From: Candidatus Magasanikiibacteriota bacterium
GTDB taxonomy: Bacteria; Patescibacteriota; Patescibacteriia; Magasanikbacterales; UBA922
Assembly (NCBI GenBank): GCA_003518365.1
Contig: DOYU01000021.1
Coordinates: 492 to 64,491, forward strand
Direction: 5' to 3'
Length of the DNA stretch: 64,000 nucleotides
Positions 1 to 64,000 of this stretch are shown here, in pieces. Position numbers and translations under genes: made by a program. The notes under the pieces were generated by a model. That model did not search any database, was not told the DNA's origin, and saw nothing but the letters and a program-made list of their open reading frames with translations. The number at the start of each line of letters is the position of its first letter. Position 1 is the stretch's first letter.

Positions 1-348
1 TCCGTCAACTGCACTTGTATCAATATCGTCATCACTTTGGGAAGCAACTGGTGGAGTCATGGCAGCAGCTGGTGCAGCACTGCGATATGCAGGGCCACGA
101 CCACCTTCTGGTTCATTGATCTTCAGATTAACGCGAGCGTTATTCTTTGCACCAACAATCTTCAAAAGTGTTCGAACTGATCGTGCGGTTTGACCTTGGC
201 GACCGATGACGTATGCCATGTCGCTAGGATCGACGTCGAGAGTGATGAGCACACCACGCTCATCAACGGTGCGAGTTGCCTTCACTTTGTCTGGGTTGTT
301 GACAATAGCTTTGACGACGTAATCCACAAAAGATTGATCTTGTTCCAT
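1..348 (-). CDS. KH-domain RNA-binding protein (YlqC/UPF0109-like). It is 5'-complete and runs off the window start.
   Basis: Reverse-complement translation from the ATG at ~346-348 gives MEQDQSFVDYVVKAIVNNPDKVKATRTVDERGVLITLDVDPSDMAYVIGRQGQTARSVRTLLKIVGAK..., a typical KH motif VIGRQGQTxRxxR. Position directly downstream of rpsP matches the conserved rpsP-KH gene order. Confidence 0.7.
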   Translation of the reverse strand, partial: MEQDQSFVDYVVKAIVNNPDKVKATRTVDERGVLITLDVDPSDMAYVIGRQGQTARSVRTLLKIVGAKNNARVNLKINEPEGGRGPAYRSAAPAAAMTPPVASQSDDDIDTSAVDG

Positions 349-508
349 AGAATTCGTTTCAGAATGTAAATTTGTGAAGAACTGTCGACATTTCCCGAGC
401 ATATCGGGCCAGTTCTATCGTGAGAGTAGTATATACAGATGGGTGGATTTTGTCAATGTCATAAAAAAGACACACCTCACGGCATGTCTTTTTTATTATT
501 TCAAAATA

Positions 509-1021
509 TTACTCTGCTTTCTTTTCTTCTTCAGCTGGAGTTTCCTCAGCAGCAAGAGCTTCCTCTGCCTTTGGCTCTTCAACAGCTGCAGGAGCTTCAC
601 TTGCAGCTGCCTCCGCAGCCTTTGCTGCTTCTTCAGCTTCTCGTGCTGCTTGTTCTTCCGCTTCCTTCGCTGCTTTTGCAGCTTCTTCTGCCTTGCGTTT
701 TGCTTCTACGGCAGCATTTTTTACTGCATCGATCTTTCCTTGTCGTTTCTGTGAGATACTGACTGCTTTCTTTTTGTCGCCAGTCAAAATTCCTTCGCGA
801 ACAAACAAGTTGTGCACGGCTTCTGATGGAGTCGCACCTTGTGCGAGCCAGTGCTTGATGCGATCTGTATTGAGTGATACTACTTTTGGATTTGCGACAG
901 GGTTGTAGTTGCCGAGAATCTCGAGCGCACGTCCCTGTGTGTCGCGAGCATTTTCTGAGATCACCAATCGGTAACTAGGTGATTTTTTTCTTCCGATGCG
1001 TTGAAATCTAATACTAAGCAT
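509..1021 (-). CDS. rpsP: 30S ribosomal protein S16 with an Ala/Glu/Lys-rich C-terminal extension
   Basis: Track ORF 509..1054. An internal Met gives MLSIRFQRIGRKKSPSYRLVISENARDTQGRALEILGNYNP, the canonical S16 N-terminus. Start chosen by homology; the upstream Met at 1054 is also possible. Confidence 0.85.
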   Translation of the reverse strand: MLSIRFQRIGRKKSPSYRLVISENARDTQGRALEILGNYNPVANPKVVSLNTDRIKHWLAQGATPSEAVHNLFVREGILTGDKKKAVSISQKRQGKIDAVKNAAVEAKRKAEEAAKAAKEAEEQAAREAEEAAKAAEAAASEAPAAVEEPKAEEALAAEETPAEEEKKAE

Positions 1022-1181
1022 AATGTCATTAAATGATGTAAACAATCCAATCAACGCAACAACAAACTGTTAGTTGTTAAAAGTTAATTGTTACTTGATT
1101 TGAGAGCAAAATTCTGGTTTCCCAGAGGTTTTTCGTGATGTTGGCGAGTATACAGGAAAGCTCTTCAGCTGTCAATACCAT

Positions 1182-4100
1182 CTAGGACGATGCCTTCTCT
1201 ACCACCTTCTCTGCTTCTCCGAGCTTCACAGAAAGCAGCCGACTCATCCCATCATTTCCCATCGTGACGCCATAGAGCGCGTCTGCTGCGTGCATACTCA
1301 CACGATTGTGTGTGATGAGGATAAACTGTGACTCGGTTGCAAGCTCTTGCAAGATATTCGTAAAGCGGAGTGTGTTTGCTTCGTCGAGGGCAGCCTCGAC
1401 TTCATCGAGAAAGACAAATGGTGATGGATTGGTGCGAAGAATCGCACACACAAGAGCAATCGATACCATGGTTCGCTCTCCTCCAGAAAGTGACTGAATA
1501 TTTTTAATTTTCTTGCCAGGTGGATTTGCCTTGACATCAATCCCCTGCAAAATTTCTTTGCCGCGCTTTTTCCGCCGACTCTTTGCGTCATCCTCGTCAT
1601 CAAGAAGATCATCTTCAACAAGAAGTGCTTCTTCATCGGTTTCATCTAAGGCGGATCCGCCTTGGGCGGATTCTTCCCCATATATCTCAATTAAATCCGC
1701 TTCCCCACCTTCAAACAGCGTCGTAAAATAGCGCTTGAATTCTGTCTTGATTTGTTTGAATGCCTTTTTTCGTTTTTTTCTCATCATTTCATCGAGCTCG
1801 GCAATAAGTGTTTCCAAATCTTTTGCCGTCTTTGTCAGATCATCGAGCTGCAACGATAAATGACTGTGTCGCGTTTTTGTTTCTTCATATTCATCCATGA
1901 CTTCCTGATCAATGCCGCCGATGAGCGACAATTTGTATTTCAATTTATCTATTTCTGCTTGCACTGCTTCGAGCCTATCCATCGTAAGCATAGTCTCAAC
2001 ACGATTCATCACTTCGCCGAGCGACATGTGGAGCTCGTGATAGATTTCTTCTTCGAGATCTTCCATCTTTGTTTCGAGCTTTGCAATCTCGACTTGGAGC
2101 GTATTGCGCTGTTCAGAGATACCATTAAGTGATGTCTGCACGCCTTGCATCTCATCCTGGAGTGCAAACACTCGTTTTCGTTTCTTTTCTTCTTCTGCAT
2201 TGAATGCATCGATCTTTGCTTGTGCTACGGCAAGTTCTTTTTCGACTGTTTCAATATCGTCATCCAGGGCATCCCGTTCTTGCTGAAGTTTTTTCATTGC
2301 AGCATCATAATCTCCTTCACTCATTGATGAGAGAGACAACTCTTGTTCAAACCCTGCTTTTTCTTTATCTATCTCATGCTTTTGCGATTCGAGAAGCTCT
2401 CGTTTGTTTGTGCGCTTGCCAATCTCTGCTTCGAGTGTTCGCAATGTTTCGTCTTCTTGTCGATGAACAGAGGTAAGCGCCGTAAGTTTGTGGTCAAGAG
2501 AAAGCAGTTCTTCTTTTATTTCTTCTTCATTATATTTTGCTCCATACATGGATTCTTGTGAAAAGCTCAGTCCCGTACTCTTTTGTTTTCGATAGCCACC
2601 TTTCATGCTGCCGCTCTTTTCGAGGATATCTCCATCGAGCGTGACCATGCGCACACGTCCGACACCAATCTCACGAGCAGTCTCGATATCTTCGACAATC
2701 AGCGTATCGCCAAGCACGTACGAAAAAATCTCTTCAAACTTTTCATCATATGTCACAATATCGAGCGCAAGACCAATCACGCCCTTCCTTCCAAGATAGC
2801 TTTCGATATCGTGTGAAATATGTCTCCCACGAATTTTTGTCAGTGGAAGAAATGTTGCATAACCAAGTTTACTTTCACGAAGATATCTGATGCAGCTTTC
2901 TGCCACTCGTTCATCTTCGACAACAATTGACGTCAGGTGCGCGCCTGCTGCGATATCGAGTGCAAGCTGATATTCTGCTGCAACGCGACCAAGCTGCGCC
3001 ACAGCGCCAGACACACCACCAAATCGACGGCGTTCAGACAGAATCGCTTCCACTGCACGCAGTCCCGTGTATTGGAAGACCGACGTTTGGGTTTCTGCCT
3101 CACGGAGCATGCGTTCGAGGTCCTGTTTTTTCCGATGCAATTCTTGTATGTCGAGAGACACCTCTTGCACTTTTTTTATCGCAGACATGCGCTTTTGTAC
3201 AAAGTCTGTTTCTTCTTTTTGTATACGAGCGATCTCATCAGCAAGAGTCGCCACTTTCGTATCCACGTCATCACGCTTTTGCTCAAGCCATCCGATATTT
3301 TGCTTGCCGGCTTGGCTATAGGCTGTCTGCATCCGACCGGAGAGAATTGCTCGTTCACGTTCGAGTTCATTCTTTTTTTTCTGTACATCACTATATGCGC
3401 GCTGCAACTCTGCAAAAACATCTTCACGCGATGCACCTTGCGCCAGGGTCGCAAGTTCTGTCTGAATTTCTGACAACGAACGACTCAGGTCATCGTATGT
3501 TTTTTGGATGCCAAACAAATCACTCCGTCCTTTTTCAAGTGCACTGTGATAATGCCCGCCCAAAGTGACATAGTATCCTTCTTGCAATTCGCGCAGCGCG
3601 ATTTCCACTTCTTTCCGCTGTTCAAGTTTTTTTACTTGTCGAGACAAGGCCTTCAATCGTGGCGTAATTTCGTTCAACAAGAGGGATGCCTGATCAATAT
3701 GTTCCTTACTTTTTCGAAGTTTGAGAAATGATTGGTGTCGCTTAATTTGAAATTCTTTGATGCCAGCCGCTTCGTCAAAAAATGCTTTTCGCTCTGAAGG
3801 AGATTGGAGCAGCATGCGATCGATCGTCCCCTGCCCGATGACGCTGTAAGAACCATGAGCAAACTGCGCTTTTGCTAATAAAATCTGAAGATCAATAAGA
3901 CGAACAGTGCCGCCATTGACCAGATACTCGCTCTCGCCAGAACGATAAAGGTTTCGCGTAATGATCAAATCTTCGTATTCTATTGGCGCGCTGTGATCAC
4001 TATTGTCAAAGTGTAAGCTCACGCTCGCCACACTCATTTGTCCCTTGGTGGCAGACCCGGCAAAAATCACGTCCGCCGTCTTTTTTCCTCGCAATTGCTT

Positions 4101-4277
4101 CACACTCTGCTCACCCAGCACCCACCGAATCGCGTCTGAGATATTGCTCTTGCCACTCCCATTTGGCCCCACGATTGCCGTAATACTTTGGCGGTCTTTA
4201 TATGGCGGCAAAAAAGATACCGTTGTCTTATCAGCAAAGGATTTGAAGCCGTGGAGTTCGATGGATTTGAGATGCAT
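1182..4277 (-). CDS. smc: Chromosome segregation protein SMC
   Basis: Track ORF 1182..4487. An internal Met gives MHLKSIELHGFKSFADKT...GPNGSGKSNISDAIRWVLGEQS (Walker A), a long coiled coil and a hinge. C-terminal LSGGERTMVSIALVCAI...FLDEVEAALDEAN is the ABC signature plus D-loop. Confidence 0.9.
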   Translation of the reverse strand: MHLKSIELHGFKSFADKTTVSFLPPYKDRQSITAIVGPNGSGKSNISDAIRWVLGEQSVKQLRGKKTADVIFAGSATKGQMSVASVSLHFDNSDHSAPIEYEDLIITRNLYRSGESEYLVNGGTVRLIDLQILLAKAQFAHGSYSVIGQGTIDRMLLQSPSERKAFFDEAAGIKEFQIKRHQSFLKLRKSKEHIDQASLLLNEITPRLKALSRQVKKLEQRKEVEIALRELQEGYYVTLGGHYHSALEKGRSDLFGIQKTYDDLSRSLSEIQTELATLAQGASREDVFAELQRAYSDVQKKKNELERERAILSGRMQTAYSQAGKQNIGWLEQKRDDVDTKVATLADEIARIQKEETDFVQKRMSAIKKVQEVSLDIQELHRKKQDLERMLREAETQTSVFQYTGLRAVEAILSERRRFGGVSGAVAQLGRVAAEYQLALDIAAGAHLTSIVVEDERVAESCIRYLRESKLGYATFLPLTKIRGRHISHDIESYLGRKGVIGLALDIVTYDEKFEEIFSYVLGDTLIVEDIETAREIGVGRVRMVTLDGDILEKSGSMKGGYRKQKSTGLSFSQESMYGAKYNEEEIKEELLSLDHKLTALTSVHRQEDETLRTLEAEIGKRTNKRELLESQKHEIDKEKAGFEQELSLSSMSEGDYDAAMKKLQQERDALDDDIETVEKELAVAQAKIDAFNAEEEKKRKRVFALQDEMQGVQTSLNGISEQRNTLQVEIAKLETKMEDLEEEIYHELHMSLGEVMNRVETMLTMDRLEAVQAEIDKLKYKLSLIGGIDQEVMDEYEETKTRHSHLSLQLDDLTKTAKDLETLIAELDEMMRKKRKKAFKQIKTEFKRYFTTLFEGGEADLIEIYGEESAQGGSALDETDEEALLVEDDLLDDEDDAKSRRKKRGKEILQGIDVKANPPGKKIKNIQSLSGGERTMVSIALVCAILRTNPSPFVFLDEVEAALDEANTLRFTNILQELATESQFILITHNRVSMHAADALYGVTMGNDGMSRLLSVKLGEAEKVVEKASS

Positions 4278-4480
4278 GTTTTCGGGACTAGAAGCTAGAA
4301 ACTGGACACTAGGGACAGAATCGCAAATATGGGATAATAATATCATATTTTGGGAGAGAGGAACAAGGTATTGACATTTTTTAGAAAATACGGTAGAGTC
4401 ATCGGCTTGTCTTTCTTCGCTCACGTATTTATAGTAAAAGGACGCAGTAACGAATTCCTCGTCACAAAGTCCAAACATAT

Positions 4481-5491
4481 ATGCCAAAACGGGTAGCCAC
4501 CCACATTTTCAAGGCCATCCAGGCAGCGAGAAAGATTCTCCTTGTGTCTCACAAAAATCCTGACGGAGACACGCTCGGATCTCTTGCTGCAATGATGCAA
4601 TACCTTCGCCATATCGAAAAACCACATGTGGCATTTTGTGCTACCGATATTTCTCCGTCACTGATGTTTTTGCCACACATCGACTATGTGACGCATACAC
4701 CGACCGTGTGGGATGATAAAGATATTGATCTCGTGATTGTATTTGATTCATCCAGTCCAGACTATGCTGGGGTAGAACACTTGCTCCCGATTATGAAAGA
4801 ACGTGGTGCACAGATCGCAAATATCGATCATCACAATACCAATCTTCAATATGGAGATTTCAACCTCGTCTTGCCAAAAGCAAGCTCAACGACAGAAATT
4901 GTCCATGACTTTTTTGCGCACAATAAAATAACCATCACACCAGCAATGGCAACATGCCTGCTCACTGGTATCATTACGGATACGGGGAATTTCACCAATG
5001 CAGCGACCACAAAACACTCGATGAATATTGCAAGCAAACTGATTGAAAAAGGCGGCAACATGGCACTCATTCAAGGATGGGTCCTGAAAGATAAGACTAT
5101 CAATGGACTCAAACTCTGGGGCACCGTACTCAGCAGAATGGCGCATCATGAAAAACTAGACATTGTCTACACGTATGTCACAAAAGAAGATATAGCAAAA
5201 CACGGCGTGACCGAACACGAAGTAGAAGGTATTGCAAACTTTATGAATAATATCAAAGATGGACGTGCTGGCATGATTCTAAAGGAAACAGAAGACGGCA
5301 ATTTCAAAGGGAGTTTTCGTACCACACATGATCATGTCGACGTCTCAGCTTTTGCAAAACTCTTTGGTGGCGGTGGACACAAAAAAGCAGCAGGCTTTTC
5401 TGTAGAAGGACCTATCGAACATGCACTCGAACATATCTTCGAAAAAATTCATCTTTTTGAGAATGGCGAACTTGCACTTGCTGAGGTGTAA
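4481..5491 (+). CDS. nrnA: DHH/DHHA1 phosphoesterase, NrnA-like bifunctional oligoribonuclease / pAp phosphatase
   Basis: Motifs DGDTLGS, NIDHHNTN and FGGGGHKKAAGF (DHHA1 GGGH). Confidence 0.8.
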   Translation: MPKRVATHIFKAIQAARKILLVSHKNPDGDTLGSLAAMMQYLRHIEKPHVAFCATDISPSLMFLPHIDYVTHTPTVWDDKDIDLVIVFDSSSPDYAGVEHLLPIMKERGAQIANIDHHNTNLQYGDFNLVLPKASSTTEIVHDFFAHNKITITPAMATCLLTGIITDTGNFTNAATTKHSMNIASKLIEKGGNMALIQGWVLKDKTINGLKLWGTVLSRMAHHEKLDIVYTYVTKEDIAKHGVTEHEVEGIANFMNNIKDGRAGMILKETEDGNFKGSFRTTHDHVDVSAFAKLFGGGGHKKAAGFSVEGPIEHALEHIFEKIHLFENGELALAEV

Positions 5492-5500
5492 CCATAAAAA

Positions 5501-5596
5501 CTCTCCCCCTAGTAGGGGGAGTTGGAGGGGGTTACCGCAGAAGCAAGAATAGTGGTAGTCCATAACCCCACCTTAATCCTCCCCTAGTAGGGGAGG
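5501..5596 (+). ncRNA. Two near-identical GC-stem hairpins with the same TAGTA loop, ~55 nt apart, immediately 3' of nrnA. Putative structured 3'-UTR element or small RNA.
   Basis: Read directly: CTCTCCCCC-TAGTA-GGGGGAG and CCTCCCC-TAGTA-GGGGAGG. Confidence 0.3.
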
Positions 5597-5606
5597 AAAT
5601 AATAAA

Positions 5607-5640
5607 AAAACAACTCACAAAAAATGTGAGCTGTTTTTTT
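5607..5640. terminator. Rho-independent terminator, bidirectional in form, after nrnA
   Basis: AAAAAAA-CAACTCACA-aaaaa-TGTGAGCTG-TTTTTTT: a stem-loop with A-run and T-run flanks. Confidence 0.7.
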
Positions 5641-5776
5641 ATTTCAAAAGGTTTCGTCTTTTGTCTTATGCTGAGAAGACTCATCAGTCCAGATATCATC
5701 TGAAAACCTCAATGCGACCCTGCAACACGATACCGAAGCATCGTGGCAGAGTCGCTGCAAGAGAACGTGGGAGGCA

Positions 5777-6274
5777 CTAGTACAGGTAGCGCACCACCTC
5801 GAACGTCTCAATTGCGCCTGGTTGCGGCGCAATCGGGACGAACGCCGAGATGTGCACGCCACCTTCCAGCCCGTCGACTTGGAAGACGTAGTCTTCCGTG
5901 TCCATGGTGAGGAACGCCCCACCGTAGACACCACCGTCGCCGGTGACGCCGAAGACCTCGATCTCGAAGATCATTCCGGCGTAGACCTGTACGGGGATCT
6001 CGCCGACGAACTCGTACTCGAACAGCGCGATGTCCGGATCGATGGGATCCCAGACCTGTTGCGCAAAGCCTGCCTCGTCCACCACGGTCAGCCGACAGAC
6101 CGAGATGCACTCGACCCACGCCAAGGGCGGGGTGATGGTCTCATCGCTCGGCGTCGTCGTGTCCACCTGCTCGGGGCAGGCGGCCTGGACGGGCGCGAGG
6201 GTGTCGGAGTCGCAGGCGGCGGCGAGGGTCAGGGTCAGGGTCAGGGCGATGGTGGCGACGAAGAAGCTACGCAT
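5777..6274 (-). CDS. Secreted lipoprotein, copy 1 of a tandem paralogous family, on the GC-rich island
   Basis: Internal Met at MRSFFVATIALTLTLTLAAACDSD (signal peptide plus lipobox Cys), with GGAGGA 8 nt upstream. C-terminal region FEYEFVGEIPVQVYAGMIFEIEVFGVTGDGG resembles copies 2 and 3. Sequence is visibly GC-rich. Confidence 0.6.
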   Translation of the reverse strand: MRSFFVATIALTLTLTLAAACDSDTLAPVQAACPEQVDTTTPSDETITPPLAWVECISVCRLTVVDEAGFAQQVWDPIDPDIALFEYEFVGEIPVQVYAGMIFEIEVFGVTGDGGVYGGAFLTMDTEDYVFQVDGLEGGVHISAFVPIAPQPGAIETFEVVRYLY

Positions 6275-6423
6275 CGGAATCCTCCGGTGATGCGGTCTCA
6301 CGATGTACTTTACTACAGCATTTCTGCAGCAAGCACGATCGAATGAACCGCACCACCAACATGTTCTCTTGCATTGTAAAAAGCATGTCAAAAGAGGTAC
6401 TTGTGTCCTATTTTGAACGGCTG

Positions 6424-6452
6424 AATATAACATAAAAACACACTTTTGTCAA
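6424..6452 (-). promoter_or_regulatory. Putative sigma70 promoter for lipoprotein copy 1
   Basis: On the minus strand: TTGACA, a 17-18 nt spacer, then TATATT, about 150 nt upstream of the start. Confidence 0.4.
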
Positions 6453-6516
6453 GTGTATAACTAAAAAAATTGCCTTATGTTAGCAATTTTCTTCTTTTTT
6501 AGAAGTTTGCAAACAG

Positions 6517-6560
6517 TCGACGCAGCGCACTCCGAAGAGCGCGCCGCGTCGACCGCGAAG
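6517..6560. terminator. GC-rich palindrome 3' of lipoprotein copy 2. A homologous copy sits at 7318-7375, 3' of copy 3.
   Basis: GTCGACGC...CTCCGAAGAG...GCGTCGAC. The related sequence GCGCAGCGC-TGCAACTCCGAAGAGTGCGCGCC follows copy 3. Confidence 0.45.
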
Positions 6561-6565
6561 AAAGA

Positions 6566-7102
6566 TCAGATGCCGTCTTGCCATCCGGGGTCGTAGACCA
6601 CTTGAATGGTGTACCTGCTCCCAGGTGTCCAGTCGTAGATGGGAAATCTCAGCTTTGGTGAGGTCTCGACACCATCATTGACTCGCAGGAGAAATTTGAA
6701 CATGAGGTTGTGGGACACGAGTTCGAGTGTCACACCGCCATTCATAGGGGGCGCGACCATCAGCTCGACCTCGATCTCTGCACCTTCAAGGAGCTGAAAA
6801 TCGAAGATCTCGTTACTCGCGAGATACTCATCGAGCGTAGGTCCCTCTTCATCACTCACATAGTACTCTCCATGAAAGAACCAAATGGGAGCGACCTCCC
6901 CATCCGGCAGGGTGACCGTCACCTTCCACACACCATTGGCCCAGAGAGAAGCGAAGGCTCCTTCTCCACCATAATGAAAGGTGATGCTTGGCTCAGAGGA
7001 ATCTTCCTCCTGCGGAATTTCCACATCTGGAAGGATGGTGGTGTCACAGCCGCCAGAGCTGTAGACGAAACCGAACAGAGCGAGAAAGATAAGTGCGTGC
7101 AT
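6566..7102 (-). CDS. Secreted lipoprotein, copy 2 of the tandem family
   Basis: Internal Met at MHALIFLALFGFVYSSGGCD (lipobox). LDEYLASNEIFDFQLLEGAEIEVELMVAPPMNGGVTLELVSHN aligns with copy 3. Confidence 0.65.
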   Translation of the reverse strand: MHALIFLALFGFVYSSGGCDTTILPDVEIPQEEDSSEPSITFHYGGEGAFASLWANGVWKVTVTLPDGEVAPIWFFHGEYYVSDEEGPTLDEYLASNEIFDFQLLEGAEIEVELMVAPPMNGGVTLELVSHNLMFKFLLRVNDGVETSPKLRFPIYDWTPGSRYTIQVVYDPGWQDGI

Positions 7103-7116
7103 GAAATACCTCAGTG

Positions 7117-7166
7117 TGAATGCGACCATTCGTCAACGTACGGGACCACCCCGCACGTAAACGTAT
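7117..7166 (-). promoter_or_regulatory. Conserved 5' leader element shared by lipoprotein copies 2 and 3. The second copy is at 7917-7965.
   Basis: About 50 nt are nearly identical directly upstream of both start codons: GAAT(G/A)CGACCATTCGTCA(A/G)CGTACGGGACCACCCCG(C/A)AC...AAACGTATC. It contains a CGGG-ACCAC-CCCG hairpin. Confidence 0.45.
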
Positions 7167-7376
7167 CAATCACATCCACATGACGTTGATCTTTCAAACG
7201 TATGATACCATACGTTTGACAGTAAAAAATAGCAGAAAAAACAATTTTGTCAAGTGTCCAAATAAAAAATTGCCTCATATTAGCAATTTCAAATATTTTT
7301 CAAAAGTGAAGCGAAGCGGCCGGCGCAGCGCTGCAACTCCGAAGAGTGCGCGCCACGCCGGTCGCAAGGTGAGAGA

Positions 7377-7895
7377 TCAGGAGCAGGTGCCGTCCGGCAC
7401 GAGCTCCACGAAGTAGGCACGAGGTTCACCCACCGATGTGTAGATGGGCAGATAACACGTGGGCACTCCCCGGTTATTCGTGAACTGATACGCCTGTTGA
7501 TGGGAGACCAAGGTCATCTGCTCGGCACCATTCTCTGGTGGAGATTCGATGAGCTCGACATGGATGGTCTGTCCCTCTGTCAGCTCAAAATCCAGGAACT
7601 CATTCTCCGCCAGGTAGCCATCCAGCTTCCCGGCATCTTCATCAAGGACTTCGTACGGTCCAAGAGAGCGCCAAATCGAAGCAGCAGACCCGTCCGGATT
7701 AAGAACGCTGATCTCGCAGGCTCCTCGGCACCAAAAGGTTCCAAAGTTCTTCTCTCCGAGGTCATGCACTACAACTTTTGCGCCGTCTGCCTTCCCGACC
7801 TTTGGTGTGTCGGATATGCCCTCAATGTCCACATCGCAACCACCAATGAAGATGGCGACCAGCGCAAGAATCATGGTGATAATCGTGAGATGCAT
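7377..7895 (-). CDS. Secreted lipoprotein, copy 3 of the tandem family
   Basis: Internal Met at MHLTIITMILALVAIFIGGCD, with GGAGGA upstream. LDGYLAENEFLDFELTEGQTIHVELIESPPENGAEQMTLVSHQ is paralogous to copy 2. Confidence 0.65.
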   Translation of the reverse strand: MHLTIITMILALVAIFIGGCDVDIEGISDTPKVGKADGAKVVVHDLGEKNFGTFWCRGACEISVLNPDGSAASIWRSLGPYEVLDEDAGKLDGYLAENEFLDFELTEGQTIHVELIESPPENGAEQMTLVSHQQAYQFTNNRGVPTCYLPIYTSVGEPRAYFVELVPDGTCS

Positions 7896-8201
7896 CGCGT
7901 CCTCCATAGAAGTATGAATACGACCATTCGTCAGCGTACGGGACCACCCCGAACACAAACGTATCTGCCGCATCCATACTTCTGTGATCTCTCAAAAATA
8001 TCATATCAAACTAGGAGTATTTTTCCTAGTTTGAATAGATGAAGATAGCGTATTTTGCGACGTTTGTCAATATATTAAATATCTGGCTGTATTGCTTACG
8101 CATGTTTCATTGTCAAATTGTTACATTGTTATATTGTTGATGATATTAAATAGATTGATATATGATAATTGTTATTTGCTATCTGAAATGTTAGCACTCT
8201 C

Positions 8202-8230
8202 TTGACAAGACTGATAATCTTCTCTATGCT
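8202..8230 (+). promoter_or_regulatory. Sigma70-type promoter for clpP
   Basis: TTGACA, a 17 nt spacer, then TATGCT, about 55 nt upstream of the clpP ATG. Confidence 0.5.
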
Positions 8231-8284
8231 ATACTTCTTTACATAATCTATTTCTAGTTACCAGTTACTGGTTCCTAGTCCCCT

Positions 8285-8875
8285 ATGTTTATGCATTCTC
8301 AATACCTCATCCCAACCGTCATCGAAAAAACATCACACGGTGAACGTGCATACGATATTTACTCTCGCCTTTTGAAAGATCGCATTATTTTTCTTGGCAG
8401 CGCGATCGATGACGGCGTCGCAAATACCATCATCGCTCAGCTCCTCTTCCTGGCAAATCAAGACGCGGAAAAAGATATCAAACTCTATATCAACTCCCCT
8501 GGTGGATCCGTCACCGCAGGTATGGCCATCTACGACACCATGCAATTTGTAAAACCACATGTTTCGACGATTTGTATCGGCATGGCAGCAAGTATGGGAT
8601 CAGTCCTCCTCGCAGCAGGAGAAAAAGGAAAACGTTTTGTCCTCCCAAATAGTGAAGTGATGATTCATCAAGTCCTCGGTGGGACACAAGGGCAAGCAAG
8701 TGATATTCAGATTCATGCAGAACGCATTGTCAAAATGAAAAAACATCTGAATGAAATTCTTGCAAAACACTGTGGCCAAACATTTGAAAAAGTAGAAAAA
8801 GACGCAGACCGAGATTACTTCATGAGTGCGGAAGAAGCTGTGACATACGGACTTGTGGACAAAGTTATATCGTAG
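8285..8875 (+). CDS. clpP: ATP-dependent Clp protease proteolytic subunit
   Basis: [11 protein letters not shown]...[20 protein letters not shown]...[14 protein letters not shown]...MIHQ places the catalytic Ser, His and Asp in context. Confidence 0.95.
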
Positions 8876-8904
8876 TTCACGAGTCACTTAACACGTAGCA
8901 CGAA

Positions 8905-9135
8905 ACAATCTTACTCTGAACGGGAGGAAACCTTGCCAGGCAAGACTACGCTTCGCTAAGATTATGTTTCACCTACGGTGAAACAAGATTGAAGATTACT
9001 TCACAAAAAGAAGGACATGCATGATATGCATGTCCTTCTTAGCATGTAACATAATCTTCAATCTTTTTTGCCGTAAGGCAAAAGTAATCTTAGTGGAGCG
9101 AAGCGAAACGCAATCTTACGTTGCACTAGGACACA
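8905..9135. repeat. Imperfect palindrome of about 230 bp between convergent genes. It has a perfect 15 bp central hairpin, branch hairpins and AATCTTAC direct repeats. Candidate structured ncRNA or compound bidirectional terminator.
   Basis: The arms pair CGCTTCGCTAAGATTA with TAATCTTAG-GCGAAGCG, and GATTGAAGATTA with TAATCTTCAATC. The centre is AAGAAGGACATGCAT-gat-ATGCATGTCCTTCTT at ~9008-9040. Side hairpins are GTTTCACC-tacg-GTGAAAC and TTTTGCC-gtaa-GGCAAAA. Confidence 0.5.
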
Positions 9136-9170
9136 CGTTGTCACATACTATGTGACTCGTGTCTCGTGAA

Positions 9171-10364
9171 CTACGTGAACAAAACAAACACACTATACAC
9201 TGCTCCAACAGTCAACACGAGCAAGAGCAATGCACCAAGGAGTGCGATATGATGCAATTTATATTTTCCAGGATCAAGATCACCCAATTTTTTTGCGCGC
9301 CAATAAATCAGAAGAATGAGCAACATCTCAATACTACCAAACACACCACCGACAATATTGATCGCGGCAACAAATTGTCGAAGACCTAATAAAAAAATGA
9401 TACAAGGAATACCAAGTGTCACCACCGTCGCAATGCGCCCACTCATATGATAATCCCATGACAGTGAATCTTTGAGCGATACACCATTGAGCAAAAAGCT
9501 GGTCGCCATGGCAAAGAATGCAAACGCATTGCCAAACAAAAACAACGTGTGGCCGAGCCTATTGCCAAGGCCTATCGTTGCAATTTCTGTTGTCCCCTGT
9601 CCTGTCACCCCTACAACGACGAGCGCAAATGTCAGATACAGCGCCATGACGAGCAACCCTCCTATGAGGATCGCGCGACGAAATGCTCCGTTATCATCTT
9701 TCAAAAGGGCATGTATCTCAGGCACTGCTGTCGTACCATGGAGAGAAAATAAGACCACACCATAGGGAAGAAAGAGATAGGCAAGATTTGTGGTATAGAG
9801 ATGGGTGATGTCAATATGTGGCACACTCAGTGACGTGATAAACAACACAATCACCAAAATGCCAATGGTGAGAATCAGTTCAGCGGTCTTCACAGTGCGA
9901 AGCCCGAGCATCACAAGGAGTGCTGCGAATACAAAGAACACCAGACTCCACTCTACGCTACTGCCCCCAAAGAGCGCAGCAAGCGTTTCCCCTTCTCCAA
10001 TCAGATAAATCACGAGCGCGCCAAACAGCATGCCATACATCATGACGGTCATGATCATCCCGCCTGCCTTTCCTAAATATTTTTTTGCAAACCCAACGAG
10101 CTGAAACGACCCATGTGTTCTCACTGCGACTTCGCCAAGCATGAGATTCAGTCCGATCATAAGCGCGCCTAAGCCAATAATATAGAGCACCCCAATCAAC
10201 ACACCCGCTTGTGCTACAGCATAGGGCAATCCGAGCACTCCAGCACCGATCGTCCCACTGATCATGAGTGCAACGCCTTCAGCCATAGAAAGTTTGCGTC
10301 GAAAAATTCCTTGATGCATGGCAAGGTCTGTGATTTCTAGTTGTGGGCGTTTTCGAAAGAACAT
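9171..10364 (-). CDS. Amino-acid permease, Aa_trans / aromatic amino acid (Trp/Tyr) permease-like, 11-12 TM
   Basis: Highly hydrophobic. N-terminal SMAEGVALMISGTIGAGVLGLPYAVAQAG resembles amino-acid/H+ symporters. The start is ambiguous between 10364 and 10319. Confidence 0.55.
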   Translation of the reverse strand: MFFRKRPQLEITDLAMHQGIFRRKLSMAEGVALMISGTIGAGVLGLPYAVAQAGVLIGVLYIIGLGALMIGLNLMLGEVAVRTHGSFQLVGFAKKYLGKAGGMIMTVMMYGMLFGALVIYLIGEGETLAALFGGSSVEWSLVFFVFAALLVMLGLRTVKTAELILTIGILVIVLFITSLSVPHIDITHLYTTNLAYLFLPYGVVLFSLHGTTAVPEIHALLKDDNGAFRRAILIGGLLVMALYLTFALVVVGVTGQGTTEIATIGLGNRLGHTLFLFGNAFAFFAMATSFLLNGVSLKDSLSWDYHMSGRIATVVTLGIPCIIFLLGLRQFVAAINIVGGVFGSIEMLLILLIYWRAKKLGDLDPGKYKLHHIALLGALLLLVLTVGAVYSVFVLFT

Positions 10365-10368
10365 GCGA

Positions 10369-11592
10369 TTAAATAGCAACAAGCGTGATAAGGAGCAACA
10401 GAAGACCAAGTGTTTGCACGGTCACATGATGATGCTGATATCGAATCTCCCAAAAGATATTCATGAGAAGTGCGATGGTAAAGAAACCAATAAAGAAAAA
10501 GAATATGCCATTTGTAATATCAAACAAGTTTGTAATAGAAGACAGCAATGATTTCGAGGCAGTGTATTGTTCGATTGGTGTCATTTGTACTTTTGGCAGG
10601 TGCTGCCAATGCAGTGCATAGCTCACAACGTCACCACTCGCGAGTGTCACACGAAGCTCTGGTGCGAGTACTGCAGAGAAATACTCAGACACAGATTCAT
10701 CAATATCGACTGATCCAGAGACAACTCCATAACTTCCTCCCTCTTCTGTGAGAGGAATCGCCGTGTCACCTATCAATACAGCCGCTGAACGATAGTCTTC
10801 GTTGATACTCGCAAATGCAGCAATACGAAATTGTGTGTCACTGATTTCTTCATACCGAACAAACGAACGATCAATATCAACCGGTGGAAGTGTTTCTTCT
10901 TGAACGTCTTCTGGCTCAACACTCACGGCAACAACTTCAGGTGTTGTATCTTCATCAAGAACAATGTCTTCAGCAACGGTTTCTTCTTCTTTTGTCCCGA
11001 GCACGTCGCCAAATGTGGTACTCGATACCACAGGAGCTGGTTCTTCGATTGCTACAAGGGCAAGTTCAGTGACATCCTCAAGAGGTGTATCGGTTACTTC
11101 TTCAAGAGTAGGAGCAACGACACTGCCAGACTTCTCAGCACCAAAGTGCTGCGCCACATACACGACCGGCACGCCATCATACATTCCTGCCGCGAGTCCA
11201 ATACCAGTATCGTGATATTCTGGATCAATAAGATTTGCCAAATGCGTGGGACTATTCACCCAAGCATTGACGAGCGCGCGTGGATCAGAAAAACCAATGG
11301 CAAGATTTTCTCCTGCGGCGCTGTATGGATAGCCAACATCACTAAGCCAAGATGCCAGAGACTTTCCGTCAGGGCCGGTGTGCGCAAAATACGATGCACT
11401 CGCCATGTCTGTGGCTTTGTGTTGTGATGATGCAAAAAGGCGTTGCTCTGATGTGAGTGGCGCGATACCGTTTGCCACGCGCACCTCATTTGTGAGGGTA
11501 AAGAGTCTTGCCTGCTGATCTGCCAAAACATCTGGGATCACATATACCTCCACAGGAACAAGCAGCACAAAGGCAACCACGATCGCTTTCAT
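10369..11592 (-). CDS. CAP/SCP/PR1-like (YkwD-type) domain protein with signal peptide and C-terminal TM anchor
   Basis: CAP-like block NEVRVANGIAPL...YFAHTGPDGKS...GENLAIGFSDP...VNAWVNSPTHLANLIDPEYHDTGIGLA. The start at MKAIVVAFVLLVPV was chosen as a signal peptide. Confidence 0.6.
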   Translation of the reverse strand: MKAIVVAFVLLVPVEVYVIPDVLADQQARLFTLTNEVRVANGIAPLTSEQRLFASSQHKATDMASASYFAHTGPDGKSLASWLSDVGYPYSAAGENLAIGFSDPRALVNAWVNSPTHLANLIDPEYHDTGIGLAAGMYDGVPVVYVAQHFGAEKSGSVVAPTLEEVTDTPLEDVTELALVAIEEPAPVVSSTTFGDVLGTKEEETVAEDIVLDEDTTPEVVAVSVEPEDVQEETLPPVDIDRSFVRYEEISDTQFRIAAFASINEDYRSAAVLIGDTAIPLTEEGGSYGVVSGSVDIDESVSEYFSAVLAPELRVTLASGDVVSYALHWQHLPKVQMTPIEQYTASKSLLSSITNLFDITNGIFFFFIGFFTIALLMNIFWEIRYQHHHVTVQTLGLLLLLITLVAI

Positions 11593-11732
11593 CGCCAAAA
11601 ATAGTCCACTATAAAAAATCGCCCGCTTTGTATGTAAGATATGCGGATGATAATTGTTCTCGCTATGTGGTATGAAAAAATGCTTGAGGGATGCCATACA
11701 AGAATGTCTGTAGTATAGCAATAAAGGAGTAT

Positions 11733-14399
11733 TTATGACAACGTATCTACCAATGAGTCTGCCAATCCAATATATTTTTCTGGTGTCAGTGTAAAAAGAA
11801 ATTGTTTGTCTTCTTCAGAAATATCAAGTGTTGCGACAAAATTCCTAATTGTTAGGCTATCAAGTCGTGTTCCCCTACTCAATTCTTTTAATCGTTCATA
11901 CGCATCCTGCTGTCCATACTTTCGCAACATGGTTTGGATTGCTTCGGTAACGATTTCCGGATGTGCCTGCAATTCTTGCACAAGCGCAGACTGATTTGGG
12001 GTAATCGTAGCCATTCCTTTTATCATACTTTTTACTGCCAAGAATGCATGCGCAAGTGCTACGCCTTGATTGCGTATCATTGTGCTTCCGCTAAGATCTC
12101 TTTGCATACGTGAGACTGGCAGATGCGTCGCCAATGTTGTAAACAATCCGTTGGCAAGAGCAATATTGCCTTCAGCATGTTCAAAGTGAATCGGATTTAC
12201 TTTATGCGGCATGGTACTTGATCCAACATGTTCTTTCTCTACCATTTGTCCAAACATTCCTCGACTAATATAGAGCCACATGTCTCGCGCCAGATCGAGA
12301 AGGATGGTATTTATACGAGAAACAATCTGATAACTTTCTGCAAGTGAATCATATGTATTGACTTGCGTCGTGAGCAGTAATTGTTCAAAGCCAAGGCTTG
12401 CAAGAAATGATTTGTGAAATCGAGGCCAGTCCACGTGCGCATCGAGTATCTGGTGTGCAGCAAACGTTCCTGTTGCCCCACTGCACTTTGCATCAAATGT
12501 CATGTTTGTAAGATTCGCACGCTGCTTTTTCAGTCTCTCTACAAAGACGGCAATTTCTTTCCCGACCGTAGTGGGTGTTGCCGCTTGTCCATGCGTGAGG
12601 GCAAGCATGGGGAGTCTCGCATGTGTCTTTGCAAATGTGGTTAGTGTGCTCATCAATCTATCAAGCGTTGGAACAAAGACCGTGCTCAGTGAATCACGCC
12701 AGAGTGACAGATATGCAATGTTATTGATATCTTCTGATGTCAGTGCGATATGAATAAAGGGAATTGCATGTGAAAGACCAAGCAATGGCAATCGTTCTTG
12801 CAAAAATATTTCAACGGCTTTTACATCATGATGAATCCTTTTTTCAATCTGTTTTACACGCGCAGCATCTTCGAGAGAAAACAATGTTGAAATGTTTCTA
12901 AGCTGCTCTTTTTGTATGTCTGAAAACGAAACCAACGCCGTGAAGGTTGTTTCTTCTGCGAGTGCAATAAGATATGCAATTTCAATATGCACACGAGAGC
13001 GAATCAATGCGTATTCTGAATGATATGCTGCAAGTTCTTGGACTTGTTCATAATATCGTCCGTCGATTGGGGAAATAGCAGTCAATGCGTTGTCAGCACC
13101 TTCTGCAAGATGTGAAGACAACACAACGGTTTCTGAACGCTTTGGACCAAATGACACAATACCGATCGGACACCCGACTTCTTTTTCTATGAAAGAGAGA
13201 TATGTCTGCACTGCAGGGTCAAATCCTTGCATCGTTGTTGGCATCTCGCCTGTGTACACCTGTTGCCATCCAGAGAGCGTGGTGTACACGGGCTGCGCCT
13301 TTCGCATGTCAGACAAACTTGCCGGCATTTCGTGAACAAGTTTTCCATCAATATAATACGCCGTACATACCTTCAATTCATCAAATCCATTCAAGACATC
13401 GAGCTTTGTAATTGCAATTTCAGTGAGTGGATGTACGCGGGCACTTTGCCTTACTTGCACCAAATCAAGCCAACCAATGCGACGCGCTCTCCCTGTCGTT
13501 GTCCCATATTCTTGTCCAAGTTCGCGGATACGGTCCCCGACCGAATCAGTCAATTCTGTCACAAACGGACTTGTCCCGACACGACTAACGTATGCTTTTA
13601 CCACACCGACAATCCGCTTTGGCGCATTGATGCCAAGTCCACTTCCGACTTCTGCGTGCGCTGCGACATTGTTTGAACTTGTCGTATGTGGATACAATCC
13701 ATGATCAGGATCGAGTGACATTCCTTGTGCTCCTTCAAAAAGGATACGTTTCCCTGCTGTATACGCGTGTGCGAGTTCCACTTCGGTATCAGCAATATAT
13801 TGTTTGAGTTGTTGTCCGTATGCAAGATATTGATTCGTGATTTCTTCTTTTGAAGATTGGAAGGTGCCACGAAGAACATTGGTAATCATGCCCACGTTGA
13901 AATCATACGCTTTGTCCAATTTTTCTCGAAACAGCTCTGGCTCGAGCAAATCGCCCATACGAATTCCATGGCGATACATTTTATCTGCATAGACCGGGGC
14001 AATACCACGCTTGGTGCTTCCGGCAGCGAGCGCACCCTGATGCCCAGAGAGTGCTTCATCCATGGCAATGTGATACGGCATGATGACATGCGCGCGTTCG
14101 CTGATAGCAAGTTTCAGTGGTCTACCGTTTTTTGTGATTTCTGCGATTTCTCCGAGAAGCACGCTGGGATCAATGACAACGCCATTTCCTATCACAGAAT
14201 GGGTGTGTTCAGATACCACGCCACAGGGCAACAGATGCAATTTGTATGTTTGTTCTCCAACGACAATCGTATGCCCAGCATTATTTCCTCCGTGAAATCG
14301 AACAACATACTCTGCATCACTCGCAAGCACATCTGTGATTTTTCCTTTCCCCTCATCCCCCCATTGAGCACCCACGACAACGGTTGTTTGTGGTTTCAT
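11733..14399 (-). CDS. purA-purB: Fused adenylosuccinate synthetase (PurA, N-terminal ~425 aa) and adenylosuccinate lyase (PurB, C-terminal ~445 aa) in one 888-aa ORF
   Basis: N-terminus VVVGAQWGDEGKGKITD...GGNNAGHT is the PurA P-loop. Junction ...IVSFGPKRSETVVLSSHLAEGADNALTAISPIDGRYYEQ... has no stop; I checked it by reading the DNA. The C-terminus carries the fumarate-lyase signature GSSTMPHKVNP and the PurB start motif SPIDGRY. Confidence 0.85.
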   Translation of the reverse strand: MKPQTTVVVGAQWGDEGKGKITDVLASDAEYVVRFHGGNNAGHTIVVGEQTYKLHLLPCGVVSEHTHSVIGNGVVIDPSVLLGEIAEITKNGRPLKLAISERAHVIMPYHIAMDEALSGHQGALAAGSTKRGIAPVYADKMYRHGIRMGDLLEPELFREKLDKAYDFNVGMITNVLRGTFQSSKEEITNQYLAYGQQLKQYIADTEVELAHAYTAGKRILFEGAQGMSLDPDHGLYPHTTSSNNVAAHAEVGSGLGINAPKRIVGVVKAYVSRVGTSPFVTELTDSVGDRIRELGQEYGTTTGRARRIGWLDLVQVRQSARVHPLTEIAITKLDVLNGFDELKVCTAYYIDGKLVHEMPASLSDMRKAQPVYTTLSGWQQVYTGEMPTTMQGFDPAVQTYLSFIEKEVGCPIGIVSFGPKRSETVVLSSHLAEGADNALTAISPIDGRYYEQVQELAAYHSEYALIRSRVHIEIAYLIALAEETTFTALVSFSDIQKEQLRNISTLFSLEDAARVKQIEKRIHHDVKAVEIFLQERLPLLGLSHAIPFIHIALTSEDINNIAYLSLWRDSLSTVFVPTLDRLMSTLTTFAKTHARLPMLALTHGQAATPTTVGKEIAVFVERLKKQRANLTNMTFDAKCSGATGTFAAHQILDAHVDWPRFHKSFLASLGFEQLLLTTQVNTYDSLAESYQIVSRINTILLDLARDMWLYISRGMFGQMVEKEHVGSSTMPHKVNPIHFEHAEGNIALANGLFTTLATHLPVSRMQRDLSGSTMIRNQGVALAHAFLAVKSMIKGMATITPNQSALVQELQAHPEIVTEAIQTMLRKYGQQDAYERLKELSRGTRLDSLTIRNFVATLDISEEDKQFLFTLTPEKYIGLADSLVDTLS

Positions 14400-14470
14400 A
14401 CTATTGCTAATTTACGTTGAACAGTGTCTCCAATATCTGCGTAATCATTTTATAATCAGTGTAATCCATG

Positions 14471-15913
14471 CTAGGTGATAGGATTGACATCATGCACACC
14501 ACTTTCTCGCGAACCAGCGCTGGTGATGCGCACAAATGTTACGTTTTCTTGCAGCTCGGCGATCGTGTGTGCATTGGTGTAGCTCATACCCGAGCGAAGC
14601 CCCCCAACAAGCTGATACACAATATCTGCCACCACACCTTTGTATGGCACGATTGACTCTACGCCTTCTGGCACCACGTGCGATAGTTCTTTTTGTTCTT
14701 GTCCTTTTTGCTGGCGTTTTTGCGCCTGAGTAAAGCTGGCACTACCGCGAGATATTTTGAATTTTTTATCCCCTTTTGTCATCACGACGCCCGGACTTTC
14801 TGCCGTGCCTGCAAACATACTGCCAATCATCACTGTGTCCGCGCCTGCGCCAATTGCTTTCACAATATCACCAGACGTTTTGATGCCACCGTCTGCGATC
14901 ACCGGAACGCCGTATGTTTTTGCCACTTTTGCGACTTCACTCACGGCAGTGAGCTGTGGCATGCCGCAACCGGTGACCAAACGAGTAATACAAATTGATC
15001 CAGGACCCACGCCAACTTTCAATGCATCAACACCTGCGTCACACAAATCTTTTGCCGCCTGCGCAGTTGCGATATTTCCGGCGATGAGTGGGGTGCCTGG
15101 CACGGCTTGTTTTAATGCTGCAATGGCATTGATCATGAGATCAGAGTGTCCGTGCGCGATATCAATCACGAGAACATCTGCGCCCGCTGTCACAACAGCT
15201 TTTGCTCGCTCGACAAAATCCCCATGCACGCCCACGGCAGCACCGACAATCAATCGTCCGTCTGTATCAAGATTTGCATCAGGAAAATCTACACTAAGTT
15301 TCATATCATCACTCGTAATAAGTCCGATAATGGTATTTTCTTCATCAACAAGTGGAAGTTTTTCTATTTTATGCCGTGCAAATATTGCTCGTGCATCTTC
15401 AAATGTTGTTTCTTTATTTCCAACAACAAGTTTTTCTCTTGGCGTCATAATCTGTGATACACGTGTATCACCATTTGGTGCATAGAGAAAATCTCGTCGT
15501 GATAAAATGCCAAGCAATTTTTTATCCGGACTTGCGACGAGCAGACCGGTGATGCCAATATCTGCGACATATTCTTTTGCAGAGGCAACGGTTTGATCTT
15601 GTTCTATGGTATAGGGATCTTCAATAATAAAATTTTGTGCGCGTTTTACACGCTTTACTTCTTCAACATTTTCTTCAATCGTATTGAAACGATGCAATAT
15701 ACCAATACCACCGAGGCGTGCCATGGCAATCGCCATGTCTGATCCTGTCACAGAATCCATGTTTGCTGTGACAATAGGTATGTTGATATCAAGCTGACGC
15801 GTCAATCTTGTTTTTGTCTGTGCATCGCTGCGAGAACTCAATGTAGAACGACGTGGGACGATGAGAACATCATCGTATGTGAGGGCAAATGGGATCTGCA
15901 TAGCAAAAGGCAT
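14471..15913 (-). CDS. guaB: IMP dehydrogenase
   Basis: ALTYDDVLIVP at the N-terminus, tandem CBS domains, catalytic loop GVGPGSICITR, and GGIKTSGDIVKAIGAGADTVMIGSMFAGTAESPG. Start chosen at MPFAMQ, with GGTGG 7 nt upstream. Confidence 0.9.
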   Translation of the reverse strand: MPFAMQIPFALTYDDVLIVPRRSTLSSRSDAQTKTRLTRQLDINIPIVTANMDSVTGSDMAIAMARLGGIGILHRFNTIEENVEEVKRVKRAQNFIIEDPYTIEQDQTVASAKEYVADIGITGLLVASPDKKLLGILSRRDFLYAPNGDTRVSQIMTPREKLVVGNKETTFEDARAIFARHKIEKLPLVDEENTIIGLITSDDMKLSVDFPDANLDTDGRLIVGAAVGVHGDFVERAKAVVTAGADVLVIDIAHGHSDLMINAIAALKQAVPGTPLIAGNIATAQAAKDLCDAGVDALKVGVGPGSICITRLVTGCGMPQLTAVSEVAKVAKTYGVPVIADGGIKTSGDIVKAIGAGADTVMIGSMFAGTAESPGVVMTKGDKKFKISRGSASFTQAQKRQQKGQEQKELSHVVPEGVESIVPYKGVVADIVYQLVGGLRSGMSYTNAHTIAELQENVTFVRITSAGSRESGVHDVNPIT

Positions 15914-16097
15914 AAAAAAACCACCAATTGGCGGCGTGTATACTAAAACGACATCTGCATGAATCCTCCTGTGTAGGATCGTGATTTCTTCATAGCAGAA
16001 GTATCGTAGCATGTTTCTTTTTTGTGGGCAAATACTCGACGAGAAAAGTTATCCGCAGTATACTGATGTGCAGAGCAGCCACAAAAGGAGGTCGCTC

Positions 16098-16397
16098 ATG
16101 CCCGACAATGCACAAAGCAGTGCCAATGGCGATACCCTTAGAGGGAATCCCTACATCGCCCGTGAACATGTCATCCTAAACCCTACAGATCCAAACTACG
16201 GAGGACGTCCCATCCCGAGGATCTGTGATCACTGCGTATTCCAACGCCGTGTGGGTACGACCAAGTACTCTGGTTGTTTGGTGGCCCACCAAAGGCCACT
16301 GACTGCCTTCCAGATCACGCAAGGTGATATACCTGATGTGCTTGATGGCAAACAGGTGGGGAACTACTGCACTTCATGGACACGTGTCGCACGCTGA
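16098..16397 (+). CDS. Small hypothetical Cys-containing protein of 99 aa, GC-rich
   Basis: Strong RBS AAGGAGG 6 nt before the ATG (MPDNAQSS...). Contains CDHC...C...C and is visibly GC-richer than its neighbours. Confidence 0.45.
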   Translation: MPDNAQSSANGDTLRGNPYIAREHVILNPTDPNYGGRPIPRICDHCVFQRRVGTTKYSGCLVAHQRPLTAFQITQGDIPDVLDGKQVGNYCTSWTRVAR

Positions 16398-16439
16398 GCA
16401 GACACGCGCGCGCGCCGGTGAGTCTCGTACTCACCGGCG

Positions 16440-16492
16440 CAGCGCATCAAAAAAAGATGACACATTTGTGCATCTCTTTTTTTATATATACT
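16440..16492. terminator. Tandem hairpins with a T-run after the small Cys protein gene; bidirectional
   Basis: GCCGGTGAG-tctcgta-CTCACCGGC, then AGATGACACA-ttt-GTGCATCT-CTTTTTTTAT. Confidence 0.55.
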
Positions 16493-16503
16493 CTTCCGCT
16501 TTT

Positions 16504-17505
16504 TTATTTTTTTGGTTGCAATGTATCTTGAATGAGCGCCCAATATCGATTGTCATCTTTTTGCGTTTTCATAAAGTACCACCACTCCACACCCCAAAAA
16601 TATACACGAGATGCACCAATGCGTGACGCATAGGAAATATTGTCTGCAAGAAATACCGGATTCATGGTCTGTTCCATGTCTTCGATCGTTGTATCAAGTG
16701 GTGTGCTGTCGGTAAACCATGGCTCTGCTTGCAATTCTGAAACAACAAATTGATCGTGTGGCTTATCCCACAGCGCTGCTTTCAAACGGTAAAAACCTGC
16801 TGGCAGCCACTTGTATGAAAAAATCATACCACCAGGTGTGCGTACTCGTCGATATAATGTAGTTCCTAATACATCTCCAAGTTTGCTTGGTCTTCGCCAT
16901 GATGCGAGTTCTCCACTATCTGTCATAACAATCTTACGATCAGGATCAAGGTGTTGAACCAACGCAAGTTCAGAGTAGACAGCCTCTTGATCAAACCTCG
17001 CACAGTCCCCAAATGCAAATCGGATAAACGCTTCGTTTTCTACTTGCCACAATTCAAGCGCTGGATGATCTTGATAGCGTTCTACAACCGTGCGGACATA
17101 GGCAAGCAGCTTTGTGCGATATGATTCTTGTTCAATACCATTGACCCATGCAGGGACATGGCACTCAGGCCAGCGTGGAGCTTTTTGTCCTACGACCAAC
17201 ATGACTTTCACATTATAGGTTGCTGCTTCTTCCATCATCCAGTCCACATTTGAAAAGTCATACGTACCTTCTTCACTCTCAATATCACTCCACATGGCAG
17301 CAATCCTGATATAGTTTGGATGCAGGTCAGTCAGCATTGCTTGATATGCCTGTCGCCAGTCAAGCCCGAGAGATGTTGCATGGTCAGGACTAAAACTAAT
17401 GCCATAGCCGACGTCGTACGTTTTGTGACTATAGGACCAGAAGACGATCCACAGTGCAAGTGCGATGAGAAGTATTGTGGCAAGAGTATATCCGAGGAGT
17501 TTCAT
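16504..17505 (-). CDS. Membrane-anchored TIM-barrel glycoside hydrolase (GH5/cellulase-superfamily-like)
   Basis: N-terminal TM helix MKLLGYTLATILLIALALWIVFW. WQVENE-type motif (ELWQVENEAF) consistent with a catalytic Glu in an NEP-like context. Many aromatic residues. Confidence 0.45.
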   Translation of the reverse strand: MKLLGYTLATILLIALALWIVFWSYSHKTYDVGYGISFSPDHATSLGLDWRQAYQAMLTDLHPNYIRIAAMWSDIESEEGTYDFSNVDWMMEEAATYNVKVMLVVGQKAPRWPECHVPAWVNGIEQESYRTKLLAYVRTVVERYQDHPALELWQVENEAFIRFAFGDCARFDQEAVYSELALVQHLDPDRKIVMTDSGELASWRRPSKLGDVLGTTLYRRVRTPGGMIFSYKWLPAGFYRLKAALWDKPHDQFVVSELQAEPWFTDSTPLDTTIEDMEQTMNPVFLADNISYASRIGASRVYFWGVEWWYFMKTQKDDNRYWALIQDTLQPKK

Positions 17506-17610
17506 AGATTTAGAATGTTGAATGTCCCGCAAAGCGGGATAGAATGTAGGATCTTGAATGCAGAATATGGAATGTTGAATGCAACATTCTACATTCTATA
17601 TTCCACATTC
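17505..17610. repeat. Array of at least 7 copies of the heptamer AGAATGT/ACATTCT in both orientations, plus one GTCCCGC-AAA-GCGGGAT hairpin, between the EamA and GH genes
   Basis: Read directly: ...GAATGTTGAATG TCCCGCAAAGCGGGA TAGAATGTAGG...GAATGTTGAATGCAACATTCTACATTCTATATTCCACATTCTAC... Confidence 0.5.
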
Positions 17611-18524
17611 TACAATACAAAAAGTGCTGAGCCCAGTATAACAAATATCATCGCCACTGTCTGTACGGCAATCTCTCGACGAGAAAATGTTTCTTTCAAA
17701 ACACGTGGCGCAAATTTGGTGAGGAGCACGATGAAGAGGGTCATCAAGGCATACTGCACACCAACAAGTGCATTCACGAGCGTCACACTACCAACTGCGA
17801 TCGCGAGCTGGATGAGGACCACACCGACCACGCCGAGGACTTTGTTACTCACAATAATCAGTATGCCTCTGACGCCGCGAAACGCAGCGTTTTCTCCTTC
17901 TGCTTTTTTCACTCGATGAAACGTATTGCGAACAGCAGGAGAAAAAAGACAAACAATCCCAACCAACCCGGTCGTGGCGCGCGTCCACACAAATCCGGTG
18001 AGAAATGGATAGAGTTCATACAAATATTTTGCTGTCACGTGTGAGATAGCAAAGAGAAGAGCCGCAAGGATTCCCCACGCAAAACTGCTGTTGAATTCTA
18101 CAAGCCCTTTCTCATTAAAAAATGCGAGTAACAATGTTGCTCCTGCAAGCACTGCCATGCCGGCGATCTCAATCGTGCGAAGTGTTTCCCCGAGAAAAAC
18201 AAACGCGAGCACAAAAATAACAATGGTAATCATCGCGCCAATAAATGGGTTGATATGGCTTGCTTCTCCCTTTTTTACGGACAAAAACATTGCCCACAAA
18301 CCAAATCCAAATCCAAGCCCAGAGACAAGTGCCCAGAGCCAATCAATCCCATGTAAAAGCCCTACTCCAAACGGAAACGCAAGCAGCGCGCCAAACATGA
18401 AGATGGTAGAATAAAACGTATACACAATAGGATTGCTAAGTGTTTTTGTGAGGATCAATTTGTCGAGCACAAACACAATCGCAAGTGCAACGTATCCGGC
18501 AAGAGCAAGAAGTAACCAAAGCAT
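17610..18524 (-). CDS. EamA/DMT-family transporter (10 TM)
   Basis: Two-repeat hydrophobic topology typical of EamA. No soluble domains. Confidence 0.6.
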   Translation of the reverse strand: MLWLLLALAGYVALAIVFVLDKLILTKTLSNPIVYTFYSTIFMFGALLAFPFGVGLLHGIDWLWALVSGLGFGFGLWAMFLSVKKGEASHINPFIGAMITIVIFVLAFVFLGETLRTIEIAGMAVLAGATLLLAFFNEKGLVEFNSSFAWGILAALLFAISHVTAKYLYELYPFLTGFVWTRATTGLVGIVCLFSPAVRNTFHRVKKAEGENAAFRGVRGILIIVSNKVLGVVGVVLIQLAIAVGSVTLVNALVGVQYALMTLFIVLLTKFAPRVLKETFSRREIAVQTVAMIFVILGSALFVL

Positions 18525-18527
18525 AGA

Positions 18528-19430
18528 TTAAGAAAAATACGGAATCCCCCACCAAAGAGATGGCTCAACATAACGGTGCGGGATTTCAAGTGCGAGTAAC
18601 TTCGTTATATCTTCTTGTGACAATGTGAAAGAAATTGCATCGATATTTTCAGCAATGCGTGACGGCGTGGTACTTTTTGGAATGACCACAACACCTCGGT
18701 CAAGGCCAAAACGAAGGAGCACCTGTGCTGGTGTTTTTCCATACGCTTTAGCAATCGACATAACAATGGGATGATCAATCAGTTTTGGGGTAGGATCTCC
18801 TTCATGCTGTCCGCCAGGACGACCAAGTGGTGAATACGCCGTTATATGAATATTTTTTTCATGACAAAATGCGCGGAGGGATTCTTGTGGCAAGTACGGA
18901 TGCATTTCCACTTGATTCATCGCCGGCACAATTGCCACTCGCTCGAGCAGCGATGTGAGCATGTCTTCTGTAAAATTTGACACACCAATTGCGCGGACTA
19001 ATCCCGTTTCAACCAACATCTCCATTGCTTGCCATGTTTCTTCAAAAGGAATATCAATAATCTCACCTGTATCATTTTGTGCAATTCTCCAATGCATCAG
19101 ATACAAATCTAGATAGTCGAGCTGTAGGTCTTTCAATGTCTTTTCACACGCATGGCGCACACGAGTTGGATCATGTTCGGTATTCCAGAGTTTGCTTGTG
19201 ATGAAGACGTCCTCTCGTTTCACACTGCCACGAGAAAACACACTGCTCAGTGCCTCTCCGATTTCTGCTTCATTTTCATAAATCGCCGCACAATCGATGT
19301 GCGTGTATCCAGCCTCTTCGAGCGCATAGCGCACCGCCTCCCCCACTTTCCCAGCCTCAGCCTTCCACGTCCCCAGCCCAATCTGTGGCATGTTCATCCC
19401 AGTATTCAACTCGATCATCGGAAGAACCAT
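18528..19430 (-). CDS. Aldo/keto reductase
   Basis: IGLGTWK, catalytic D/Y/K context, LDYLDLYLMHW, and IPKSTTPSRIAEN at the C-terminus. Confidence 0.85.
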   Translation of the reverse strand: MVLPMIELNTGMNMPQIGLGTWKAEAGKVGEAVRYALEEAGYTHIDCAAIYENEAEIGEALSSVFSRGSVKREDVFITSKLWNTEHDPTRVRHACEKTLKDLQLDYLDLYLMHWRIAQNDTGEIIDIPFEETWQAMEMLVETGLVRAIGVSNFTEDMLTSLLERVAIVPAMNQVEMHPYLPQESLRAFCHEKNIHITAYSPLGRPGGQHEGDPTPKLIDHPIVMSIAKAYGKTPAQVLLRFGLDRGVVVIPKSTTPSRIAENIDAISFTLSQEDITKLLALEIPHRYVEPSLWWGIPYFS

Positions 19431-19455
19431 ATTTGAAATTAGAAATTAGAAATTT

Positions 19456-19488
19456 GTCCCGCAGAGACGGGATCCCGCTTTGCGGGAC
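19456..19488. promoter_or_regulatory. Overlapping alternative GC hairpins GTCCCGCagagaCGGGATCCCGCtttGCGGGAC immediately after the glycosyltransferase stop, followed by a (GAAATTA)n repeat before the AKR gene
   Basis: Segments A=GTCCCGC, B=CGGGATCCCGC and C=GCGGGAC can pair as A:B or B:C locally, or A:C at long range. Same motif family as the hairpin at 17524-17540. Confidence 0.4.
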
Positions 19489-20856
19489 TTACATTAAATG
19501 CATATCTTCTATCTCACTCCTCTTTCCCTTCAGCACAATCTCTTCTATATGATACGCACCATTTCTCGGCGCATTGAGAAAGCCACTCATGGCAGCCTCA
19601 GCCAGCCAGCCGGATTCGAGCCAGTCAAAGAGCCATTCGTGTGTAAACGCCGGATCTTCTTGTTCAAATCCTGCATTCACGGCATGAAGCCAGGCCTTAT
19701 TGTATTCTTCTTGCGACCCAATTGTTGGTGCGATAATGATCGGAATACCAAGGCCGGCGTAAAATGACAATTCACTCGGCTTTGTCCAAAGAATATCTGT
19801 GGTGCGGAGTACTTCGTTAAATTGTGAAAAATAATCCAGCTTATGTTTTGCAAACATAATATTCACCGTACCACCAAGATGTTTTTCGAGATGAAGTTCT
19901 TTTACTTTTTCATCATAAAATCGATACACATCATTGCGTGAACCAGCGACAAGATTGAGACGAACAGTTCCTTTTTCTATATGTACACGCAAACTTTCGA
20001 GAATCGTGACTCCCACATCTCGCTGAGCACCAGCACCACCGACAGCGAAGGTAATGGTCAATGGATGTTTTGCATTCAAATTGCAATACTGCTTGCCGAG
20101 GTAGGTATGCAACGTGCTTTCGTATTTTTTTTGATATTTTCCATGCGGATCGAGATTGCCAATACGACACCCAAGATCTTCTTTGAGTGTTTTGATAGTC
20201 TTCCCCCCAATATTTTCTTTTGGTAATGGAAATCCTGTCACAAAAATATTTTTTTCTTTCACCCCATACAGCATGAGACGCTGTTTTACTCGCTTTGTAG
20301 GTGCAAAGTACTGAATTCTACTTTTTTCAGGATGAAGCGGAGCCCAGGCACGACTAATATCCGTATCTGTACACAAGCAAAAAATGTCCCCTTTGTATCC
20401 ATGCTCTTCGGCAAAAAATGCCGTGATGAAAAAGGACGTGACAAATGGTTTTGGATCTTCATTGAGCACCTCTATAAGATGTTTCCCCCACCCTTTTGAA
20501 ATCATCTTATAAATTTGTTTGAGCTGAAGTGATGGCGCTGACAAATCTCTCTTTGGATAAAATGGTTTGATCCGCTGGACATAGTCCATGATATCAAAAA
20601 TCGGCTGGCCAATGAGCGGAATCTTTTTCATACGAGAAATAGTCTCGTACACTTTTTGATTATTTTCCCACGTTCGTTTGTCTTTTTTGGGAATACCGCC
20701 GTAATTGTTTGCCGTGATGATCCCAGCTTGTTGCCACCCTACCGGGCAGGCAGCCATATCTTTCAATGGATATACCGCCCGCTGATGTCCGTATCCCATG
20801 TCTACTGTGACAATATAGGCCTCTTTGTTTGATTGTGGTGTTTTTTTCGTTGCCAT
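19489..20856 (-). CDS. Glycosyltransferase, GT28-like (MurG/MGDG-synthase/UgtP fold)
   Basis: N-terminal VTVDMGYGHQRAVYPL resembles the GT28 Gly-rich N-domain. C-terminal FAVGGAGAQRD nucleotide-sugar-binding-like motif. Start set at MATKKTPQ. Confidence 0.5.
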   Translation of the reverse strand: MATKKTPQSNKEAYIVTVDMGYGHQRAVYPLKDMAACPVGWQQAGIITANNYGGIPKKDKRTWENNQKVYETISRMKKIPLIGQPIFDIMDYVQRIKPFYPKRDLSAPSLQLKQIYKMISKGWGKHLIEVLNEDPKPFVTSFFITAFFAEEHGYKGDIFCLCTDTDISRAWAPLHPEKSRIQYFAPTKRVKQRLMLYGVKEKNIFVTGFPLPKENIGGKTIKTLKEDLGCRIGNLDPHGKYQKKYESTLHTYLGKQYCNLNAKHPLTITFAVGGAGAQRDVGVTILESLRVHIEKGTVRLNLVAGSRNDVYRFYDEKVKELHLEKHLGGTVNIMFAKHKLDYFSQFNEVLRTTDILWTKPSELSFYAGLGIPIIIAPTIGSQEEYNKAWLHAVNAGFEQEDPAFTHEWLFDWLESGWLAEAAMSGFLNAPRNGAYHIEEIVLKGKRSEIEDMHLM

Positions 20857-20964
20857 AGCGAGTATGAATAGTATATCACAAAAATTATTCTGCTCACATG
20901 GCGAGTCTTGATTTTTTCGTGTATATTGAGTATTATAGCGAAGCAAAAAAAGATGGGCTTGTCC

Positions 20965-21023
20965 TGCCTTTCGCGAAAGGCGGAGCGCGTCCCTCCCTTC
21001 ACGAAGGGAGGGATATATCGTAT
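20965..21023. repeat. Two adjacent GC hairpins of one family. Hairpin A is repeated at 21322-21353, so the GIY-YIG gene is flanked by it on both sides.
   Basis: GGGCTTGTCCTGCCTTTCGCGAAAGGCGGA at 20965-20994, then TCCCTCCCTTCACGAAGGGAGGGA at 21000-21023. TGGCTTGTCCCTGCCTTTCGCGAAAGGCGGGA at 21322-21353. Both flanks also carry a TATAGTG motif. Confidence 0.5.
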
Positions 21024-21047
21024 AGTGTGTATCAAACAGGAGGGGCT

Positions 21048-21296
21048 ATGTTCTATACCTACCTATTGCAAAGTACAAAGGACAACAATTTTTATATTGG
21101 ATCAACGACGGATTTAAAAAGAAGATTCACCGAACATAACGATGGGAAAGTTTCTTCAACAAAATTTCGTCGTCCAATGAAATTGGTATATTACGAAGCC
21201 TATCCAGAAGAACATCTGGCACGAGTACGCGAACAAAAATTAAAAGATTTTGGTTCAGCATACACAGCACTATTAAAAAGATTAGGGTATAAATAA
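21048..21296 (+). CDS. GIY-YIG nuclease-superfamily small protein (82 aa)
   Basis: MFYTYLLQSTKDNNFYIGSTTDLKRRFTEHNDGK...YYEAYPEEHLARVREQKLK carries the YIG motif, conserved Arg and Glu. RBS AGGAGG upstream. Confidence 0.8.
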   Translation: MFYTYLLQSTKDNNFYIGSTTDLKRRFTEHNDGKVSSTKFRRPMKLVYYEAYPEEHLARVREQKLKDFGSAYTALLKRLGYK

Positions 21297-21411
21297 TATA
21301 GATATATAGTACGTTGTATAGTGGCTTGTCCCTGCCTTTCGCGAAAGGCGGGATAAATACTGTGGTCTTCAAAAGAAGATGAGGCAAACAAAAAAATGCA
21401 TATACATACAT

Positions 21412-21484
21412 GGGCGCATCGTATAGTGGTAGTACATTGGTCTCCAAAACCAATTGCGTGGGTTCGATTCCTACTGCGCCTGCA
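21412..21484 (+). tRNA. tRNA-Trp (anticodon CCA)
   Basis: Manual fold: acceptor GGGCGCA/TGCGCCT with a G1-U72 wobble, D-arm GTAT/GTAC, anticodon stem TTGGT/ACCAA with loop CTCCAAA, T-arm GTGGG-TTCGATT-CCTAC. CCA is not encoded. Confidence 0.8.
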
Positions 21485-21538
21485 CTGGAAAACATACCAA
21501 AAATAAGGTATGTTTTTATAGATAATAGAATAAACGAT

Positions 21539-21973
21539 ATGAAAAAAATAACCATCTCCCCCATGCCGACAATAGATTTTCTCTACATATTTTTTGCAGG
21601 TCTTTTGGGGGCAATCAGCTTCGGCATTGTATTTGGACTCATTGGTCTCTTGTTTGCAGATTATCTCGGCTTTCCACTCGCGGTAGGATCTGAAGAATTT
21701 ATGATGGGAGCTAGCATGATCTTCTACAGTACGCTTGCAATACCAGTCGGCGCATATATTGGATGCCTCAAAACTGCAAAATATTTATCATATACAACAA
21801 AAGACCTATACTCTTATTTTACAGGGTTTGTCCTTATTGCGATTGGATTATTTTTGAAAGATTATGTAAGTGTCTATTCATTGCTAGCATTCGGTGCAGT
21901 CAGTGCATTGGTCTTTGCAATGGTAATGGGGGTCTCTGCAAGCAAATCACAAAAGTCTGACATGACAAAATAG
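21539..21973 (+). CDS. Hypothetical integral membrane protein (4 TM)
   Basis: The track ORF 21410.. overlaps the tRNA, so I trimmed it to MKKITISPMPTIDFLYIFFAGLLG. Confidence 0.5.
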   Translation: MKKITISPMPTIDFLYIFFAGLLGAISFGIVFGLIGLLFADYLGFPLAVGSEEFMMGASMIFYSTLAIPVGAYIGCLKTAKYLSYTTKDLYSYFTGFVLIAIGLFLKDYVSVYSLLAFGAVSALVFAMVMGVSASKSQKSDMTK

Positions 21974-22059
21974 GTCAAATCGATTTAATCGTTATTCATA
22001 TCCAGCCCCAAGCTGAATTTTGAAGTATCGTTCCAAGTGCGTCTCACAACGCATGCTAA

Positions 22060-22095
22060 CAAGATAAGACTTACCCTAGTCTTATTTTTTTTACC
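22060..22095 (+). terminator. Rho-independent terminator
   Basis: AAGATAAGACTTA-ccc-TAGTCTTATTTTTTTT. Confidence 0.6.
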
Positions 22096-22176
22096 AAAAA
22101 TTGGATAATGTTTCTATAATAATATACTATATATGATAATCAAGAATATATTATTCAAGATTAATAGATATAGATT

Positions 22177-22827
22177 ATGTATAGAAAAGGAGAAGTCATA
22201 GGTGTCGGGAATGACAAACGCATATATGCTGACGCAATAACTCCTGAGACAAGAGTTATTGCTGAATTTCGCAAGGAACAAACACCTGAAGAAATAAAGA
22301 GTGTGTACTATCTTGGGAACATAGCTCATATATTATTCCCTCAAAATGTACCCAAAGTATATGAAGCAGGGATGCATCCACAAGAACATACGAAAGTAGA
22401 AAGAAAAAAGGTGGATGTCAATCATAAAAATACGGCTGATCTCATGGTGACATACGAAGATTATTTCATGGGAGATGGTGAAACGGGACCTTCTTCAGAA
22501 GAAGATAGTGAGATGGATGTAGATATAGAAAAAAAAGAAACCGATCCAAGAGTAAAACAACTTTTAACAAAAGCGTCTTCTGTCGGATTATATTTTGATA
22601 CAGGCGGACAAAATTTTTCTTTTGACGATTTGGGTACTGTCCAATATCTTGAAGTGAATCCAGCATTTCATATAGAAAAAAACCACGTCCGTTTGCACTT
22701 CAACGAAAGCAAATTAAGAGATGCCATACAAGCATTAGAAAATGAAAAAGAGAAAAAAAAGGCTACACTATATTTCGAACGATTGATGTCTTTGATCCAA
22801 GTAGCACAAAATAATCTTATACAATAG
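22177..22827 (+). CDS. Hypothetical acidic protein of 216 aa, AT-rich, apparently monocistronic between two terminators
   Basis: No recognisable motifs and an acidic middle region (SSEEDSEMDVDIEKKE). Confidence 0.4.
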   Translation: MYRKGEVIGVGNDKRIYADAITPETRVIAEFRKEQTPEEIKSVYYLGNIAHILFPQNVPKVYEAGMHPQEHTKVERKKVDVNHKNTADLMVTYEDYFMGDGETGPSSEEDSEMDVDIEKKETDPRVKQLLTKASSVGLYFDTGGQNFSFDDLGTVQYLEVNPAFHIEKNHVRLHFNESKLRDAIQALENEKEKKKATLYFERLMSLIQVAQNNLIQ

Positions 22828-22911
22828 TTCCAACTTCCTCCTTCCTCTACGATCCCCTGCACCTCCTGCAGTAGCTCCTGCCGGCAGGCAGGTTAGCGAA
22901 GGCACGGCACT

Positions 22912-22946
22912 TGAAAAACAGAGTGAAAAACACTCTGTTTTTCTTT
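22912..22946 (+). terminator. Rho-independent terminator
   Basis: AAAACAGAGTG-aaaaa-CACTCTGTTTTTCTTTTTG. Confidence 0.65.
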
Positions 22947-22951
22947 TTGAC

Positions 22952-23212
22952 ATGAAGGGAAGAACGGAGTATTGTACAAGTAAACATATACATTATATTG
23001 GTATGGCTCATCAAAAAAATACAATCGGAAAAAACATCAAACGATTACGGCAAGAACAAAAAATTTCCCAAGATCGTCTTTCAAAACTTGCGGATCTTTC
23101 TTTGAATACTATTGTTACCGTTGAAAGTGGCGCAAACGAAAATCCTACTATTGATACGCTCACAAGGATTGCGAAAGCGTTTCAAGTTGGCGTGGATGAC
23201 CTCATAACATAA
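22952..23212 (+). CDS. XRE-family HTH transcriptional regulator, first gene of the defence operon
   Basis: IGKNIKRLRQEQKISQDRLSKLADLSLNTIVTVESG is a classic Cro/C1 HTH. The true start may be the internal Met at 23003. Confidence 0.75.
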   Translation: MKGRTEYCTSKHIHYIGMAHQKNTIGKNIKRLRQEQKISQDRLSKLADLSLNTIVTVESGANENPTIDTLTRIAKAFQVGVDDLIT

Positions 23213-23220
23213 CACCCACT

Positions 23221-24198
23221 ATGTCTAAACAAACACCTACCAATAATCTCGCTATCTACCAAGCTAAAAACGGCGCGATTGAATTTCGCGGTGATTTTGA
23301 GCAAGAGACGGTTTGGGGAAATTTAAATCAAATTGCCGATCTTTTTGGTCGCGACAAGTCCGTTGTTTCCCGCCATATAAAAAACATCTATAAAACAGGC
23401 GAATTAAACGAAACGGCAACTGTTGCAAAAATTGCAACAGTTCAAAAGGAAGGAAGGAGAGAAGTGATGCGTGAAATTGAGTACTTCAACCTTGATGTTA
23501 TTTTGTCCGTTGGGTACAGAGTAGATTCCAAGCAAGCCACGCAATTCCGCAAATGGTCAACGCAAGCGCTCAAGGCACACCTTGTAGACGGGTATACCAT
23601 CAACAAAAAACGCATCGGTAATAACTACGAACACTTTTTGCGTGCAGTGGCAGAAACAAAAGCACTCCTCCCTGTGGGCAACAAGGTTTCTACCGAGGAT
23701 ATACTTGAACTCGTGAACGCATTTGCTGCTACGTGGTTTTCGCTCGATGCATATGACAAAGACGCATTTCCTCAAAAAACAGCCTCAAAAAAGTCAGTTT
23801 CAGTTGACACTGTAAAGCTACTCAATGCGATTGGTGAGTTGAAGCAAGAACTGATAACCAAAAAGCAAGCAACAAACCTATTTGCACAAGAAAGGAAGAC
23901 GGGAACAGTAGAAGGAATCGTCGGAAATGTATTTCAGTCTGCCTTTGGCAAAGATGTATATCCAAGTATAGAAGAAAAGGCCGCACACATCCTCTACTTC
24001 ATGGTAAAAAATCATCCATTCACCGATGGCAACAAGCGCAGCGGAGCCTTTGCATTTGTTTGGTTTCTACGAAAAGCTGGTTTACTCCGACCAAGTCTTA
24101 CTCCAGAAGCGTTGACTGCCATTACCCTCCTCATTGCAGAGAGTAATCCAAAAGATAAAGACAAAATGGTGGGACTAGTGGTGATGTTAATCAAATAA
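23221..24198 (+). CDS. RhuM-family N-domain fused to a Fic/Doc-type C-domain
   Basis: RhuM-like N-terminus: NLAIYQAKNGAIEFRGDFEQETVWGNLNQIADLFGRDKSVVSRHIKNI...YFNLDVILSVGYRVDSKQATQFRKWSTQ. C-terminal HPFTDGNKRSG matches the Doc/Fic motif HxFx(D/N)GNKR. Confidence 0.7.
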   Translation: MSKQTPTNNLAIYQAKNGAIEFRGDFEQETVWGNLNQIADLFGRDKSVVSRHIKNIYKTGELNETATVAKIATVQKEGRREVMREIEYFNLDVILSVGYRVDSKQATQFRKWSTQALKAHLVDGYTINKKRIGNNYEHFLRAVAETKALLPVGNKVSTEDILELVNAFAATWFSLDAYDKDAFPQKTASKKSVSVDTVKLLNAIGELKQELITKKQATNLFAQERKTGTVEGIVGNVFQSAFGKDVYPSIEEKAAHILYFMVKNHPFTDGNKRSGAFAFVWFLRKAGLLRPSLTPEALTAITLLIAESNPKDKDKMVGLVVMLIK

Positions 24199-24200
24199 CT

Positions 24201-25322
24201 ATGGCAAATAAAAACCTTACAAAAGCAAAAAAGGCAAAAAATGATGAATTTTATACTCAATTTTCAGATATTCAAAAAGAAGTTGAGTCTTATCTTGAGT
24301 ATAACCCAGATACTTTTAAAGATAAGATAATTTACAGTAATTGTGACGACCCGTTCGAAAGTAATTTCTTTCGCTATTTTGTATTAAATTTTGATCGTTT
24401 AGGACTAAAGAGACTTATTTCAACGAGCTACAAACCCTCACCTGTTGCCAATACGCAACTGGGATTATTTGGCGATGACAAAACACTTGAAAAAGTAAAA
24501 GGCCGTCCAAAAGTAACCGCTAACAAATTCATCATCAACGAAGTTGGCGATATCGACGGCGACGGCTCTTTTACGCTAGAAGATATTGCCCAACAGCTTC
24601 GAGCGAATAAAAATAACGAATGGACTCCGCTTGAGGGCGATGGTGATTTTAGAAGTGCCGAATGTGTCGAGTTGCTCAAACAATCTGACATCGTAGTTAC
24701 TAATCCTCCATTTAGTTTATTCCGTGAATATATTACGCAACTTTTCGAACACAAAAAGCAATTTCTAATTATTGGTAGCATGAACTCAATTACTTACAAA
24801 GAAATCTTTGTGTTGATTAAAAATAATAAATTGTGGTTAGGTAATGGGTTTAATGCTGGCAATGCATATTTTTCAACTCCCAATGCGCGAAAAGATTTTG
24901 CTTCTGGTGTGTATGATGAAAAAACTGGTCTTGTAAAATTTCGGAATTGTCATTGGTTTACTAATTTAGATCATGGTCGTCGTCATCAGCCTCTTAATCT
25001 GATGACAACAAATGAAAACCTAAGATTTAATAAAAAAATGCAAGGCAAAACTACTTATGATCGTTATGACAATTATGACGCTATTGATGTACCATTTACA
25101 AAAGCTATCCCTTCTGACTACGAAGGAGTAATGGGTGTTCCTATAAGCTTTCTCGATAAGTACAATCCTAATCAGTTTGAGATATTGGGCTCTGACACAG
25201 ACATAAAAGAAGGTAAACTTCCACTTTTAATAATAAGTAAATGGAATGGAAAGCTAGACAGAGGTTATATACATGGAAAGAGAATCTTCAGTAGAATGTT
25301 TATTAAGCACAAAAAGAAATAA
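24201..25322 (+). CDS. N6-adenine DNA methyltransferase (NPPF motif), tentatively EcoRI-methylase-like family
   Basis: TNPPF catalytic motif in [15 protein letters not shown]-terminal [10 protein letters not shown] block. Starts 3 nt after the upstream stop. Confidence 0.6.
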
Positions 25323-25323
25323 T

Positions 25324-26487
25324 ATGAAAACAACCTTAAAAAATGATATCACCGTTAAAGAAGTTTGCGACGGCTTTGAATACAACGAATTTGAAGGAAA
25401 AGGTTTGTTTGGTCTCTCTGGCAAACTAACTATTCAGCCAGAGTATCAGCGTAATTATATTTATGCTGACGGCAAACGTGACGTTGCTGTAATTGACTCA
25501 ATTTTAAAGGGTTATCCTATCGGTTTGATCTATTTCAATCAGGCTGGTAAAGACGAGTTTGAAGTATTAGATGGTCAACAGCGCATCACGAGTATAGGTC
25601 GTTTTGTTACTGGCAAATTTGCTGTTAAAGATAAAAACGGTCACGAGCAATACTACAGCGGTATGTCTGAGAGTCAGCGTGAGCAAATTATGAAGACTAA
25701 GTTGTTGGTGTATGTGTGCGAAGGTGACGAGCCTGAGATCAAAGATTGGTTCAAGACTATTAACATTGCTGGAGTGCCATTAACTGAACAAGAGATTCTT
25801 AACGCGGTATATTCTGGGCCATTCGTTACTCGAGCTCGTGAAGAGTTTAGTAATAGTCAAAATACCAACATCCAGAAATGGAGTGCGTACATCGCAGGTG
25901 ATATCAAGCGTCAGGCATACTTGGAACGAGCTCTAGATTGGGTTTCTGATGGATCAATCGATAGTTATATGAGCAAACACCGCAATGACAAAAATATTAC
26001 TGAACTAAAAAAACATTTTGATACTATCATTGACTGGGTCTCAACTATCTTTACTGACGTTGAGAGCGATATGAAAGGCCTTGAGTGGAACAGGATTTAT
26101 GAGACATATCACAAGAAGAAATACAATCCGACTACCATCTCTGCTTCTGTTCAGAAGCTCTATGCTGATGGTTTCGTAAAAAGTCGCAAAGGCATTTTTG
26201 AATATGTTTTAGGCGGAGAAGTTGAAACTAAACTACTTGAAATACGAGTATTTGAGGACTCAACAAAACGTTCAGTTTACGAAGCTCAAACTGCTATTGC
26301 AAAGAAAAAAGGTGTTTCAAACTGTCCACATTGTGCTATTGGGCATGATGCCAATAAAGAAAAAATTTGGACTTTAAGCGATATGGATGCTGATCATGTG
26401 GCTGCTTGGAGTAAAGGTGGAAAAACGGAAGCAAAAAACTGTGAGATGTTGTGTAAAACGCATAATCGTGCCAAAGGTAATCGGTAA
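25324..26487 (+). CDS. DUF262 (ParB/Srx-like) N-domain plus C-terminal HNH nuclease; GmrSD/SspE-like architecture
   Basis: DUF262 hallmark [11 protein letters not shown]...[13 protein letters not shown]-terminal CPHCAIGHD...[12 protein letters not shown]...[10 protein letters not shown] (CxxC...DH...N...CxxHN). Start MKTTLK sits 2 nt after the MTase stop. Confidence 0.65.
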
Positions 26488-26493
26488 AATATT

Positions 26494-27987
26494 ATGCACC
26501 TCACAAAAACCGACTATCTCGAATATACCTTTTGCAAAAAGAACCTTTGGCTCAAAAAACATAAGCCAGAGCTTTTTGAAGATGTAGAATTGTCGGAATT
26601 TGAAAAAAAAATTATTGAGGAAGGGAATTTGGCTGATGAGGCTGCAAGAAATTTATTTCCTGATGGAGAATTGATCGGTATCGTCGGAGTAAATGCTATA
26701 CCTGTTACAAAAAAGATACTGGAGAAAAACCCACCAGTATTATTTCAAGGTGCATTTTCATTCAATGACTTTTTTGTTCAAGCGGATATTTTACGTTACA
26801 ACGACATTTTAAAGGGTTGGGAACTTTACGAAGTAAAAGCAACAAATGATGTAAAACGAGAAATCCCTCATCACCATATCAACGACCTTGCGTTTCAAAA
26901 AATTGTAATTGAACAAAATGGGATACACATTATAAAAGCAGGCGTTATTCACCTTAACGGCGAATATAGACAACGAGGCAAAGTAAACTATAACGAACTG
27001 TTCATCATTGCCGAGCTTACTGATGAAGTACTAGAAGCGGAAGAACTTGTACGTGGGCAGATGCGTGATATTCACACATATATGGACATGGCAGAAGAAA
27101 AAAATTGTGAATGTTTGTATCGAGGTAGAAATGCACAATGTACAACGTTCGCTTACTCTAATCCTGAAGTGCCTGAATACTCTGTTCACGATATCAATAG
27201 AATTGGCGGAAGCAAAAAACTGTTTTTTGACTGGATAGATAGAGGGATCTACCGGCTCGAAGATATAGATAACCCAGAAAATCTTACAGGATCAAAAAAG
27301 GCACAATATACTGCGTACATAACAGGTAAGCCTCTCATAGACAAAGAAGCAATACAAAAAGAACTTGGTGAATTGGTTTTTCCTCTCCAATTTTTTGATT
27401 ACGAAGGATATTCTAGTGCTATCCCCAGCTTTAACGGCTTCGGTGCGTATGAACAAGTGCCTTTTCAATATTCACTACATACGCTCCATGAAGACGGAAC
27501 GCTTGAACACCGAGAATATCTCATCACAGAGCCAGAGAATGATTTGACTTTGCCATTGGTAGAAAGAATGAAAGAAGACTTTGATGATGTTGGTACTGTC
27601 ATATCTTGGTACAAATCATACGAATCACAACGAAACGACAAACTAGCAGAACTTCATCCAAATCATGCAGACTTTCTTATTGGCCTCAATGACAGAATGT
27701 TTGACCTCATGACAATGTTTTCCAAAAATTATTATGTGGATGCACGGTTCAAAGGGAGTGCAAGCATAAAAAATGTTCTGCCGGTCATTGTACCGGAATT
27801 AACGTACAAAGTACTTGGTATTCAAAAAGGAGATCAAGCAGTAGAACGTTGGGAAAAAATGATATTTGCAGATATTCATCCAGATGAAAAGAAAGAAATA
27901 AAAAAAGATTTGCTTGAGTATTGCAAATTGGATACTTTGGCGATGGTGAGGATTTGGGAGTTTCTAATGAAAATAAAAAATGTATGA
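26494..27987 (+). CDS. DUF2779-family protein (predicted PD-(D/E)xK-like nuclease N-domain plus RNase-H-like C-domain)
   Basis: N-terminal LTKTDYLEYTFCKKNLWL and C-terminal YCKLDTLAMVRIW are the blocks I recall for DUF2779. The identification is from memory, not searched. Confidence 0.5.
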   Translation: MHLTKTDYLEYTFCKKNLWLKKHKPELFEDVELSEFEKKIIEEGNLADEAARNLFPDGELIGIVGVNAIPVTKKILEKNPPVLFQGAFSFNDFFVQADILRYNDILKGWELYEVKATNDVKREIPHHHINDLAFQKIVIEQNGIHIIKAGVIHLNGEYRQRGKVNYNELFIIAELTDEVLEAEELVRGQMRDIHTYMDMAEEKNCECLYRGRNAQCTTFAYSNPEVPEYSVHDINRIGGSKKLFFDWIDRGIYRLEDIDNPENLTGSKKAQYTAYITGKPLIDKEAIQKELGELVFPLQFFDYEGYSSAIPSFNGFGAYEQVPFQYSLHTLHEDGTLEHREYLITEPENDLTLPLVERMKEDFDDVGTVISWYKSYESQRNDKLAELHPNHADFLIGLNDRMFDLMTMFSKNYYVDARFKGSASIKNVLPVIVPELTYKVLGIQKGDQAVERWEKMIFADIHPDEKKEIKKDLLEYCKLDTLAMVRIWEFLMKIKNV

Positions 27988-29219
27988 ATATGCACAGCCC
28001 TCTTTCTTCAATTCAACAACTACAATCAATATTAAGTAGTCCTTCGAAAAAAATCGGATTCCTTTTTGGGGCTGGAATTTCAATGGAAAAAAAAGATAAG
28101 AGTGATTTGGTGGTAGGAACTGATGACAAAAAAGATGAGAACGGTAATGTAATAAAAGAAGGAATGACAAGTCTCGCAATTAAAAATTTATCAGAGGAAC
28201 AAAAAAAAGCTGTAGATTTAATAAAGAATGAGGTTGAAACAGAAAATAAAAAATTTAACATCGAAAGTCTCTTATCAAAAATTTCTGAAAAAGAAAGAGC
28301 TGTTGGCGATCAAGAGCTTTGTGGTTTAACAAAAGAAAAATTATTAAATTTGAGAAAGGATATACAGGATAAAATAAGAGATTTGGTTTCCGTACATAGG
28401 GTGGATGATAAAGAAATTGATATTGAGGCATTAAATCACAGCACATTTGCTCAATGGATTAGTAATGCTGATAGAGAATTCTCAGTAGAAATTTTTACAA
28501 CAAATTACGATTATCTACTAGAACTAGCACTTGAAAAACAAGGAATTCCCTATTTCGATGGTTTTGTGGGTAGTTATGAAGCATTTTTTTGCCCTGAATG
28601 GATTGAAGATGACACGCCTGTCAAAAATTGGGTAAAGCTATGGAAATTACATGGTTCACTTGGTTGGGCACAGAATAGTAAAAAAGAAATAATTAGAACA
28701 TCTGGTAATACCGGTGCGGCGATGATATACCCTTCATTTTTGAAATATGACCATTCCAAAAAACAGCCATACTTGAGCTATATGGATAGATTGTCCGATT
28801 TTTTAAAGCAAGAAGATTCTGTCTTATTTGTTTGTGGTTATTCATTTGGAGATGAACATATAAATGAAATAATTTTGACAGCACTTACGCACTCTCGCTC
28901 ATCACATGTATTTGTGTTGAAAAATGGAGAAATGGAAAAATCTAGCCATCTTTCAAAAGAAATTGCACAAAAAAATTCTAGAATTTCAGTTTATGCAAAA
29001 CGTACCTGTATTATTGGAGGTAAATTTGGAGAATGGAAGCTCGATAGAGAACCAGACAGAAATGAATCCTACAACATATTAGATTATGCTTTTGATGAAG
29101 ACGCTACACCTGATGGAGTACCATGGACAGGAAGAGGTGATTTTCGTCTTGGAGACTTTAAAAAATTTACGGAGTTTTTAGAGCTTTTCTACCATAATTC
29201 GAGATATATCAATAAATGA
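27984..29219 (+). CDS. sir2: SIR2-family domain protein, the NADase partner of the SIR2-HerA system
   Basis: GFLFGAGIS...FTTNYDYLLE...KLHGSLGW...VCGYSFGDEHINEII is the SIR2_2-type motif set. The start ATG overlaps the DUF2779 stop (ATGA). Confidence 0.75.
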   Translation: MNMHSPLSSIQQLQSILSSPSKKIGFLFGAGISMEKKDKSDLVVGTDDKKDENGNVIKEGMTSLAIKNLSEEQKKAVDLIKNEVETENKKFNIESLLSKISEKERAVGDQELCGLTKEKLLNLRKDIQDKIRDLVSVHRVDDKEIDIEALNHSTFAQWISNADREFSVEIFTTNYDYLLELALEKQGIPYFDGFVGSYEAFFCPEWIEDDTPVKNWVKLWKLHGSLGWAQNSKKEIIRTSGNTGAAMIYPSFLKYDHSKKQPYLSYMDRLSDFLKQEDSVLFVCGYSFGDEHINEIILTALTHSRSSHVFVLKNGEMEKSSHLSKEIAQKNSRISVYAKRTCIIGGKFGEWKLDREPDRNESYNILDYAFDEDATPDGVPWTGRGDFRLGDFKKFTEFLELFYHNSRYINK

Positions 29220-29220
29220 C

Positions 29221-30999
29221 ATGAGAAATAAAGAGACATTTATAGGTAAAGTGAGAAGTGTCACAGGTAGTACGCTTGCTATTGAGTTACACGAAGATAT
29301 TAGATCAACGTTACCTATTATTGATGGGATATTATATAGAATTGGACAAATTGGTTCTTTTATAAGAATTCCTTTTGGTTATGTTGATTTATATGGAGTA
29401 ATTACACAAGCTGGATCAGACGCTATACCAGAAAAATTAGCGGAGCAAGAGGGTTTGAAAGGATCTCGCTGGATTAAGGCTACTCTTATTGGAGAAAGGG
29501 TCGGTAATAGATTTGAAAGAGGGGTGTTGCAATTTCCTATTGCTGATGACGAAGTTCATTTGGTCACGAAGGATGATTTGGAATTGATATATGGTGGAAT
29601 TGATGAATCAAAGTCAATAGTAGTTGGACAGGTCAGTGCCTCTGAAAATCTGTCAGCAAGAATAGATATAGACAGATTAATTAATAGACATTGCGCCATA
29701 CTTGGCTCTACAGGAAGTGGAAAATCAAATACAGTTTCTGTAATACTAGAAGCAATTGCTTCTAGACATCATGATGATGAAAATATAAAAAGTACGAGAA
29801 TTCTTTTGGTCGACCCTCATGGTGAGTATGGCGATATTTTAAAAAATTATAGTCAAATATTTAAGTTAGGAGCAGACTTGTCAAAAGGAGAAAAAGAACT
29901 AGTTGTTCCATATTGGGCTTTACCTTTTCAAGAATTTATAAAAAGTTTTCCAGGTAATCTAACTGAAAAGCAGGAAGAGTACATACGTGAAGAAATTCTA
30001 CAAAGAAAGATTAAGGCTTCTAAAAAATTAAATCCTATTCCACAAGAGGAGGCAATTACAGCTGATAGCCCTATCCCTTTCAGTATTAAACAACTATGGT
30101 TTGACCTTATTGATATAGAGCAAAAAACTTTTAATAACAAGGAGTTAACCGAAGTCGCACTCGAATCACTAGGCGATCCTGAGGCACTTAAGCCTAACAA
30201 ATACTCCATAGCGTCAACAAATAATACAGCCCCTTTCAGTAATAACAGGGTTGCGCAGGGTATTTCAAGTTTTTTAAACTTAATGCGGAATAGAATTTTA
30301 GATCAAAGATTTAAGTTTTTATTCAAACTAGACACGCTCTCTCCTGGTATTGACGGAACTATTTCAAGTGATTTAGACAGTCTCATTGAAAGTTGGATTG
30401 GGACAGAGAAACCAATAACTATTTTAGACCTATCGAGTATACCCTCTGAAATCATGGGTTCAATTTCTGGTTCTTTGCTTTCAATAATTTATGAATTTCT
30501 ATATTGGGGACAGAATGAAGATGTGGGAGGTCGCCAAACACCTATTCTGTTTGTACTAGAAGAGGCACATAATTATCTAAAGTCAGGCGAGAATTCTATT
30601 GCCTCAAGAACTGTACAAAAAATTGCAAAAGAGGGTAGAAAATATGGTTCAGGTTTACTACTCGTAACCCAACGACCTTCTGAACTGGATGATACTGTTT
30701 TGAGTCAATGTGGTTCAGTTATCGCGTTGAGAATGACAAATTCTAGCGATAGAGGCCACGTAAAGAGTGCTGTCGAGGATTCCCTAAACGAGTTAGTTGA
30801 TTTGCTTCCGAGCCTAAGAACAGGTGAAGGTTTAATTATGGGTGAATGTGTAAAATTACCTATGCGAACTAAATTTTCTAAAACTAGGGAATCTAAAAGT
30901 ACAGACCCACTTGTTTCTAAGCAGTGGAAAACAACTCTTCCAGAATCCTCTAACTATAATAAAGTTTTAGAAAATTGGAGAAATAATAAATTTTCTTAA
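29221..30999 (+). CDS. herA: HerA-like (DUF87) ATPase/helicase, partner of SIR2
   Basis: Walker A AILGSTGSGKSNTVSVILE, Walker B ILFVLEEAHNYL, and LLLVTQRPSELDDTVLSQCGSVIALRMTN (sensor/arginine-finger region). Starts 2 nt after the SIR2 stop. Confidence 0.8.
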   Translation: MRNKETFIGKVRSVTGSTLAIELHEDIRSTLPIIDGILYRIGQIGSFIRIPFGYVDLYGVITQAGSDAIPEKLAEQEGLKGSRWIKATLIGERVGNRFERGVLQFPIADDEVHLVTKDDLELIYGGIDESKSIVVGQVSASENLSARIDIDRLINRHCAILGSTGSGKSNTVSVILEAIASRHHDDENIKSTRILLVDPHGEYGDILKNYSQIFKLGADLSKGEKELVVPYWALPFQEFIKSFPGNLTEKQEEYIREEILQRKIKASKKLNPIPQEEAITADSPIPFSIKQLWFDLIDIEQKTFNNKELTEVALESLGDPEALKPNKYSIASTNNTAPFSNNRVAQGISSFLNLMRNRILDQRFKFLFKLDTLSPGIDGTISSDLDSLIESWIGTEKPITILDLSSIPSEIMGSISGSLLSIIYEFLYWGQNEDVGGRQTPILFVLEEAHNYLKSGENSIASRTVQKIAKEGRKYGSGLLLVTQRPSELDDTVLSQCGSVIALRMTNSSDRGHVKSAVEDSLNELVDLLPSLRTGEGLIMGECVKLPMRTKFSKTRESKSTDPLVSKQWKTTLPESSNYNKVLENWRNNKFS

Positions 31000-31010
31000 T
31001 TATTAAACAT

Positions 31011-31223
31011 ATGGAAAGAAAACCAGTACAATCATCAAATCTTGCTGCTATTGGATATGATCCTTTGACAGAAACTTTGGAGGTGGAATTCACAGATGGG
31101 TCTGTCTATGAGTATAAGAACGTCTCTCAATTTATATACGATGAGCTGATGAATGCTTCGTCTCATGGTTCTTATTTTAATAGAGAAATCAGTAAAAGTT
31201 TTCCGTATGAGAAAATAGGTTAA
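31011..31223 (+). CDS. KTSC-domain small protein (70 aa), last gene of the operon
   Basis: PVQSSNLAAIGYDPLTETLEVEFTDGSVYEYKNVSQFIYDELMNASSHGSYFNREI matches the KTSC domain consensus. Confidence 0.7.
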   Translation: MERKPVQSSNLAAIGYDPLTETLEVEFTDGSVYEYKNVSQFIYDELMNASSHGSYFNREISKSFPYEKIG

Positions 31224-31242
31224 ATATGAAATAGGATTGTTT

Positions 31243-31289
31243 GAGGGAGGGGCAATTCTCCTTTTTGATTCCCCTCTTCCCCCTCCCCC
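31243..31289 (+). terminator. Putative imperfect G/C-tract hairpin with an internal T-run at the end of the defence operon
   Basis: GAGGGAGGGG-caattctcctttttgatt-CCCCTCTTCCCCCTCCCCC. Confidence 0.35.
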
Positions 31290-31401
31290 AAACCAGAAAT
31301 AGAAGTTTTGAATGAATAGAATTAATTGGATACAATTGGACGTAGTTAATATATCCAAAAACCAATAATCTGTTATACTTTCATAGAAGTATCATTCTCA
31401 C

Positions 31402-33249
31402 ATGAAACATTCAACATTCCACTATCATCTATCACGTATGACCCTCCTCTTTCTCATACTGATCCCCATCCTCATCATTATTGTGGGGATGTATGTTTTC
31501 TTTTGGAAAAACGCTGTACCAACAGGAGAACAATTTGTGACCGTATGCTCGGATGAAGATGTGTCGTGCCACCCGACGAATCTCCCGTATCAAGATGCAA
31601 CACTTCCGACTCAGGAACGAGTTGTTGATTTGCTCGGCAGGATGACTCTGGCAGAAAAAATAGGACAAATGGCACTTGTTGAAAAAAATAGTATTAAAAA
31701 CAACAATGACATTGCAACGTATGGACTTGGTGCCATTATGAGTGGTGGTGGAGGAAAACCCACTGACAATAGTCCTACAGGTTGGAAAGACATGATACAG
31801 TCATTTCAAACAAAGAGCCAAACAACACGTCTTCAAATTCCCCTCTTGTATGGCGTGGATGCAAATCATGGACATGGCAATGTACCAGGAGCAACAATTT
31901 TTCCACACGCTATCGGACTTGGCGCGACAAACAACGCGGAACTCGTAAAAAATATTGCAAAAGCAACCGCACAAGAAGCAGAAGCGACTGGCGTTAATTG
32001 GATATTTTCTCCAAATCTTGACGTGACAAACGATGTCAGATGGGGACGAACGTATGAGACGTTTGGTTCAAACACAGAAACCATCGCTAAACTTGGACAA
32101 GCATCTATAGAAGGTATGAACACGGTGCCGACGATGCTTGCGGGCGCAAAACACTTTATCGGGAATGGTGCGACCGAGTGGGGATCATCTGAAAACAAAA
32201 ATTTTTTTATCGACCAAGGCAATGCTTCTGTATCTGAAGAAGAATTGCGAAAGACGCATCTGATACCCTTTATCTCCGCCATTGATGCTGGAGCCAAATC
32301 AATTATGATTGGTCTCAATCAATGGAACAATGAAAAAATTATATTTCACACATATCTTATACAGGATGTATTAAAAGGTAAGCTTGGATTTGACGGATTT
32401 GTCTTCTCAGACTGGTATGGCGTATACGAGGGGGAATCAAATAAATCAACAGCACTCATCAGTGCCATCAATGCTGGCGTAGATATGGTGATGCTTCCCT
32501 ATGATTACACACAATTCTCTCGTATCATGCACCGCGCCGTACAAAATGGCGATATTTCAGAAGCACGGATTGATGATGCTGTGACGAGAATTCTCACGGT
32601 AAAATTTGATAAAGGACTTTTTGATACAACACCAACAAACGTCTCAGACCTCGACATCGTCGGATCAAAAGAACACAAAGATCTTGCACGAATTGCAGTA
32701 CAACAATCTCTGGTGTTGTTAAAAAATAAGAACGTCCTTCCCCTCTCTAAAAAAGTGAATTCCATATTTATAGCAGGATCGAGCGCAGATAATATTGGAA
32801 GACAATCTGGTGGGTGGACAGTAGAGTGGTCTGGTATTGATGGAAATTGGATCCCCGGAACGACGATATTGGAAGGAATAAAAAACACCGTATCCCCTAC
32901 CACGAATATTCAATATGACATGCAGGGATCATTTCCAACACAAACAGAAAAAGCAGATGTTGGTATTGCGATTGTAGGAGAAATGCCGTATGCAGAAGGC
33001 TGGGGAGACAATGCACACCCATCACTTTCTGAAGAAGATATCAATACTATTGAAGCATTGAAAGCACAGAGTAAAAAAATTGTAGTGATTATTGTTTCTG
33101 GTCGTCCGCTTGATATTGCCCCATATATTGACGAGTGGGATGCCGTTGTGGCCGTATGGCTTCCTGGTTCTGAAGGAATGGGAATTGCAGATGTTCTGTT
33201 TGGAGATGTTTCATTCACAGGGAAACTTCCTATTGAGTGGACATGGTAA
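31402..33249 (+). CDS. Glycoside hydrolase family 3 (beta-glucosidase / beta-hexosaminidase-like) with N-terminal TM anchor
   Basis: MTLAEKIGQM, GVDANHGHG, and GFDGFVFSDW with the GH3 catalytic Asp in context. Confidence 0.8.
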   Translation: MKHSTFHYHLSRMTLLFLILIPILIIIVGMYVFFWKNAVPTGEQFVTVCSDEDVSCHPTNLPYQDATLPTQERVVDLLGRMTLAEKIGQMALVEKNSIKNNNDIATYGLGAIMSGGGGKPTDNSPTGWKDMIQSFQTKSQTTRLQIPLLYGVDANHGHGNVPGATIFPHAIGLGATNNAELVKNIAKATAQEAEATGVNWIFSPNLDVTNDVRWGRTYETFGSNTETIAKLGQASIEGMNTVPTMLAGAKHFIGNGATEWGSSENKNFFIDQGNASVSEEELRKTHLIPFISAIDAGAKSIMIGLNQWNNEKIIFHTYLIQDVLKGKLGFDGFVFSDWYGVYEGESNKSTALISAINAGVDMVMLPYDYTQFSRIMHRAVQNGDISEARIDDAVTRILTVKFDKGLFDTTPTNVSDLDIVGSKEHKDLARIAVQQSLVLLKNKNVLPLSKKVNSIFIAGSSADNIGRQSGGWTVEWSGIDGNWIPGTTILEGIKNTVSPTTNIQYDMQGSFPTQTEKADVGIAIVGEMPYAEGWGDNAHPSLSEEDINTIEALKAQSKKIVVIIVSGRPLDIAPYIDEWDAVVAVWLPGSEGMGIADVLFGDVSFTGKLPIEWTW

Positions 33250-33262
33250 ACAGTGTTTTTCT

Positions 33263-33793
33263 ATGCCAACAATAACTTTCAAAACAACACTCCTCACCAT
33301 TGGCTCATGGACTATTCTTCGATTGCCAAAACAGGCAAGCGCGAAACTCCCCTCTCGCGGCATGTGTATGGTGGAAGGAAAAATCAATGATGTGCCATTT
33401 CAGACACCACTCGAACCAGATGGTGAAGGTAGTCATTGGTTTCGTGTCGATGCCACACTGGCAAAGAAAGCTGGTGTGCATGCAGGTGACACCGTCACAC
33501 TCGCAATCGAACCAATGAAAGAATGGCCAAACCCAACGGTGCCAGCAGATCTAAAAAAAGCACTTGCTACGAATAAAAAGGTTGCGCAAGTGTGGGAAGA
33601 CATCACACCAATCGCGCGCTGGGACTGGATCAGATGGATCCGTTCGACAAACAATGCCGACACACGAAAAAAACGCATCGACGTGGCATGCTCGAAAATG
33701 ACAAGTGGCATGAAGAGACCGTGCTGCTTTAACCGCAGCATGTGCACCGAACCGAAGGTGTCGAAAAGCGGTGTGCTACTCGACATAAAGTAA
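33263..33793 (+). CDS. DUF1905 plus YdeI/OmpD-associated (OmdA-like) family protein
   Basis: Pattern ...LPSRGMCMVEGKINDVPFQTPLEPDGEGSHWFRVDATLAKKAGVHAGDTVTLAIEP..., then WDWIRWIRSTNNADTRKKRI. The track ORF was trimmed to MPTITF because the upstream part overlaps the GH3 gene. Confidence 0.45.
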   Translation: MPTITFKTTLLTIGSWTILRLPKQASAKLPSRGMCMVEGKINDVPFQTPLEPDGEGSHWFRVDATLAKKAGVHAGDTVTLAIEPMKEWPNPTVPADLKKALATNKKVAQVWEDITPIARWDWIRWIRSTNNADTRKKRIDVACSKMTSGMKRPCCFNRSMCTEPKVSKSGVLLDIK

Positions 33794-33924
33794 TGCTTGA
33801 CTTTTGCCAAGCACTTCGATAGAGTATATTCACTATGAATCGACGAGCATACACAACATTTGTACCGCCAACCTACACTTCTCCCCCGGGTGTATAGATA
33901 TTTTTGTATCAAACTGTTACTAAG

Positions 33925-33952
33925 CACCCGATCGGGTGCTTTTTCTTACTTC
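33925..33952 (+). promoter_or_regulatory. Hairpin plus T-run only ~15 nt upstream of the proA start. Possible leader attenuator, or terminator of the upstream gene.
   Basis: AAGCACCCGATCGGGTGCTT-TTTCTTAC. Confidence 0.35.
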
Positions 33953-33966
33953 TCTTATATTCATCT

Positions 33967-35148
33967 ATGAAGACTGAACAAAAAAACAATGTCCTCACCT
34001 CCCTCGCCACATTACTCCGAGAGCAAACGGATGCCATCTTACACGCCAATACACAGGATCTCGACAATGCGTCTGATATGGATACAGCATTGCGCGAGAG
34101 ATTGGCACTCGATGCTACAAAAATTCAAAGCATGATTACGTCGATTCACACCATTCTGACACTGCCAGATCCTGAACAAAAAATCATTTCTGCATACACG
34201 CATGACAATGGCCTCGTGATAAAAAATATGACTGTGACTTTTGGCACGATCTTGATTATCTATGAATCACGTCCGGATGTGACGATAGAGGCATCCGCGC
34301 TCGCCTTCAAAGCAGGCAACACGGTACTGCTGAAAGGTGGAAAAGAATCTCTCCATACCAATCTCGCTCTCATCGATCTCTGGCACAAAGCATTGTCTAT
34401 ACATGATATTGATACGTCATATGTAACATATCTCGATATGGACAGAGATGACACGCAATCACTCATTGCAAACAACACACATGATGTTGATCTCATCATT
34501 CCACGCGGCGGCGAAGGGTTGATTTCGTTTGTAGAAACACATGCAAGCGTGCCAGTCCTCGTGAGTGGGCGCGGCAACAATTTTCTCTATCTTGATAGTG
34601 ACGCGGATATCGACATGGCAATTGATATTATAAAAAACGGAAAATCGCGCATAAGCGTGTGCAATGCACTTGATAAAGTATTGATCAATGAGCAGGTGTC
34701 TGACGAACATATCCGCATGATCACATCCACAGTGCATGATGCTGGCATTGCGCTCCTCGGCGACGAACACATTGTAGCAATTGATGAACGCGTGATGCGC
34801 GTCGAAGATATGGAAGCAATTCTCAAAAAAGAATTTCTTTCTGCGACGCTCTTTCTTCACGTGGTAGACACTCTCGACACAGCAATATATATGATCAATA
34901 CCTATTCTGGCGGACATTCAGCAAGCATCGTCTCAAACAATGCTGCACACGCGGACACATTTCAACAGCAGGTTGACTGTGCTGCCGTCTATCACAATGC
35001 ATCATCGCGTTTTACGGATGGCGGACAATTTGGACTTGGTGGAGAAATCGCAATCAGTACTCAAAAGCTCCACTGTCGTGGTCCCATCGGACTCGATAGT
35101 CTTGTGACAAATAAATGGTTCATCACTGGAACCGGACAAATTAGATAA
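33967..35148 (+). CDS. proA: Gamma-glutamyl phosphate reductase
   Basis: Start at MKTEQKNN aligns with the ProA N-terminus. C-terminal GPIGLDSLVTNKW is the ALDH-superfamily ProA end. Confidence 0.85.
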   Translation: MKTEQKNNVLTSLATLLREQTDAILHANTQDLDNASDMDTALRERLALDATKIQSMITSIHTILTLPDPEQKIISAYTHDNGLVIKNMTVTFGTILIIYESRPDVTIEASALAFKAGNTVLLKGGKESLHTNLALIDLWHKALSIHDIDTSYVTYLDMDRDDTQSLIANNTHDVDLIIPRGGEGLISFVETHASVPVLVSGRGNNFLYLDSDADIDMAIDIIKNGKSRISVCNALDKVLINEQVSDEHIRMITSTVHDAGIALLGDEHIVAIDERVMRVEDMEAILKKEFLSATLFLHVVDTLDTAIYMINTYSGGHSASIVSNNAAHADTFQQQVDCAAVYHNASSRFTDGGQFGLGGEIAISTQKLHCRGPIGLDSLVTNKWFITGTGQIR

Positions 35149-35155
35149 CCGTATT

Positions 35156-35923
35156 ATGAAAAGAAAAAAAATCGTCCTCAAACTTGGCACATCGACCCTC
35201 ACAGCAGGCAGCACCCATATCTCGTATGGAAAACTGGAAGACATTGCAAGACAACTACTCGCCTTGCGTGACACGTATGATATTATCGTTGTTTCTTCTG
35301 GTGCGATCGCCACAGCAAAACAATTTGTGTCTCTCTCCGGCAATGGCAACACCGTTGAATTGAAGCAGGCACTCTCAGCGATTGGCCAGCCAAAATTGAT
35401 GAGTATGTATGACGAAGTGTTTGAAAAGTTTGGCTTACACATGGCGCAGTGTCTGCTCACAAATCGCGATATTGACCACGATGTCTCACGAACAAACATA
35501 AAAAATACGCTTGATGTGTTGCTTGCAAATGGATACACACCTATCATCAATGAAAATGATACAGTCGCCATCGAAGAAATTATGTTTGGTGACAACGATG
35601 CACTTGCTGCACACGTGGCCGTGATCGCCGAGGCAGACTTGGTCGTGCTTGCATCAGACGTGGATGGCTTGTATGATCGAAATATACACATAGATAAAGA
35701 TGCCATCCTTATCACCGAGGTGTCAGATTTGCAATCTGTCGAATCATACATTGGAGAAAGTACGACAACACTCGGCACCGGTGGCATGAGATCAAAATTA
35801 AAATCAGTTGAAATTTGTAGAAACGCGGGCATTGAAGTCTGGATTGTGAACGGTCAAAAACAAAACTTTCTTGTCGATGCACTCGAACATAAGATTCAAT
35901 TCACTACATTTACCACCACCTAA
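35156..35923 (+). CDS. proB: Glutamate 5-kinase (no PUA domain)
   Basis: IVLKLGTSTL...VVSSGAIA...NENDTVA...FGDNDALAAHVA. Confidence 0.85.
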   Translation: MKRKKIVLKLGTSTLTAGSTHISYGKLEDIARQLLALRDTYDIIVVSSGAIATAKQFVSLSGNGNTVELKQALSAIGQPKLMSMYDEVFEKFGLHMAQCLLTNRDIDHDVSRTNIKNTLDVLLANGYTPIINENDTVAIEEIMFGDNDALAAHVAVIAEADLVVLASDVDGLYDRNIHIDKDAILITEVSDLQSVESYIGESTTTLGTGGMRSKLKSVEICRNAGIEVWIVNGQKQNFLVDALEHKIQFTTFTTT

Positions 35924-35924
35924 T

Positions 35925-36692
35925 ATGAAACATGGATTTATTGGATTTGGGAATATTGCGCACGCCCTCCATGCAGGATTGCAAAAAAATCAAGACAACA
36001 CATTCAAATATATCTCAAAGAGTACGCCAAACGAGAATCTCGATGCGGCAAAGAATATTGGTGACCTCGCAGAATGGGCAGATGTGATTTGGCTTTGCGT
36101 GAAACCACAACAAGCAGCCGAGGTTCTCTCTGAACTGCGCGGCGCAGATCTCTCAAACACGATCGTTGTCTCCCCTATTGCCGGAGTAAAGATCTCAACA
36201 CTGCAAGAAACACTCGGCACAGATATGCCTCTTGTCAGAATTATGCCAAATCTTGCCTTGCAGTACGGACATTCTGTCACTGCGTTTTGTGCGAGTGAGA
36301 TGGATGATGATGTGAAAAAAGTGTACGTTGCACTCGAAACCATGGGCATTGTATTGCATCTGACTGAAGACAAATTTGATCTGTTCACTGCCCTGTTTGG
36401 CAGTGGCCCAGCATTTTTGCTCCGCGTGTTGAACGTCTTTCAAGAGCAAGCCATTGTCTTGGGAATTTCTGAGCAAGAAGCTGCATCACTGGTATTAACA
36501 TTACTGAAAGGGACTACTGCATATCTAGGTGAAAACAAAGAGCAAAGTATCACAGAACTCATTGCACAAGTCGCAAGTAAAGGCGGCGTGACAGAAGCTG
36601 GATTGCACTATTTTGATGACCATCATATAGCGCAGTCATTTCAAGATATGATCTCAATTGCAAAGGAACAATCTGCACGTCTGGGGACGTAA
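35925..36692 (+). CDS. proC: Pyrroline-5-carboxylate reductase
   Basis: Internal Met gives MKHGFIGFGNIAHAL (NADP Rossmann fold) and a P5CR C-terminus (GGVTEAGL). Confidence 0.8.
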   Translation: MKHGFIGFGNIAHALHAGLQKNQDNTFKYISKSTPNENLDAAKNIGDLAEWADVIWLCVKPQQAAEVLSELRGADLSNTIVVSPIAGVKISTLQETLGTDMPLVRIMPNLALQYGHSVTAFCASEMDDDVKKVYVALETMGIVLHLTEDKFDLFTALFGSGPAFLLRVLNVFQEQAIVLGISEQEAASLVLTLLKGTTAYLGENKEQSITELIAQVASKGGVTEAGLHYFDDHHIAQSFQDMISIAKEQSARLGT

Positions 36693-36758
36693 TACATTAC
36701 CATTCTTTTGTCATGAACGACAAAGTGGTATATCATACGACATACATACACTATCACT

Positions 36759-37283
36759 ATGGCTGCAACGCAGGGAGATATCGAACAACTCTTCATGACA
36801 CTCTACGACACGTATCAAGATGCGATTTTTCGGCATTGCTATTTTCGTGTCTATCATCGAGAGATTGCAAAAGAGCTTGCGCAAGAAGCATTCATGAAGG
36901 TCTGGAACTATCTGCAAAAAGGAAATACACTCGAACACCCCAAAGCATTTCTCTATAAAATAGCGACAAACACAGTCATCGACTACCGGCGACGAAAAAA
37001 AGAACAATCACTGGAACAACTCCAAGACACAGGATTTCAAATCGCTGATACCGATCGAATGGAAGAAACCGTGGACGGGAATATGGCCATGGCACACCTC
37101 AGAGAAGTCCTCGACACGCTCGAAGACATCTATCGCGAAGCCTTTCTCTTACGCTATATCGAAGGATTGAAACCAAAAGAAATCGCCGTGATGACTGGCG
37201 AAACCGTGAATGTCATCTCAGTAAGAATCACAAGGGCAAAACGTCAGGTACAGCAGAAGATGAAACACATCCCAACGGTATGA
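36759..37283 (+). CDS. ECF-type RNA polymerase sigma factor (sigma-70 regions 2 and 4)
   Basis: Region 2 FMKVWNYL...; region 4 LKPKEIAVMTGETVNVISVRITRAKRQV. Confidence 0.8.
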   Translation: MAATQGDIEQLFMTLYDTYQDAIFRHCYFRVYHREIAKELAQEAFMKVWNYLQKGNTLEHPKAFLYKIATNTVIDYRRRKKEQSLEQLQDTGFQIADTDRMEETVDGNMAMAHLREVLDTLEDIYREAFLLRYIEGLKPKEIAVMTGETVNVISVRITRAKRQVQQKMKHIPTV

Positions 37284-38626
37284 AAAAGCTACACAAACAA
37301 TTGAACCATGTCAGATTGACAAAGCAAGAATCGGCAGATATGCGTGGTGAGATGTTGTCATACATGAAAGAACACCCAGCAGCGGTAAGTCCTGTAAGAA
37401 AATCTGATCCTATCCGACATAGTATGGGTATAGGGAAACACTTCCCTATACGCTTACTCGTAACACACAATCGTATGTTTGCAGGAATCTTACTTGCCAT
37501 TGTGGCAGCACTCAGTGGAGGGACCGTATTTGCAGCACAAGGAGCATTGCCAGGAGATATGCTGTACCCAATAAAAGTGAACGTCAACGAAGAAGTACGT
37601 GGTGCCTTCACATTGAATACAGAAGCAAAAGTCGCATGGGAGACTACCCTTGCAGAACGTAGATCACACGAAGCAGCAACACTTGTGACAGAAGGAACAC
37701 TTGACGAAGACGTCGCAGCAGACCTTTCAGCCAGGCTCGCAACACATCTTGACAAAGCCGAATCGCTCATGGCAGAGCTGGAAGCAAAAGGAAATCTGGA
37801 AGCCGCTGCCAATGCCCAAAGTAGACTGGAAGCGTTATTGAACGTCCAACAACGCATCTTCCAATCACTTGAAGATGACGCAACCGCTGACACAGAAGAC
37901 AACACCACTACAAGCACTACAACCACAACAACGTCAACAGATACTGACGACGAGGATGATGATACAAATGATGACAATCGAAAAAATGTGTCATCAATCA
38001 CCCATATCCTCGACGCACTCGAACATAAAGCTGATGTTCAAGAACGGGTGAGAGCAGACTACGCAGACAAACTTGAGGAAAAAGATGAAGACGACCGAGC
38101 TCGTACGCTCGCTCAAACAAAACAAGTCACTGAAACAAAAATTGCAACCACAGAAAAAATCCTTCTCGCATTTGAAGAAAAAAATGGCGCACGAACAGAA
38201 GCACACACAGCATTTAACGCAGCTGTCAAGGTAAAACAAGAAGCTGATCAAAAACTTCTTGCAAAAGAATACGGCGATGCATTTGAACTCTATCACAAGG
38301 CGCAAACCATGCTTGATCGCGTTCATCTCTTCTTACGCACTTCAGCCGCTATTGGGATTGATCTCCAGATAGACACTGATCGTGATGACGACGGGGACGA
38401 CGACCGAAATCGATCAGACGAAAAACGTGAAGATGTGAATGATGAAGATACAGACGACGAGCAAAATGCTGATGATGCAGACGAGAAAGAAGATGAAGAG
38501 AAAAATGATGATGATACTGATGAAGATGACGCACTCAATATTGAGATAGAAACCGACGCACTTCTCGATATTGACGACAAAGAGACACGCAGCGAATCAA
38601 AGAGTCGCGTGAACATTGGATTGTAA
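37280..38626 (+). CDS. Anti-sigma-like membrane protein (DUF5667-type LPGDxLYPIK motif) with a highly acidic low-complexity tail
   Basis: Four-nt overlap with the sigma gene. One TM helix, LPGDMLYPIK, and D/E/T-rich repeats. Confidence 0.55.
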   Translation: MKKLHKQLNHVRLTKQESADMRGEMLSYMKEHPAAVSPVRKSDPIRHSMGIGKHFPIRLLVTHNRMFAGILLAIVAALSGGTVFAAQGALPGDMLYPIKVNVNEEVRGAFTLNTEAKVAWETTLAERRSHEAATLVTEGTLDEDVAADLSARLATHLDKAESLMAELEAKGNLEAAANAQSRLEALLNVQQRIFQSLEDDATADTEDNTTTSTTTTTTSTDTDDEDDDTNDDNRKNVSSITHILDALEHKADVQERVRADYADKLEEKDEDDRARTLAQTKQVTETKIATTEKILLAFEEKNGARTEAHTAFNAAVKVKQEADQKLLAKEYGDAFELYHKAQTMLDRVHLFLRTSAAIGIDLQIDTDRDDDGDDDRNRSDEKREDVNDEDTDDEQNADDADEKEDEEKNDDDTDEDDALNIEIETDALLDIDDKETRSESKSRVNIGL

Positions 38627-38729
38627 ATAACAATTTTTACATGATAAACCACTTGCATTCATGCTGGTGGTTTATATTTACGCTCGTTCTAATTCTATGG
38701 ATGCTTTTGATAACGGCTACAAGTAAACA

Positions 38730-38852
38730 AAGGGTTTTGAGGGGGAAGCTGTTCGAGCCTCATCGCTTGTCAATGAGTACTTTATTAGCGCCGACACAGG
38801 CGAGTTCTTCCCCCCAACACTTTTTGTTACTTTTTGGTGACAAAAAGTAAGG
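38730..38852 (+). repeat. Copy A of a ~120 bp structured repeat element: a long-range stem, internal hairpins, a T-run and a terminal 9-bp hairpin. Copy B lies at 54781-54904 and fragment C at 52066-52122.
   Basis: A and B are ~85% identical. The enclosing stem shows a compensatory change: GAGGGGGAAG/CTTCCCCCC in A versus AGGGGAAAG/CTTTCCCCT in B. Both end CACTTTTTG-TTACTTTTT-ggtgac-AAAAAGTAA-GG. Confidence 0.55.
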
Positions 38853-39001
38853 AAAGAAGTGACTTACAGTGGGTGACCTAAAAATTTGTTTACAGAATAG
38901 ACTCTCATATACTGAATGACGTTCAAACGTGCAGCATGTTACTTTCTCACGATTCTATCGTATACTATAGTAGAAGCATACAAAAAGATATCTTTTTCCC
39001 C

Positions 39002-39571
39002 ATGAACAACACACATATACAGCGTTGGGCCGATGCCGCATCACACGGAGATCGTGAAGCTTTTGGTCGTCTCTATGATCTGTATATCAAAGAGATCTAT
39101 CGCTTTGTCTATTACAAAACACATCACACACAAACGGCAGAAGATTTGACTGCAGATATTTTTGTCAAAGCAATCAAAAATATTTCCTCATATGTTCACA
39201 CCCACGGATCCTTTCGCACATGGCTCTATACCATCACGCGAAGTGCAGTCATCGATCACTATCGGACACAAAAACATGATTCGCCCATAGAAGATGCATG
39301 GGACATCGTGCCAACAAAAGATACCACACAACAAATCCATGCACGCATAGAGATAGATCAGCTCAAACCGTATCTGGCACAATTGTCATCAGAACAGCGA
39401 GATATTCTTGTTCTCAGGCTATGGCAAGCAAAAAGCTATAAAGAAATAGCAGACATCCTCGGCAAAAGTGAAGCAAGCTGCAAAATGGCATTCTCCAGAT
39501 CTCTCAAAACACTTCGTGACAACATGCCCCTTCATCTCTTCCTCATGTTTCTTACCACTCCATTCTTATGA
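39002..39571 (+). CDS. ECF-type RNA polymerase sigma factor
   Basis: YKEIADILGKSEASCKMAFSRSLKTLR is a region 4 HTH. Start at MNNTHIQRW. Confidence 0.75.
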   Translation: MNNTHIQRWADAASHGDREAFGRLYDLYIKEIYRFVYYKTHHTQTAEDLTADIFVKAIKNISSYVHTHGSFRTWLYTITRSAVIDHYRTQKHDSPIEDAWDIVPTKDTTQQIHARIEIDQLKPYLAQLSSEQRDILVLRLWQAKSYKEIADILGKSEASCKMAFSRSLKTLRDNMPLHLFLMFLTTPFL

Positions 39572-41067
39572 AAAAAATACATACATTTCTCAAAGAACTC
39601 TACGCCATCGATCCAACGCTGAAAGCGCATGAAACAGAACTCATCATACTCCTCACGCGCATGCTCGAACAAAAACCAGACGTACATATCGACGACGCAT
39701 TTGTATCCTCACTTCGAAAACGACTTGTGGGGACACCGGTACCGTCATCACCTTCATTCTTCACGCATCTTTTTATGAACAAACAACCAGCCTTCATTGC
39801 AACAGGTGCAGTCCTCTCGCTCGCGTTGCTCGTGGGTGTCTATCACTATGGCACGACACGTACAGGCATGATCTCAGGAGGCCAATTTGCTTCGATCTTT
39901 TCACCAAATGAGGTCGTCCACAGAAATGCAGGAGCCTTTGGTGTGCTCTCGTCAACAGAAAGCGCTGCCGCACCGACAGCAGAATCAGTCTCCTTTGATA
40001 CCAGTATGCTCAGCAGCCGTATGCCAGCAGATACGGTGGTCGGCATGGGTGGCGATGGCGTGGATGCAAAGATGATGATCGCGCCAGCACCATACCGCTA
40101 CACATACACGTATACTGGCGAGCCGCTCGAGCTCACTGACACCACGCTCCCAGTCTATCGACGCATCGTGCCAACGAATGCATCACAGGCACTCGGTACA
40201 CAACTCAGCAATGTCGGCACAGGTCTTGTCGATTTGTCCTCATTTGGCACACTGCATGCAGAAACGATTTCTATCTATGACAACGAATATCGTATCACTA
40301 TCGATATTGCCAATGGGCAAGCAAGTATTTATGAAAATTACGACAATCGACAGGACATCTATCGTGAAGCCACAGAAGCAGACATGTTGCCAGAACAACA
40401 ATTGATCGACATCGCAGATGCATTTTTACGCGCACACAATATCAGCACAGCGGGTTATGGCACACCAGTCGTAGATATGCAGTGGAAAACAGTGCAAGCA
40501 AAGCAAGAAACTGCTGATGCAGCATACCAGACGTATATTCCAAATATCATCACGATCATCTATCCATTCCAGCTCGAAGATCATACTGCGCATGACTATA
40601 GCGGATTGCCAGAGGGCATGCGTGTGAATGTCGACATCTTCACAAAAAAAGTAAATAATGTCTCAAATCTCATGGCAGGAGGATTTGAAGCATCAGACTA
40701 CGATGTGACGACAGACAGTAGCCGCGTGATCTCACTTGCAGAGCAAGGTGGACTCAACATGTATCCATGGTATGCAGAAGAGTCAGAAGAACGAATCCTC
40801 GAGCTCGGCACGCCAACGCTCGTCTATATCCAGCACTACTTGCCACAGGAAGGCAATGCACGTTCGTACGAAGTGTTTATCCCTGCACTCCAATTCCCTG
40901 TACAAAATATCCCAACAGATGAACCATTCTACAGCTCACGCATTATCACGATCCCGCTGGTCACCAATATTCTCGATGAAGAAAGAGACCGCCCGATCCC
41001 TACAGAACCACCGATCCTCCTGATGAAAGATGGTGCAGAGCCGGCAGTGGAACCTGCGGTAAGATAA
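39568..41067 (+). CDS. Membrane-anchored protein cotranscribed with the ECF sigma gene (4-nt overlap); putative anti-sigma or sensor
   Basis: Single TM helix (FIATGAVLSLALLVGVY) and a large extracytoplasmic domain without recognisable motifs. Confidence 0.4.
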   Translation: MKKIHTFLKELYAIDPTLKAHETELIILLTRMLEQKPDVHIDDAFVSSLRKRLVGTPVPSSPSFFTHLFMNKQPAFIATGAVLSLALLVGVYHYGTTRTGMISGGQFASIFSPNEVVHRNAGAFGVLSSTESAAAPTAESVSFDTSMLSSRMPADTVVGMGGDGVDAKMMIAPAPYRYTYTYTGEPLELTDTTLPVYRRIVPTNASQALGTQLSNVGTGLVDLSSFGTLHAETISIYDNEYRITIDIANGQASIYENYDNRQDIYREATEADMLPEQQLIDIADAFLRAHNISTAGYGTPVVDMQWKTVQAKQETADAAYQTYIPNIITIIYPFQLEDHTAHDYSGLPEGMRVNVDIFTKKVNNVSNLMAGGFEASDYDVTTDSSRVISLAEQGGLNMYPWYAEESEERILELGTPTLVYIQHYLPQEGNARSYEVFIPALQFPVQNIPTDEPFYSSRIITIPLVTNILDEERDRPIPTEPPILLMKDGAEPAVEPAVR

Positions 41068-41084
41068 CAATTTATTTCAACAAA

Positions 41085-41160
41085 AAAGCCACTCACTTCC
41101 CCCCTGTACTGATGCTGAGAATCTCAGAAGCAATACAGGATGTGTGAGTGGCTTTTGTTG
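41085..41160. terminator. Bidirectional terminator with a 13-bp outer stem enclosing an inner hairpin
   Basis: AAAAGCCACTCAC...CTGAGAatCTCAG...GTGAGTGGCTTTT. Confidence 0.6.
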
Positions 41161-41210
41161 TACCGCCCACGCATCCCGTTGTCAGGGTTGGGGCGTGGGT
41201 GGAGCAGAGG

Positions 41211-42287
41211 CTACGCGAAGCCACGAACCTTCAGCTCGTGTCGAACCTGGTCTCCTACCAAGATCGGTGGGTAGAGGCTATCAATCGCAGCCAGGTGGTC
41301 CTCATTGAGGCCTTCCAAGAACATCGGTAATGGGCGAAGCATGTGATCCGATCGGAAATGAACAAAGAATGTGGACGACACACTGACCAACGGCCATCCC
41401 TCTTGTTCGGAATACTCCATCGCTTTAATGGTCTCTGGTAGGGAGACAACCTCGCTGAAGCTTGCCAAAAGCTTACCCCCGGTAAGCCACTCGAGCTGCT
41501 GTCCGACCTGCACGAGGAGCCAGCCATCAGGCACACAAACCTTCTTCGGCTGTCCGTCGGGGCCCCAGATAATGAGCCCTGGAAACCGAGACTTGCCGTG
41601 GATCGTCAATGCGTTCAAATCCGTATTGAAGGCATTGATGATCGTGTCCTTCTTGCCATGTTCTCGAAGGTTCACACCACTCGGAACCAGGAGATGTGGG
41701 GCTTTTTTCAACAAACGAGAGAAGGTATCACGTTTGAGCCCCTGTGCCAGCGCAAGCATTTCACAGACCGTACGAGCGGTCTCCAGCATCTTCTCTCCCA
41801 ATGCGTCCATCGTGCTGGCCCACTCATTCTTGAATCCGCTCGGGATTACCCGATCAGCGGCGTTCTGCACAGGAAAGGCGGTGGACGCCGGACGCTCACC
41901 AATAGGCCAGGAAAAACGCTCTCCCGGATCTCCCTTACAGTTGCAGGGCGTCACATAAGGGCGATATTCAGGCGGCATGCGGGCGATGAAACCACGATAA
42001 TCAGGAGGGCGCTCAATGTACGGTGGAGAAACTCCCACATGATAGCCCAGATCCGGTCGTTGATCATGGACCCGATCTTTGTAGGGGTTGCCGAAGTAAT
42101 CCTCAAGCATGTTCAGGTATCTTTCGTTGTCACTCGGCAAAATCCGCGGATCGCGCACAAAAACTGCTGAGTGCTGCTTCAACGATTTGAAGAGTCTCCT
42201 GGCCTGCGACATGTCGTGTTTCAATCCCTTCCTGCCTACAAATGTGGACAAGTGGACATATGGAATACCCAACGCCCCGTATCGCAT
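41211..42287 (-). CDS. 2OG-Fe(II) oxygenase superfamily protein (IPNS/clavaminate-synthase-like), GC-rich
   Basis: Jelly-roll region NTDLNALTIHGKSRFPGLIIWGPDGQ...VPDGWLLVQVGQQLEWLTGGKLLASFSEV resembles the 2OG-oxygenase C-domain. GAGGTG RBS 5 nt before the ATG. Visibly GC-rich. Confidence 0.5.
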   Translation of the reverse strand: MRYGALGIPYVHLSTFVGRKGLKHDMSQARRLFKSLKQHSAVFVRDPRILPSDNERYLNMLEDYFGNPYKDRVHDQRPDLGYHVGVSPPYIERPPDYRGFIARMPPEYRPYVTPCNCKGDPGERFSWPIGERPASTAFPVQNAADRVIPSGFKNEWASTMDALGEKMLETARTVCEMLALAQGLKRDTFSRLLKKAPHLLVPSGVNLREHGKKDTIINAFNTDLNALTIHGKSRFPGLIIWGPDGQPKKVCVPDGWLLVQVGQQLEWLTGGKLLASFSEVVSLPETIKAMEYSEQEGWPLVSVSSTFFVHFRSDHMLRPLPMFLEGLNEDHLAAIDSLYPPILVGDQVRHELKVRGFA

Positions 42288-42471
42288 GATTCACCTCGCT
42301 TTCTCACCAATACGAACATCGTATTGGGAAGTAAAGATACACTACACGACGTATTTCTGACGGTCAAGGTATGGGTTTGGAAGAGTGTTTTTTTGAAAGA
42401 AAATACGTTCGTATACGTACTACGTATATATGAGTACACAGTAGCGTAGATATTTTTTTTTATTACTCGTT

Positions 42472-43065
42472 ATGAACAAACATATTCTCGTTTCATTGTC
42501 TTTTTTATCAGTAGCTCTGGTAATTTCTGGTTGTGGAAATAACACAACTACACCCAATGCTTCTGATACAGGTACAGAGCCAGGTCAAGAACGATTTGGG
42601 AATAATCCAAATGCTCCACAAACTCAGGCTGATATTGTGGGTATTGTGAAATCTATGGTTGGGAATGAAGTGACCATTACTCAAATCGATATGGACAAAA
42701 TGCGTGAGGCAATGGCTGCCAGTAGGCCAGATAGCCAACCTGCAACGGGTGAGGAAGGAAGGAGTAATAATTTTGTCGCAGGAACAGGACCAGGTATGGG
42801 ACCGGGGGGCGGTATGGGTCCTGGTGGTGGTATGGGACCAGATGGTGCCAATATTGATAGTGAAGAAAGAAATCAAGCACTCTCTGACATGATGAAAGAA
42901 TATAGTGCAGGAGACGTAAAAGTAATACTTCCTGTAGGGATTGCGATGAACCGTCGTGGGGAAACAGCAAGTTTAGCTGATGTTGCTGTTGGTGCCAATC
43001 TTTCTATTTGGTTAAATACGTCAGTCAGTGACAAAAAAGTAGCTGAGTATGTAAGTATTAGATAA
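42472..43065 (+). CDS. Lipoprotein with a Gly/Pro/Met-rich repeat (GPGMGPGGGMGPGGGMGPDG)
   Basis: Signal peptide plus lipobox LVISGCGNN. Confidence 0.6.
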   Translation: MNKHILVSLSFLSVALVISGCGNNTTTPNASDTGTEPGQERFGNNPNAPQTQADIVGIVKSMVGNEVTITQIDMDKMREAMAASRPDSQPATGEEGRSNNFVAGTGPGMGPGGGMGPGGGMGPDGANIDSEERNQALSDMMKEYSAGDVKVILPVGIAMNRRGETASLADVAVGANLSIWLNTSVSDKKVAEYVSIR

Positions 43066-43066
43066 T

Positions 43067-44905
43067 ATGTCTCAAGAAGAATCAATCATTGCTCAAAGCA
43101 AAAAATTTCGTCGTGGAGGATACATACCAAAACTTTTGAAAAATAAAAAAGTACTGATGATAGTGCTTGTTTTGGTAATGACTCTTTCAGGCGGATATTA
43201 TGTGTATTCAAAAATCGCAAAGAACAATGATACCGCTGTTGCTACGAAAAAAACATATACCGTAAAAAAAGGTGATATTCGTATTTCTACCAATGCTGAC
43301 GGCAGTATTGTTGCCAAAGATGGTGTGAGTTTGTCTTTTTCGAGTACAGGTGTCACGATAAAAAATGTATATGTAAAAGAAGGCGATATCGTCAAAAAAG
43401 GTGACAACATTGCAACAGCCGATACAGGTACCCAAAGCATTGATTTGCAATCAGCGTATGCTTCGTATACGTCTGCGAAAGCAAGTTATGAAGAAAAAAT
43501 TGCAGGACCTACAGAAAATGATTTGGCTTCCTACAAAAATTCTGTTGAAAGTGCTCAAGCAAGTCTTGATAAGACGTTGAAACAAAATGAATATGCAATA
43601 CAGAGTGCGGAAAGTTCTCTAGAAACAGCTCTTGCTAATTTGAAATTGTCAGAAGGTGGTGAACAGAGTCAGATAGTACAAGATGCGTACAACGATATAT
43701 ATCTGGATTCACTCAGTGCGGTGACGAATCTGAATGCAGCGCTTACTGCCTCAGATAATATTCTTGGTATTGACAACATATTTGCCAATGATGTTTTTGA
43801 AAATGTATTATCAGTCTTAGATAGTGCGAGCATTTCTCAGGCAAGAAATTCTTATCTTGTTGCAAAACATACGTTGACAACTGCAGAAAATGCCGTTGTG
43901 GTATTGAATGCTTCTTCTCCTCAAGGAGATATGTTGGCGAGTGCCCAATTAGTTCTAGTAGCTATTACCCAAATGCATCAGCATTATTATGATATGCAAG
44001 AAATGCTTGTAGCAACGCTACCCATTGGTGATCTGTCACAAAGCTCCTTAGAGAGTATGCGAAGCAGTGTGAATAGCAAAAAATCATCCATGGTTTCTTT
44101 GCTCAGTTCTTTCAATGCTTCTCTGAAAGCCATAGATACAGCAACATCAAGTTATGATTCATATAAAAGAGCATATGAAAATGCTCTCCAAGCATTGGAA
44201 AAAGCAAAGAGTGATGCTGAGTCTTCTGAAATAAGTGCCAGATTGAGTCTACAAAATGCAGAACAACAGTTGAAAGAGGCATCGGCTCCTTTGACAGAGT
44301 CTGAGCGTAGTTCCGCCAAGAGTAGTCTTGCAAATGCAAGTGCAAGTGTACAAAAACTTCAATATCAAATAGATCAATCTACGCTCAAATCCCCGATTGA
44401 TGGTGAAGTGGTATTGTTGAATGGGAAAACAGGAGACATCATCGTGGATGAAAAAAATTCTCCTTTTGTAACAATTTTGAATAAAGAAACATTTTTTGTT
44501 GAGACAAATATAGAGGAATCTGAAATAAGTAACATCCAAGTTGGTCAAAAAGCTCACATCATTGTTGATGCACTCGATGAAGCAACGCTTGAGGGTACGG
44601 TCAATTTTATTTCCCTTACTTCTGAAAGTGGTACTGGTGGTGTTGTGACGTACCTTGTGCGTGTGTTGCTAGATGATACAGAGTATGTTGATGTGAGAGA
44701 AGGAATGACGGCAGGTGTGGACTTCGTGATTGCGGAATCAAATGATGTCCTGATGGTGCCAGTGCAAGCAGTACAAAATGTAAATGGCAAACCTGCAGTA
44801 ACCATGAACAATGGAGATACCAGAGACGTTGTCACTGGTTTTACAGATGGACAAACAGTGGAGATTATTTCTGGATTAGAAGTTGGAGAACAAGTAACCT
44901 ATTAA
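43067..44905 (+). CDS. HlyD/MacA-family periplasmic adaptor (membrane-fusion protein)
   Basis: N-terminal TM helix, long coiled coil, C-terminal beta-barrel region. Sits upstream of an ABC ATPase and permease. Confidence 0.7.
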   Translation: MSQEESIIAQSKKFRRGGYIPKLLKNKKVLMIVLVLVMTLSGGYYVYSKIAKNNDTAVATKKTYTVKKGDIRISTNADGSIVAKDGVSLSFSSTGVTIKNVYVKEGDIVKKGDNIATADTGTQSIDLQSAYASYTSAKASYEEKIAGPTENDLASYKNSVESAQASLDKTLKQNEYAIQSAESSLETALANLKLSEGGEQSQIVQDAYNDIYLDSLSAVTNLNAALTASDNILGIDNIFANDVFENVLSVLDSASISQARNSYLVAKHTLTTAENAVVVLNASSPQGDMLASAQLVLVAITQMHQHYYDMQEMLVATLPIGDLSQSSLESMRSSVNSKKSSMVSLLSSFNASLKAIDTATSSYDSYKRAYENALQALEKAKSDAESSEISARLSLQNAEQQLKEASAPLTESERSSAKSSLANASASVQKLQYQIDQSTLKSPIDGEVVLLNGKTGDIIVDEKNSPFVTILNKETFFVETNIEESEISNIQVGQKAHIIVDALDEATLEGTVNFISLTSESGTGGVVTYLVRVLLDDTEYVDVREGMTAGVDFVIAESNDVLMVPVQAVQNVNGKPAVTMNNGDTRDVVTGFTDGQTVEIISGLEVGEQVTY

Positions 44906-44916
44906 GACTGAATGGT

Positions 44917-45627
44917 ATGAGTGAAGAAGTTGTCATACAATTGAAAGATGTCCACAAATCTTATTATTTAGGCAATGGCGAAGAAGTACAGGTCTTAAAA
45001 GGGGTTGATGTAGAAATAAAAAAGGGAGAATTTGTCGCACTCATGGGAGAGTCTGGTGGTGGAAAAACCACGTTACTCAATATTCTAGGATGCCTCCATC
45101 CCCTCTCTTCTGGTACATATTTACTCGAAGGAGAAAATATTGGAGATGTCCGTGATGATGGAACGCTCGCGTTTATCCGTAACAAAAAAATGGGCTTTGT
45201 GTTTCAACAATTCAATTTGTTGTCACGTCTCAGTGCTCTCAAAAATGTGGCATTGCCAAGTCTGTATGCAGGAGTCGACAAAGAAACGAGAAACACAAAA
45301 GCAAAAGAACTGTTAAAACTTTTATCAATGGAAGAAAGAACAGAACACAAACCAACAGAGCTTTCGGGTGGTCAACAACAACGTGTCGCCATAGCACGCG
45401 CGCTGATGAACGACCCTGAAATAATTTTGGCAGATGAACCGACAGGTGCTCTTGATTCAAAAAATGGTTTGGAGATTATGGAAATTTTCAAAAATTTCAA
45501 AAACCAACAAAAGACGGTCGTGATGGTAACGCATACCGCAGAAGTTGCAAAATACGCTGACAGAATTATCTATATGCGTGATGGTAAAATTTTGGATACT
45601 CATTATCAGTTGAAGAGTGAGTACTAA
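44917..45627 (+). CDS. ABC transporter ATP-binding protein (MacB/LolD-type)
   Basis: GESGGGKTTLLNILG (Walker A), [26 protein letters not shown]. Confidence 0.9.
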   Translation: MSEEVVIQLKDVHKSYYLGNGEEVQVLKGVDVEIKKGEFVALMGESGGGKTTLLNILGCLHPLSSGTYLLEGENIGDVRDDGTLAFIRNKKMGFVFQQFNLLSRLSALKNVALPSLYAGVDKETRNTKAKELLKLLSMEERTEHKPTELSGGQQQRVAIARALMNDPEIILADEPTGALDSKNGLEIMEIFKNFKNQQKTVVMVTHTAEVAKYADRIIYMRDGKILDTHYQLKSEY

Positions 45628-45685
45628 TTTTTTGTGAATATACTAGGTAAAAAATTAGAGTTTACGAGGATCATTTGTTGAACGT

Positions 45686-46894
45686 ATGTTTTTAGAAATA
45701 TTAAAAATGGCAGGTGAAGCACTTTGGTCCAATAAGATCCGAAGTTTTTTGTCAGTGCTTGGTATTATTATTGGGGTGTCTACGGTTATCGTAGTAGTAG
45801 GCATTGGGACTGGAGCAAAAAAACAAATAGAAGAACAATACAAAAATCTGAGTGCGACGACCATCATGGTCATGAAACAGATGGGACGAGATGCTGTTTC
45901 TTCTTCAAAACTGGAAGCAGAAGATGCCACTGTTATTTCTCAAAATATTGAACATATAAAGAGTACCACCGTTTTTATTTCGGGCAACTCAACGGTTGCG
46001 TATGGACAAGAATCTGGTTCAGTAAATACATTTGGTATCTATGATACTTTTTTTGATATAGGTAATTTAGAGCTAGAAGCTGGGAGACTTCTCACTCAAG
46101 AAGATGTGAGTAATAAATCAAAAGTCATTGTCATTGGTTCAGGTGCGTTGACGACACTTTTTGGTGAGGAGGCTGAGACTACTCAAGCGGTCGGTCAATT
46201 TATTACTGTTTCTAATAAAAAAATGGAAATAGTCGGCATCCTCAAAGAAAATGGAGGAAGTGTGATGGGGAGAATGTCTTATGATGATGCGGTGTTTGTC
46301 CCATATACGACGGCTGAAAGTATGTTGGGAAATCAAGCCAACATGATGATTGTGGTACTTATGGATGATGTGGACAATTTGCAAACAGGCATGGATGATA
46401 TTACCACTATCTTGCGAATTCAGCATAAACTCAAAGCAAGTCAGGCTGATGATTTTCGTATTTTTGATCCTGGTTCTATTGTCGGCGCTGCCCAAAGTTC
46501 TGCAGATACCATGTCATTACTGTTGGTATCGATCGCAACGATTGTGCTTATTGTATCTGGCGTCGGTATTATGAATGTCATGTTTGTGACGGTGGCAGAA
46601 AGAACAAAAGAAATTGGTATTGCAAAAGCAATTGGGGCACAAAAACAAGATATCTTGACTCAATTTTTGGCTGAATCAGTGATTTTATCAATTGGGGGAG
46701 GAATGGTAGGAGCATTACTTGGTCAAATCATCATTCCCATTTTGAATACATTTGAAGGTTGGTATGTTGTTCCATCTGTTTCTGGAGTGATATTGTCTTT
46801 TACGTTCTCAGCTATTGTAGGTTTATTTTTTGGATTTTATCCAGCACTCAAAGCAAGCAAACTCGATCCTGTAGATGCGTTGAGGAGTGAATAG
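45686..46894 (+). CDS. ABC transporter permease, FtsX/MacB-like
   Basis: N-terminal TM helix, large periplasmic domain and a C-terminal 3-TM FtsX bundle (LDPVDALRSE end). Confidence 0.8.
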   Translation: MFLEILKMAGEALWSNKIRSFLSVLGIIIGVSTVIVVVGIGTGAKKQIEEQYKNLSATTIMVMKQMGRDAVSSSKLEAEDATVISQNIEHIKSTTVFISGNSTVAYGQESGSVNTFGIYDTFFDIGNLELEAGRLLTQEDVSNKSKVIVIGSGALTTLFGEEAETTQAVGQFITVSNKKMEIVGILKENGGSVMGRMSYDDAVFVPYTTAESMLGNQANMMIVVLMDDVDNLQTGMDDITTILRIQHKLKASQADDFRIFDPGSIVGAAQSSADTMSLLLVSIATIVLIVSGVGIMNVMFVTVAERTKEIGIAKAIGAQKQDILTQFLAESVILSIGGGMVGALLGQIIIPILNTFEGWYVVPSVSGVILSFTFSAIVGLFFGFYPALKASKLDPVDALRSE

Positions 46895-46942
46895 CACATT
46901 TTGATTGATGTATACATATACTTGACTTTTTCTGATATTTCA

Positions 46943-47023
46943 TACAGTATAGAAGTATACTTACTTCTCTGGACTTCCGATTTCTACCACAAATTCACAG
47001 AGTATAGTATACTTAAAAAGTAC
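46943..47023 (+). promoter_or_regulatory. Two copies of the perfect palindrome AAGTATACTT / TAGTATACTTA upstream of hicB; probable TA autoregulatory operator
   Basis: CAGTATAGAAGTATACTTACTTC and AGAGTATAGTATACTTAAAAAG. Confidence 0.5.
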
Positions 47024-47036
47024 GTAAACATTTTAT

Positions 47037-47354
47037 ATGTGGAACACTATATATCGTTTTTTCTTCCCAGCGCTTTCGCCTGCTGAAATAAAAAAAACAT
47101 ATAATATCCCAAACAAATTTAATCTACGCATCCGATTTACTCCTGATGGTTTTTTTGTCTTGACCTGTGAAGAATTGCCAGGCCTCGTAACAGAGGCAAA
47201 AAATGGCAAAGATCTTATAAGAATGTTTAACGATGCCGTATTATCTTACTATGATGTTCCTAAAAAAATAGGAGATGTGGTCCATGAGAAAATGATTATT
47301 GACGGATACGGAACATTTGTATTGCAGGACAACAAGGTTGTCCAACCAGCGTAA
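47037..47354 (+). CDS. hicB: HicB-family antitoxin
   Basis: FTPDGFFVLTCEELPGLVTEAKNGKDLIRMFNDAV matches the HicB N-domain pattern (F.v...dlPG..t.g.t.eea). Confidence 0.65.
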   Translation: MWNTIYRFFFPALSPAEIKKTYNIPNKFNLRIRFTPDGFFVLTCEELPGLVTEAKNGKDLIRMFNDAVLSYYDVPKKIGDVVHEKMIIDGYGTFVLQDNKVVQPA

Positions 47355-47359
47355 ACCAT

Positions 47360-47620
47360 ATGGGGAGGCAAGATTTCAATAGAAAACAATGTATACGAGC
47401 ATTACTAAAACTGGGATTTGTAAAAGATAATAAACGACGTGGGAGTCATGACAAATTCAAGGCACCCGAACATGTATTACAACAAAGACAAGCAAATCAG
47501 CCCCCTTTTATCATGGTTCCAAGGTCAAGACAACTTCACTGCCAGTTGGAAATATTGAAAGAACTATGGGCTTTTGGTGGCGATGCATTTGTGGAAGAAT
47601 TTTTAGGCCATATAAAATAA
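47360..47620 (+). CDS. hicA: HicA-family toxin (YcfA-like mRNA interferase)
   Basis: CIRALLKLGFVKDNKRRGSHDKFKAP...FIMVPRSRQLHCQLEILKEL matches the HicA pattern. Confidence 0.65.
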   Translation: MGRQDFNRKQCIRALLKLGFVKDNKRRGSHDKFKAPEHVLQQRQANQPPFIMVPRSRQLHCQLEILKELWAFGGDAFVEEFLGHIK

Positions 47621-47630
47621 AAACACAGTT

Positions 47631-47924
47631 GTGTCCTTATTAAGGGGAAAAAACAATTCGAGAACAAATAGAAATATAGTCTTCTTTGTAGTCTCTTTTT
47701 TTATTACATTGAATCTTTTTGGTTACACCGGACCACATATTCTAAATCTAATTTTATACTTAGCTTTTTCCGCGTGGTTGACTATCCCCATATTTTCCTA
47801 TAAAGAAGAAAATGTTGACCTAACAAAGTTAATTATCGGTTACCTTTTGTGGGTCGCTATCCAATATTCCATTGTACTATTTGGCATTGCACCTCCAGAA
47901 GGATCGGGAATCCCTCATTTTTAA
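47631..47924 (+). CDS. Small hypothetical membrane protein (97 aa)
   Basis: Two or three predicted TM helices. AT-rich. Confidence 0.4.
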   Translation: MSLLRGKNNSRTNRNIVFFVVSFFITLNLFGYTGPHILNLILYLAFSAWLTIPIFSYKEENVDLTKLIIGYLLWVAIQYSIVLFGIAPPEGSGIPHF

Positions 47925-47943
47925 TGATTACCTCCAATAACTT

Positions 47944-48375
47944 ATGGACAAAGAAAAGATTGATTTTGAATTTCTAAAAATTCAAATGGACTCATTGCAT
48001 ACTTCAGTACGTTCTAAATTAGCGATTGTTCCACAAATTGCTGCTTTGTCAGCAACAGTTCTTGTTATAGCAACTTTTAGCGATGAACTTTTACAAATAA
48101 CAGGATTATTTAAAGCATCATTATCAGTATTACTCGCATTAATACCAATATCACTTTTGTTTTATCTAATTGAGGTTCATATATCTATAGATAAAGGTGT
48201 TAAAATTATTGAAGAAATTACTAAAGCTGCGCCAGGAGAATTGATGAAAAAAGTAACAGAGAAGCAACCGAAAAAAATAGTATTATTCAATTTTTTGGCA
48301 AATTACTATCCTTTTTTTGCTACAATTCTGTTATCACTCGTGATAGTCTATACTATTTCCCAAATTTGGTGTTAA
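47944..48375 (+). CDS. Hypothetical membrane protein (143 aa)
   Basis: Predicted TM helices. AT-rich. Confidence 0.4.
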   Translation: MDKEKIDFEFLKIQMDSLHTSVRSKLAIVPQIAALSATVLVIATFSDELLQITGLFKASLSVLLALIPISLLFYLIEVHISIDKGVKIIEEITKAAPGELMKKVTEKQPKKIVLFNFLANYYPFFATILLSLVIVYTISQIWC

Positions 48376-48386
48376 GGTGACTCTCC

Positions 48387-50183
48387 CTACACCAACCTCC
48401 CCAACTCCCCTTCCATTCCATCAATCTTCTCTTGAATAAGAAGCCACTCCTTCTCTACTCCCTCGAGCTCGTAGGTGATATGATCTACCTGCTCTTTTTT
48501 TATACGTGAAAAACTATTTGGATTTTGTTCAAACCAAACAAACAACTCTTGCTTTTCTTTTTCCAGCTCCATCATCCTCACTTCTGCATCATGCAGATTC
48601 TTTTTTTCTTGCTTGAGTTCCTCTCTGATTTCAATGCGTCGTTCTTTCTTTTCGTTTGGGGTTTTTTCTTCTTCTGCGAGCTCTGGCATGGCGATGTGCA
48701 GACGTTCTTTCAGATGATAAATATAATTTTCATAATCATGAAGCGATCGACGTACTTTTCCGCCACCTACTTCGATAATACTCGTCGCAATATTATTTAC
48801 AAACGTTCTATTGTGACTCACAAAAAGAATAGTGATATTCGTCTCTGACAGAGCTTCAGCAAGAGCTTCAACAGTTTCAAAATCGAGATGGTTTGTCGGC
48901 TCGTCGAGGAGAAGGACATCATTCTTTTGGAGCAAAAGTCCTGCCAGACACAGCCGTGCCTTTTCTCCCCCACTCAGGACAGAAATCGGCTTTTTCAGAT
49001 CCTCGTCTGAAAAAAGAAAATTGCCTGCCATCTGAAAGACATCTTGATCTTTTACCTCTGGACCAGCCATATGCACGAGATGATCACCGACTTGATCTTT
49101 TGGATTGAGCATGTCAGGCACATGCTGAGCATAGTAGCCAATGCGAATATGCACACCAAACTTGTATGATCCTGCAAGTGGCGTGAGTGCTCCGGCAATA
49201 GTTTTGAGAAGCGTAGTTTTTCCTTGTCCATTGTTTCCCACGATTGCCACATGCTCTCCCCGCTCGATGTGAAATGAAATATCACTCGCAACGGTATACT
49301 CCGGATACCCGATCGACATCTCGTGCAGAGAAAGTGCTGTTCCTTTTTTATCAGATACAGAAGGAATCGCTATCATGGCACTGCGACTAGGATTCACGAT
49401 CGTGATCGTCTGCAATTTATGAAGTTGCTTCAATTTTGATTGTGCTTGCGATGCTTTTGATGCTTTGTATCGAAAACGGTCGACAAAGGATTGCAAGTGT
49501 CGTTGTTCTTTTGCAATTTTTTTATTGTACCTGCGTGCAAATTCTTCTTGTTGTTCTTTATAGAGCAGATATGCTTCGAGTGGTTGAGGAAAAAAACTTG
49601 CCTTGCCCTGTGCAATCTCGAGTGTCTCTGTGCACGTACGCTTCAAGAATTCTCTGTCATGCGAGATGAGCAAAAAACTTCCAGAAAAGTTTCGCAAAAA
49701 TTGTTCGAGAAGGAGCAGTGTCGAAAGATCGAGATAGTTTGTCGGCTCGTCGAGCAAAAGCAAGTTTGGATCTTCGAGAAGCATCGCCACGATCTTCACG
49801 CGCATCTGATATCCTCCGGCAAAGGATCCGATCTCGCGCGTGAGTTGTGCTTTTTTCAAATGAAATTGTCCAGCCATCTTTGCACATTCCCATTCTTCCT
49901 TGCCGCTCGAACGCATGAGAAAACCGATGACAGTTTCTGTGAGTTCAAAGGGATTTTCTTGCTGACGCAGATAGCCGATGCGCGCATTCTGATGAATCTT
50001 TACTTCTCCCTCCTCTGCCTCTTCGAGTCCCATGATGATTTTGAAAAGCGTCGACTTCCCCGCTCCATTTCTCCCCACCACCCCAATATGCTGCCCAGTA
50101 GACACGGTCAACGACAAATTATCAAACAAAGGATTGATATCATATGACTTTTTCAGATTTGCGACCTGGAGGAGAATCGACAT
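48387..50183 (-). CDS. ABC-F family ATPase (Uup/YheS-like) with two ABC domains and a C-terminal coiled coil
   Basis: Two Walker A sites (GRNGAGKST, GNNGQGKTT), two LSGGE signatures and an EEEK-rich coiled-coil tail. Start at MSILLQVANL. Confidence 0.85.
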   Translation of the reverse strand: MSILLQVANLKKSYDINPLFDNLSLTVSTGQHIGVVGRNGAGKSTLFKIIMGLEEAEEGEVKIHQNARIGYLRQQENPFELTETVIGFLMRSSGKEEWECAKMAGQFHLKKAQLTREIGSFAGGYQMRVKIVAMLLEDPNLLLLDEPTNYLDLSTLLLLEQFLRNFSGSFLLISHDREFLKRTCTETLEIAQGKASFFPQPLEAYLLYKEQQEEFARRYNKKIAKEQRHLQSFVDRFRYKASKASQAQSKLKQLHKLQTITIVNPSRSAMIAIPSVSDKKGTALSLHEMSIGYPEYTVASDISFHIERGEHVAIVGNNGQGKTTLLKTIAGALTPLAGSYKFGVHIRIGYYAQHVPDMLNPKDQVGDHLVHMAGPEVKDQDVFQMAGNFLFSDEDLKKPISVLSGGEKARLCLAGLLLQKNDVLLLDEPTNHLDFETVEALAEALSETNITILFVSHNRTFVNNIATSIIEVGGGKVRRSLHDYENYIYHLKERLHIAMPELAEEEKTPNEKKERRIEIREELKQEKKNLHDAEVRMMELEKEKQELFVWFEQNPNSFSRIKKEQVDHITYELEGVEKEWLLIQEKIDGMEGELGRLV

Positions 50184-50276
50184 ATGCGGACATGCTAGCA
50201 GAAATATGCAGAAAAATCCAGGGAAACAATACAACAAAAAACGCCTTTTGAAAAAGCGTCCTTTGTAAAAAGTATG

Positions 50277-51302
50277 TTATGAAATTCTGACACTTTCCCC
50301 ACTTTCCATAGACGCATATGAAGCTTCCACAATCTCGAGCGTCGATAAGACTTCATCTTTTGTAATATAGGCAGGAGCATGGTGAAACATCACATCATAC
50401 ATATTTTGGATCACACCAATATGCCCATATCCATAGACCGTATCTGCAGTATCGGGAAATGATACGGCTCGATACGCGTCTTCTCCGAGCCCTTGCCAAG
50501 AAACAATTTCATCCATTGCTTTGCCACCAATTTTGACTGTGGCATGTTCAAAACACATCGTAATACTTCCTTCTAAATTTTCTGGATACGAAATAGTATT
50601 CACCTGACACGATCCTATCACATCATTATGAAATTTTACTTGCAATGAGACGACATCTTCACTCTCCATTGCATGTCCATAATTGCCACCAAACGCAAAC
50701 ACATGTTTTGGTGTAGACTCGACGACATGACACATCATATCGACATAATGAATTCCCTGATTCATGAGCACACCACCTTCCAAATCTTTTTTGCCATGCC
50801 ATCCATCATCATAATAACTTTGTGGACGATACCAAAAACAAGATGCATTGACATATTGCAATGTCCCGACAACATCTCTTTGCGTCTGCAAAAATCGTAC
50901 CGGAGGATTAAATCTATTTTGCATCACAGGCAACAACAATCTGCTATATTCTGTTGCCACATCAAACATATCTTTTGCATCAGAGAATTTCATGGCAAGT
51001 GGTTTTTCAACAATCACATCTTTTCCAGCTTTCATACTATCTATGGCAATCTGCCGATGTGATGCAGGAGGCGTACAGATAGCAATAACATCCACCGTGT
51101 CATCTTGAAGCAACGCCTGATAGTCCGTATACATGCGTACACTTCCGTCTATTGTATGGACCAAGGCATCCATTCTTGCCTGATCAGTATCACAGAGAGC
51201 AACAATGGTTGCGTGTGTTACCGCATGGACAGCGTGAATATAGGTAGAAGCAATACGCCCACATCCAATAAGTCCAATGCGAAGAGATTTGTGTGTTGTC
51301 AT
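50277..51302 (-). CDS. Gfo/Idh/MocA-family NAD(P)-dependent oxidoreductase
   Basis: Internal Met gives LRIGLIGCGRIA (Rossmann fold) and EKPLA. Confidence 0.75.
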   Translation of the reverse strand: MTTHKSLRIGLIGCGRIASTYIHAVHAVTHATIVALCDTDQARMDALVHTIDGSVRMYTDYQALLQDDTVDVIAICTPPASHRQIAIDSMKAGKDVIVEKPLAMKFSDAKDMFDVATEYSRLLLPVMQNRFNPPVRFLQTQRDVVGTLQYVNASCFWYRPQSYYDDGWHGKKDLEGGVLMNQGIHYVDMMCHVVESTPKHVFAFGGNYGHAMESEDVVSLQVKFHNDVIGSCQVNTISYPENLEGSITMCFEHATVKIGGKAMDEIVSWQGLGEDAYRAVSFPDTADTVYGYGHIGVIQNMYDVMFHHAPAYITKDEVLSTLEIVEASYASMESGESVRIS

Positions 51303-51638
51303 ACGTGTCTCAGTTAAAAAACAGGATCGATATATATCGTACCATATATGTAAAAACTGCATAGGGTGTCTCCTATCTTGGCTTTTTGTATAAAAAAAGA
51401 TAGAATGACCTACTTTTTGATTTGACATCGCTTTTTTGTACGTGATTCTCTCCCGTATACAAAAGCTGGGTCAACTCGACCAAAGAAATACCTCGGAGGA
51501 ATTTCCATGATCAAGTTCATCGTCACCGCCGGGCCGGCGCTGACACCCATGACCCACTCTCTCCGGAGGTGGGTCTGTTGCTTTCTATCGCATTCTATTT
51601 TACTATGAATAGTATAATAACCTTTTAAGCCTTCCCCT

Positions 51639-51995
51639 ATGCCGGAACAACTCCACCACGGCAGCTGCCACTGCGGCGCTGTCGCATACGATGTGACCAT
51701 GTCACTCGACAACACAATCACCTGCAATTGTTCTATGTGCGGACGCGCAGGAACCATTCTTGCGTTTGTGCCAGCAGAAAAATTCACCCTTCTCTCAGGA
51801 GAAGACGCACTCACAAATTATCAATTCAATAAAAAAGTGATTGATCATCTCTTTTGCAGCATCTGCGGGATCAAAGCATTTGGGAAAGGAAAAGACAACG
51901 ATGGGAATGATACCGTTGCAGTAAATGTTCGCTGTCTTGATGGTGTTGATATTGAAAGTCTTTCCCCGTATCAGTACGATGGCAAAAATGTATAA
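51639..51995 (+). CDS. GFA (glutathione-dependent formaldehyde-activating / CENP-V-like) family protein
   Basis: CHCGAV...CNCSMC...C Zn-binding Cys pattern. Confidence 0.7.
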   Translation: MPEQLHHGSCHCGAVAYDVTMSLDNTITCNCSMCGRAGTILAFVPAEKFTLLSGEDALTNYQFNKKVIDHLFCSICGIKAFGKGKDNDGNDTVAVNVRCLDGVDIESLSPYQYDGKNV

Positions 51996-52173
51996 GAAAT
52001 CCCCATCGACAAATTACGTTTGCCAACAATGTTCATCATAATGTATGTACATTACAGCAACCCTCTTCCCTTAAGCTGTTTGTCCCGATTTGATCGGGAT
52101 TGGTGACAAAAAGTAAGGGAGGAAATAAAAAACGTTCGCCATATCAGCAAACGTTTTTACTATATCATGAATA

Positions 52174-53046
52174 TTATTTCTTCTCCTGCGGAGATTTTGG
52201 GAGTTGTATGTCTGACATCGGCGGTTGCTGCGGCATCTTTTTCATACCGTAGAAAAGAGCGCCAAACATGAACCCAAGGAGAATGATCGAGTATACATAC
52301 GGCACAGGAAAGACCATCAAAAGCATGATGAGCTGCACAATCGTAGGAACGGTCAGTGCATACACACCGATGGTGAACACCTGCCAATAGGTAATAGGCT
52401 TTTTGTCTGCGCGCGCGACCACGTAGACCAGCCATGACATAATACCCAGAAAAAACAATTTCCACATGCCCAGAAAACCGGTAATCACAAGCGCAATAGC
52501 AAGCAAAATCCACGGCATGGCACCCTGAAAAAATGTTGTTAATTTGTCACTCACCTGCTGTCTTGTCACAGAAAAGGAAGGAACATTTTTGATATATTCT
52601 GTTTGGACATTCTTCAAATCCTGATCATAGACTTTGATCAGTTTACTCGTGAGCACGAGCGTTGGTATCTCATCGACAACATCGCCACGCGCGTCTTCGA
52701 TACTCACAGAACTCGTTGTCACGGTATCAACATAGAGGAGCATGGCATCACCTTCTGTACTTTCAAAAATCTGACGATATGGCTGTTCCAATCCTGAAAT
52801 GGATAAGGTGCCATCCTGCACTGATACAGCAACATCTGGTGCATTCTCAGTCACTTCATTCCAATACACCAATGCTTGTGATGGCAAATCTCGGACGAAC
52901 AGATAGCCACCAATCACCACGACAAGAAAAAAGAATATGAAAAAATACGCAAGCGCGCTGCCAAGTTTTTCTCGGTTTGATGCCAGCCAGGTGACATCAT
53001 AACAACTTTTGTAGAAGGCTGTTGCAATATGTTTGAGAAATTTCAT
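52174..53046 (-). CDS. DUF1189-family membrane protein
   Basis: N- and C-terminal TM segments with a central soluble region, consistent with DUF1189-type architecture. Medium-confidence recall. Confidence 0.45.
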   Translation of the reverse strand: MKFLKHIATAFYKSCYDVTWLASNREKLGSALAYFFIFFFLVVVIGGYLFVRDLPSQALVYWNEVTENAPDVAVSVQDGTLSISGLEQPYRQIFESTEGDAMLLYVDTVTTSSVSIEDARGDVVDEIPTLVLTSKLIKVYDQDLKNVQTEYIKNVPSFSVTRQQVSDKLTTFFQGAMPWILLAIALVITGFLGMWKLFFLGIMSWLVYVVARADKKPITYWQVFTIGVYALTVPTIVQLIMLLMVFPVPYVYSIILLGFMFGALFYGMKKMPQQPPMSDIQLPKSPQEKK

Positions 53047-53166
53047 AATAAATCCTGATATGCGGATAATCCAGATCAACAGATACGTATCCGTGGATCT
53101 GGATTATCTGGATATCCGTATGCTGCTACAAACAAAAACACCCCTGTTACGGGGCGTAGTGTACCA

Positions 53167-53322
53167 TTACTTGGTTTCCTTGTGCAAAGTATGAGTGCCG
53201 CAAGTTGGGCAGAGTTTCTTGAGCTCGAGGCGATCCTTGAGCTTTTGTTTATTTTTTCTAGAAAAATGGTTGATCTGCTTGCACTGCTCACATTGCAGCT
53301 TGATCATCTGTTTCTGTGCCAT
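53167..53322 (-). CDS. rpmG: 50S ribosomal protein L33. Not in the ORF track (under 60 aa); it replaces the spurious 53076..53291 and 53182..53397 ORFs.
   Basis: Manual translation: MAQKQMIKLQCEQCKQINHFSRKNKQKLKDRLELKKLCPTCGTHTLHKETK. Coordinates come from the printed numbering (+/-2). Confidence 0.85.
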   Translation of the reverse strand: MAQKQMIKLQCEQCKQINHFSRKNKQKLKDRLELKKLCPTCGTHTLHKETK

Positions 53323-53449
53323 ATGATTAATTACAGAATGATGTTAGTAGTGCAAAGACTATACAGGATTGCGGGAGATTTGTCAATACACACATAAAGG
53401 GAAGAGCCTCCATTGATTTTTGGCTCTATTATGCTATCCTCTGTCATAT

Positions 53450-54700
53450 ATGAGAGTAGCCATCGTAGGTGGAGGCGCCGCTGGCATGATGTGCGCCGCA
53501 ACTATCGCAGAGGAATATCCACATGTGGAAATCTTTGTGCTCGAAAAAAACGCCTCTCTTGGCAAAAAAGTCATTATTTCCGGTGGTGGGAGATGTAATG
53601 TTACGACCGGTATAGAAGACATTGCATTGGTACTCGAAAAATATCCTCGCGGCAATAAATTTCTCCAATCTGCCATGCATCGATTTTCTCCGAGCATGGT
53701 CTATGCTTGGTTTGAAGCACATGGCGTTCCACTCAAATGTGAAGACGATTTGCGAGTGTTTCCCGTATCAAATAATGGGAAAGATATTGTGGCGGTGTTT
53801 GAAGATATATTTGAAGAAGCAGACGTTCACGTCAAATATAAACACAATGTACAAGATATAACAAAAAAAGAAACAGGATTTGTTCTTTCTTTCAAAGATC
53901 AAAATGATCTCGAGGTAGACAAGGTCGTCATGGCACTCGGTGGACAAGCGTATCGTCACACCGGATCTACTGGCGACGGATATTATATCCTCGAACAATT
54001 GGGACACACAATCACTCCCCTTGCACCAAGTCTCAATTCTTTTTTGACAAAAGAATCCTGGCCAAAAGAACTTTCTGGCCTTTCATTTCAAAAAGCAACC
54101 ATTTTTGTACACGGACAAAAAAAACAATATAACAGTACCGGCCCATTTCTCTTTACCCATACTGGTGTCAGCGGCCCGGCAGTGTTTGCACTGTCTTCTC
54201 GAATTGCATTTCTTGACTATGACAAAACGAATCCACTCGCAATACAGATAGATGTCTTTCCAGACCAGACAGAACAAGAACTTCTTGAAAGACTTCAACA
54301 AACGAGAGAAGAACACATGCAAAAAACATTCAAAAATACGTTACCCCACTTGGTAGCGAAGTCACTTGCAGAAGAAATGTGTATCCAACTCGATATTCCC
54401 CTCGATAAAAAAAATGCCGACATGAGTAAAAAAGAATTGGCACGTATCGCAACATATGTAAAAGGAATACCACTCGAAGTAATTGGACGCGGTGCAGGAG
54501 ATGAATTTGTGACTGCCGGTGGCGTCGAACTCACAGAGGTCGACCCAAAAACAATGGAATCAAAAATATGTCCTGGACTGTACTTTGCAGGAGAAATTCT
54601 TGACGTCGACGGCTATACAGGCGGATTCAACTTACAAGCGTCTTGGGCAACTGGGAATGCTGCGGGTATAGCGATTGGAAGTAATGTGCCATTAGCCTAA
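53450..54700 (+). CDS. HI0933/BaiN-like NAD(P)/FAD-dependent oxidoreductase
   Basis: VAIVGGGAAGMMCA (FAD dinucleotide fold), GGGRCNVTT, and GEILDVDGYTGGFNLQ at the C-terminus. Confidence 0.8.
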   Translation: MRVAIVGGGAAGMMCAATIAEEYPHVEIFVLEKNASLGKKVIISGGGRCNVTTGIEDIALVLEKYPRGNKFLQSAMHRFSPSMVYAWFEAHGVPLKCEDDLRVFPVSNNGKDIVAVFEDIFEEADVHVKYKHNVQDITKKETGFVLSFKDQNDLEVDKVVMALGGQAYRHTGSTGDGYYILEQLGHTITPLAPSLNSFLTKESWPKELSGLSFQKATIFVHGQKKQYNSTGPFLFTHTGVSGPAVFALSSRIAFLDYDKTNPLAIQIDVFPDQTEQELLERLQQTREEHMQKTFKNTLPHLVAKSLAEEMCIQLDIPLDKKNADMSKKELARIATYVKGIPLEVIGRGAGDEFVTAGGVELTEVDPKTMESKICPGLYFAGEILDVDGYTGGFNLQASWATGNAAGIAIGSNVPLA

Positions 54701-54955
54701 ATACCAACAATTTTGGATTTGTCACCATGACCATGACGTCTGACATTAATTTGAATTACGAAAAACATTTCTTCTTATCCAAGGGGTTTTAAGGGGAAAG
54801 CTGTTTGAGCCTAAGTGCTTGCCAATGAGTATTTTCTTAGCACCGACACAGGCGAGTTCTTTCCCCTAACACTTTTTGTTACTTTTTGGTGACAAAAAGT
54901 AAGGGAAGAAGTATATATATTATTATCTGAAACATCTTTCTTAAAAAAGAAAGTA

Positions 54956-56086
54956 TTATTTCTTATAATACTTCTTTCCCTGCAACTTCTCCGGCAAAAA
55001 ACTTTTCTTTGATCTCATCTCATACCCTTCACCATATCCAAGTTCTTTCATCAAGGCTGTCGGGGCATTCCGGACTTCCATAGGAATAGACAAATTTCCA
55101 TGTGCCTTCACATCTGCCTCTGCCGCGCGGAGGGCATCGTAGGCAGATCGATCTTTTTTACTTTCTGCGAGATAGACGACGCCGTGAGCCAAATTGATCG
55201 CGCATTCCGGCAATCCTATTGTCTCTACTGATCGAAATACTTCATTTGCCACGACGAGCGCGGTTGGCTGCGCCATGCCGATGTCTTCACTCGCAAAGAC
55301 GACCATCCTTCGCGCAATAAACTTTGGGTCTTCACCAGCATCAAGCATCCGTGCGAGATAGTACACCGCCGCATCCGGCTGGCTCGCGCGCATAGATTTG
55401 ATAAAGGCGCTAATCGTGTTGTAATGTTCCTCCCCTTTTTTATCGTAGCGCAGATGTTTTGATTGCAGCGCTTCTTTCAAATGCTCGACAGTAATGGTGG
55501 TATATAATTCTTTTGTCTGCTCTAGCATGGTCAGTGCTTGGCGTGCGTCACCGTTTGCCATAGCAATGAGCCATTCCATAGCATCGTCTGGAATATACAT
55601 CTTTGTGGCTGTCAAAATAACGCGCATATCATCTGGCGTATGTTCGTGCAAGACAAACACCCGACATCGTGATAAGAGCGCGGAGATGACTTCAAAGCTG
55701 GGATTTTCTGTGGTCGCGCCGATCAACACGATTTCTCCAGATTCCACAAACGGGAGCAGATAATCTTGTTGCGCTTTATTGAAGCGATGAATTTCGTCGA
55801 GAAACAATATTTTTTGCGAATCACTTTCTGTCTTGATCACTTTTTCTACATCAGCCTTTTTTGCAGAGACAGCAGAGAGTTCAAAAAAATTTGCACCGAG
55901 ACTTTCTGCATATATTTTTGCCAATGTTGTCTTGCCACTTCCCGGAGGCCCCCAAAGAAGAAATGAAAACATATGCCCCTGCTCGATCGCTTTGCGAAGT
56001 GGCTTTCCGGGTCCCACAAGATGTTCTTGACCAATAAAGTCGTCAAGTGCCCGCGGACGGAGTTGTGTGGCGAGTGGGGTTTTCAT
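54956..56086 (-). CDS. rarA: Replication-associated recombination protein A (AAA+)
   Basis: LRPRALDDFIGQEHLVG...LLWGPPGSGKTTLA...LFLDEIHRFNKAQQD. Confidence 0.85.
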   Translation of the reverse strand: MKTPLATQLRPRALDDFIGQEHLVGPGKPLRKAIEQGHMFSFLLWGPPGSGKTTLAKIYAESLGANFFELSAVSAKKADVEKVIKTESDSQKILFLDEIHRFNKAQQDYLLPFVESGEIVLIGATTENPSFEVISALLSRCRVFVLHEHTPDDMRVILTATKMYIPDDAMEWLIAMANGDARQALTMLEQTKELYTTITVEHLKEALQSKHLRYDKKGEEHYNTISAFIKSMRASQPDAAVYYLARMLDAGEDPKFIARRMVVFASEDIGMAQPTALVVANEVFRSVETIGLPECAINLAHGVVYLAESKKDRSAYDALRAAEADVKAHGNLSIPMEVRNAPTALMKELGYGEGYEMRSKKSFLPEKLQGKKYYKK

Positions 56087-56128
56087 ATATACCAGCAGTA
56101 AGCAATAAGCAGAGTAAGCAGAATATGC

Positions 56129-56515
56129 TTATCGCTTATCTACTGACTGAAATCCAAGCGAAAGGGAATTGATACAATACCGCTTACCAGTCTCTGTCGG
56201 ACCGTCGTCAAAGATGTGGCCAAGATGAGAACCACACTGTGCGCAGCGTACTTCTGTTCTCGTCATGCCCAGAGTAGTATCATCGAGAAATGTCACTGTC
56301 CCCTCTCCCATATCACGATCAAAACTCGGCCATCCACAATGGGAGTCAAATTTTGCGCCAGAAGCAAATAACACATTGCCGCAAGCTGCACATGTGTAGG
56401 ATCCGTCTTCTTTGTGATCGAGAAATTTGCCGGAAAATGGCGCTTCGGTACCACGTTCTCTAAGAATGTGATATTGTTCTTGGGTAAGTTTCTCTCTGAA
56501 CTCTTGGTCGTTCAT
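56129..56515 (-). CDS. msrB: Peptide-methionine (R)-S-oxide reductase
   Basis: Two CxxC pairs (CAACGNVLF...HCGWPSF...RTEVRCAQCGSHLGHIFDDGP). Confidence 0.85.
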   Translation of the reverse strand: MNDQEFREKLTQEQYHILRERGTEAPFSGKFLDHKEDGSYTCAACGNVLFASGAKFDSHCGWPSFDRDMGEGTVTFLDDTTLGMTRTEVRCAQCGSHLGHIFDDGPTETGKRYCINSLSLGFQSVDKR

Positions 56516-56650
56516 ATAGGGAGGTGTGAGAAAGTACAATGTATAGGTTCATCGTACGTCGAATTGGCAGGTTGGTCAACTCACAGCATTGTATTGACTA
56601 CTTGACGGGAATACGGTATAGTTAGCCTCGCAAAAAACAATGGATTTTAT

Positions 56651-56727
56651 GCGCGCCTAGCTCAGTTGGTTAGAGCATCTCGTTTACACCGAGAGGGTCG
56701 GGGGTTCGAATCCCTCGGCGCGCACCA
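56651..56727 (+). tRNA. tRNA-Val (anticodon TAC), with CCA encoded
   Basis: Manual fold: acceptor GCGCGCC/GGCGCGC, D-arm GCTC-AGTTGGTTA-GAGC, anticodon stem TCTCG/CGAGA with loop TTTACAC, T-arm GGGGG-TTCGAAT-CCCTC, then ACCA. Confidence 0.8.
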
Positions 56728-56812
56728 AGAACATAAGCAATAAACACTAAACAATAAACAGTCGTTACTCAAAATTGTTTATTGCCTGCTGTTTATTGTT
56801 TATTTTTTTCAT

Positions 56813-56888
56813 GCCGTCATAGCTCAGTTGGTAGAGCGCATCCATGGTAAGGATGAGGTCTCGGGTTCGATTCCCGATGTCGGCTCAA
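56813..56888 (+). tRNA. tRNA-Thr (anticodon GGT)
   Basis: D-arm GCTCAGTTGGTAGAGC, anticodon stem CATCC/GGATG with loop ATGGTAA, T-arm TCGGG-TTCGATT-CCCGA. There is one T-T mismatch in the acceptor stem. Confidence 0.7.
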
Positions 56889-56889
56889 A

Positions 56890-56926
56890 AAAAACATTGC
56901 TACATCAAGCAATGTTTTTTTTGCAA
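56890..56926 (+). terminator. Rho-independent terminator after the tRNA pair
   Basis: AAAAAAAACATTGCT-acatca-AGCAATGTTTTTTTTG. Confidence 0.7.
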
Positions 56927-57148
56927 TCAATGTTTGAACTGAGCATCAAGAATATTCTATTCATTTTCAATACATCTCACACCAACAAAAAAGTACCTCG
57001 CTCATCACCAAAATTCCTCCTATATATTTATTCATAACATAGACATGTTAGCATCTACTACTCTAAGTCAAACCATGCCTTATACGCTCTACATCTCCTA
57101 CACATTATGTGATATACTCTTATCAATAATGACCTCCTCTGCCTGTCT

Positions 57149-58501
57149 ATGCCAGCAGCTATTTCAATTCACAATCTTTCTGTTACCTATTTTCCTGGAA
57201 AGAGCAATGAAGTAAAAGCACTCAGTAATGCTACTCTTGATATTTATTCAGGAGAATTTATTATTTTTTTTGGTCCTTCTGGTTGTGGAAAATCCACCCT
57301 CCTCTACACTATTGCTGGTCTTGAAAGACCCACAGAAGGAGAAGTTGTTGTCCAAAATTTAACATTGCATGACCTGAAAAATAAAGAACTAGAATATTAT
57401 CACCAGTTTACCACCGGCATGGTCTTTCAGGCGTTTCATCTGATTCCCTCTCTGAGTGTTGAAAAAAATATCTTGTTGCCGCAAATCGCAGTCGGAGGAA
57501 AACGGAAGGAACGCCAAGCAGAAGCAGAACGCCTCATGAAATATTTTGGCGTGTATGAACAACGAGGCAAATTGCCAAACGAACTTTCCGGTGGGCAGCA
57601 GCAACGTGTTGCTATTTGTCGTTCGCTCATCAATGATCCTGAAATTATCTTTGCTGATGAACCGGTCGGAAATCTTGATTCAAAATCAGCACAAGACGTG
57701 CTTGCCCTTATTCAAGAATTGAACATCAAACAAAAAAAGACGATCATTCTCGTCACGCATGATCCTTCCCACCTCGATATAGCGGATCGCGTGTTCTTTA
57801 TGAAAGATGGGAAAATCATTAATACCAAGGAAAATCCCAACAAACGACACATTACGCCAGGTGAACTCGCTGCGGCTCCAGCACCACCAAAGACAAACCT
57901 CGAATTGGTCTCCACATCATTTACCAAAGAAGGTGCCTTTGGGCTGGAAGGCATGTTGCTCGACTATACAGCAAAAGAAATTGTTGCAGAGGCACTCACT
58001 GGATTTACGGCAGAAGAAATCAATCGTATCGAACAGTATGTGAAGTCATATCTGACCGATGTAAAAGCAAAACCGAGCACATTGCAGGAATATCTCAATG
58101 AAGATTATATGACAGCCAATGGATTGGCTCTCAATAAACGCTCTGCCAAAAGGCTGACAACCTTGCTCACGCATACAGCAAAGGAAATGCGTGACCTTCA
58201 CGACAGAGTTATCAGCAAACATAAGAAAAAACCAAACTATGCAGCAGAACTACGCTACTATTTGCTCGGGACGTTTGATGTGTCACTGAGAAATACTGAG
58301 GCAATTGATGCCATGGATGCCGTTATCAAGGATAGAATCAATGACAGGACAGATAGAAAAGGCGCGCAAGCGATGTTTGAGTTGCCTATCTCTCGTGGGG
58401 GTGTAGGTCTTCGCAAAAGAGTTGCAAGAAAAATGGCAAAGCACCTCGACGTGGTATTACTCGCAAGATATCGTGTTGAAAAAAAGGCAAAAAAAATATA
58501 A
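57149..58501 (+). CDS. ABC transporter ATP-binding protein with a ~220-aa C-terminal extension of unknown function
   Basis: [36 protein letters not shown], then a non-ABC C-terminal domain ending [11 protein letters not shown]. Confidence 0.8.
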
Positions 58502-58520
58502 TACGTAATGACTGGCTCGC

Positions 58521-59810
58521 ATGAAAAAAGATGTGAACACAATCTCACAAAAAAACACCCCAATTGCGGGGGGACAACCTCATCCAAAAAGAAAACGGAT
58601 GGCTTTTCAAGATGTGTTGATGCTCTCTACGCGTACATTTCGGACAAGACCCTTGCGTACATCACTCACCATTTTAGGTATGAGTGTTGGTATAGGTGCC
58701 GTCTTATTTTTGGTATCCCTGGGATATGGTCTCCAAGAAACGGTATTAAATCGTATTACAACCGCAGATGCCCTCCTCAGTCTCGACGTCAGCCCAGGAG
58801 ATACAGAACTCATCCAACTCAATAATCAGAGTATCGACAAGATAGCTTCTTTGGAGCATGTTGAAGAAGTGAGTCCTGTGGCAGCACTTCCTTCTCAGAT
58901 TGCTTACGGAGAACTGACAGGTGTCGTCACGATGTACGGCGTCAAACCATCCTTTTTTGGTCTGAGTGGTCTGAACCCCATGATTGGTGACTTCTTTTCA
59001 GACGAAGATCTGAATAATGGACGCCATGATATAGTCGTATCGTCTGCGTTGTCGGCAATATTTGATGTTCCTCCAGAAGACATGATTGGACACAACGTCA
59101 CGCTCACAGCCTTTTTGCCATTCATCGATGAGGCTGGATTTGAAGAAATAAAAACAGTAGACATTCCTGCAACATTTACCATCAGTGCCGTCATTGACGA
59201 TGAAGGAGAAAGCTTTATTTACGCACCATCATCATTGCTCGAAGGAATCCAAGTGAATACCTACATAGGCATAAAGGTAAAAGCGACAGATCCTGAATAT
59301 ATGAGTGCACTCAGAGATCAAATTATTGAAATGGGATTCTTTGTATCAGTCCTCCAAGATACCATTGATCAAGTAACAAAAATCTTCACCATTATTCAGG
59401 TAGTCCTCGGATTGTTTGGTCTCATAGCTCTCATCGTCTCTGCGATTGGGATGTTTAATACGATGACGGTCATGCTCCTCGAAAGAACGAATGAAATCGG
59501 TATTATGCGCTCTATTGGCGTCACAAAAAGTGACGTAAAAAAACTCTTTATTATTGAAGCAATGGTAATGGGATTTTTAGGTGGTTTTGGTGGAGTTGCC
59601 CTCGGTCACATTGGAGGTGTTTTAGCAAATGTAGGGGTAAACATCCTCGCAAAAAGTTTTGGTGGACAAGCACTGGACCTCTTCTCATACCCCTCAATAT
59701 TTATCCTTGTAATCGTCATTTTTTCAACAATTATTGGACTTCTCACCGGTCTCTTCCCTGCTCGACGTGCCGGCAAGCTCAAACCCCTCGATGCGCTCAG
59801 ATATAAGTAA
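58521..59810 (+). CDS. ABC transporter permease, FtsX/MacB-like
   Basis: N-terminal TM helix, periplasmic domain, C-terminal FtsX 3-TM region (LKPLDALRYK end). Confidence 0.75.
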   Translation: MKKDVNTISQKNTPIAGGQPHPKRKRMAFQDVLMLSTRTFRTRPLRTSLTILGMSVGIGAVLFLVSLGYGLQETVLNRITTADALLSLDVSPGDTELIQLNNQSIDKIASLEHVEEVSPVAALPSQIAYGELTGVVTMYGVKPSFFGLSGLNPMIGDFFSDEDLNNGRHDIVVSSALSAIFDVPPEDMIGHNVTLTAFLPFIDEAGFEEIKTVDIPATFTISAVIDDEGESFIYAPSSLLEGIQVNTYIGIKVKATDPEYMSALRDQIIEMGFFVSVLQDTIDQVTKIFTIIQVVLGLFGLIALIVSAIGMFNTMTVMLLERTNEIGIMRSIGVTKSDVKKLFIIEAMVMGFLGGFGGVALGHIGGVLANVGVNILAKSFGGQALDLFSYPSIFILVIVIFSTIIGLLTGLFPARRAGKLKPLDALRYK

Positions 59811-59864
59811 TATCATGCACAATGTGTCTCATATCGAAAAATCCTTTAGGTAAGGGCTTTTCTA

Positions 59865-59893
59865 TTGACAAGAACAACAGGATCCGCTATACT
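59865..59893 (+). promoter_or_regulatory. Sigma70-type promoter for typA, followed by a leader hairpin plus T-run at ~59908-59932
   Basis: TTGACA, a 17 nt spacer, then TATACT. Leader: ATTCTCC-agctc-GGAGAAT-TTTATT. Confidence 0.5.
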
Positions 59894-59963
59894 TGTGCCC
59901 TATAGAGATTCTCCAGCTCGGAGAATTTTATTATAAAAAAATTACGAACTAGTACCACAAGAT

Positions 59964-61748
59964 ATGGATATTCGAAATATCGCCATCATCGCACACGTAG
60001 ACCATGGCAAAACCACCCTCACAGACGCCCTCCTCCGCCAAACAGGGATGATTGAGGAAACAGGCAGTATGGATAGTAACTCGCTTGAACAAGAGCGAGG
60101 TATTACGATTTATGCAAAAAACACCACGCTCTATTACAAAGATGTAAAAATCAATATCGTTGACACACCAGGCCATGCGGATTTTGGCTCAGAAGTAGAA
60201 CGAGTCCTCCGATCGATTGATTCTGTGATCCTCGTTGTAGATGCACAGGAAGGGCCAATGCCACAGACAAAATTTGTCTTGAAAAAAAGTCTCGAGCTTG
60301 GTCTCAAGCCGCTTGTGGTACTCAATAAAATTGACAAACCTGCAGCAAGACCAGACGAAGTCCATGAAGAAGTACTGGAATTATTTATGGATCTTGGTGC
60401 CAATGATGAACAAATGAACTTCCCGTATTGTTATGCCATCGGCAAACAAGGAATTGCGAAAAAAACACTCGACGATGCATCAACTGATATGAATCCCCTC
60501 CTGGATCTCATTCTCGAGCACGTTCAGCCAGCACCTCATGACATCACTGTCCCATTTCGCATGCAACCCTTCAATCTTGCCTATGATGACTTTGTTGGTC
60601 GTCTTGCGATTGGACGTATTTACGAAGGAATTGTGCATGTCGGTGATAAAGTCATTATCAAAAAACCAACAGGTGAAACACGCAGTGGCACGATTACAAA
60701 ACTGCAGCAATTCAAAGGGTTTGATCGTGTTGACGCCACAGAAGCGCTTGCTGGTGACATTGTCATGTTAGCAGGCATTGCAGACATCGATATTGGAGAA
60801 ACCATCTGTCACAGCGCCAATCAAGAACCACTCCCAGCGATTCATGTGGATGAGCCAACTATCGGGATTGACTTTTTAGTCAATAATTCTCCCTTTGCCG
60901 GCAAAGAAGGAAAATTTGTCACGACAAGACAGATCAAAGAACGACTTGAAAAAGAATTGGAAATTAATGTAGGGCTCAAAATCGACTTTTCTGAATCAGA
61001 CAAATTCAAAGTCTATGGCCGTGGAGAACTCCATATTGCTATTTTGCTTGAACAAATGCGCAGAGAAGGATTTGAATTGCAAGTCAGCCAGCCACAGGTT
61101 ATTATCAAAGAAATCGAAGGCGTCAAAAGCGAACCATTTGAAGAAGTCACGATCGATATTCCTGAAGAATTCACGGGAACGATTATCGAAAAATTGAGTA
61201 AACGCAAAGGTCTCATGACAAACATGGTCTCAAAAAACGGCCATGCGCGTCTTACCTTTGAAATTCCTTCTCGTGGCCTCCTTGGTTACCGTGGTCAATT
61301 TATCATGGACACAAAAGGCGAAGGTATCATGGCAAGCCAAGGCGCAGGGTTCCGTAAATATGTTGGAGAGATAGAAAAACGAAATGTTGGCTCTATGATC
61401 TCCATGGTCACAGGCAAAGCGCTTGGCTATTCACTCGCAAATCTCCAAGAACGAGGTGCCCTCTATATCGGACCAAACGTCGAAGTATACGAAGGTATGG
61501 TCATCGGAAATACTGCAAAGGGAGAAGACATGGCGGTCAATCCTATCAAAGGAAAGCAACTCACCAATATGCGTGCCAGTGGTACGGATGAGGCGCTGAA
61601 CCTGACACCACCATTGGACATGACGCTTGAACGTGCGCTGGAAACCATTGCAGAAGACGAATACCTTGAAATCACGCCATTAAGTGTCCGCATTCGAAAA
61701 CAATTTCTTACAGAAAATGATCGAAAGAGATCCGGACGCAAGGCCTAG
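59964..61748 (+). CDS. typA: Translational GTPase TypA/BipA
   Basis: IRNIAIIAHVDHGKTTL (G1), DTPGHADF (G3), NKID (G4), EF-G-like domain layout, ~594 aa. Confidence 0.9.
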   Translation: MDIRNIAIIAHVDHGKTTLTDALLRQTGMIEETGSMDSNSLEQERGITIYAKNTTLYYKDVKINIVDTPGHADFGSEVERVLRSIDSVILVVDAQEGPMPQTKFVLKKSLELGLKPLVVLNKIDKPAARPDEVHEEVLELFMDLGANDEQMNFPYCYAIGKQGIAKKTLDDASTDMNPLLDLILEHVQPAPHDITVPFRMQPFNLAYDDFVGRLAIGRIYEGIVHVGDKVIIKKPTGETRSGTITKLQQFKGFDRVDATEALAGDIVMLAGIADIDIGETICHSANQEPLPAIHVDEPTIGIDFLVNNSPFAGKEGKFVTTRQIKERLEKELEINVGLKIDFSESDKFKVYGRGELHIAILLEQMRREGFELQVSQPQVIIKEIEGVKSEPFEEVTIDIPEEFTGTIIEKLSKRKGLMTNMVSKNGHARLTFEIPSRGLLGYRGQFIMDTKGEGIMASQGAGFRKYVGEIEKRNVGSMISMVTGKALGYSLANLQERGALYIGPNVEVYEGMVIGNTAKGEDMAVNPIKGKQLTNMRASGTDEALNLTPPLDMTLERALETIAEDEYLEITPLSVRIRKQFLTENDRKRSGRKA

Positions 61749-61765
61749 GCACATATACTCCTGGA

Positions 61766-61800
61766 AGCCCCTGTTATCTACATAGCAGGGGCTTTTGTAT
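61766..61800 (+). terminator. Rho-independent terminator of typA
   Basis: GAAGCCCCTG-ttatctacata-GCAGGGGCTTTTGTATTG. Confidence 0.65.
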
Positions 61801-61852
61801 TGCAATGAAAGAAATGAGTGATACCGTGCGTATTACATCATAGAGGAAAAGT

Positions 61853-62449
61853 GTGTATACTCTCAGCATGACTGATTATTCTGCCGATACAGATGAATCC
61901 CTTGCTCTGCGCTCGACGACCGATCACGACGCATTTGGAGCACTCGTTGGGCGATATGAGCAAAAGCTCTATCGCTATGTTCGTCGTATCACAGATGCGA
62001 GTCATGAAGAGTGTGAAGATATTTTGCAAGAAATTTTTTTAAAAACATATCGCTATCTACATAATTTTGATGATTCACTTTCATTTTCTTCATGGATCTA
62101 TCGAATAGCACACAATGAAACGATCAGCCACTTCCGAAAACGATCAGTAAGACCACAGACCATCCGAGAAGAAGATGGGACTCTCTACCTCCAAAATATT
62201 GAAGCAGATATGGATATTGCCGCAGAGATAGATACCAAAGCTCTTCAACAACAAATTCAAAAAATCCTAGATACCCTTGGCCCAAAATATAAAGATGTTC
62301 TCCTCCTGAGATACCTCGAAGAAAAAAATTATCAAGAAATTTCAGATATTCTCAAAATACCCGTAAAAACAGTAGGGACAAGAATCAATAGAGCAAAAAA
62401 ACAACTGCATCAGAGTATTACAGAACAGGGCCTGTTCATTACTCCATAA
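61853..62449 (+). CDS. ECF-type RNA polymerase sigma factor
   Basis: Region 2 FSSWIYRIAHNETISHFRK; region 4 YQEISDILKIPVKTVGTRINRAKKQL. Confidence 0.8.
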   Translation: MYTLSMTDYSADTDESLALRSTTDHDAFGALVGRYEQKLYRYVRRITDASHEECEDILQEIFLKTYRYLHNFDDSLSFSSWIYRIAHNETISHFRKRSVRPQTIREEDGTLYLQNIEADMDIAAEIDTKALQQQIQKILDTLGPKYKDVLLLRYLEEKNYQEISDILKIPVKTVGTRINRAKKQLHQSITEQGLFITP

Positions 62450-62453
62450 TCAT

Positions 62454-63239
62454 ATGGATATCAAACAAAAAATCCTAGATACAATCAAAAACGAACACAT
62501 CACCCCTATTCCCGCATGGAAATTCTTCATGGGGACATATGGCTTATGGATGCTTTCTGGAGTGCTTCTCATACTCGGTTCCTTTGGTGTGGCATCGATT
62601 GTTTTTCTCTTTACAAAAAATGATTGGGATATTTATACCGAATTGTCTGAATCAAAATTCACACATATTGTATCAACACTCCCCTATTTGTGGCTTGCCA
62701 TTTTTGTCATCATGCTCATTTTGCTCTATGTCGATATTCGTCATACAAAACGAGGATATTCCTATACATCACTGCATCTTTTCTTCGCAGCATTAGGAGC
62801 AAGCATACTCCTCGGGTTTGGGCTTCATGTGATAGGCGTTGGACAAAAAATCGACACGATCATCACAAAAACAGACCCCCACTATGCTCACATGTTCAAT
62901 CCTCGCCTGAGAGCGTTGAGCCAGCCAGAAAAAGGTATTCTTATGGGAAAGGTCACCAACATAGAGACTATATCCTCGACAACAACACGCATGTATGTCG
63001 AAAATCCTCTCTTAGAAGGTACCTGGGTTGTGATTGTTCAGCCAACAACTATTCTTCCACCCTCAGGAATACAGATTCAAGATCGTATTCGTGTACTTGG
63101 AGAAGAAATAAAAGATGTCGACACAGCAGAACATCAATTTTTTGCTCACATCATCCTTCCCTTTGACACACTCGGCATAGAACCAGGATGGAAAAGACGG
63201 AACATGCAACCACCCCCTCTCCAACGTCCTATCCGCTAA
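62454..63239 (+). CDS. Membrane protein cotranscribed with the ECF sigma gene; putative anti-sigma or sensor
   Basis: Three TM helices near the N-terminus and a C-terminal domain with no recognisable motifs. Confidence 0.4.
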   Translation: MDIKQKILDTIKNEHITPIPAWKFFMGTYGLWMLSGVLLILGSFGVASIVFLFTKNDWDIYTELSESKFTHIVSTLPYLWLAIFVIMLILLYVDIRHTKRGYSYTSLHLFFAALGASILLGFGLHVIGVGQKIDTIITKTDPHYAHMFNPRLRALSQPEKGILMGKVTNIETISSTTTRMYVENPLLEGTWVVIVQPTTILPPSGIQIQDRIRVLGEEIKDVDTAEHQFFAHIILPFDTLGIEPGWKRRNMQPPPLQRPIR

Positions 63240-63374
63240 GAACCACATACAAAGAGAAAAGAGAGAGGCACATACGCTTCTCTCTTTATTATGAAAGAAA
63301 ATATGAGAAGGATACGTACTATATAGCAGAAGGGCCCGAGAACAACAATCTATACTCAATAATTCATATCTCCT

Positions 63375-64000
63375 ATGAACAAGCCACAAATAACGACAAC
63401 AGCAGCCATTCTCTTTGCCGTTGCAACTATGGGAATTGGTCTGGCAAATGCACAAGGAAGTGCATCTTCAGAAGGAGCAAATCCTCCTCAACGATCTTTT
63501 GGACAAGCACAACATCAACGCATGGATCAGGTACTCGAAGCCACAGATTATGCATCATTTGTCGATGAAGTAGGCACTGATGCAAAAATTCTTGACGTCA
63601 TTACTGAAGACAATTTTGGTCAATTCCTCAAAATGCATGAACTCATGCAATCCGGAGATTTAGACGGTGCAAAGACTATTGCAGATGAGCTAGACATGCC
63701 ATATGGAATGAAAGACATGCGTCAGGATGGAAGAGGAAGAGGTGCAGAAGGTATGGGACAAAGAGGTGGTAACAGAGGACAACTTTCAGAAGAAGAAAGA
63801 ACTGCGGTAGACGCAGCGATGGAATCTGGAGATTACCAGGCTTTTATAAAAGCACATGGAGCAGATTCAGATATAACATCTCGAGTGAGTGAAGAACAAT
63901 TCAAGGACATGGTGACTCGTCATAAAGAAAATGAAACACGCCGAGATGCAGTACAGGCATCCATTGATGCACGAGATTACGACTCCTTTGTGAAAGCAGT
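63375..64000 (+). CDS. Secreted repeat protein, 3'-truncated by the window end and not in the ORF track
   Basis: Manual translation from the ATG at ~63375: MNKPQITTTAAILFAVATMGIGLANAQG (signal peptide), then repeated DY(A/Q/D)(S/A)F(V/I)... motifs. The frame is open to 64000. Confidence 0.45.
   Translation, partial: MNKPQITTTAAILFAVATMGIGLANAQGSASSEGANPPQRSFGQAQHQRMDQVLEATDYASFVDEVGTDAKILDVITEDNFGQFLKMHELMQSGDLDGAKTIADELDMPYGMKDMRQDGRGRGAEGMGQRGGNRGQLSEEERTAVDAAMESGDYQAFIKAHGADSDITSRVSEEQFKDMVTRHKENETRRDAVQASIDARDYDSFVKA

Follow-up and report, generated by a model that had tools for sequence, protein, structure and literature searches.

The region examined lies between nrnA and clpP in a Ca. 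Magasanikbacteria genome, within a stretch of 64,000 nucleotides that was analysed as a whole (hereafter the window; all positions refer to it). Three lipoprotein genes are found there, all on the minus strand: copy 1 (5777-6274, 165 aa, GC 64.5%), copy 2 (6566-7102, 178 aa, GC 53%) and copy 3 (7377-7895, 172 aa, GC 54.5%). The initial annotation had described a GC-rich island of about 2.3 kb holding three tandem lipobox-bearing paralogues of 166, 178 and 172 aa, and this observation is confirmed, apart from the length of the first protein. Each gene codes for a signal peptide satisfying the PROSITE PS51257-type lipobox pattern, as do 7 of the 8 related cassette proteins. Copies 2 and 3 are 37% identical, whereas copy 1 joins them only through intermediate homologues. 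Copy 2 lacks the CxxxC pair found in the rest of the family, and copy 3 is the orthologue of the clpP-proximal genes of two related lineages, L019 and L016 (47-48% aa identity; relatives are designated hereafter by such L numbers).

We first measured composition and codon usage, as the initial annotation had proposed. In 200-nt windows, GC content was 58-70% over positions 5700-6300 and 52-56% over the copy 2 and copy 3 genes, and fell to 35-37% in the two spacers, compared to about 43% in the neighbours and 42.7% for the whole window. GC3 was 0.867, 0.609 and 0.624 for copies 1, 2 and 3, against 0.385 +/- 0.075 for the 44 other ORFs of at least 150 aa (z = 6.4, 3.0 and 3.2). The atypical composition stops at the start and stop codons. 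For copy 1, public gene calls use the opposite strand, but codon-position GC and third-position substitutions support the minus-strand frame, as does a dN/dS below 1 (0.32-0.37 against orthologues). The coding part evolves fast, with a dN/dS of about 0.33, against 0.02-0.06 for nrnA.

The locus is bounded, as the initial annotation stated, by the nrnA terminator (5604-5640) and the clpP promoter (8202-8230). The former is a bidirectional intrinsic terminator, shared by nrnA on the plus strand and the copy 1 transcript on the minus strand. Between these limits, each gene is embedded in a noncoding frame, read here on the minus strand. The cassette 1 leader (6281-6452) comprises a sigma-70-like promoter (6424-6452), a hairpin HP1 at the predicted 5' end of the transcript (6389-6415), the 5' arm of a long-range helix (6360-6373), a long hairpin HP2 (6286-6357) and the Shine-Dalgarno sequence (SD, 6281-6285). 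The cassette 2 leader (7108-7253) contains a promoter (7226-7253), HP1 (7191-7222), the 5' arm (7187-7195) and HP2 (7108-7186), and the cassette 3 leader (7905-8070) a promoter (8042-8070), HP1 (8006-8034), the 5' arm (7985-7994) and HP2 (7905-7986). The transcription start is predicted from the -10 box only.

Downstream of each gene, a GC-rich hairpin with a UUCG loop was identified by folding. Those following copies 2 and 3 (6513-6556 and 7316-7365) had been recognised in the initial annotation, which missed a third one of the same kind after copy 1 (5714-5755), conserved in L007, L019, L016 and L010. AT-rich intrinsic terminator hairpins end cassette 2 (6463-6489) and cassette 3 (7264-7289). 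The 3' arms of the long-range helix lie at 5756-5769 for cassette 1 (CACGUUCUCUUGCA), 6560-6568 for cassette 2 (UGAUCUUUC, including the stop codon) and 7370-7379 for cassette 3 (UGAUCUCUCA, including the stop codon), so that a 9-15-nt segment of the 5'UTR pairs with the sequence at or just after the stop codon. The best 5'/3' complement falls at the homologous place in 9 of 11 cassettes. In total, 83% of cells are paired, against 32-51% in controls with slid partners, 8 of 14 pairs are compensatory, and G.U pairs specific to the sense strand are present in L007. However, much of this covariation separates just two leader types, so that there are few independent events, and the alignment was anchored by hand on conserved motifs. 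Covariation was also detected in HP1 and HP2.

After copy 1, between the GC hairpin and the terminator, the frame also contains a previously unannotated type III hammerhead ribozyme (5648-5710, minus strand), identified from sequence and covariation. Stem III pairs 5706-5710 with 5648-5652, the stem I hairpin is at 5688-5704, the CUGAUGA core at 5681-5687, stem II at 5656-5680 and GAA at 5653-5655. H17 is U5705, which places the predicted cleavage between 5705 and 5704. The conserved core positions C3-U4-G5-A6-N7-G8-A9 and G12-A13-A14 are present: CUGAUGA (CUGACGA in L011) and GAAA are invariant in six lineages, although one strain, L001, carries G8U in the catalytic core, so that activity is dispensable at least there, unless this base is an assembly error. 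The A15.1-U16.1 pair is kept in 6 of 6 sequences (columns 15/69 are U-A), and H17 is U or C, never G. Helices I and II are closed by loops and helix III is open. Over the 17 pairs of the six lineages, 99% of cells are paired and 7 pairs show compensatory changes, a result reached by 0 of 500 shuffles, while controls with the partners slid by 1-3 columns gave 38-53% paired.

The match to the Rfam model RF00008 remains below the gathering threshold of 48.5 bits: 21.7 bits in the window, and 33.0 and 29.2 bits in L010 and L011, where the match spans the full model length (E 3e-4 and 4e-3, in small searches). The long helix II loop (15 nt) and the 3-nt loop 1 cost score. The CM R1 gives 91.8 bits and a single copy in the window. 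The hammerhead fold lies 3-5 kcal/mol above the predicted MFE, and cassettes 2 and 3 have no hammerhead.

We next compared the locus with related genomes. Every relative recovered with this region carries GC3-rich lipoprotein genes (GC3 0.70-0.94) in AT-rich frames, and at least five lineages, L007, L019/L001/L013, L016/L017, L011 and L018, show this at the same nrnA-clpP site or next to nrnA, in one to three cassettes. L019 and L016 have only two cassettes at this site, so that copy 2 is an addition in the window's lineage. L007 has a single cassette but keeps half of the upstream terminator hairpin, so its state is a deletion. The noncoding frame is much better conserved than the genes: leaders are 75-91% identical (87-91% for the cassette 1 leader against those of L016, L010 and L019) and 3' frames 78-85%, while proteins are about 20% identical, and nrnA synonymous sites differ at 61% for the window-L019 lineage pair. 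Within the window, the copy 2 and copy 3 units repeat with a period of about 800 nt. Their noncoding parts are 78-92% identical, and in a comparison of the two units these parts reach 85-90% identity while the coding parts are at 35-65%. In relatives, the mature-protein coding part is replaced by a very different family member, replaced by an unrelated lipoprotein, or absent. In L016, a 203-aa Cys-rich lipoprotein, with an hhalign probability of homology of 4.8%, occupies a frame 87% and 85% identical to that of copy 1, and in L018 the signal peptide runs straight into the hammerhead.

Homologues of the proteins were then searched for. An exhaustive HMMER search of 1.84 billion protein representatives found no homologue in any GC-rich organism, and only two remote relatives, both on Magasanikbacteria-like contigs. 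No further family member was found among the ORFs of the window. An AF2 model of the protein was weak (pLDDT 55.8), with only generic beta-sandwich matches at Z no higher than 6.9.

Taken together, the comparisons establish that positions 5.6-8.1 kb are this genome's version of a lineage-wide, ancestral and variable locus of self-contained lipoprotein cassettes, in which a strongly conserved noncoding frame encloses a GC3-rich, fast-evolving coding part, with the hammerhead added in the nrnA-proximal cassette and copy 2 gained in this lineage. The functional reading which we favour, with moderate confidence, is by contrast inferred from sequence alone. In this view, the frame would be an RNA-level expression and stability chassis. 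The hammerhead would self-cleave the transcript after U5705, leaving a 2',3'-cyclic-phosphate end just 3' of the GC hairpin, and the role of this step would be mRNA 3'-end maturation or stabilisation. The 5'/3' helix and the 5'-terminal hairpin would tuck both mRNA ends away from exonucleases, giving a durable mRNA for an abundant surface lipoprotein. The conserved frames would also serve as homology arms, through which coding parts under diversifying pressure (host or phage contact) are exchanged between relatives.

The same anatomy may obey the opposite logic, a possibility that we consider doubtful. Hammerhead cleavage would then remove the protective terminator hairpin and destabilise the mRNA, while the 5'/3' helix would form an RNase III site or lock the mRNA in an inert form, as in hok, so that the lipoproteins are made only under particular conditions. 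All the structural evidence fits this equally well. Ribozymes placed in 3'UTRs are reported to usually lower expression in reporters, and the roles of bacterial hammerheads to be unresolved (PMC6765202). Moreover, in cassette 2 the base of HP1 and the 5' arm of the long-range helix overlap at 7191-7195, which allows alternative folds. However, after cleavage the new 3' end would still sit directly behind a very stable GC hairpin, so that the transcript would not be left unprotected, the SD and start codon are not sequestered by any conserved helix, and a helix of 9-15 bp is shorter than typical RNase III substrates.

The initial annotation proposed horizontal acquisition followed by local tandem duplication of a whole gene cassette, and this interpretation is only partly supported. 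Duplication or gain of a whole cassette is supported by the repeated copy 2 and copy 3 units. A recently inserted foreign GC-rich segment, with its gene then tandemly duplicated twice and the GC hairpins being the donor's terminators, appears unlikely, in spite of the strong compositional contrast and of the resemblance of these hairpins, which lack a U-tract, to terminators of high-GC bacteria. First, the same kind of gene sits at the same site in at least five diverged lineages whose nrnA dS exceeds 1, which contradicts a recent import. Second, the search above yielded no homologue outside Magasanikbacteria-like contigs, and no mobility gene such as an integrase, tRNA or flanking direct repeat was found at the borders. 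Third, the atypical composition is confined to the CDS, inside native-composition frames. Fourth, copy 1 and copy 3 types are both old, so they did not arise by duplication in this genome. Finally, copy 1 dS (0.47) is lower than nrnA dS (1.24) for the same pair. An ancient foreign origin of the founding gene cannot be excluded. GC3 is eroding in some lineages, as amelioration predicts: third-position changes are strongly GC-to-AT in L019 copy 1 (18:1) and in the window's copy 3 (26:7). They are however balanced in two lineages (3:4 and 4:4), which leaves GC3 maintenance ambiguous. The strand, the conserved RNA frame and the hammerhead had also been missed in the initial annotation.

Two further possibilities are very unlikely. 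The inverted repeats flanking each coding part might act on DNA, as sites for an invertase or recombinase that flips or swaps the coding segment in phase or antigenic variation, the RNA pairing being a by-product. Short inverted repeats do flank every CDS, coding parts are swapped or deleted exactly between frames in relatives, several contigs of relatives break in or near the locus, and a large serine recombinase gene lies about 0.5 kb beyond the window's left end. However, the CDS has the same orientation relative to its promoter in all 11 cassettes, the arms contain G.U-type differences that pair only in the sense-strand RNA, no recombinase gene lies within the locus in any lineage, and the L008 and L009 contig breaks fall inside the HigA gene, a repeat shared between co-assembled strains. 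As for a remnant of a phage or other mobile element, with the lipoproteins as superinfection-exclusion or moron genes, it is suggested by the association of bacterial hammerheads with phages and small non-conserved ORFs (PMC6155905, PMC6765202), by a HigBA toxin-antitoxin pair and a MITE-like repeat occupying the same intergenic region in relatives, and by the variable cassette content, but no phage gene lies in or beside the locus, PHROG and PADLOC searches gave nothing beyond a weak match to the signal peptide, the hammerhead pattern had zero matches in 2.9 million viral contigs, and the site is fixed between housekeeping genes across deep divergence.

Among described systems, bacterial genomic hammerheads (RF00008 Hammerhead_3 and relatives; Perreault et al. 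2011, Jimenez et al. 2011, reviewed in PMC6155905 and PMC6765202) share the catalytic core, the three-stem fold and the type III topology, and typically lie next to a small, non-conserved ORF of unknown function, as here. A role in mRNA processing or 3'UTR effects has been proposed for them but is unproven (PMC6765202). The present one differs in that its score escapes annotation pipelines, in being a single copy rather than paired hammerheads flanking an ORF, in not being phage-associated but fixed in the 3'UTR of a chromosomal lipoprotein gene between nrnA and clpP across at least six CPR lineages, and in being embedded in a larger conserved RNA frame. A full-text literature search found no paper combining hammerhead ribozymes with the Candidate Phyla Radiation. 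The discontinuous hammerhead of mammalian Clec2 genes (Martick et al. 2008, cited in PMC6155905) is likewise a type III hammerhead conserved in the 3'UTR of a gene for a surface protein, with a proposed role in 3'-end formation or control of expression, but it is eukaryotic, has a very long helix I and involves the choice of polyadenylation site, whereas the hammerhead described here is compact (63 nt), bacterial and followed by an intrinsic terminator.

Long-range mRNA pairings that close the coding region into a loop occur in bacteria, in the icaR 5'UTR-3'UTR interaction of Staphylococcus aureus and the fbi-tac pairing of hok mRNA. In icaR the 3'UTR covers the SD and recruits RNase III, and in hok the extreme 3' end locks the 5' end until it is trimmed. 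Here the 5' arm lies about 90-100 nt upstream of the start, the SD stays free, and the helix sits beside end-proximal hairpins and a ribozyme. HP1 recalls the 5'-terminal stem-loop stabilisers of the ompA leader and of the Bacillus aprE/ermC type, as it starts within a few nucleotides of the predicted transcription start of an envelope-protein mRNA and is conserved with compensatory changes, its stabilising effect being inferred by analogy. Finally, tandem lipoprotein paralogues with a conserved 5'UTR and signal peptide, a hypervariable or replaced mature part, and flanks that could act as recombination arms are also found in the variable loci of Mycoplasma (Vlp/Vsp/Vsa) and in the Borrelia Vmp expression site, with its upstream and downstream homology sequences, in organisms that likewise have small genomes and are host-dependent, as is likely here. 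However, no homopolymer or repeat switch, invertase or archive of silent copies was found in the 64-kb window, the variation seen is between lineages, and the proteins have no sequence relation to those families.

A bolder reading, compatible with the evidence but tentative, is that Magasanikbacteria use this modular RNA chassis (5'-terminal hairpin, 5'UTR/3'UTR clamp, SD-adjacent hairpin, GC-clamp hairpin and 3'UTR hammerhead) to express interchangeable, GC3-recoded, rapidly diversifying surface lipoproteins, ribozyme self-cleavage being the physiological 3'-end-forming step that produces an exonuclease-resistant mRNA. This would be the first chromosomal bacterial hammerhead with an assignable cellular role, and a natural example of ribozyme-insulated gene cassettes.

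The biological role of bacterial hammerheads is still considered open (PMC6155905, PMC6765202), and most examples sit in poorly defined, phage-like contexts. Here, a hammerhead occupies a fixed, interpretable position, inside a frame whose other RNA elements also covary, and natural variants already exist, namely a G8U strain, hammerhead-less sister cassettes and a cassette lacking the mature coding part, so that what the ribozyme does to this mRNA becomes a directly testable question. For CPR biology, the finding corrects a wrong-strand gene call in public assemblies, and defines an ORFan, fast-evolving lipoprotein family at a recombination-prone site in likely host-dependent bacteria, with a striking CDS-only GC3 enrichment that HGT does not readily explain.

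The composition reported in the initial annotation was recovered: GC is 58-70% over copy 1 and 52-56% over copies 2 and 3, against 35-37% in the spacers and about 43% around the locus. All three genes lie on the minus strand of this Candidatus Magasanikbacteria (CPR) genome, copy 1 at 5777-6274 (165 aa), copy 2 at 6566-7102 (178 aa) and copy 3 at 7377-7895 (172 aa), and all three proteins begin with a signal peptide and lipobox. Their GC3 is 0.867, 0.609 and 0.624, respectively, whereas the 44 other long ORFs have a GC3 of 0.385±0.075 (z = 6.4, 3.0 and 3.2). The observation of a GC-rich stretch with three lipoprotein genes is thus confirmed. A 358-aa ORF at 41214-42287 (minus strand) is another compositional outlier (GC 54%, GC3 0.615), without NCBIfam match at E<0.1. 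Conversely, long stretches of low GC (32-39%, against the 43% average) with positive GC skew are found at 21000-32000 and 43000-49000.

We next examined whether the three genes are paralogous, as had been proposed. Copies 2 and 3, which are identical to proteins UV82_C0014G0010 and G0011 of GW2011_GWD2_4x, clearly are (37% identity, E 1e-31). Copy 1 was not significantly related to them in pairwise comparisons, nor in a two-sequence profile comparison (hhalign probability 1%). Three word-indexed homologue searches returned only self hits and copy 1 orthologues. However, an exhaustive HMMER search of 1.84 billion representatives with a profile of the family returned two genuine remote relatives, hereafter P0009 (172 aa) and P0011 (203 aa). 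Hits to giant proteins in that search (P0005-P0008, P0010, P0012, P0013) were rejected, being sums of many 1-8-bit matches to acidic repeats. P0009 and P0011 bridge the two groups: a profile of copy-2/3-type proteins finds P0011 at 42.5 bits and P0009 at 32 bits, and a profile of copy 1 orthologues finds P0009 at 23.9 bits (E 2e-9 for a single comparison) and P0011 at 17.8 bits. These links hold for the mature parts alone. A CxxxC pair and a few Gly, Trp and Ile positions are shared across the family, although copy 2 has lost the cysteines. Pfam, NCBIfam, PHROGs, PADLOC and a PDB sequence search gave no relative for any of the proteins, and the best AF2 model (pLDDT 55.8, core 72-85) is predicted to be all-beta, with only generic beta-sandwich or jelly-roll matches.

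Over copy 1, public assemblies (ENA and Logan records) call a 164-aa gene on the opposite strand (5822-6346, plus strand), and no exact copy 1 protein is present in the 5.8-billion-sequence collection. This call is wrong, for three reasons. The minus-strand frame has the GC3 > GC1 > GC2 pattern (0.87, 0.65, 0.42), differences from the orthologue concentrate at its third positions, and dN/dS against three orthologues is 0.32-0.37. In the plus-strand 164/174-aa ORF, it is codon position 1 that carries the GC3-like signal and most of the substitutions.

Loci of related lineages (contigs named here by L numbers) were then recovered through nrnA, through the proteins and through a DNA pattern, and they show the same site. 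The Rifle and Crystal Geyser sites yielded these genomes. In L007 (=L014/L015), the order is nrnA, HigA/HigB, a copy 1 orthologue and clpP. In L019 (=L013/L001), it is nrnA, HigBA, a copy 1 orthologue, a copy 3 orthologue and clpP. In L016 (=L017), nrnA is followed by an unrelated Cys-rich lipoprotein, a copy 3 orthologue and clpP. In L011, P0011 is convergent with nrnA. In L018, nrnA and HigBA are followed by a cassette reduced to a signal peptide, the contig ending before clpP. L007 retains half of the terminator hairpin that normally follows an upstream cassette, and its one-cassette state is therefore a deletion. Two cassettes (copy 3 type, then copy 1 type) look ancestral, and the window has one more, copy 2. 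The Cys-rich lipoprotein of L016 (9756-10367, minus strand; 203 aa, GC3 0.92) has a 31%-identical relative upstream of P0009 in the related contig L010 (3-500, plus strand); neither has a Pfam family.

Other elements vary at this site. The HigA/HigB-like toxin-antitoxin pair sits between nrnA and the hammerhead described below in most relatives (L007 11055-11539, L001 750-1234, L018 423-905, and the ends of L008 and L009, two contigs that break inside it), but is absent from the window, L016 and L011. A ~95-nt element bounded by CCCCTAGTAGGGG-type palindromes lies between nrnA and the terminator in the window (5503-5600), where it occurs only once, and at other places of the same intergenic region in L007 (12392-12460), L016 (~9500-9585) and L011 (1-30); it looks like a small MITE-like repeat. 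On the other side of clpP, the convergent intergenic region before the amino-acid permease gene (8876-9170) is a ~290-nt nested, near-perfect palindrome (RNA MFE -121 kcal/mol, z = -11.9), which is conserved in L007 and gave only spurious miRNA-type Rfam hits.

The proposal of horizontal acquisition followed by local duplication is only partly supported: the island reading is mostly not supported, whereas cassette duplication is supported for copy 2. No donor homologue, integrase, tRNA or flanking repeat was found. A gene for a 521-aa large serine recombinase (Resolvase plus Zn_ribbon_recom domains) lies near rpsP, about 0.5-2 kb beyond the left end of the window (L003 17571-19136). Every coding part is GC3-rich (0.70-0.94) inside frames of 37-45% GC. 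Polarised third-position changes (GC-to-AT versus the reverse) are balanced in the window and L007 lineages of copy 1 (3:4 and 4:4, where about 8:1 is expected from background composition), but they are strongly GC-to-AT in L019 copy 1 (18:1) and in the window's copy 3 (26:7). For the same pair, copy 1 dS is 0.47 where nrnA dS is 1.24, which points either to constraint on synonymous sites or to more recent allele exchange.

The main finding is a conserved RNA frame around variable coding parts. Between the copy 1 cassette and its counterparts, the leader (promoter to ATG) is 75-91% identical and the 150 nt after the stop are 78-85% identical, while the proteins are only about 20% identical to P0009 and P0011. 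In L016, the protein in the frame is not detectably related at all (hhalign probability 4.8%). For scale, nrnA synonymous sites differ at 61% between the window and the L019 lineage. Gapped global nucleotide identities of the coding sequences, being inflated by composition and gaps, were not used, and an apparent difference in the copy 1 leader of L002 is a scaffold gap of Ns. Inside the window, units 2 and 3 likewise reach 85-90% identity in noncoding modules and 35-65% in the genes. Read 5' to 3' on the minus strand, the frame starts with a sigma-70-like promoter and a hairpin beginning a few nucleotides after the predicted start, kept with compensatory changes in all 11 cassettes. These are followed by a 9-15-nt segment, about 90-100 nt upstream of the ATG, that is complementary to the sequence at or just after the stop codon, and by a long irregular hairpin ending next to the SD. 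In this hairpin, 10 of 28 pairs are compensatory in copy-1-type leaders, and the copy-2/3-type leaders are also supported. Then come the signal peptide and, after the stop codon, a GC-rich hairpin, with a UUCG loop in all but L011, and an AT-rich terminator. Rfam at gathering threshold detected only tRNAs, and no known riboswitch or other ribozyme appears in the leaders. A CUGACGA in the copy 3 leader was dismissed as a second hammerhead, since it is not conserved in copy 2 (UUGACGA).

For 9 of the 11 cassettes, the best complementary match between leader and 3' region falls at the homologous positions. A MAFFT alignment of concatenated 5' and 3' segments put the 3' arms out of register, and we therefore used segments anchored by hand on the conserved AGAGA/UCUCU motifs, which lean towards the tested structure. 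On these, 83% of cells pair, against 32-51% when the partner is slid by 1-3 columns, and 8 of 14 pairs show changes on both sides, for example A-U in five cassettes and U-A in five. Most of this covariation, however, separates two leader types. In L007, the helix extends to 24 nt with three U.G pairs, which would be A.C mismatches on the other strand, and this favours pairing in the sense RNA over a DNA recombination site.

A permissive Rfam scan gave a weak Hammerhead_3 hit at 5649-5709 on the minus strand (21.7 bits), and the homologous places in L010 and L011 match the full model at 33.0 and 29.2 bits (E 3e-4 and 4e-3), all below the gathering score of 48.5. A metagenome pattern scan added further lineages. 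In six distinct versions, the core CUGANGA...GAAA, the A15.1-U16.1 pair and a U or C at the cleavage position are kept, and stems I, II and III show 7 of 17 pairs with compensatory changes. In total 99% of cells are paired, a level reached by none of 500 shuffles, and slid controls give 38-53%. A covariance model finds one copy in the window (91.8 bits) and none elsewhere in it, and the pattern has no match in viral contigs. The motif spans 5648-5710, with cleavage predicted between 5705 and 5704. It lies 3' of the GC hairpin (5714-5755) and 5' of the bidirectional terminator (5604-5640), and is therefore part of the copy 1 3'UTR. Some points speak against it: the fold is 3-5 kcal/mol above the MFE, cassettes 2 and 3 have no hammerhead, and two strains carry variants. 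L001 (667-712) has G8-to-U in the catalytic core (CTGATTAG), and L002 (1118-1164) has U10.2-to-C, which creates a C.A mismatch in stem II, while the sister contigs L013 and L019 have the intact core. The pattern scan also picked up an unrelated hammerhead of type I topology (open helix I, closed helix III) in a metagenome contig of 39% GC (L012 301-366, minus strand).

Gene order, frame conservation and covariation are thus read from the sequences themselves, whereas self-cleavage, any effect on the mRNA and a role of the frames in exchange are inferred. All elements of the frame sit at or near the two mRNA ends. A 5'-terminal hairpin is a classic protection against 5'-end-dependent decay, hammerhead cleavage would leave a 2',3'-cyclic phosphate a few nucleotides behind a very stable GC hairpin, and the 5'/3' helix would bring both protected ends together. 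We therefore favour a role in mRNA hardening and 3'-end maturation, supporting high output of a surface lipoprotein. The opposite, repressive, reading is the main rival, and reviews state that such roles for bacterial hammerheads have been suggested but not established (PMC6155905, PMC6765202). DGR-type mutagenesis is not indicated near the locus, where no reverse transcriptase or template repeat was seen. Integron cassettes were rejected because each cassette has its own promoter and terminator and no integrase gene lies in the locus.

Variable lipoprotein loci and genomic hammerheads are both already known. What sets this locus apart is the conserved multi-element RNA frame, and a hammerhead in a defined chromosomal 3'UTR in CPR bacteria, a combination that a full-text search found mentioned in no paper. 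The conserved frames, including the signal peptide, would also offer homology arms on both sides of the mature coding part, which fits the replacement seen in L016, the missing mature part in L018 and the extra cassette in the window. The fast protein evolution (dN/dS about 0.33, against 0.02-0.06 for nrnA) fits a surface protein under diversifying pressure in a probably host-dependent CPR bacterium.

Follow-up and report, generated by a model that had tools for sequence, protein, structure and literature searches.

A predicted RNA frame conserved around fast-evolving lipoprotein genes of a Magasanikbacteria bacterium

Three tandem lipoprotein genes are carried by the minus strand of the window analyzed here, a 64-kb stretch of DNA from an uncultivated groundwater bacterium, and each is predicted to be transcribed as a monocistronic mRNA. 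The original prediction drew attention to a leader of about 50 nucleotides that is nearly identical at two of the genes while the lipoproteins themselves have diverged. The question raised by this locus is what has held the leader in place while the genes beside it have changed.

The leader block and the frame that contains it

An alignment of the two leader sites (7117–7166 and 7915–7965, plus strand) gives 45 identities in 51 positions (88%), whereas the coding sequences of copies 2 and 3 are only 56% identical, and both observations are thereby confirmed. The 64-kb window contains two copies of the 17-mer CGGGGTGGTCCCGTACG, and only two, where 0.03 occurrences are expected, and no further copies of the leader are present there. 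The block itself is conserved as proposed; however, its boundaries were set too short, and the core spans 7116–7177 and 7914–7975. Over the 62 columns of this core, identity is 85% between cassettes 2 and 3, 82% between cassette 2 and La, an ortholog from another species, and 84% between cassette 3 and La, while the proteins enclosed by the three frames are only 34–45% identical. Between species, the 85% of the leader core compares with 75–80% for housekeeping coding DNA.

The structure of the block differs from that first described. Both of the proposed CAAAC...GTTTG hairpins exist, the first at 7195–7218, but the second is located at 8006–8034 and not at ~7995–8020. Since the lipoprotein genes lie on the minus strand, the CAAAC hairpin of each cassette lies at the predicted 5' end of the transcript and the leader downstream of it, the reverse of the proposed order. 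GAATGcgacCATTC, described as an internal hairpin, is indeed palindromic, but it is not the conserved structure since it is disrupted in La (GUCUG...CAUUC), where the pairing of the same bases with the 5' arm is kept. The conserved block is not a 50-nt leader that contains a small hairpin of its own and precedes another one. In minus-strand RNA, it makes up the apex and the 3' arm of one imperfect hairpin of ~80 nt and ~31 bp situated just 5' of the ribosome-binding site. Judged from the sequence, the label "cis-regulatory" is plausible for it.

As listed in Table 1, the hairpin is one component of a larger frame. In order, each cassette consists of its own sigma-70-type promoter, a 5'-terminal hairpin, a segment termed box A, the long hairpin, a Shine-Dalgarno (SD) sequence and ORF, a segment termed box A', a 3' hairpin, and a terminator. 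The long hairpin lies directly between box A and the SD sequence. At the other end, a GC-rich 20-bp hairpin capped by a UUCG tetraloop precedes the AT-rich intrinsic terminator. The three minus-strand cassette promoters are the three best promoters in the region. An equivalent of the 5'-terminal hairpin, with a differing inner stem sequence, is found in all seven cassettes identified from this and other genomes; the cassette 3 hairpin alone is terminator-like, and that of cassette 2 is not. The SD motifs lie 5–7 nt before downstream ATGs that open typical lipoprotein signal peptides, and in cassette 2 the SD GAGG (7112–7109) falls inside the base of the long-hairpin stem. Since SD sequestration is inconsistent among the cassettes, no single translational mechanism is evident.

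Table 1. Predicted features of the three lipoprotein cassettes, in window coordinates
Feature	Coordinates	Strand	Remarks
Cassette 3 promoter, TTGACA-17-TATCTT	8042–8070	-	10/12 match; predicted transcript start ~8034
Cassette 3 5'-terminal hairpin, UCAAACUAGGA...UCCUAGUUUGA	8006–8034	-	nt 1–29 of predicted transcript; second of the two CAAAC/GTTTG hairpins
Cassette 3 box A, UGAGAGAUCA	7985–7994	-	pairs with box A' 7379–7370; 9/9 pairs in MFE, mean probability 0.97
Cassette 3 long 5'-UTR hairpin	7905–7986	-	~31–33 bp, 5-nt loop; leader copy 7917–7965 is apex and 3' arm
Lipoprotein copy 3 ORF	7377–7895	-	172 aa, lipobox IGGC; SD GGAGG at 7905–7901
Cassette 3 box A', UGAUCUCUCA	7370–7379	-	stop codon is its first three bases
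Cassette 3 GC-rich 3' hairpin, cUUCGg loop	7316–7365	-	-38.1 kcal/mol; covaries with cassette 2 and La
Intrinsic terminator after cassette 3	7264–7289	-	AAAUUGC-loop-GCAAUUUUUU; repeat shared with cassette 2 terminator
Cassette 2 promoter, TTGACA-16-TGcTATTTT	7226–7253	-	10/12 match, extended -10 TG
Cassette 2 5'-terminal hairpin, CAAACGUAUG-guau-CAUACGUUUG	7195–7218	-	first of the two CAAAC/GTTTG hairpins
Cassette 2 box A, GAAAGAUCA	7187–7195	-	pairs with 6568–6560; 9/9 pairs in MFE, mean probability 0.93
Cassette 2 long 5'-UTR hairpin	7108–7186	-	~31–33 bp; 7117–7166 is 3' arm and apex
Lipoprotein copy 2 ORF	6566–7102	-	178 aa
Cassette 2 box A', UGAUCUUUC	6560–6568	-	overlaps stop codon
Cassette 2 GC-rich 3' hairpin	6513–6556	-	20 bp, UUCG loop; -40.9 kcal/mol sense, -29.3 antisense
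Intrinsic terminator after cassette 2	6464–6489	-	same repeat as cassette 3 terminator
Cassette 1 promoter, TTGACA-17-TGtTATATT	6424–6452	-	11/12 match
Cassette 1 5'-terminal hairpin	6388–6416	-	predicted fold
Cassette 1 box A, UGCAAGAGAACAUG	6360–6373	-	14 nt, 93% complementary to 5756–5769; 13/14 pairs in MFE
Cassette 1 long 5'-UTR hairpin	6286–6357	-	architecture as in copies 2 and 3, sequence different; covaries with Lb and L011
Lipoprotein copy 1 ORF	5777–6274	-	165 aa, lipobox LAAAC; GC3 87%
Cassette 1 box A', CACGUUCUCUUGCA	5756–5769	-	begins 7 nt past stop codon
Cassette 1 GC-rich 3' hairpin, UUCG loop	5714–5755	-	abuts box A' directly; -36.2 kcal/mol sense, -27.0 antisense
Terminator ending the three-gene array	5601–5643	-	inverted repeat

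Folding, covariation and rates of divergence

The same frame surrounds the four relatives found, which come from three other Magasanikbacteria populations, giving seven cassettes in total, and its architecture is present in the loci L009, L011, and L015/L018/L019. The number of cassettes is three in the window and two in L015/L019. Genome and metagenome scans identified one further species only, as L015, L018, and L019. Two other genome matches, in Desulfatiglandales and Prevotella, were regarded as chance identities of a 19-mer. Viral contigs scanned with the leader patterns gave no matches, and promoter patterns used as probes on them recovered nothing but strong promoters of a generic phage type. 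The architecture is absent from the other places in the window that are GC-rich or fold strongly (16.3–16.5 kb, 41.0–41.3 kb, and 42.3 kb). A limit of the analysis is its narrow taxonomic range.

The long hairpins of all cassettes are predicted to fold with energies of -32 to -43 kcal/mol (z -4.4 to -8.2). In six of the seven, the sense strand is 12–20 kcal/mol more stable than the antisense strand, with 5–7 G-U pairs; the L009 hairpin has no strand asymmetry. In the window, the sense and antisense values are -40.8 and -22.6 kcal/mol for cassette 3 (z -6.2), -42.7/-38.3 and -23.4/-22.4 kcal/mol for cassette 2 (z about -6.5), and -42.6 and -24.7 kcal/mol for cassette 1 (z -8.2). With 22–32 bp, the long hairpins have the length of RNase III-type duplexes, which contain at least ~20 mostly Watson-Crick pairs. 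Bulges and internal loops occur at matching positions in the cassette 2 and cassette 3 hairpins.

A covariance model of the long hairpin built from cassettes 2 and 3 and La scored these three sequences at 100–109 bits in the sense orientation versus 17–24 bits in the antisense orientation (single copies: cassette 3, 99.9 bits; cassette 2, 106 bits sense and 23.6 antisense). The leader of L009, although divergent, was recovered by the model as well (32 bits, E 7e-6). In a five-sequence alignment, 97% of cells are paired versus 28–42% when the partners are slid, and both partners have changed in 12 of 23 pairs, a count reached by none of 500 shuffles; most of these double changes come from one sequence (L009), and the alignment was fitted to the model. 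Within the types (cassettes 2, 3 and La; cassette 1 type), RNAalifold reported only one or two double changes, and a single-nucleotide polymorphism in the L018 population converts a G-C pair to G-U. Since the frame is carried by four populations or species only, the covariation rests on few independent lineages.

A search of the whole window against Rfam 15 at the gathering threshold returned three tRNAs only and no family match for the leader, and a permissive search of 5500–8400 gave nothing near the leader, with all matches far below threshold. A riboswitch or other ligand-binding leader was rejected, as the element is a single extended hairpin with no multi-helix junction and the cassette 1 type and cassette 2/3 type sequences are unrelated. 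An attenuator or terminator in the leader was also set aside, as the sequence directly after the long hairpin is the SD and is not U-rich.

The second paired element of the frame spans the whole ORF. Box A' overlaps the stop codon or lies within ~13 nt after it and is complementary to box A, such that 9–14 bp can form between segments 600–700 nt apart. This helix is present in the minimum free energy (MFE) structure of all seven full-length transcripts, with a mean pair probability of 0.86–0.99, and the cassettes thus have the complementary 5'- and 3'-UTR segments predicted to pair that characterize 5'/3'-UTR interacting mRNAs. When the helices are aligned, 82% of cells are paired versus 30–50% when slid, and compensatory changes occur in 7 of 13 pairs, equaled by none of 500 shuffles, although few independent lineages contribute. 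Between cassettes 2 and 3 there is one compensatory pair, G-C to A-U. At its ends, the helix is 0–1 nt from the long hairpin and, in most cassettes, 0–5 nt from the 3' hairpin. If the three were to stack, up to ~60–65 bp of nearly continuous double-stranded RNA could form.

The 3' UUCG hairpins covary as well, that of cassette 3 with those of cassette 2 and La. In cassettes 1 and 2, two of the three in the window, G-U pairs make the sense-strand fold of this hairpin much more stable than its antisense counterpart. Cassette 1 additionally has a CCUCC located 3 nt after its stop codon that is predicted to pair with its own SD (P 0.87). A general lock of SD and anti-SD beside the stop codon was considered on this basis and rejected, as the pair probabilities favor cassette 1 alone. 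Since the 3' partner of the other six cassettes pairs with box A and not the SD, anti-SD pairing is not a general mechanism.

Rates of divergence set the frame apart from what it encloses. Divergence is 0.08–0.27 in the 5'-UTR and 0.18–0.24 in the 3'-UTR, against synonymous divergence of 0.47 to >2 (saturated) in the same lipoprotein genes and 0.90 in the neighboring ClpP. UTR divergence is 4–10 times below synonymous divergence. Cassette 1 and its relative P0011 illustrate this well, with a protein identity of 26%, a dN/dS of ~1.1, and a UTR divergence (K) of 0.14–0.21. Selection on an RNA structure, as was originally suggested, is supported by the low UTR divergence, by the equal distances among cassette 2, cassette 3 and the ortholog, by substitutions that are compensatory or wobble-compatible, and by a fold specific to the sense strand. 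From this comparison, base pairing in the frame is maintained by purifying selection, whereas the ORFs within it are evolving very fast.

Proposed role and alternative explanations

The reading favored here, with somewhat better than even confidence, is a structured RNA frame around the lipoprotein mRNAs in which pairing is conserved by selection and which would set the fate of the message. The frame most likely controls mRNA stability and translation, by analogy with the 5'/3'-UTR pairings of hbs and icaR. The box A:A' helix would close the message into a loop, and the terminal hairpins may shield both mRNA ends from exonucleases. The long duplex would then serve as a substrate or platform for a factor specific for double strands, most plausibly RNase III. 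Box A' would lie within, or just past, the stretch of mRNA covered by a terminating ribosome. From this location, each terminating ribosome should open or destabilize the closing helix, and such opening would make mRNA stability or re-initiation depend on ongoing translation, as described for hbs and icaR.

Three alternatives concern the conserved block itself. A leftover of recent duplication, or a gene-conversion tract between cassettes 2 and 3 without function, is largely refuted and now highly improbable. While the two copies are adjacent paralogs and the apex CGGGGUGGUCCCG, identical in both and different in La, would fit a short conversion tract, base-by-base alignment of the two cassettes gave an identity that is not uniform (promoter 62%, 5' hairpin 61%, hairpin core 84%, SD-to-ATG 46%, CDS 56%). 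The ortholog of the other species is also as close to the two cassettes (82–85%) as they are to each other, the UTRs diverge far more slowly than synonymous sites, and the La-specific apex change is compensatory, G-C to A-U. That the block is coding, either as a leader peptide or uORF or as an N-terminal extension of the lipoprotein (annotated ORFs of 187 and 198 aa), is hardly credible. ORFs do cross the leader, in frame with the lipoprotein in cassette 3 and La, a peptide IRLxxGWSRTLTNGRIHT is common to cassettes 2 and 3, and the public annotation starts copy 2 at 7129. In cassette 2, however, the shared peptide is out of the lipoprotein frame and its start would be TTG; most of the changes between cassette 3 and La in the leader frame alter the amino acid (S>A, W>Q, R>C, N>S, H>Q, T>F) but preserve the RNA pairing; and the SD motifs precede the downstream ATGs of the signal peptides. 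A sequence-specific operator for an RNA-binding regulator, either a protein or a trans-acting RNA, in place of a generic duplex is less remote but still rather doubtful. The invariant unpaired or loop-adjacent stretches GAUACGUUU, UGACG, and UGGUCG of the cassette 2, cassette 3 and La type, the co-located bulges and internal loops, and a core as conserved as housekeeping coding DNA are what an operator would leave. In contrast, the cassette 1 type is wholly different in sequence and L009 is highly divergent, while length, position, and architecture are common to all, so that the shared feature is the duplex geometry. There is also no multi-helix junction or pocket, no Rfam family match, and no additional copy elsewhere in the 64-kb window, and slow evolution is expected of any long hairpin since each single change is deleterious. 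The mild conservation at unpaired positions could instead reflect a specific protein partner.

The frame may also be considered at the level of DNA, with box A and box A' as inverted repeats for ORF inversion (phase variation) or the frames as homology arms through which cassettes are exchanged or duplicated. Each ORF is indeed flanked by inverted repeats of 9–14 bp, as in an inverton, that stay complementary despite changes on both sides. Cassette number varies between species, in L011 a 3' frame of this kind comes after an unrelated GC-rich ORF, and the ORFs are hypervariable between conserved flanks, as in cassette 1 and P0011. Nonetheless, inversion or exchange of this kind is improbable as the explanation. 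The long hairpins and the 3' hairpins of cassettes 1 and 2 are far more stable on the sense strand, an asymmetry that derives from G-U pairs and is meaningless for duplex DNA, and all elements of the frame lie inside the unit from promoter to terminator. The genes called up to about 10 kb away on each side include no recorded recombinase family, nor do ten further ORFs at 11.7–28 kb, and target-site duplications were not found. Twelve loci of the window organism (~29 public contigs, assembled) are 100% identical and collinear with one orientation only, and all seven cassettes share the same orientation. A use as homology arms could coexist with a function in RNA, but leaves the compensatory changes in the hairpins unexplained.

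With an RNA frame as the preferred reading, several known systems may be compared. In the hbs mRNA of Bacillus subtilis, a 14-bp pairing of the 5'- and 3'-UTRs modulates RNase Y cleavage (Braun, Durand & Condon 2017, PMC5737220); the pairing affects the access of the endonuclease and links stability with translation. The lipoprotein messages resemble hbs in having a 5'/3'-UTR pairing, here of 9–14 bp across the whole ORF. The sequences are unrelated, however, and the lipoprotein messages differ from hbs in three respects: their 3' partner is located at the stop codon, either overlapping it or coming directly after it; a ~31-bp hairpin and a 20-bp hairpin with a UUCG cap lie on the two sides of the closing helix; and the frame recurs around several paralogous, hypervariable genes. 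In the icaR mRNA of Staphylococcus aureus, as summarized in PMC7821165, a UCCCC in the 3'-UTR pairs with the SD (Ruiz de los Mozos 2013), and this pairing both generates a site for RNase III and blocks translation; the same source describes a 5'/3' pairing in RNAIII. The predicted CCUCC:SD pairing of cassette 1 resembles icaR, whereas in the other six cassettes the 3' partner pairs with box A, which lies on the upstream side of the long hairpin.

Processing stems of RNase III include the flanking stems of rRNA operons, the pnp and rnc leader hairpins, and intercistronic sites of phage T7. Like these, the frame offers an imperfect duplex of >~20 bp formed locally or by pairing across a long insert; it differs in that sequence similarity is absent, the insert is a protein-coding ORF, and it is known from predicted folds alone. 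In mRNAs of hok-type type I toxins, an fbi element conserved by covariation pairs the 5' and 3' ends, and the full-length message is inert until processed. An end-to-end pairing closes a compactly folded mRNA in both cases; however, hok-type genes encode membrane toxins of ~50 aa with an antisense antidote RNA, whereas the present genes encode lipoproteins of 160–200 aa with no antisense gene evident. Stabilizing 5' hairpins are present in the ompA, aprE, and ermC leaders, and protective 3' hairpins are also known. The cassettes are comparable in that their predicted 5' end is 0–1 nt from a hairpin and their terminator is preceded by a very stable 3' hairpin. In contrast to the frame, stabilizers of the ompA/aprE/ermC type are single elements, which leaves the long internal hairpin and the covarying closing helix unaccounted for.

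To our knowledge, conserved pairing of 5'- and 3'-UTRs within a bacterial mRNA is represented by a handful of experimentally found cases (hbs, icaR, RNAIII). Here, a covarying closing helix and two long hairpins emerge from comparative sequence alone, in a frame that recurs at several paralogs and persists between species, although the proteins inside it have changed almost beyond recognition. As far as could be found, this structured cis-RNA has no catalogue entry so far; it is an example from the bacteria of the Candidate Phyla Radiation, and we know of almost no description of post-transcriptional control in this group. With a length of ~800 nt, the cassette is a defined and easily synthesized object for the interplay of end pairing, a long duplex, and the terminating ribosome in bacterial mRNA decay and translation.

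The enclosed lipoproteins

Word-index searches and HMMER against 1.84 billion representatives identified the three window copies and P0011, P0012, and P0017 as the only homologs; further matches were spurious and located in giant repeat proteins. The copies have no family match in Pfam, and the lipoproteins are nearly an orphan family. Copy 2 is predicted to be a β-sandwich (pLDDT = 59), and a Foldseek search of the model against the PDB returned nothing significant. In an alignment of five of the lipoproteins, no stretch of 7–10 columns is conserved. The family is fast-evolving and probably surface-exposed, and its odd codon composition may relate to interactions at the cell surface with hosts or phages.

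A more speculative and rather unlikely extension is that the frame is a post-transcriptional chassis for hypervariable surface lipoproteins of the Candidate Phyla Radiation, a closed-loop mRNA in which the covarying box A:A' helix brings the stop codon close to the SD and to the base of the long hairpin, and which doubles as a scaffold for recombination. If this were true, terminating ribosomes would return straight to the start site or keep a self-locking, RNase III-sensitive duplex rod open. The message would then be translated only during ongoing translation and be silenced or destroyed once translation stops, and new ORF variants with a high GC3 would be swapped into the same non-coding frame.

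The lipoprotein array and its relatives

Three paralogous genes in tandem make up the lipoprotein array, which occupies the minus strand at 5.6–8.1 kb of the window, a groundwater MAG sequence from Candidatus Magasanikbacteria, and is flanked by clpP and a DHH-family gene. Each product (165–178 aa) has a lipoprotein signal peptide. The family is almost an orphan. When 1.84 billion representative proteins were searched with a profile, only the window copies and the distant lipoproteins P0011 and P0012 were identified, to which a word-index search added P0017; Pfam held no family for the lipoproteins and a fold search gave no significant match. The contigs of the related lipoproteins were recovered (L009, L010 and L011), and DNA-pattern scans led to an orthologous clpP-linked locus in a second Magasanikbacteria species (L015, L018, L019) with two cassettes, one copy-3-like (La) and one copy-1-like (Lb). 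Comparisons of the frame, meaning the non-coding elements from promoter to terminator around each ORF, cover four populations.

The lipoprotein ORFs have a GC3 of 61–94% (window copies 1–3, L011 808–1326, L009 301–912), reaching 87% in copy 1 and 94% in the L011 gene. In the genome of the window, GC is 43% and the GC3 of clpP and the DHH gene is 41%; the UTRs are 41–50% GC. The high GC3 could be due to foreign origin, a recombination hot spot with biased gene conversion, or selection that favours a strongly structured mRNA.

Coordinates of features in the window
Feature	Position	Strand	Remarks
Lipoprotein copy 1	6274-5777	minus	lipobox …LAAAC
Lipoprotein copy 2	7102-6566	minus	lipobox …SSGGC
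Lipoprotein copy 3	7895-7377	minus	lipobox …FIGGC
Promoter, cassette 1	6452-6424	minus	sigma-70-type match
Promoter, cassette 2	7253-7226	minus	sigma-70-type match
Promoter, cassette 3	8070-8042	minus	sigma-70-type match
5'-terminal hairpin, cassette 2	7218-7195	minus	predicted transcript 5' end
5'-terminal hairpin, cassette 3	8034-8006	minus	predicted transcript 5' end
Long hairpin, copy 1	6357-6286	minus	size and position as copies 2 and 3, sequence unrelated
Long hairpin, copy 2	7186-7108	minus	31-33 bp, 5-nt loop, ends at Shine-Dalgarno
Long hairpin, copy 3	7986-7905	minus	31-33 bp, 5-nt loop, ends at Shine-Dalgarno
Leader, copy 2	7117-7166	plus
Leader, copy 3	7915-7965	plus
Shine-Dalgarno GGAGG, copy 1	6281-6285	minus
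CCUCC, copy 1	5770-5776	minus	3 nt past stop
Nested palindromic fold	8876-9172		297 nt
PurA-PurB fusion ORF	11733-14399	minus	888 aa
Defence-type gene run	23221-27987	plus

A conserved, covarying RNA architecture encloses fast-evolving ORFs

All seven complete cassettes have one sense-strand architecture in common, which runs from the promoter through a 5'-terminal hairpin, a short box A and a long hairpin to the Shine-Dalgarno (SD) sequence and ORF, and then through box A', a GC-rich stable hairpin and an AT-rich intrinsic terminator. Each lipoprotein gene has its own promoter on the coding strand, these being the three best sigma-70-type matches of the region. A cUUCGg loop caps the GC-rich 3' hairpin in every cassette except that of L009 (6/7).

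The two copies of the ~50-nt leader first noticed ahead of lipoprotein copies 2 and 3 were confirmed (45/51 positions identical), and their central 17-mer is present in the window exactly two times, where 0.03 occurrences are expected. The leader is the apex and 3' arm of the long imperfect hairpin. The CAAAC…GTTTG hairpins do exist; however, they were thought to follow the leader and in fact precede it, since they lie at the predicted transcript 5' ends on the coding strand. The small internal palindrome GAAUGgucgCAUUC did not hold up as a hairpin in a relative, where its bases instead keep an alternative pairing with the 5' arm of the long hairpin.

The long hairpins have energies of -32 to -43 kcal/mol (z scores -4.4 to -8.2) and, owing to 5–7 G-U pairs, are 12–20 kcal/mol more stable in sense than in antisense in six of the seven cassettes. 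In the stem columns of the type found in window cassettes 2 and 3 (c2, c3) and La, a double change occurs once, single changes compatible with wobble pairing seven times and a break once; the cassette 1 (c1) type counts two double and six single changes along with three breaks. When five sequences were aligned, 97% of cells were paired compared to 28–42% with slid partners, and two-sided changes were present in 12 of 23 pairs, a value reached by 0/500 shuffles, although the alignment is one fitted to the model and the majority of its double changes are contributed by L009. A covariance model built on the c2/c3/La type scored 100–109 bits in sense versus 17–24 bits in antisense and picked up the divergent L009 leader (32 bits, E 7e-6); there were no additional matches in the 64-kb window. 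The 3' hairpins covary too. The selection on RNA structure put forward in the original prediction is supported by this covarying, sense-strand architecture around rapidly evolving ORFs. A population SNP (C/U) between L018 2620–2718 and L019 6576–6674 falls in the 3' arm of the La long hairpin, where a G-C pair becomes G-U in L018.

Box A is complementary to box A' in every cassette, with sequences that vary by type. In a register-fixed alignment, 82% of A:A' cells were paired versus 30–50% when slid, and two-sided changes occurred in 7/13 pairs (matched by 0/500 shuffles). Folding of the predicted full-length transcripts (757–912 nt) placed the helix, spanning 600–700 nt, in the minimum-energy structure of 7/7 transcripts with a mean pair probability of 0.86–0.99, as predicted by the energy model. 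Box A' opens with the stop codon UGA as its first three bases in c2, c3 and La, and starts 7–14 nt past the stop codon in c1, Lb, L009 and L011. The gap from the 3' end of box A to the long hairpin is 0–1 nt and that from box A' to the 3' hairpin is 0–5 nt in 6/7 cassettes. Stacking is therefore possible, and the three helices could form a long, near-continuous duplex.

Complementary boxes by cassette
Cassette	Box A	Box A'
c3, La	GAGAGAUCA	UGAUCUCUC
c2	GAAAGAUCA	UGAUCUUUC
L009	UUGAGAGAUCAGA	UCUGAUCUCUCAA
c1	UGCAAGAGAACAUG	CACGUUCUCUUGCA
Lb, L011	variant of c1	variant of c1

Divergence of the frame and of the enclosed ORF
Pair	5'-UTR	3'-UTR	dS	dN
c1 vs Lb	0.08	0.20	0.47	0.15
c3 vs La	0.17	0.18	1.8	0.49
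c2 vs c3 (paralogs)	0.27	0.24	saturated

In a comparison of the window organism with the second species, dS is 0.90 and dN 0.03 for clpP, and the leader of c3 and La retains 85% identity compared to 75–80% for flanking housekeeping DNA. The products of copy 1 and the L011 gene are 26% identical and the genes have a dN/dS of ~1.1, yet UTR divergence is 0.14–0.21. The mature lipoproteins evolve very rapidly between conserved flanks (fast-evolving pairs: window 5777–6274 vs L011 808–1326 and window 7377–7895 vs L019 6672–7205), a sequence pattern that suggests diversifying selection or cassette replacement.

Mode of action and alternative explanations

A recent duplication predicts uniform identity between cassettes 2 and 3. 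As originally suspected, identity is uneven: the 62-nt core is 84% identical, the CDS 56%, the promoter 62%, the 5' hairpin 61% and the SD-to-ATG segment 46%. Together with a UTR divergence that is low against dS and a core equidistant to La, this led to rejection of the duplication. Over the 62 columns of the hairpin core, identity is 85% (c2-c3), 82% (c2-La) and 84% (c3-La); with paralogs and ortholog equidistant, a recent gene-conversion tract is insufficient as a full explanation. A leader peptide was discarded because c3/La changes in the common frame are mostly non-synonymous, yet pairing is preserved. The 5'-terminal hairpin of cassette 3 appeared terminator-like in a consensus scan because a U-rich stretch comes after it; that of cassette 2 has no U tract, and thus a promoter-proximal attenuator is not common to the cassettes.

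DNA inversion or cassette exchange through box A/A' may coexist with an RNA function. As the primary role it is disfavored because the adjacent hairpins are strand-asymmetric, every element lies within the transcription unit, the public contigs read are completely collinear, and the genes called within about 10 kb yielded no recorded recombinase family. The long hairpin of the c2/c3 type is possibly a sequence-specific protein operator, given its invariant unpaired stretches; however, this leaves unexplained the identical geometry of the c1 type with its unrelated sequence.

We infer that the fate of the mRNA is governed by the frame. Messages are classically protected from exonucleases by a hairpin placed right at the 5' end and by a very stable one at the 3' end, and RNase III has duplexes of more than 20 bp as its class of substrate. 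Structured UTRs that pair 5' with 3' are already known as a class of mechanism: in B. subtilis hbs, a 14-bp 5'/3'-UTR pairing affects how RNase Y cleaves and links stability to translation (PMC5737220), and in icaR, 3' UTR/5' UTR pairing blocks translation and creates an RNase III site (PMC7821165). Box A' lies inside or just past the mRNA stretch under a terminating ribosome, so that ongoing translation should repeatedly open or destabilise the closing helix. Message stability or re-initiation would then depend on translation.

Only in copy 1 is the SD predicted to pair with the CCUCC past the stop codon (P ~0.87). Stacked on the A:A' helix, this predicted contact resembles the anti-SD pairing of icaR. 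L011 carries CCUCC at the equivalent site, where SD pairing is not predicted. A general anti-SD lock was rejected as SD partners are inconsistent outside copy 1.

Rfam contained no family for the frame elements and limited literature searches found no earlier description of the frame. The novelty lies in how the elements are combined and in the repeated use of this combination to frame hypervariable paralogs of a CPR bacterium. A GC-rich ORF located upstream of the L011 cassette (L011 3–620, truncated at its 5' end by the contig edge) is unrelated to the lipoprotein family (hhalign probability 0.5%) and is followed by a similar UUCG-loop hairpin and an AAAUUGC…GCAAUUUUUUU terminator. With these 3' elements in mind, the frame may not be confined to one protein family.

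Other features of the window

The intergenic region between the convergent clpP and amino-acid permease genes contains a nested palindromic fold (-121.5 kcal/mol, z -12) that is roughly strand-symmetric, conserved in the second species and without a match in Rfam. The fold is possibly a bidirectional terminator of elaborate form, or else an unknown element. Elsewhere, a single ORF fuses adenylosuccinate synthetase (PurA) and adenylosuccinate lyase (PurB) domains, and a defence-type gene run encodes a RhuM/Fic protein, an EcoRI-type adenine methyltransferase, a GmrSD-N restriction protein and a DUF2779 protein.

Follow-up and report, generated by a model that had tools for sequence, protein, structure and literature searches.

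What is the large palindrome that separates two converging genes, clpP and an aromatic amino-acid permease gene, in a groundwater Magasanikbacterium, and in what form would it act? To our knowledge, almost nothing is known about gene regulation in bacteria of the Candidate Phyla Radiation (CPR), which cannot be grown alone; a conserved, regular element giving two converging genes the same signal would be a testable handle on post-transcriptional control or on a nucleic acid-binding factor. The locus lies within a stretch of DNA of 64,000 nucleotides that was analyzed as a whole (the window), and all positions refer to this stretch. The genes and spacer features are as follows.

8285-8875, + strand: clpP gene (196 aa; from the open reading frame list; Pfam CLP_protease, E 3.9e-88).
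8873-8875, + strand: clpP TAG stop codon, the first triplet of the left outer arm.
8871-8908: left outer arm, with degenerate heptads CACGAGT CACTTAA CACGTAG CACGAAA; starts at the clpP stop and mirrors 9138-9175.
8906-8914: CAATCTTAC, a copy of the AAGATT motif in opposite orientation at the junction of heptad array and inner region; direct repeat of 9111-9119, conserved in L011.
8932-8944: small local hairpin CTTGC-CAG-GCAAG in predicted folds, in a loosely conserved part of the left arm.
8942-8964, + strand: first, shortened left module, AAGACT-ACGCTTCGC-TAAGATTA, with a motif spacing of 16 nt; pairs with 9085-9105 (inverted repeat I10).
8965-8985: side hairpin A, TGTTTCACC-TAC-GGTGAAACA (inverted repeat I11), which fills a 27-nt module.
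8985-8998, + strand: double heptad AAGATTG AAGATTA, the innermost left motif pair (inverted repeat I3); pairs with 9052-9065.
9003-9045, both strands: predicted central bidirectional intrinsic terminator (inverted repeat I4, 100%), from its form and compensatory changes in relatives; A-run 9003-9007, perfect 15-bp stem 9008-9022 with 9026-9040, loop GAT (3 nt).
9052-9065, - strand: TAATCTTCAATCTT; in the permease sense, the double heptad AAGATTGAAGATTA.
9066-9083: side hairpin B, TTTTGCC-GTAA-GGCAAAA, from folds.
9085-9119, - strand: right-arm outer modules, TAATCTTA-GTGGAGCGAAGCGAAACG-CAATCTTAC, with a spacing of 26 nt; in the permease sense, AAGATTG-CGTTTCGCTTCGCTCCAC-TAAGATTA.
9138-9175: right outer arm (inverted repeats I1 and I6), holding the local hairpin GTCACAT-ACT-ATGTGAC and the permease stop.
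9171-9173: permease TAG stop codon, CTA on the + strand.
9171-10364, - strand: aromatic amino-acid permease gene (397 aa, counted from the start called in public records; from the open reading frame list and called genes; Pfam Trp_Tyr_perm, E 2.2e-28).

The initial annotation placed an imperfect palindrome with branch hairpins at 8905-9135. That structure is real: the interval folds at -96 kcal/mol, as compared with -46.7 +/- 4.4 for 200 dinucleotide shuffles (z -11.1). It is also larger than first described, as an additional arm pair (8871-8908 with 9138-9175) extends it to 305 bp, at 8871-9175, and brings both TAG stop codons inside the outermost arms, within the mirrored 11-mers TAGTTCACGAG and CTCGTGAACTA. 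Folded as RNA, this 305-bp unit has a z-score of -14.0 for the + strand and -11.4 for the - strand; folded as DNA, it scores -14.2. Three nested layers can be distinguished—a central hairpin, mirrored modules, and outer heptad arms—and the predicted centre is a four-way junction bearing a perfect apical hairpin. Every blockwise arm pairing named in the initial annotation was recovered (CGCTTCGCT at 8949-8957 with AGCGAAGCG at 9097-9105; TAAGATTA at 8957-8964 with TAATCTTA at 9085-9092; AAGATTGAAGATTA at 8985-8998 with TAATCTTCAATCTT at 9052-9065), as were its perfect 15-bp central hairpin and its side hairpins on both arms. No consistent strand bias in folding energy or G-U content was observed across five species, as would be expected if both strands give the same kind of RNA.

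The central hairpin lies 130 nt from each of the two convergent stop codons. Its form, position, and compensatory changes support its identification as a bidirectional intrinsic terminator, from which we infer where the two transcripts would end. An A-run/stem/T-run arrangement is present at the spacer centre in all nine lineages (the window, L011, L014, L103, L017, L100, L114, L098, and L099); CACAAAAAG, at 9002-9010, leads into the stem, and the mirrored A-run does likewise in all orthologues. The initial annotation stated that clean U-runs are lacking, which holds for the + strand (CCUUCUUAGC) and fails for the - strand, where CUUCUUUUUGUG comes after the hairpin. In the window, CUUCUUAGC makes a weaker tail on the + strand; this tail is good in L017, L100, L114, and L098. 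In an alignment of eight arm sequences from six of these lineages, RNAalifold found 7 of 21 pairs changed on both sides, e.g., GGAC/GTCC versus GAAC/GTTC, and the terminator shows double compensatory changes in the five module-bearing relatives. The fallback offered initially, a compound terminator, is supported for the core, which recurs in all eight relatives with readable spacers. A consensus terminator scanner missed the site because its T-run lies partly within the stem; the same terminator grammar is found at other convergent spacers of the window (5601-5643 and 41084-41156).

On either side of this core, the arms are built from modules in which a mirrored AAGAYT motif is joined to a 20-21-nt hairpin at a pitch of 26-27 nt, closing in the double heptad AAGATTGAAGATTA. 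The AAGAYT hexamer occurs nine times in 301 nt, against about 0.43 expected, and its orientation is strictly mirrored, with four copies per side of the centre. The distance between motif starts is 25-28 nt (26-27 in most cases) in all arms of the window, L011, L014, L017, L100, and L103, regardless of the filler between them. Of the 12 arms in the six module-bearing lineages, 9 carry the double heptad, and the other three lack it or have variants. Filler hairpins covary among arms: the stem of hairpin A appears as TTTTGCC/GGCAAAA, TTTCACC/GGTGAAA, or TGTTGC/GCAACA, and hairpin B, which has the loop GCAA in its L014 orthologue, is found in the opposite arm of L017. Covariation at homologous loci, a check suggested with the initial annotation, is evident in terminator and fillers alike. 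The AAGAYT motif itself is conserved and does not covary, such that its sequence cannot separate an RNA motif from a DNA motif.

Beyond the modules, the outer arms form an inverted repeat (I1) of 38 nt that is 74% complementary, and CACGTAA-type arrays occupy the same place in L011, L014, L098, and L114. Mirror symmetry between these outermost arms extends across 260-290 nt and, in L011, is perfect over 26 nt. Such mirroring is not required of two independent 3' UTRs and fits folding of the whole palindrome, or DNA-level processes, better. Concerted evolution of the outer arms was considered and rejected, as within-species left-versus-right scores do not consistently exceed between-species scores, L011 excepted.

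Comparison among relatives suggests that the arms are probably functional, as they are conserved far above silent codon positions. Identity across the spacer is 246/286 between the window and L014, 206/245 between the window and L011, and 203/263 between L017 and L100. The spacer is 84-86% identical between species in which four-fold sites are only 38-62% identical (0.59-0.62 in clpP and 0.38 in the permease gene), a difference with Fisher p values of 3e-7 to 3e-25 for the window and L014 and 8e-5 to 4e-22 for the window and L011. Among the 15 codons adjacent to the spacer, only 6-7 agree at the third position; given this divergence, the spacer is a conserved island rather than a recombination tract. 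The initial suggestion that the structure is more than an ordinary terminator is borne out by this conservation.

The two arms also appear to evolve separately. Orthologous arms are 0.75-0.80 identical, as compared with 0.68-0.70 for the two arms of one genome, and within-genome identity drops to 0.54 in L017 and 0.41 in L100. Arm-specific details are kept across species: hairpin A stays on the left and hairpin B on the right, and in both the window and L014 only the right arm has a TCCAC insert. The left arm has lost 39 nt in L011 and most of its length in L103, the right arm being intact in both.

The element is found only where clpP and the permease gene converge, within a small clade of Candidatus Magasanikbacteria, and its site is shared by six or more species-level lineages whose silent sites are saturated. 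A metagenome scan for further lineages contributed one partial addition, L103, and next to permease homologues at 58-59% identity the neighboring gene is metK rather than clpP. The element is single-copy in the 64-kb window by searches for its terminal inverted repeats and motifs; querying about 0.9 Mb of related loci with a four-species alignment (nhmmer) did not identify a second copy, and a scan of 1.04 Mb of related loci for the AAGAYT-hairpin-AAGAYT module returned this spacer only, bar one array at another locus in L032. The modules are absent from the close relatives L114 and L098, and both outer layers are absent from L099 and from the P0008 lineage, the latter having an 86-bp spacer; these losses indicate that the element is dispensable. 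Because L114 and L098 still have a homologous terminator and the outer heptad arms, they do not represent clean empty sites.

The explanation that best accommodates these data, which we advance tentatively and with a little less than even confidence, is that of a bidirectional intrinsic terminator accompanied by two 3'-UTR modules, mirrored and under selection. The element would constitute the shared 3'-end region of the two converging genes, its central terminator being predicted to act strongly on the permease transcript and more weakly on that of clpP in this species. With a bidirectional terminator at the centre, each arm would be the 3' UTR of one mRNA, and because the DNA is palindromic, both mRNAs would bear the same signals in the same order: stop codon, CACGUAA-type heptads, two or three modules, double heptad AAGAUUGAAGAUUA, and terminator. 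On the mRNA, each module would present a single-stranded (U)AAGAYU followed by a 20-21-nt hairpin. Purifying selection appears to act on the modules arm by arm, and they most likely act in RNA, where AAGAUU linkers between hairpins of fixed size may be offered to a putative RNA-binding protein or endoribonuclease; linkers and hairpins would then set 3'-end stability and processing. Additionally, a clpP read-through transcript could fold arm on arm into a roughly 300-nt multi-branched duplex, a fold that would block or mark RNAs extending into the permease gene in antisense.

A more specific version of this proposal, possible in our view and open to considerable doubt, is that the arms form an undescribed CPR cis-regulatory 3'-UTR element, in which single-stranded UAAGAYU linkers, kept by small hairpins at a fixed 26-27-nt pitch, are read by a putative RNA-binding protein or ribonuclease, placing the same signal on two converging mRNAs (for a protease subunit and an amino-acid importer) and coupling their stability. 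If true, it would be the most elaborate case of a phylum-wide, undescribed intergenic grammar of heptad arrays inverted around hairpins. The locus also shows how a large nested palindrome can develop from a plain bidirectional terminator, and should the arms prove dispensable, it would still clearly illustrate the growth of a palindrome about a terminator.

The constant 26-27-nt spacing and the heptad arrays would be equally expected of an array of sites for a DNA-binding protein. Under such an arrangement, AAGAYT motifs at 26-27 bp and CACGTAA heptads would serve as operator- or centromere-like sites placed symmetrically about the centre, with possible roles as a transcription roadblock or in nucleoid organization or recombination; heptad arrays to which ribbon-helix-helix proteins bind would be a parallel. 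A short motif that is conserved while fillers vary, its constant spacing, its strict mirroring with four copies per side, the lack of a favored strand, and the occurrence of CACGTAA-type arrays on the promoter side of other genes are all consistent with binding at the DNA level. However, the fillers are held as hairpins by compensatory changes, which are needless for binding to double-stranded DNA, and a pitch of 26-27 bp corresponds to 2.5 helical turns, such that neighboring sites would face opposite sides of the helix. In addition, the element lies between two gene ends, with no promoter in need of control. No DNA-binding gene is consistently adjacent: Pfam searches detected no DNA-binding domain in the neighboring proteins of the window, and L100 has the modules without any small gene between clpP and a DHH gene. 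We regard a DNA-level array as unlikely.

It is similarly improbable, in our judgment, that the palindrome is a functionless mutational by-product, tolerated and unused, in which slippage makes heptads and template switching at the terminator hairpin inverts the flanks. Slippage and inversion of this kind would account for the perfect 26-bp outer mirror in L011 and for the patchy presence and absence of layers among close relatives, and they fit a genomic background in which intergenic tandem repeats most often have a period of 7 nt and hairpins with inverted pairs on their flanks recur. They do not readily explain a spacer so much better conserved than silent sites and flanked by diverged third positions, and the retention of arm-specific details across species argues against ongoing homogenization.

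The arms might alternatively be a source of small RNAs, each arm with its terminator being released as a 70-100-nt 3'-UTR-derived sRNA, or transcribed from a weak internal promoter, with AAGAUUGAAGAUUA acting in trans, either as a seed or by sponging a protein. Conservation within each arm is highest immediately before the terminator hairpin, a placement shared with known 3'-UTR-derived sRNAs, and the AG|AUU of the arms agrees with RN|WUU, the reported preference of RNase E, which we take to count in the same direction. A weak promoter-like sequence, TTGCCA-18-TAAGAT, is present at 8933-8962 and has a counterpart, TTGCAA-18-TAAGAT, in L011. Yet it matches at only 9 of 12 positions, is degraded in L014 (TCGCAA...TAAGAC), and has no properly spaced equivalent in the other arm, and no Rfam sRNA family matches; we consider release of an sRNA rather improbable.

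The initial annotation favored a single stand-alone structured noncoding RNA, 6S-like or other, spanning the whole palindrome, for which the very stable predicted fold (closing stem, branches, and apical hairpin) and the conserved sequence would speak. This now appears highly improbable. The apical hairpin is a predicted terminator in both directions and would halve any transcript; neither strand is favored; a central bubble of the 6S type is absent; the unit ends on the stop codons of protein genes, with no bracketing promoter or terminator; and arms can be lost singly. The Rfam scan suggested with that annotation, run on the whole window at gathering score and on 8700-9400 at E <= 10, returned no family at threshold for the element and no 6S hit at either setting, the only matches being three tRNAs and chance hits to miRNA-precursor models. 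A mobile palindrome of the MITE or REP/BIME type, inserted with a TA target duplication, can hardly be entertained, since, despite terminal inverted repeats (GTTCACGAG and CTCGTGAAC) with TA on both sides and the patchy modules among relatives, the flanking TA belong to the two stop codons, the element keeps to one copy in the 64-kb window and about 1 Mb of related loci and to one site across lineages whose silent sites are saturated, no transposase was found nearby among called genes and Pfam assignments of neighbors, blastn returned no phage or plasmid match, and viral contigs, when scanned, yielded nothing beyond 14-mer matches in single copy at loci that were negative by nhmmer.

Among known systems, a terminator with mirrored 3'-UTR modules can be compared first with the bidirectional intrinsic terminators of convergent genes, with which it shares an A-run, a G+C-containing hairpin, and a T-run between two stop codons, readable on both strands. 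Ordinary examples span 30-50 bp (e.g., 5601-5643), whereas here about 130 nt per side of conserved mirrored modules are not needed for termination. In Escherichia coli, REP clusters are dual terminator and stabilizer 3'-UTR elements, and the presence of REPs between two convergent genes is correlated with elevated expression of the pair (preprint 10.64898/2026.03.23.713779). REP/BIME elements such as REP325 resemble the present element in being intergenic and located 3' of genes, in many cases convergent ones, in their mirrored strings of small hairpins with short conserved linkers, and in their proposed part in 3'-end formation and mRNA protection. In contrast, REPs are dispersed in high copy, with a conserved unit of roughly 35 nt and a RAYT transposase, and the element described here is single-copy, locus-specific, and syntenic. 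The 6S RNA is a long irregular hairpin of comparable overall size; unlike it, the element has no Rfam match, open-promoter-like bubble, or strand preference, and carries a terminator at its apex.

The heptads themselves have counterparts elsewhere. Cyanobacterial STRR are intergenic direct repeats of heptamers. The TAACTGA repeats of Beggiatoaceae are likewise intergenic heptamer direct repeats (PMC4679880). Both share with the present arrays tandem 7-nt units in non-coding DNA by gene boundaries, units that carry stop codons, and a suspected post-transcriptional role; they differ in using one unit genome-wide, mostly in direct arrays near start codons, whereas here the units differ by locus and often form inverted pairs. 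The omega repressor of plasmid pSM19035, a ribbon-helix-helix protein, has operators that are arrays of WATCACW heptads. Like the present arrays, these are contiguous heptads in direct and inverted orientation, and AATCACA and AATCACG in L014 and L011 resemble WATCACW; however, omega sites overlap promoters beside the omega gene, and the arrays here abut stop codons. No cognate ribbon-helix-helix gene was consistently present near the heptad arrays among called genes and Pfam assignments of neighbors.

Several other candidates were rejected. A TIGR array (TIGR-Tas, PMC12045711) is not indicated, as the eight neighboring proteins contain no Nop or IS110-type domain by Pfam, hairpin loops are 3-4 nt, and fillers are conserved between species rather than variable. 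The 16-bp parS palindrome TGTTNCACGTGAAACA is approached by hairpin A, in which the half-sites are split by 5 bp (TGTTTCAC-CTACG-GTGAAACA); outside the window, this split form is confined to the L014 lineage (its species-representative copy L019 included), and no canonical parS was found in the window. A dif/Xer site, with two 11-bp arms and a 6-8-bp centre in the consensus and a place where GC skew switches, is inconsistent with a central loop of 3 nt, and cumulative GC skew shows no turn at 9 kb. A 44-codon open reading frame at 9021-9155 begins within the terminator stem, has no counterpart in L011, and merely mirrors nucleotide conservation, arguing against a small protein. A real CIRCE-like site lies upstream of clpP; the likeness of the downstream TAGCAC heptads to a CIRCE half-site was set aside, as the 9-bp-spaced inverted partner is absent.

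The prevalence of 7-nt arrays among the intergenic tandem repeats of Magasanikbacteria poses a question separate from that of the element. In about 1 Mb of DNA from Magasanikbacteria, period-7 arrays rank first among intergenic tandem repeats, and 66 of 112 fall within the 17% of sequence that is non-coding. They are discrete features, the window's intergenic DNA having no general lag-7 periodicity. Arrays are equally often near start and stop codons; as arrays of many sequences are common at gene starts and ends in the phylum, heptad arrays are not a 3'-specific device. CACGTAA-type arrays are found on the promoter side of genes at L032 5850-5970, L100 7264-7395, and window 8103-8138. The units vary by locus (CACGTAA, AAGATTR, TAGAATG, and ATAAACA) and often form inverted pairs around hairpins, as at 17540-17614 and 56733-56808 in the window and at 7264-7395 in L100.

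The palindrome between the convergent clpP (+) and permease (-) genes is real and bigger than first described. All of the pairings listed in the initial annotation were recovered (a perfect 15-bp central hairpin, two side hairpins, and blockwise arm pairings), and the fold of the stretch 8905-9135 is 11 standard deviations more stable than those of dinucleotide shuffles. The extent given there, ~230 bp, grows to 305 bp (8871-9175) once the arm pair 8871-8908/9138-9175 is added; z scores for the 305-bp unit are -14.0 (+ RNA), -11.4 (- RNA), and -14.2 (DNA), and both TAG stop codons lie inside mirrored 11-mers of the extended palindrome. Three nested layers make up the element.

Layers of the palindrome, from the outside in
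Layer 1, outermost: degenerate CACGTAA-type heptad arrays, starting 0-4 nt past each stop codon, mutually mirrored
Layer 2: modules, each an AAGAYT hexamer with a filler of 20-21 nt that folds as a small hairpin
Layer 3, centre: A-run, 15-bp stem, T-rich tail

Fillers fall into two classes, one with a TTCG or GCTTCGC core and the other T-rich on its 5′ side and A-rich on its 3′ side (e.g., TTTTGCC-N4-GGCAAAA). The start-to-start distance between AAGAYT hexamers is mostly 26-27 nt (16 nt in the shortened first unit); four copies lie on the + strand in the left arm and four on the - strand in the right arm, and the total including one reversed copy is nine in 301 nt, against an expected ~0.43. 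A double heptad, AAGATTGAAGATTA, ends each arm. Each heptad contains TAA or TAG (window 8873-8898; arms of the related loci L011, L014, L098, and L114), and because 7 is not divisible by 3, the arrays shut the other two frames soon past the stop codon; closure within 30 nt was observed in 6 of 10 arms versus 5 of 43 control genes, and may be a by-product of heptad composition. The left-arm side hairpin, hairpin A (8965-8985), is made up of both half-sites of the ParB site parS, TGTTTCAC and GTGAAACA, with a 5-bp split, ~4.5 kb from smc; this split form is confined to the present species and to the L014 lineage, of which L019 is the species-representative copy, and the likeness is probably coincidence.

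The host genome is a groundwater Candidatus Magasanikbacteria (CPR/Patescibacteria). A ClpP identical to that encoded here (8285-8875) occurs on 21 public contigs, GCA_001000125.1 LCHA01000004 among them, and the 295-bp spacer separating clpP from the convergent aromatic amino-acid permease gene (9171-10364, -) is base-for-base identical in all 10 contigs compared from this set. Upstream, a CIRCE-like inverted repeat (TTAGCACTC-N9-GACTGATAA; 8191-8217, with 8202-8230) overlaps the predicted clpP promoter TTGACA-17-TATGCT; CIRCE-like sites also lie 5′ of clpP in L011, L098, and L114, and clpP in this clade is probably under HrcA-type heat-shock control. Two paralogous hypothetical genes (6566-7129 and 7377-7973, - strand), with no Pfam match, lie 5′ of clpP; a short ORF (7044-7169) overlaps the 5′ end of the former and shares a repeated stretch, GWSRTLTNGRIHT, with the 5′ end of the latter (leaders near 7044-7169 and 7900-7973). 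The interval from clpP to the DHH gene differs in gene content in every relative. At 11733-14399 (-), adenylosuccinate synthetase and lyase form one fused 888-aa protein, likewise in L014; in L011 the two are unfused, and the lyase is instead fused to a HAD hydrolase domain.

Other genomes were reached through permease homologues. Only a small clade, whose permeases are at least ~60% identical, has clpP and the permease gene convergent; in more distant Magasanikbacteria, other genes adjoin.

Spacer architecture among related loci
All three layers (heptads, modules, central hairpin): window (295 bp), L011 (253 bp), L014 (299 bp)
Layers 2 and 3 without heptads: L017 (271 bp), L100 (332 bp); also L103 and L115, each a partial contig
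Plain terminator flanked by heptad arrays: L098 (123 bp), L114 (122 bp)
Plain terminator by itself: L099 (89 bp)
P0008, a further lineage: 86 bp (length only)

Central hairpins are recognisably akin across groups (GAAGGACATGCAT, AAGAACATCGCAT, AAAACATCGG). The simplest history is a layered ancestor followed by repeated loss of layers. In one relative, L092, the spacer is 1060 bp, with an extra - strand ORF-like stretch (7155-8216) between permease and clpP; eight xxGAATx heptads and a canonical terminator lie 3′ of clpP in place of the palindrome.

By three measures, the spacer is under constraint. Identity over aligned columns is 246/286 (window vs. L014), 206/245 (window vs. L011), and 203/263 (L017 vs. 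L100), whereas identity at four-fold degenerate sites in the same pairs is 0.41-0.62 for clpP and 0.30-0.38 for the permease gene, and of the 15 codons adjoining the spacer just 6-7 agree at the third position. This marks the spacer as an island of conservation rather than part of a recombination tract. The covariation looked for in homologous loci is present: the central and side hairpins keep their pairing through both-sided changes in 7 of 21 pairs (RNAalifold), with alternative stems TTTTGCC/GGCAAAA, TTTCACC/GGTGAAA, TGTTGC/GCAACA, and TTCTTGCC/GGCAAGAA. Hairpin loops are free to vary, while the AAGAYT motif and GCTTCGC core are conserved at the sequence level.

The arms evolve as separate orthologous units. 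Identity of the same arm between species is 0.75-0.80, as compared with 0.68-0.70 between left and right arms in one genome (lower in L017, 0.54, and L100, 0.41). The window and L014 share arm-specific details: left-hand hairpin A, right-hand hairpin B (9066-9083), and, in the right arm only, a TCCAC insert. The left arm of L011 lacks 39 nt and that of L103 is mostly gone, with the right arm intact in both; the modules therefore need no partner in the opposite arm. Some selection or conversion for arm complementarity is possible: L103 carries a one-base insertion in both double-heptad copies that keeps pairability, and the outer mirror of L011 is perfect over 26 bp.

Other convergent gene pairs in the window have simple terminators (5601-5643, 41084-41156) that follow the same grammar as the centre, and nested arms are absent from their spacers. 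The reading favoured here is a bidirectional intrinsic terminator to which a mirrored pair of 3′-UTR modules, each selected in its own right, has been added. Transcription would end at the centre, making each arm a 3′ UTR; if so, by symmetry, both mRNAs would carry the same ordered signal in sense orientation. The reported lack of clean U-runs holds for the + strand and fails for the - strand, where the hairpin is followed by CUUCUUUUUGUG; the better U-run in this species serves the permease direction. Because that in the clpP direction is weaker, some clpP transcripts may read through, and these may fold arm against arm. The modules would probably act in RNA, through 3′-end stability, processing, or protein binding; REP325 of E. 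coli, a hairpin cluster serving as terminator and stabiliser, offers a functional precedent. The known part is the core, a bidirectional terminator; the new part is the mirrored modules, with a putative reader. The element is conserved, within a narrow clade, and probably functional.

A rival reading, a protein-binding array at the DNA level, accounts for the fixed spacing and heptads but leaves the hairpin covariation unexplained, has no candidate gene, and would place its site away from any promoter. Neutral palindrome growth agrees with inverted heptad arrays being abundant in the phylum and with patchy layer losses; it is at odds with the conservation and the stable arm-specific differences. 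Small RNAs derived from the arms as 3′ UTRs are possible. Of the options initially proposed, compound terminator or structured ncRNA, the bidirectional-terminator core stands; a single 6S-like RNA is contradicted by the terminator at its apex, by the absence of strand preference in folding energy or in G-U versus A-C mismatches, and by a scan of Rfam that matched no family. A mobile element is contradicted by synteny, by the single copy seen across the window and ~1 Mb of related loci, and by the lack of related sequence in phage, plasmid, and viral collections. TIGR arrays, parS, and dif were each considered, and each fails its own defining features.

Both building blocks recur at other loci, and the element is therefore an instance, the most elaborate and best conserved, of a broader, undescribed intergenic style. 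CACGTAA-type arrays occur in L032 (5850-5970), L048 (2324-2344, 7302-7322), and L100 (7264-7395), three of them with at most 3 mismatches to (CACGTAA)x3 (expected ~0.02). Shorter AAGATT arrays flank the permease gene in L035 and L046. Among intergenic tandem repeats in ~90 Magasanikbacteria loci (~1.04 Mb), a period of 7 is more common than any other; non-coding DNA makes up 17% of this sequence and contains 66 of the 112 period-7 arrays. Their units are diverse, they lie as near to gene starts as to gene ends, and they frequently occur as inverted pairs with hairpins between them.

Other Magasanikbacteria have arrays of both the CACGTAA and TAAGATT types (including L035 7197-7225) at further gene boundaries; one in L048 encloses a stop codon, and L035 has an AAGATT array immediately after the stop of its permease gene, although clpP is missing there. 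A second AAGATT-based palindrome occurs at an unrelated locus of a distant Patescibacterium (L032 2158-2300), composed of about five AAGAYT-type units, two G+C-rich hairpins, and about six inverted units, between UDP-glucose-dehydrogenase-like and epimerase genes of sugar metabolism on the same strand. The window itself also contains tandem arrays, with 7-nt units except where marked.

Tandem arrays in the window
1068-1097
8103-8138 (period 8)
17540-17614
19431-19454
56733-56808

The G+C-rich hairpin TCCCGC-NNN-GCGGGA occurs twice (17525-17539 and 19473-19487; expected 0.06 by chance), each time beside a heptad array, and may represent a small dispersed hairpin family.
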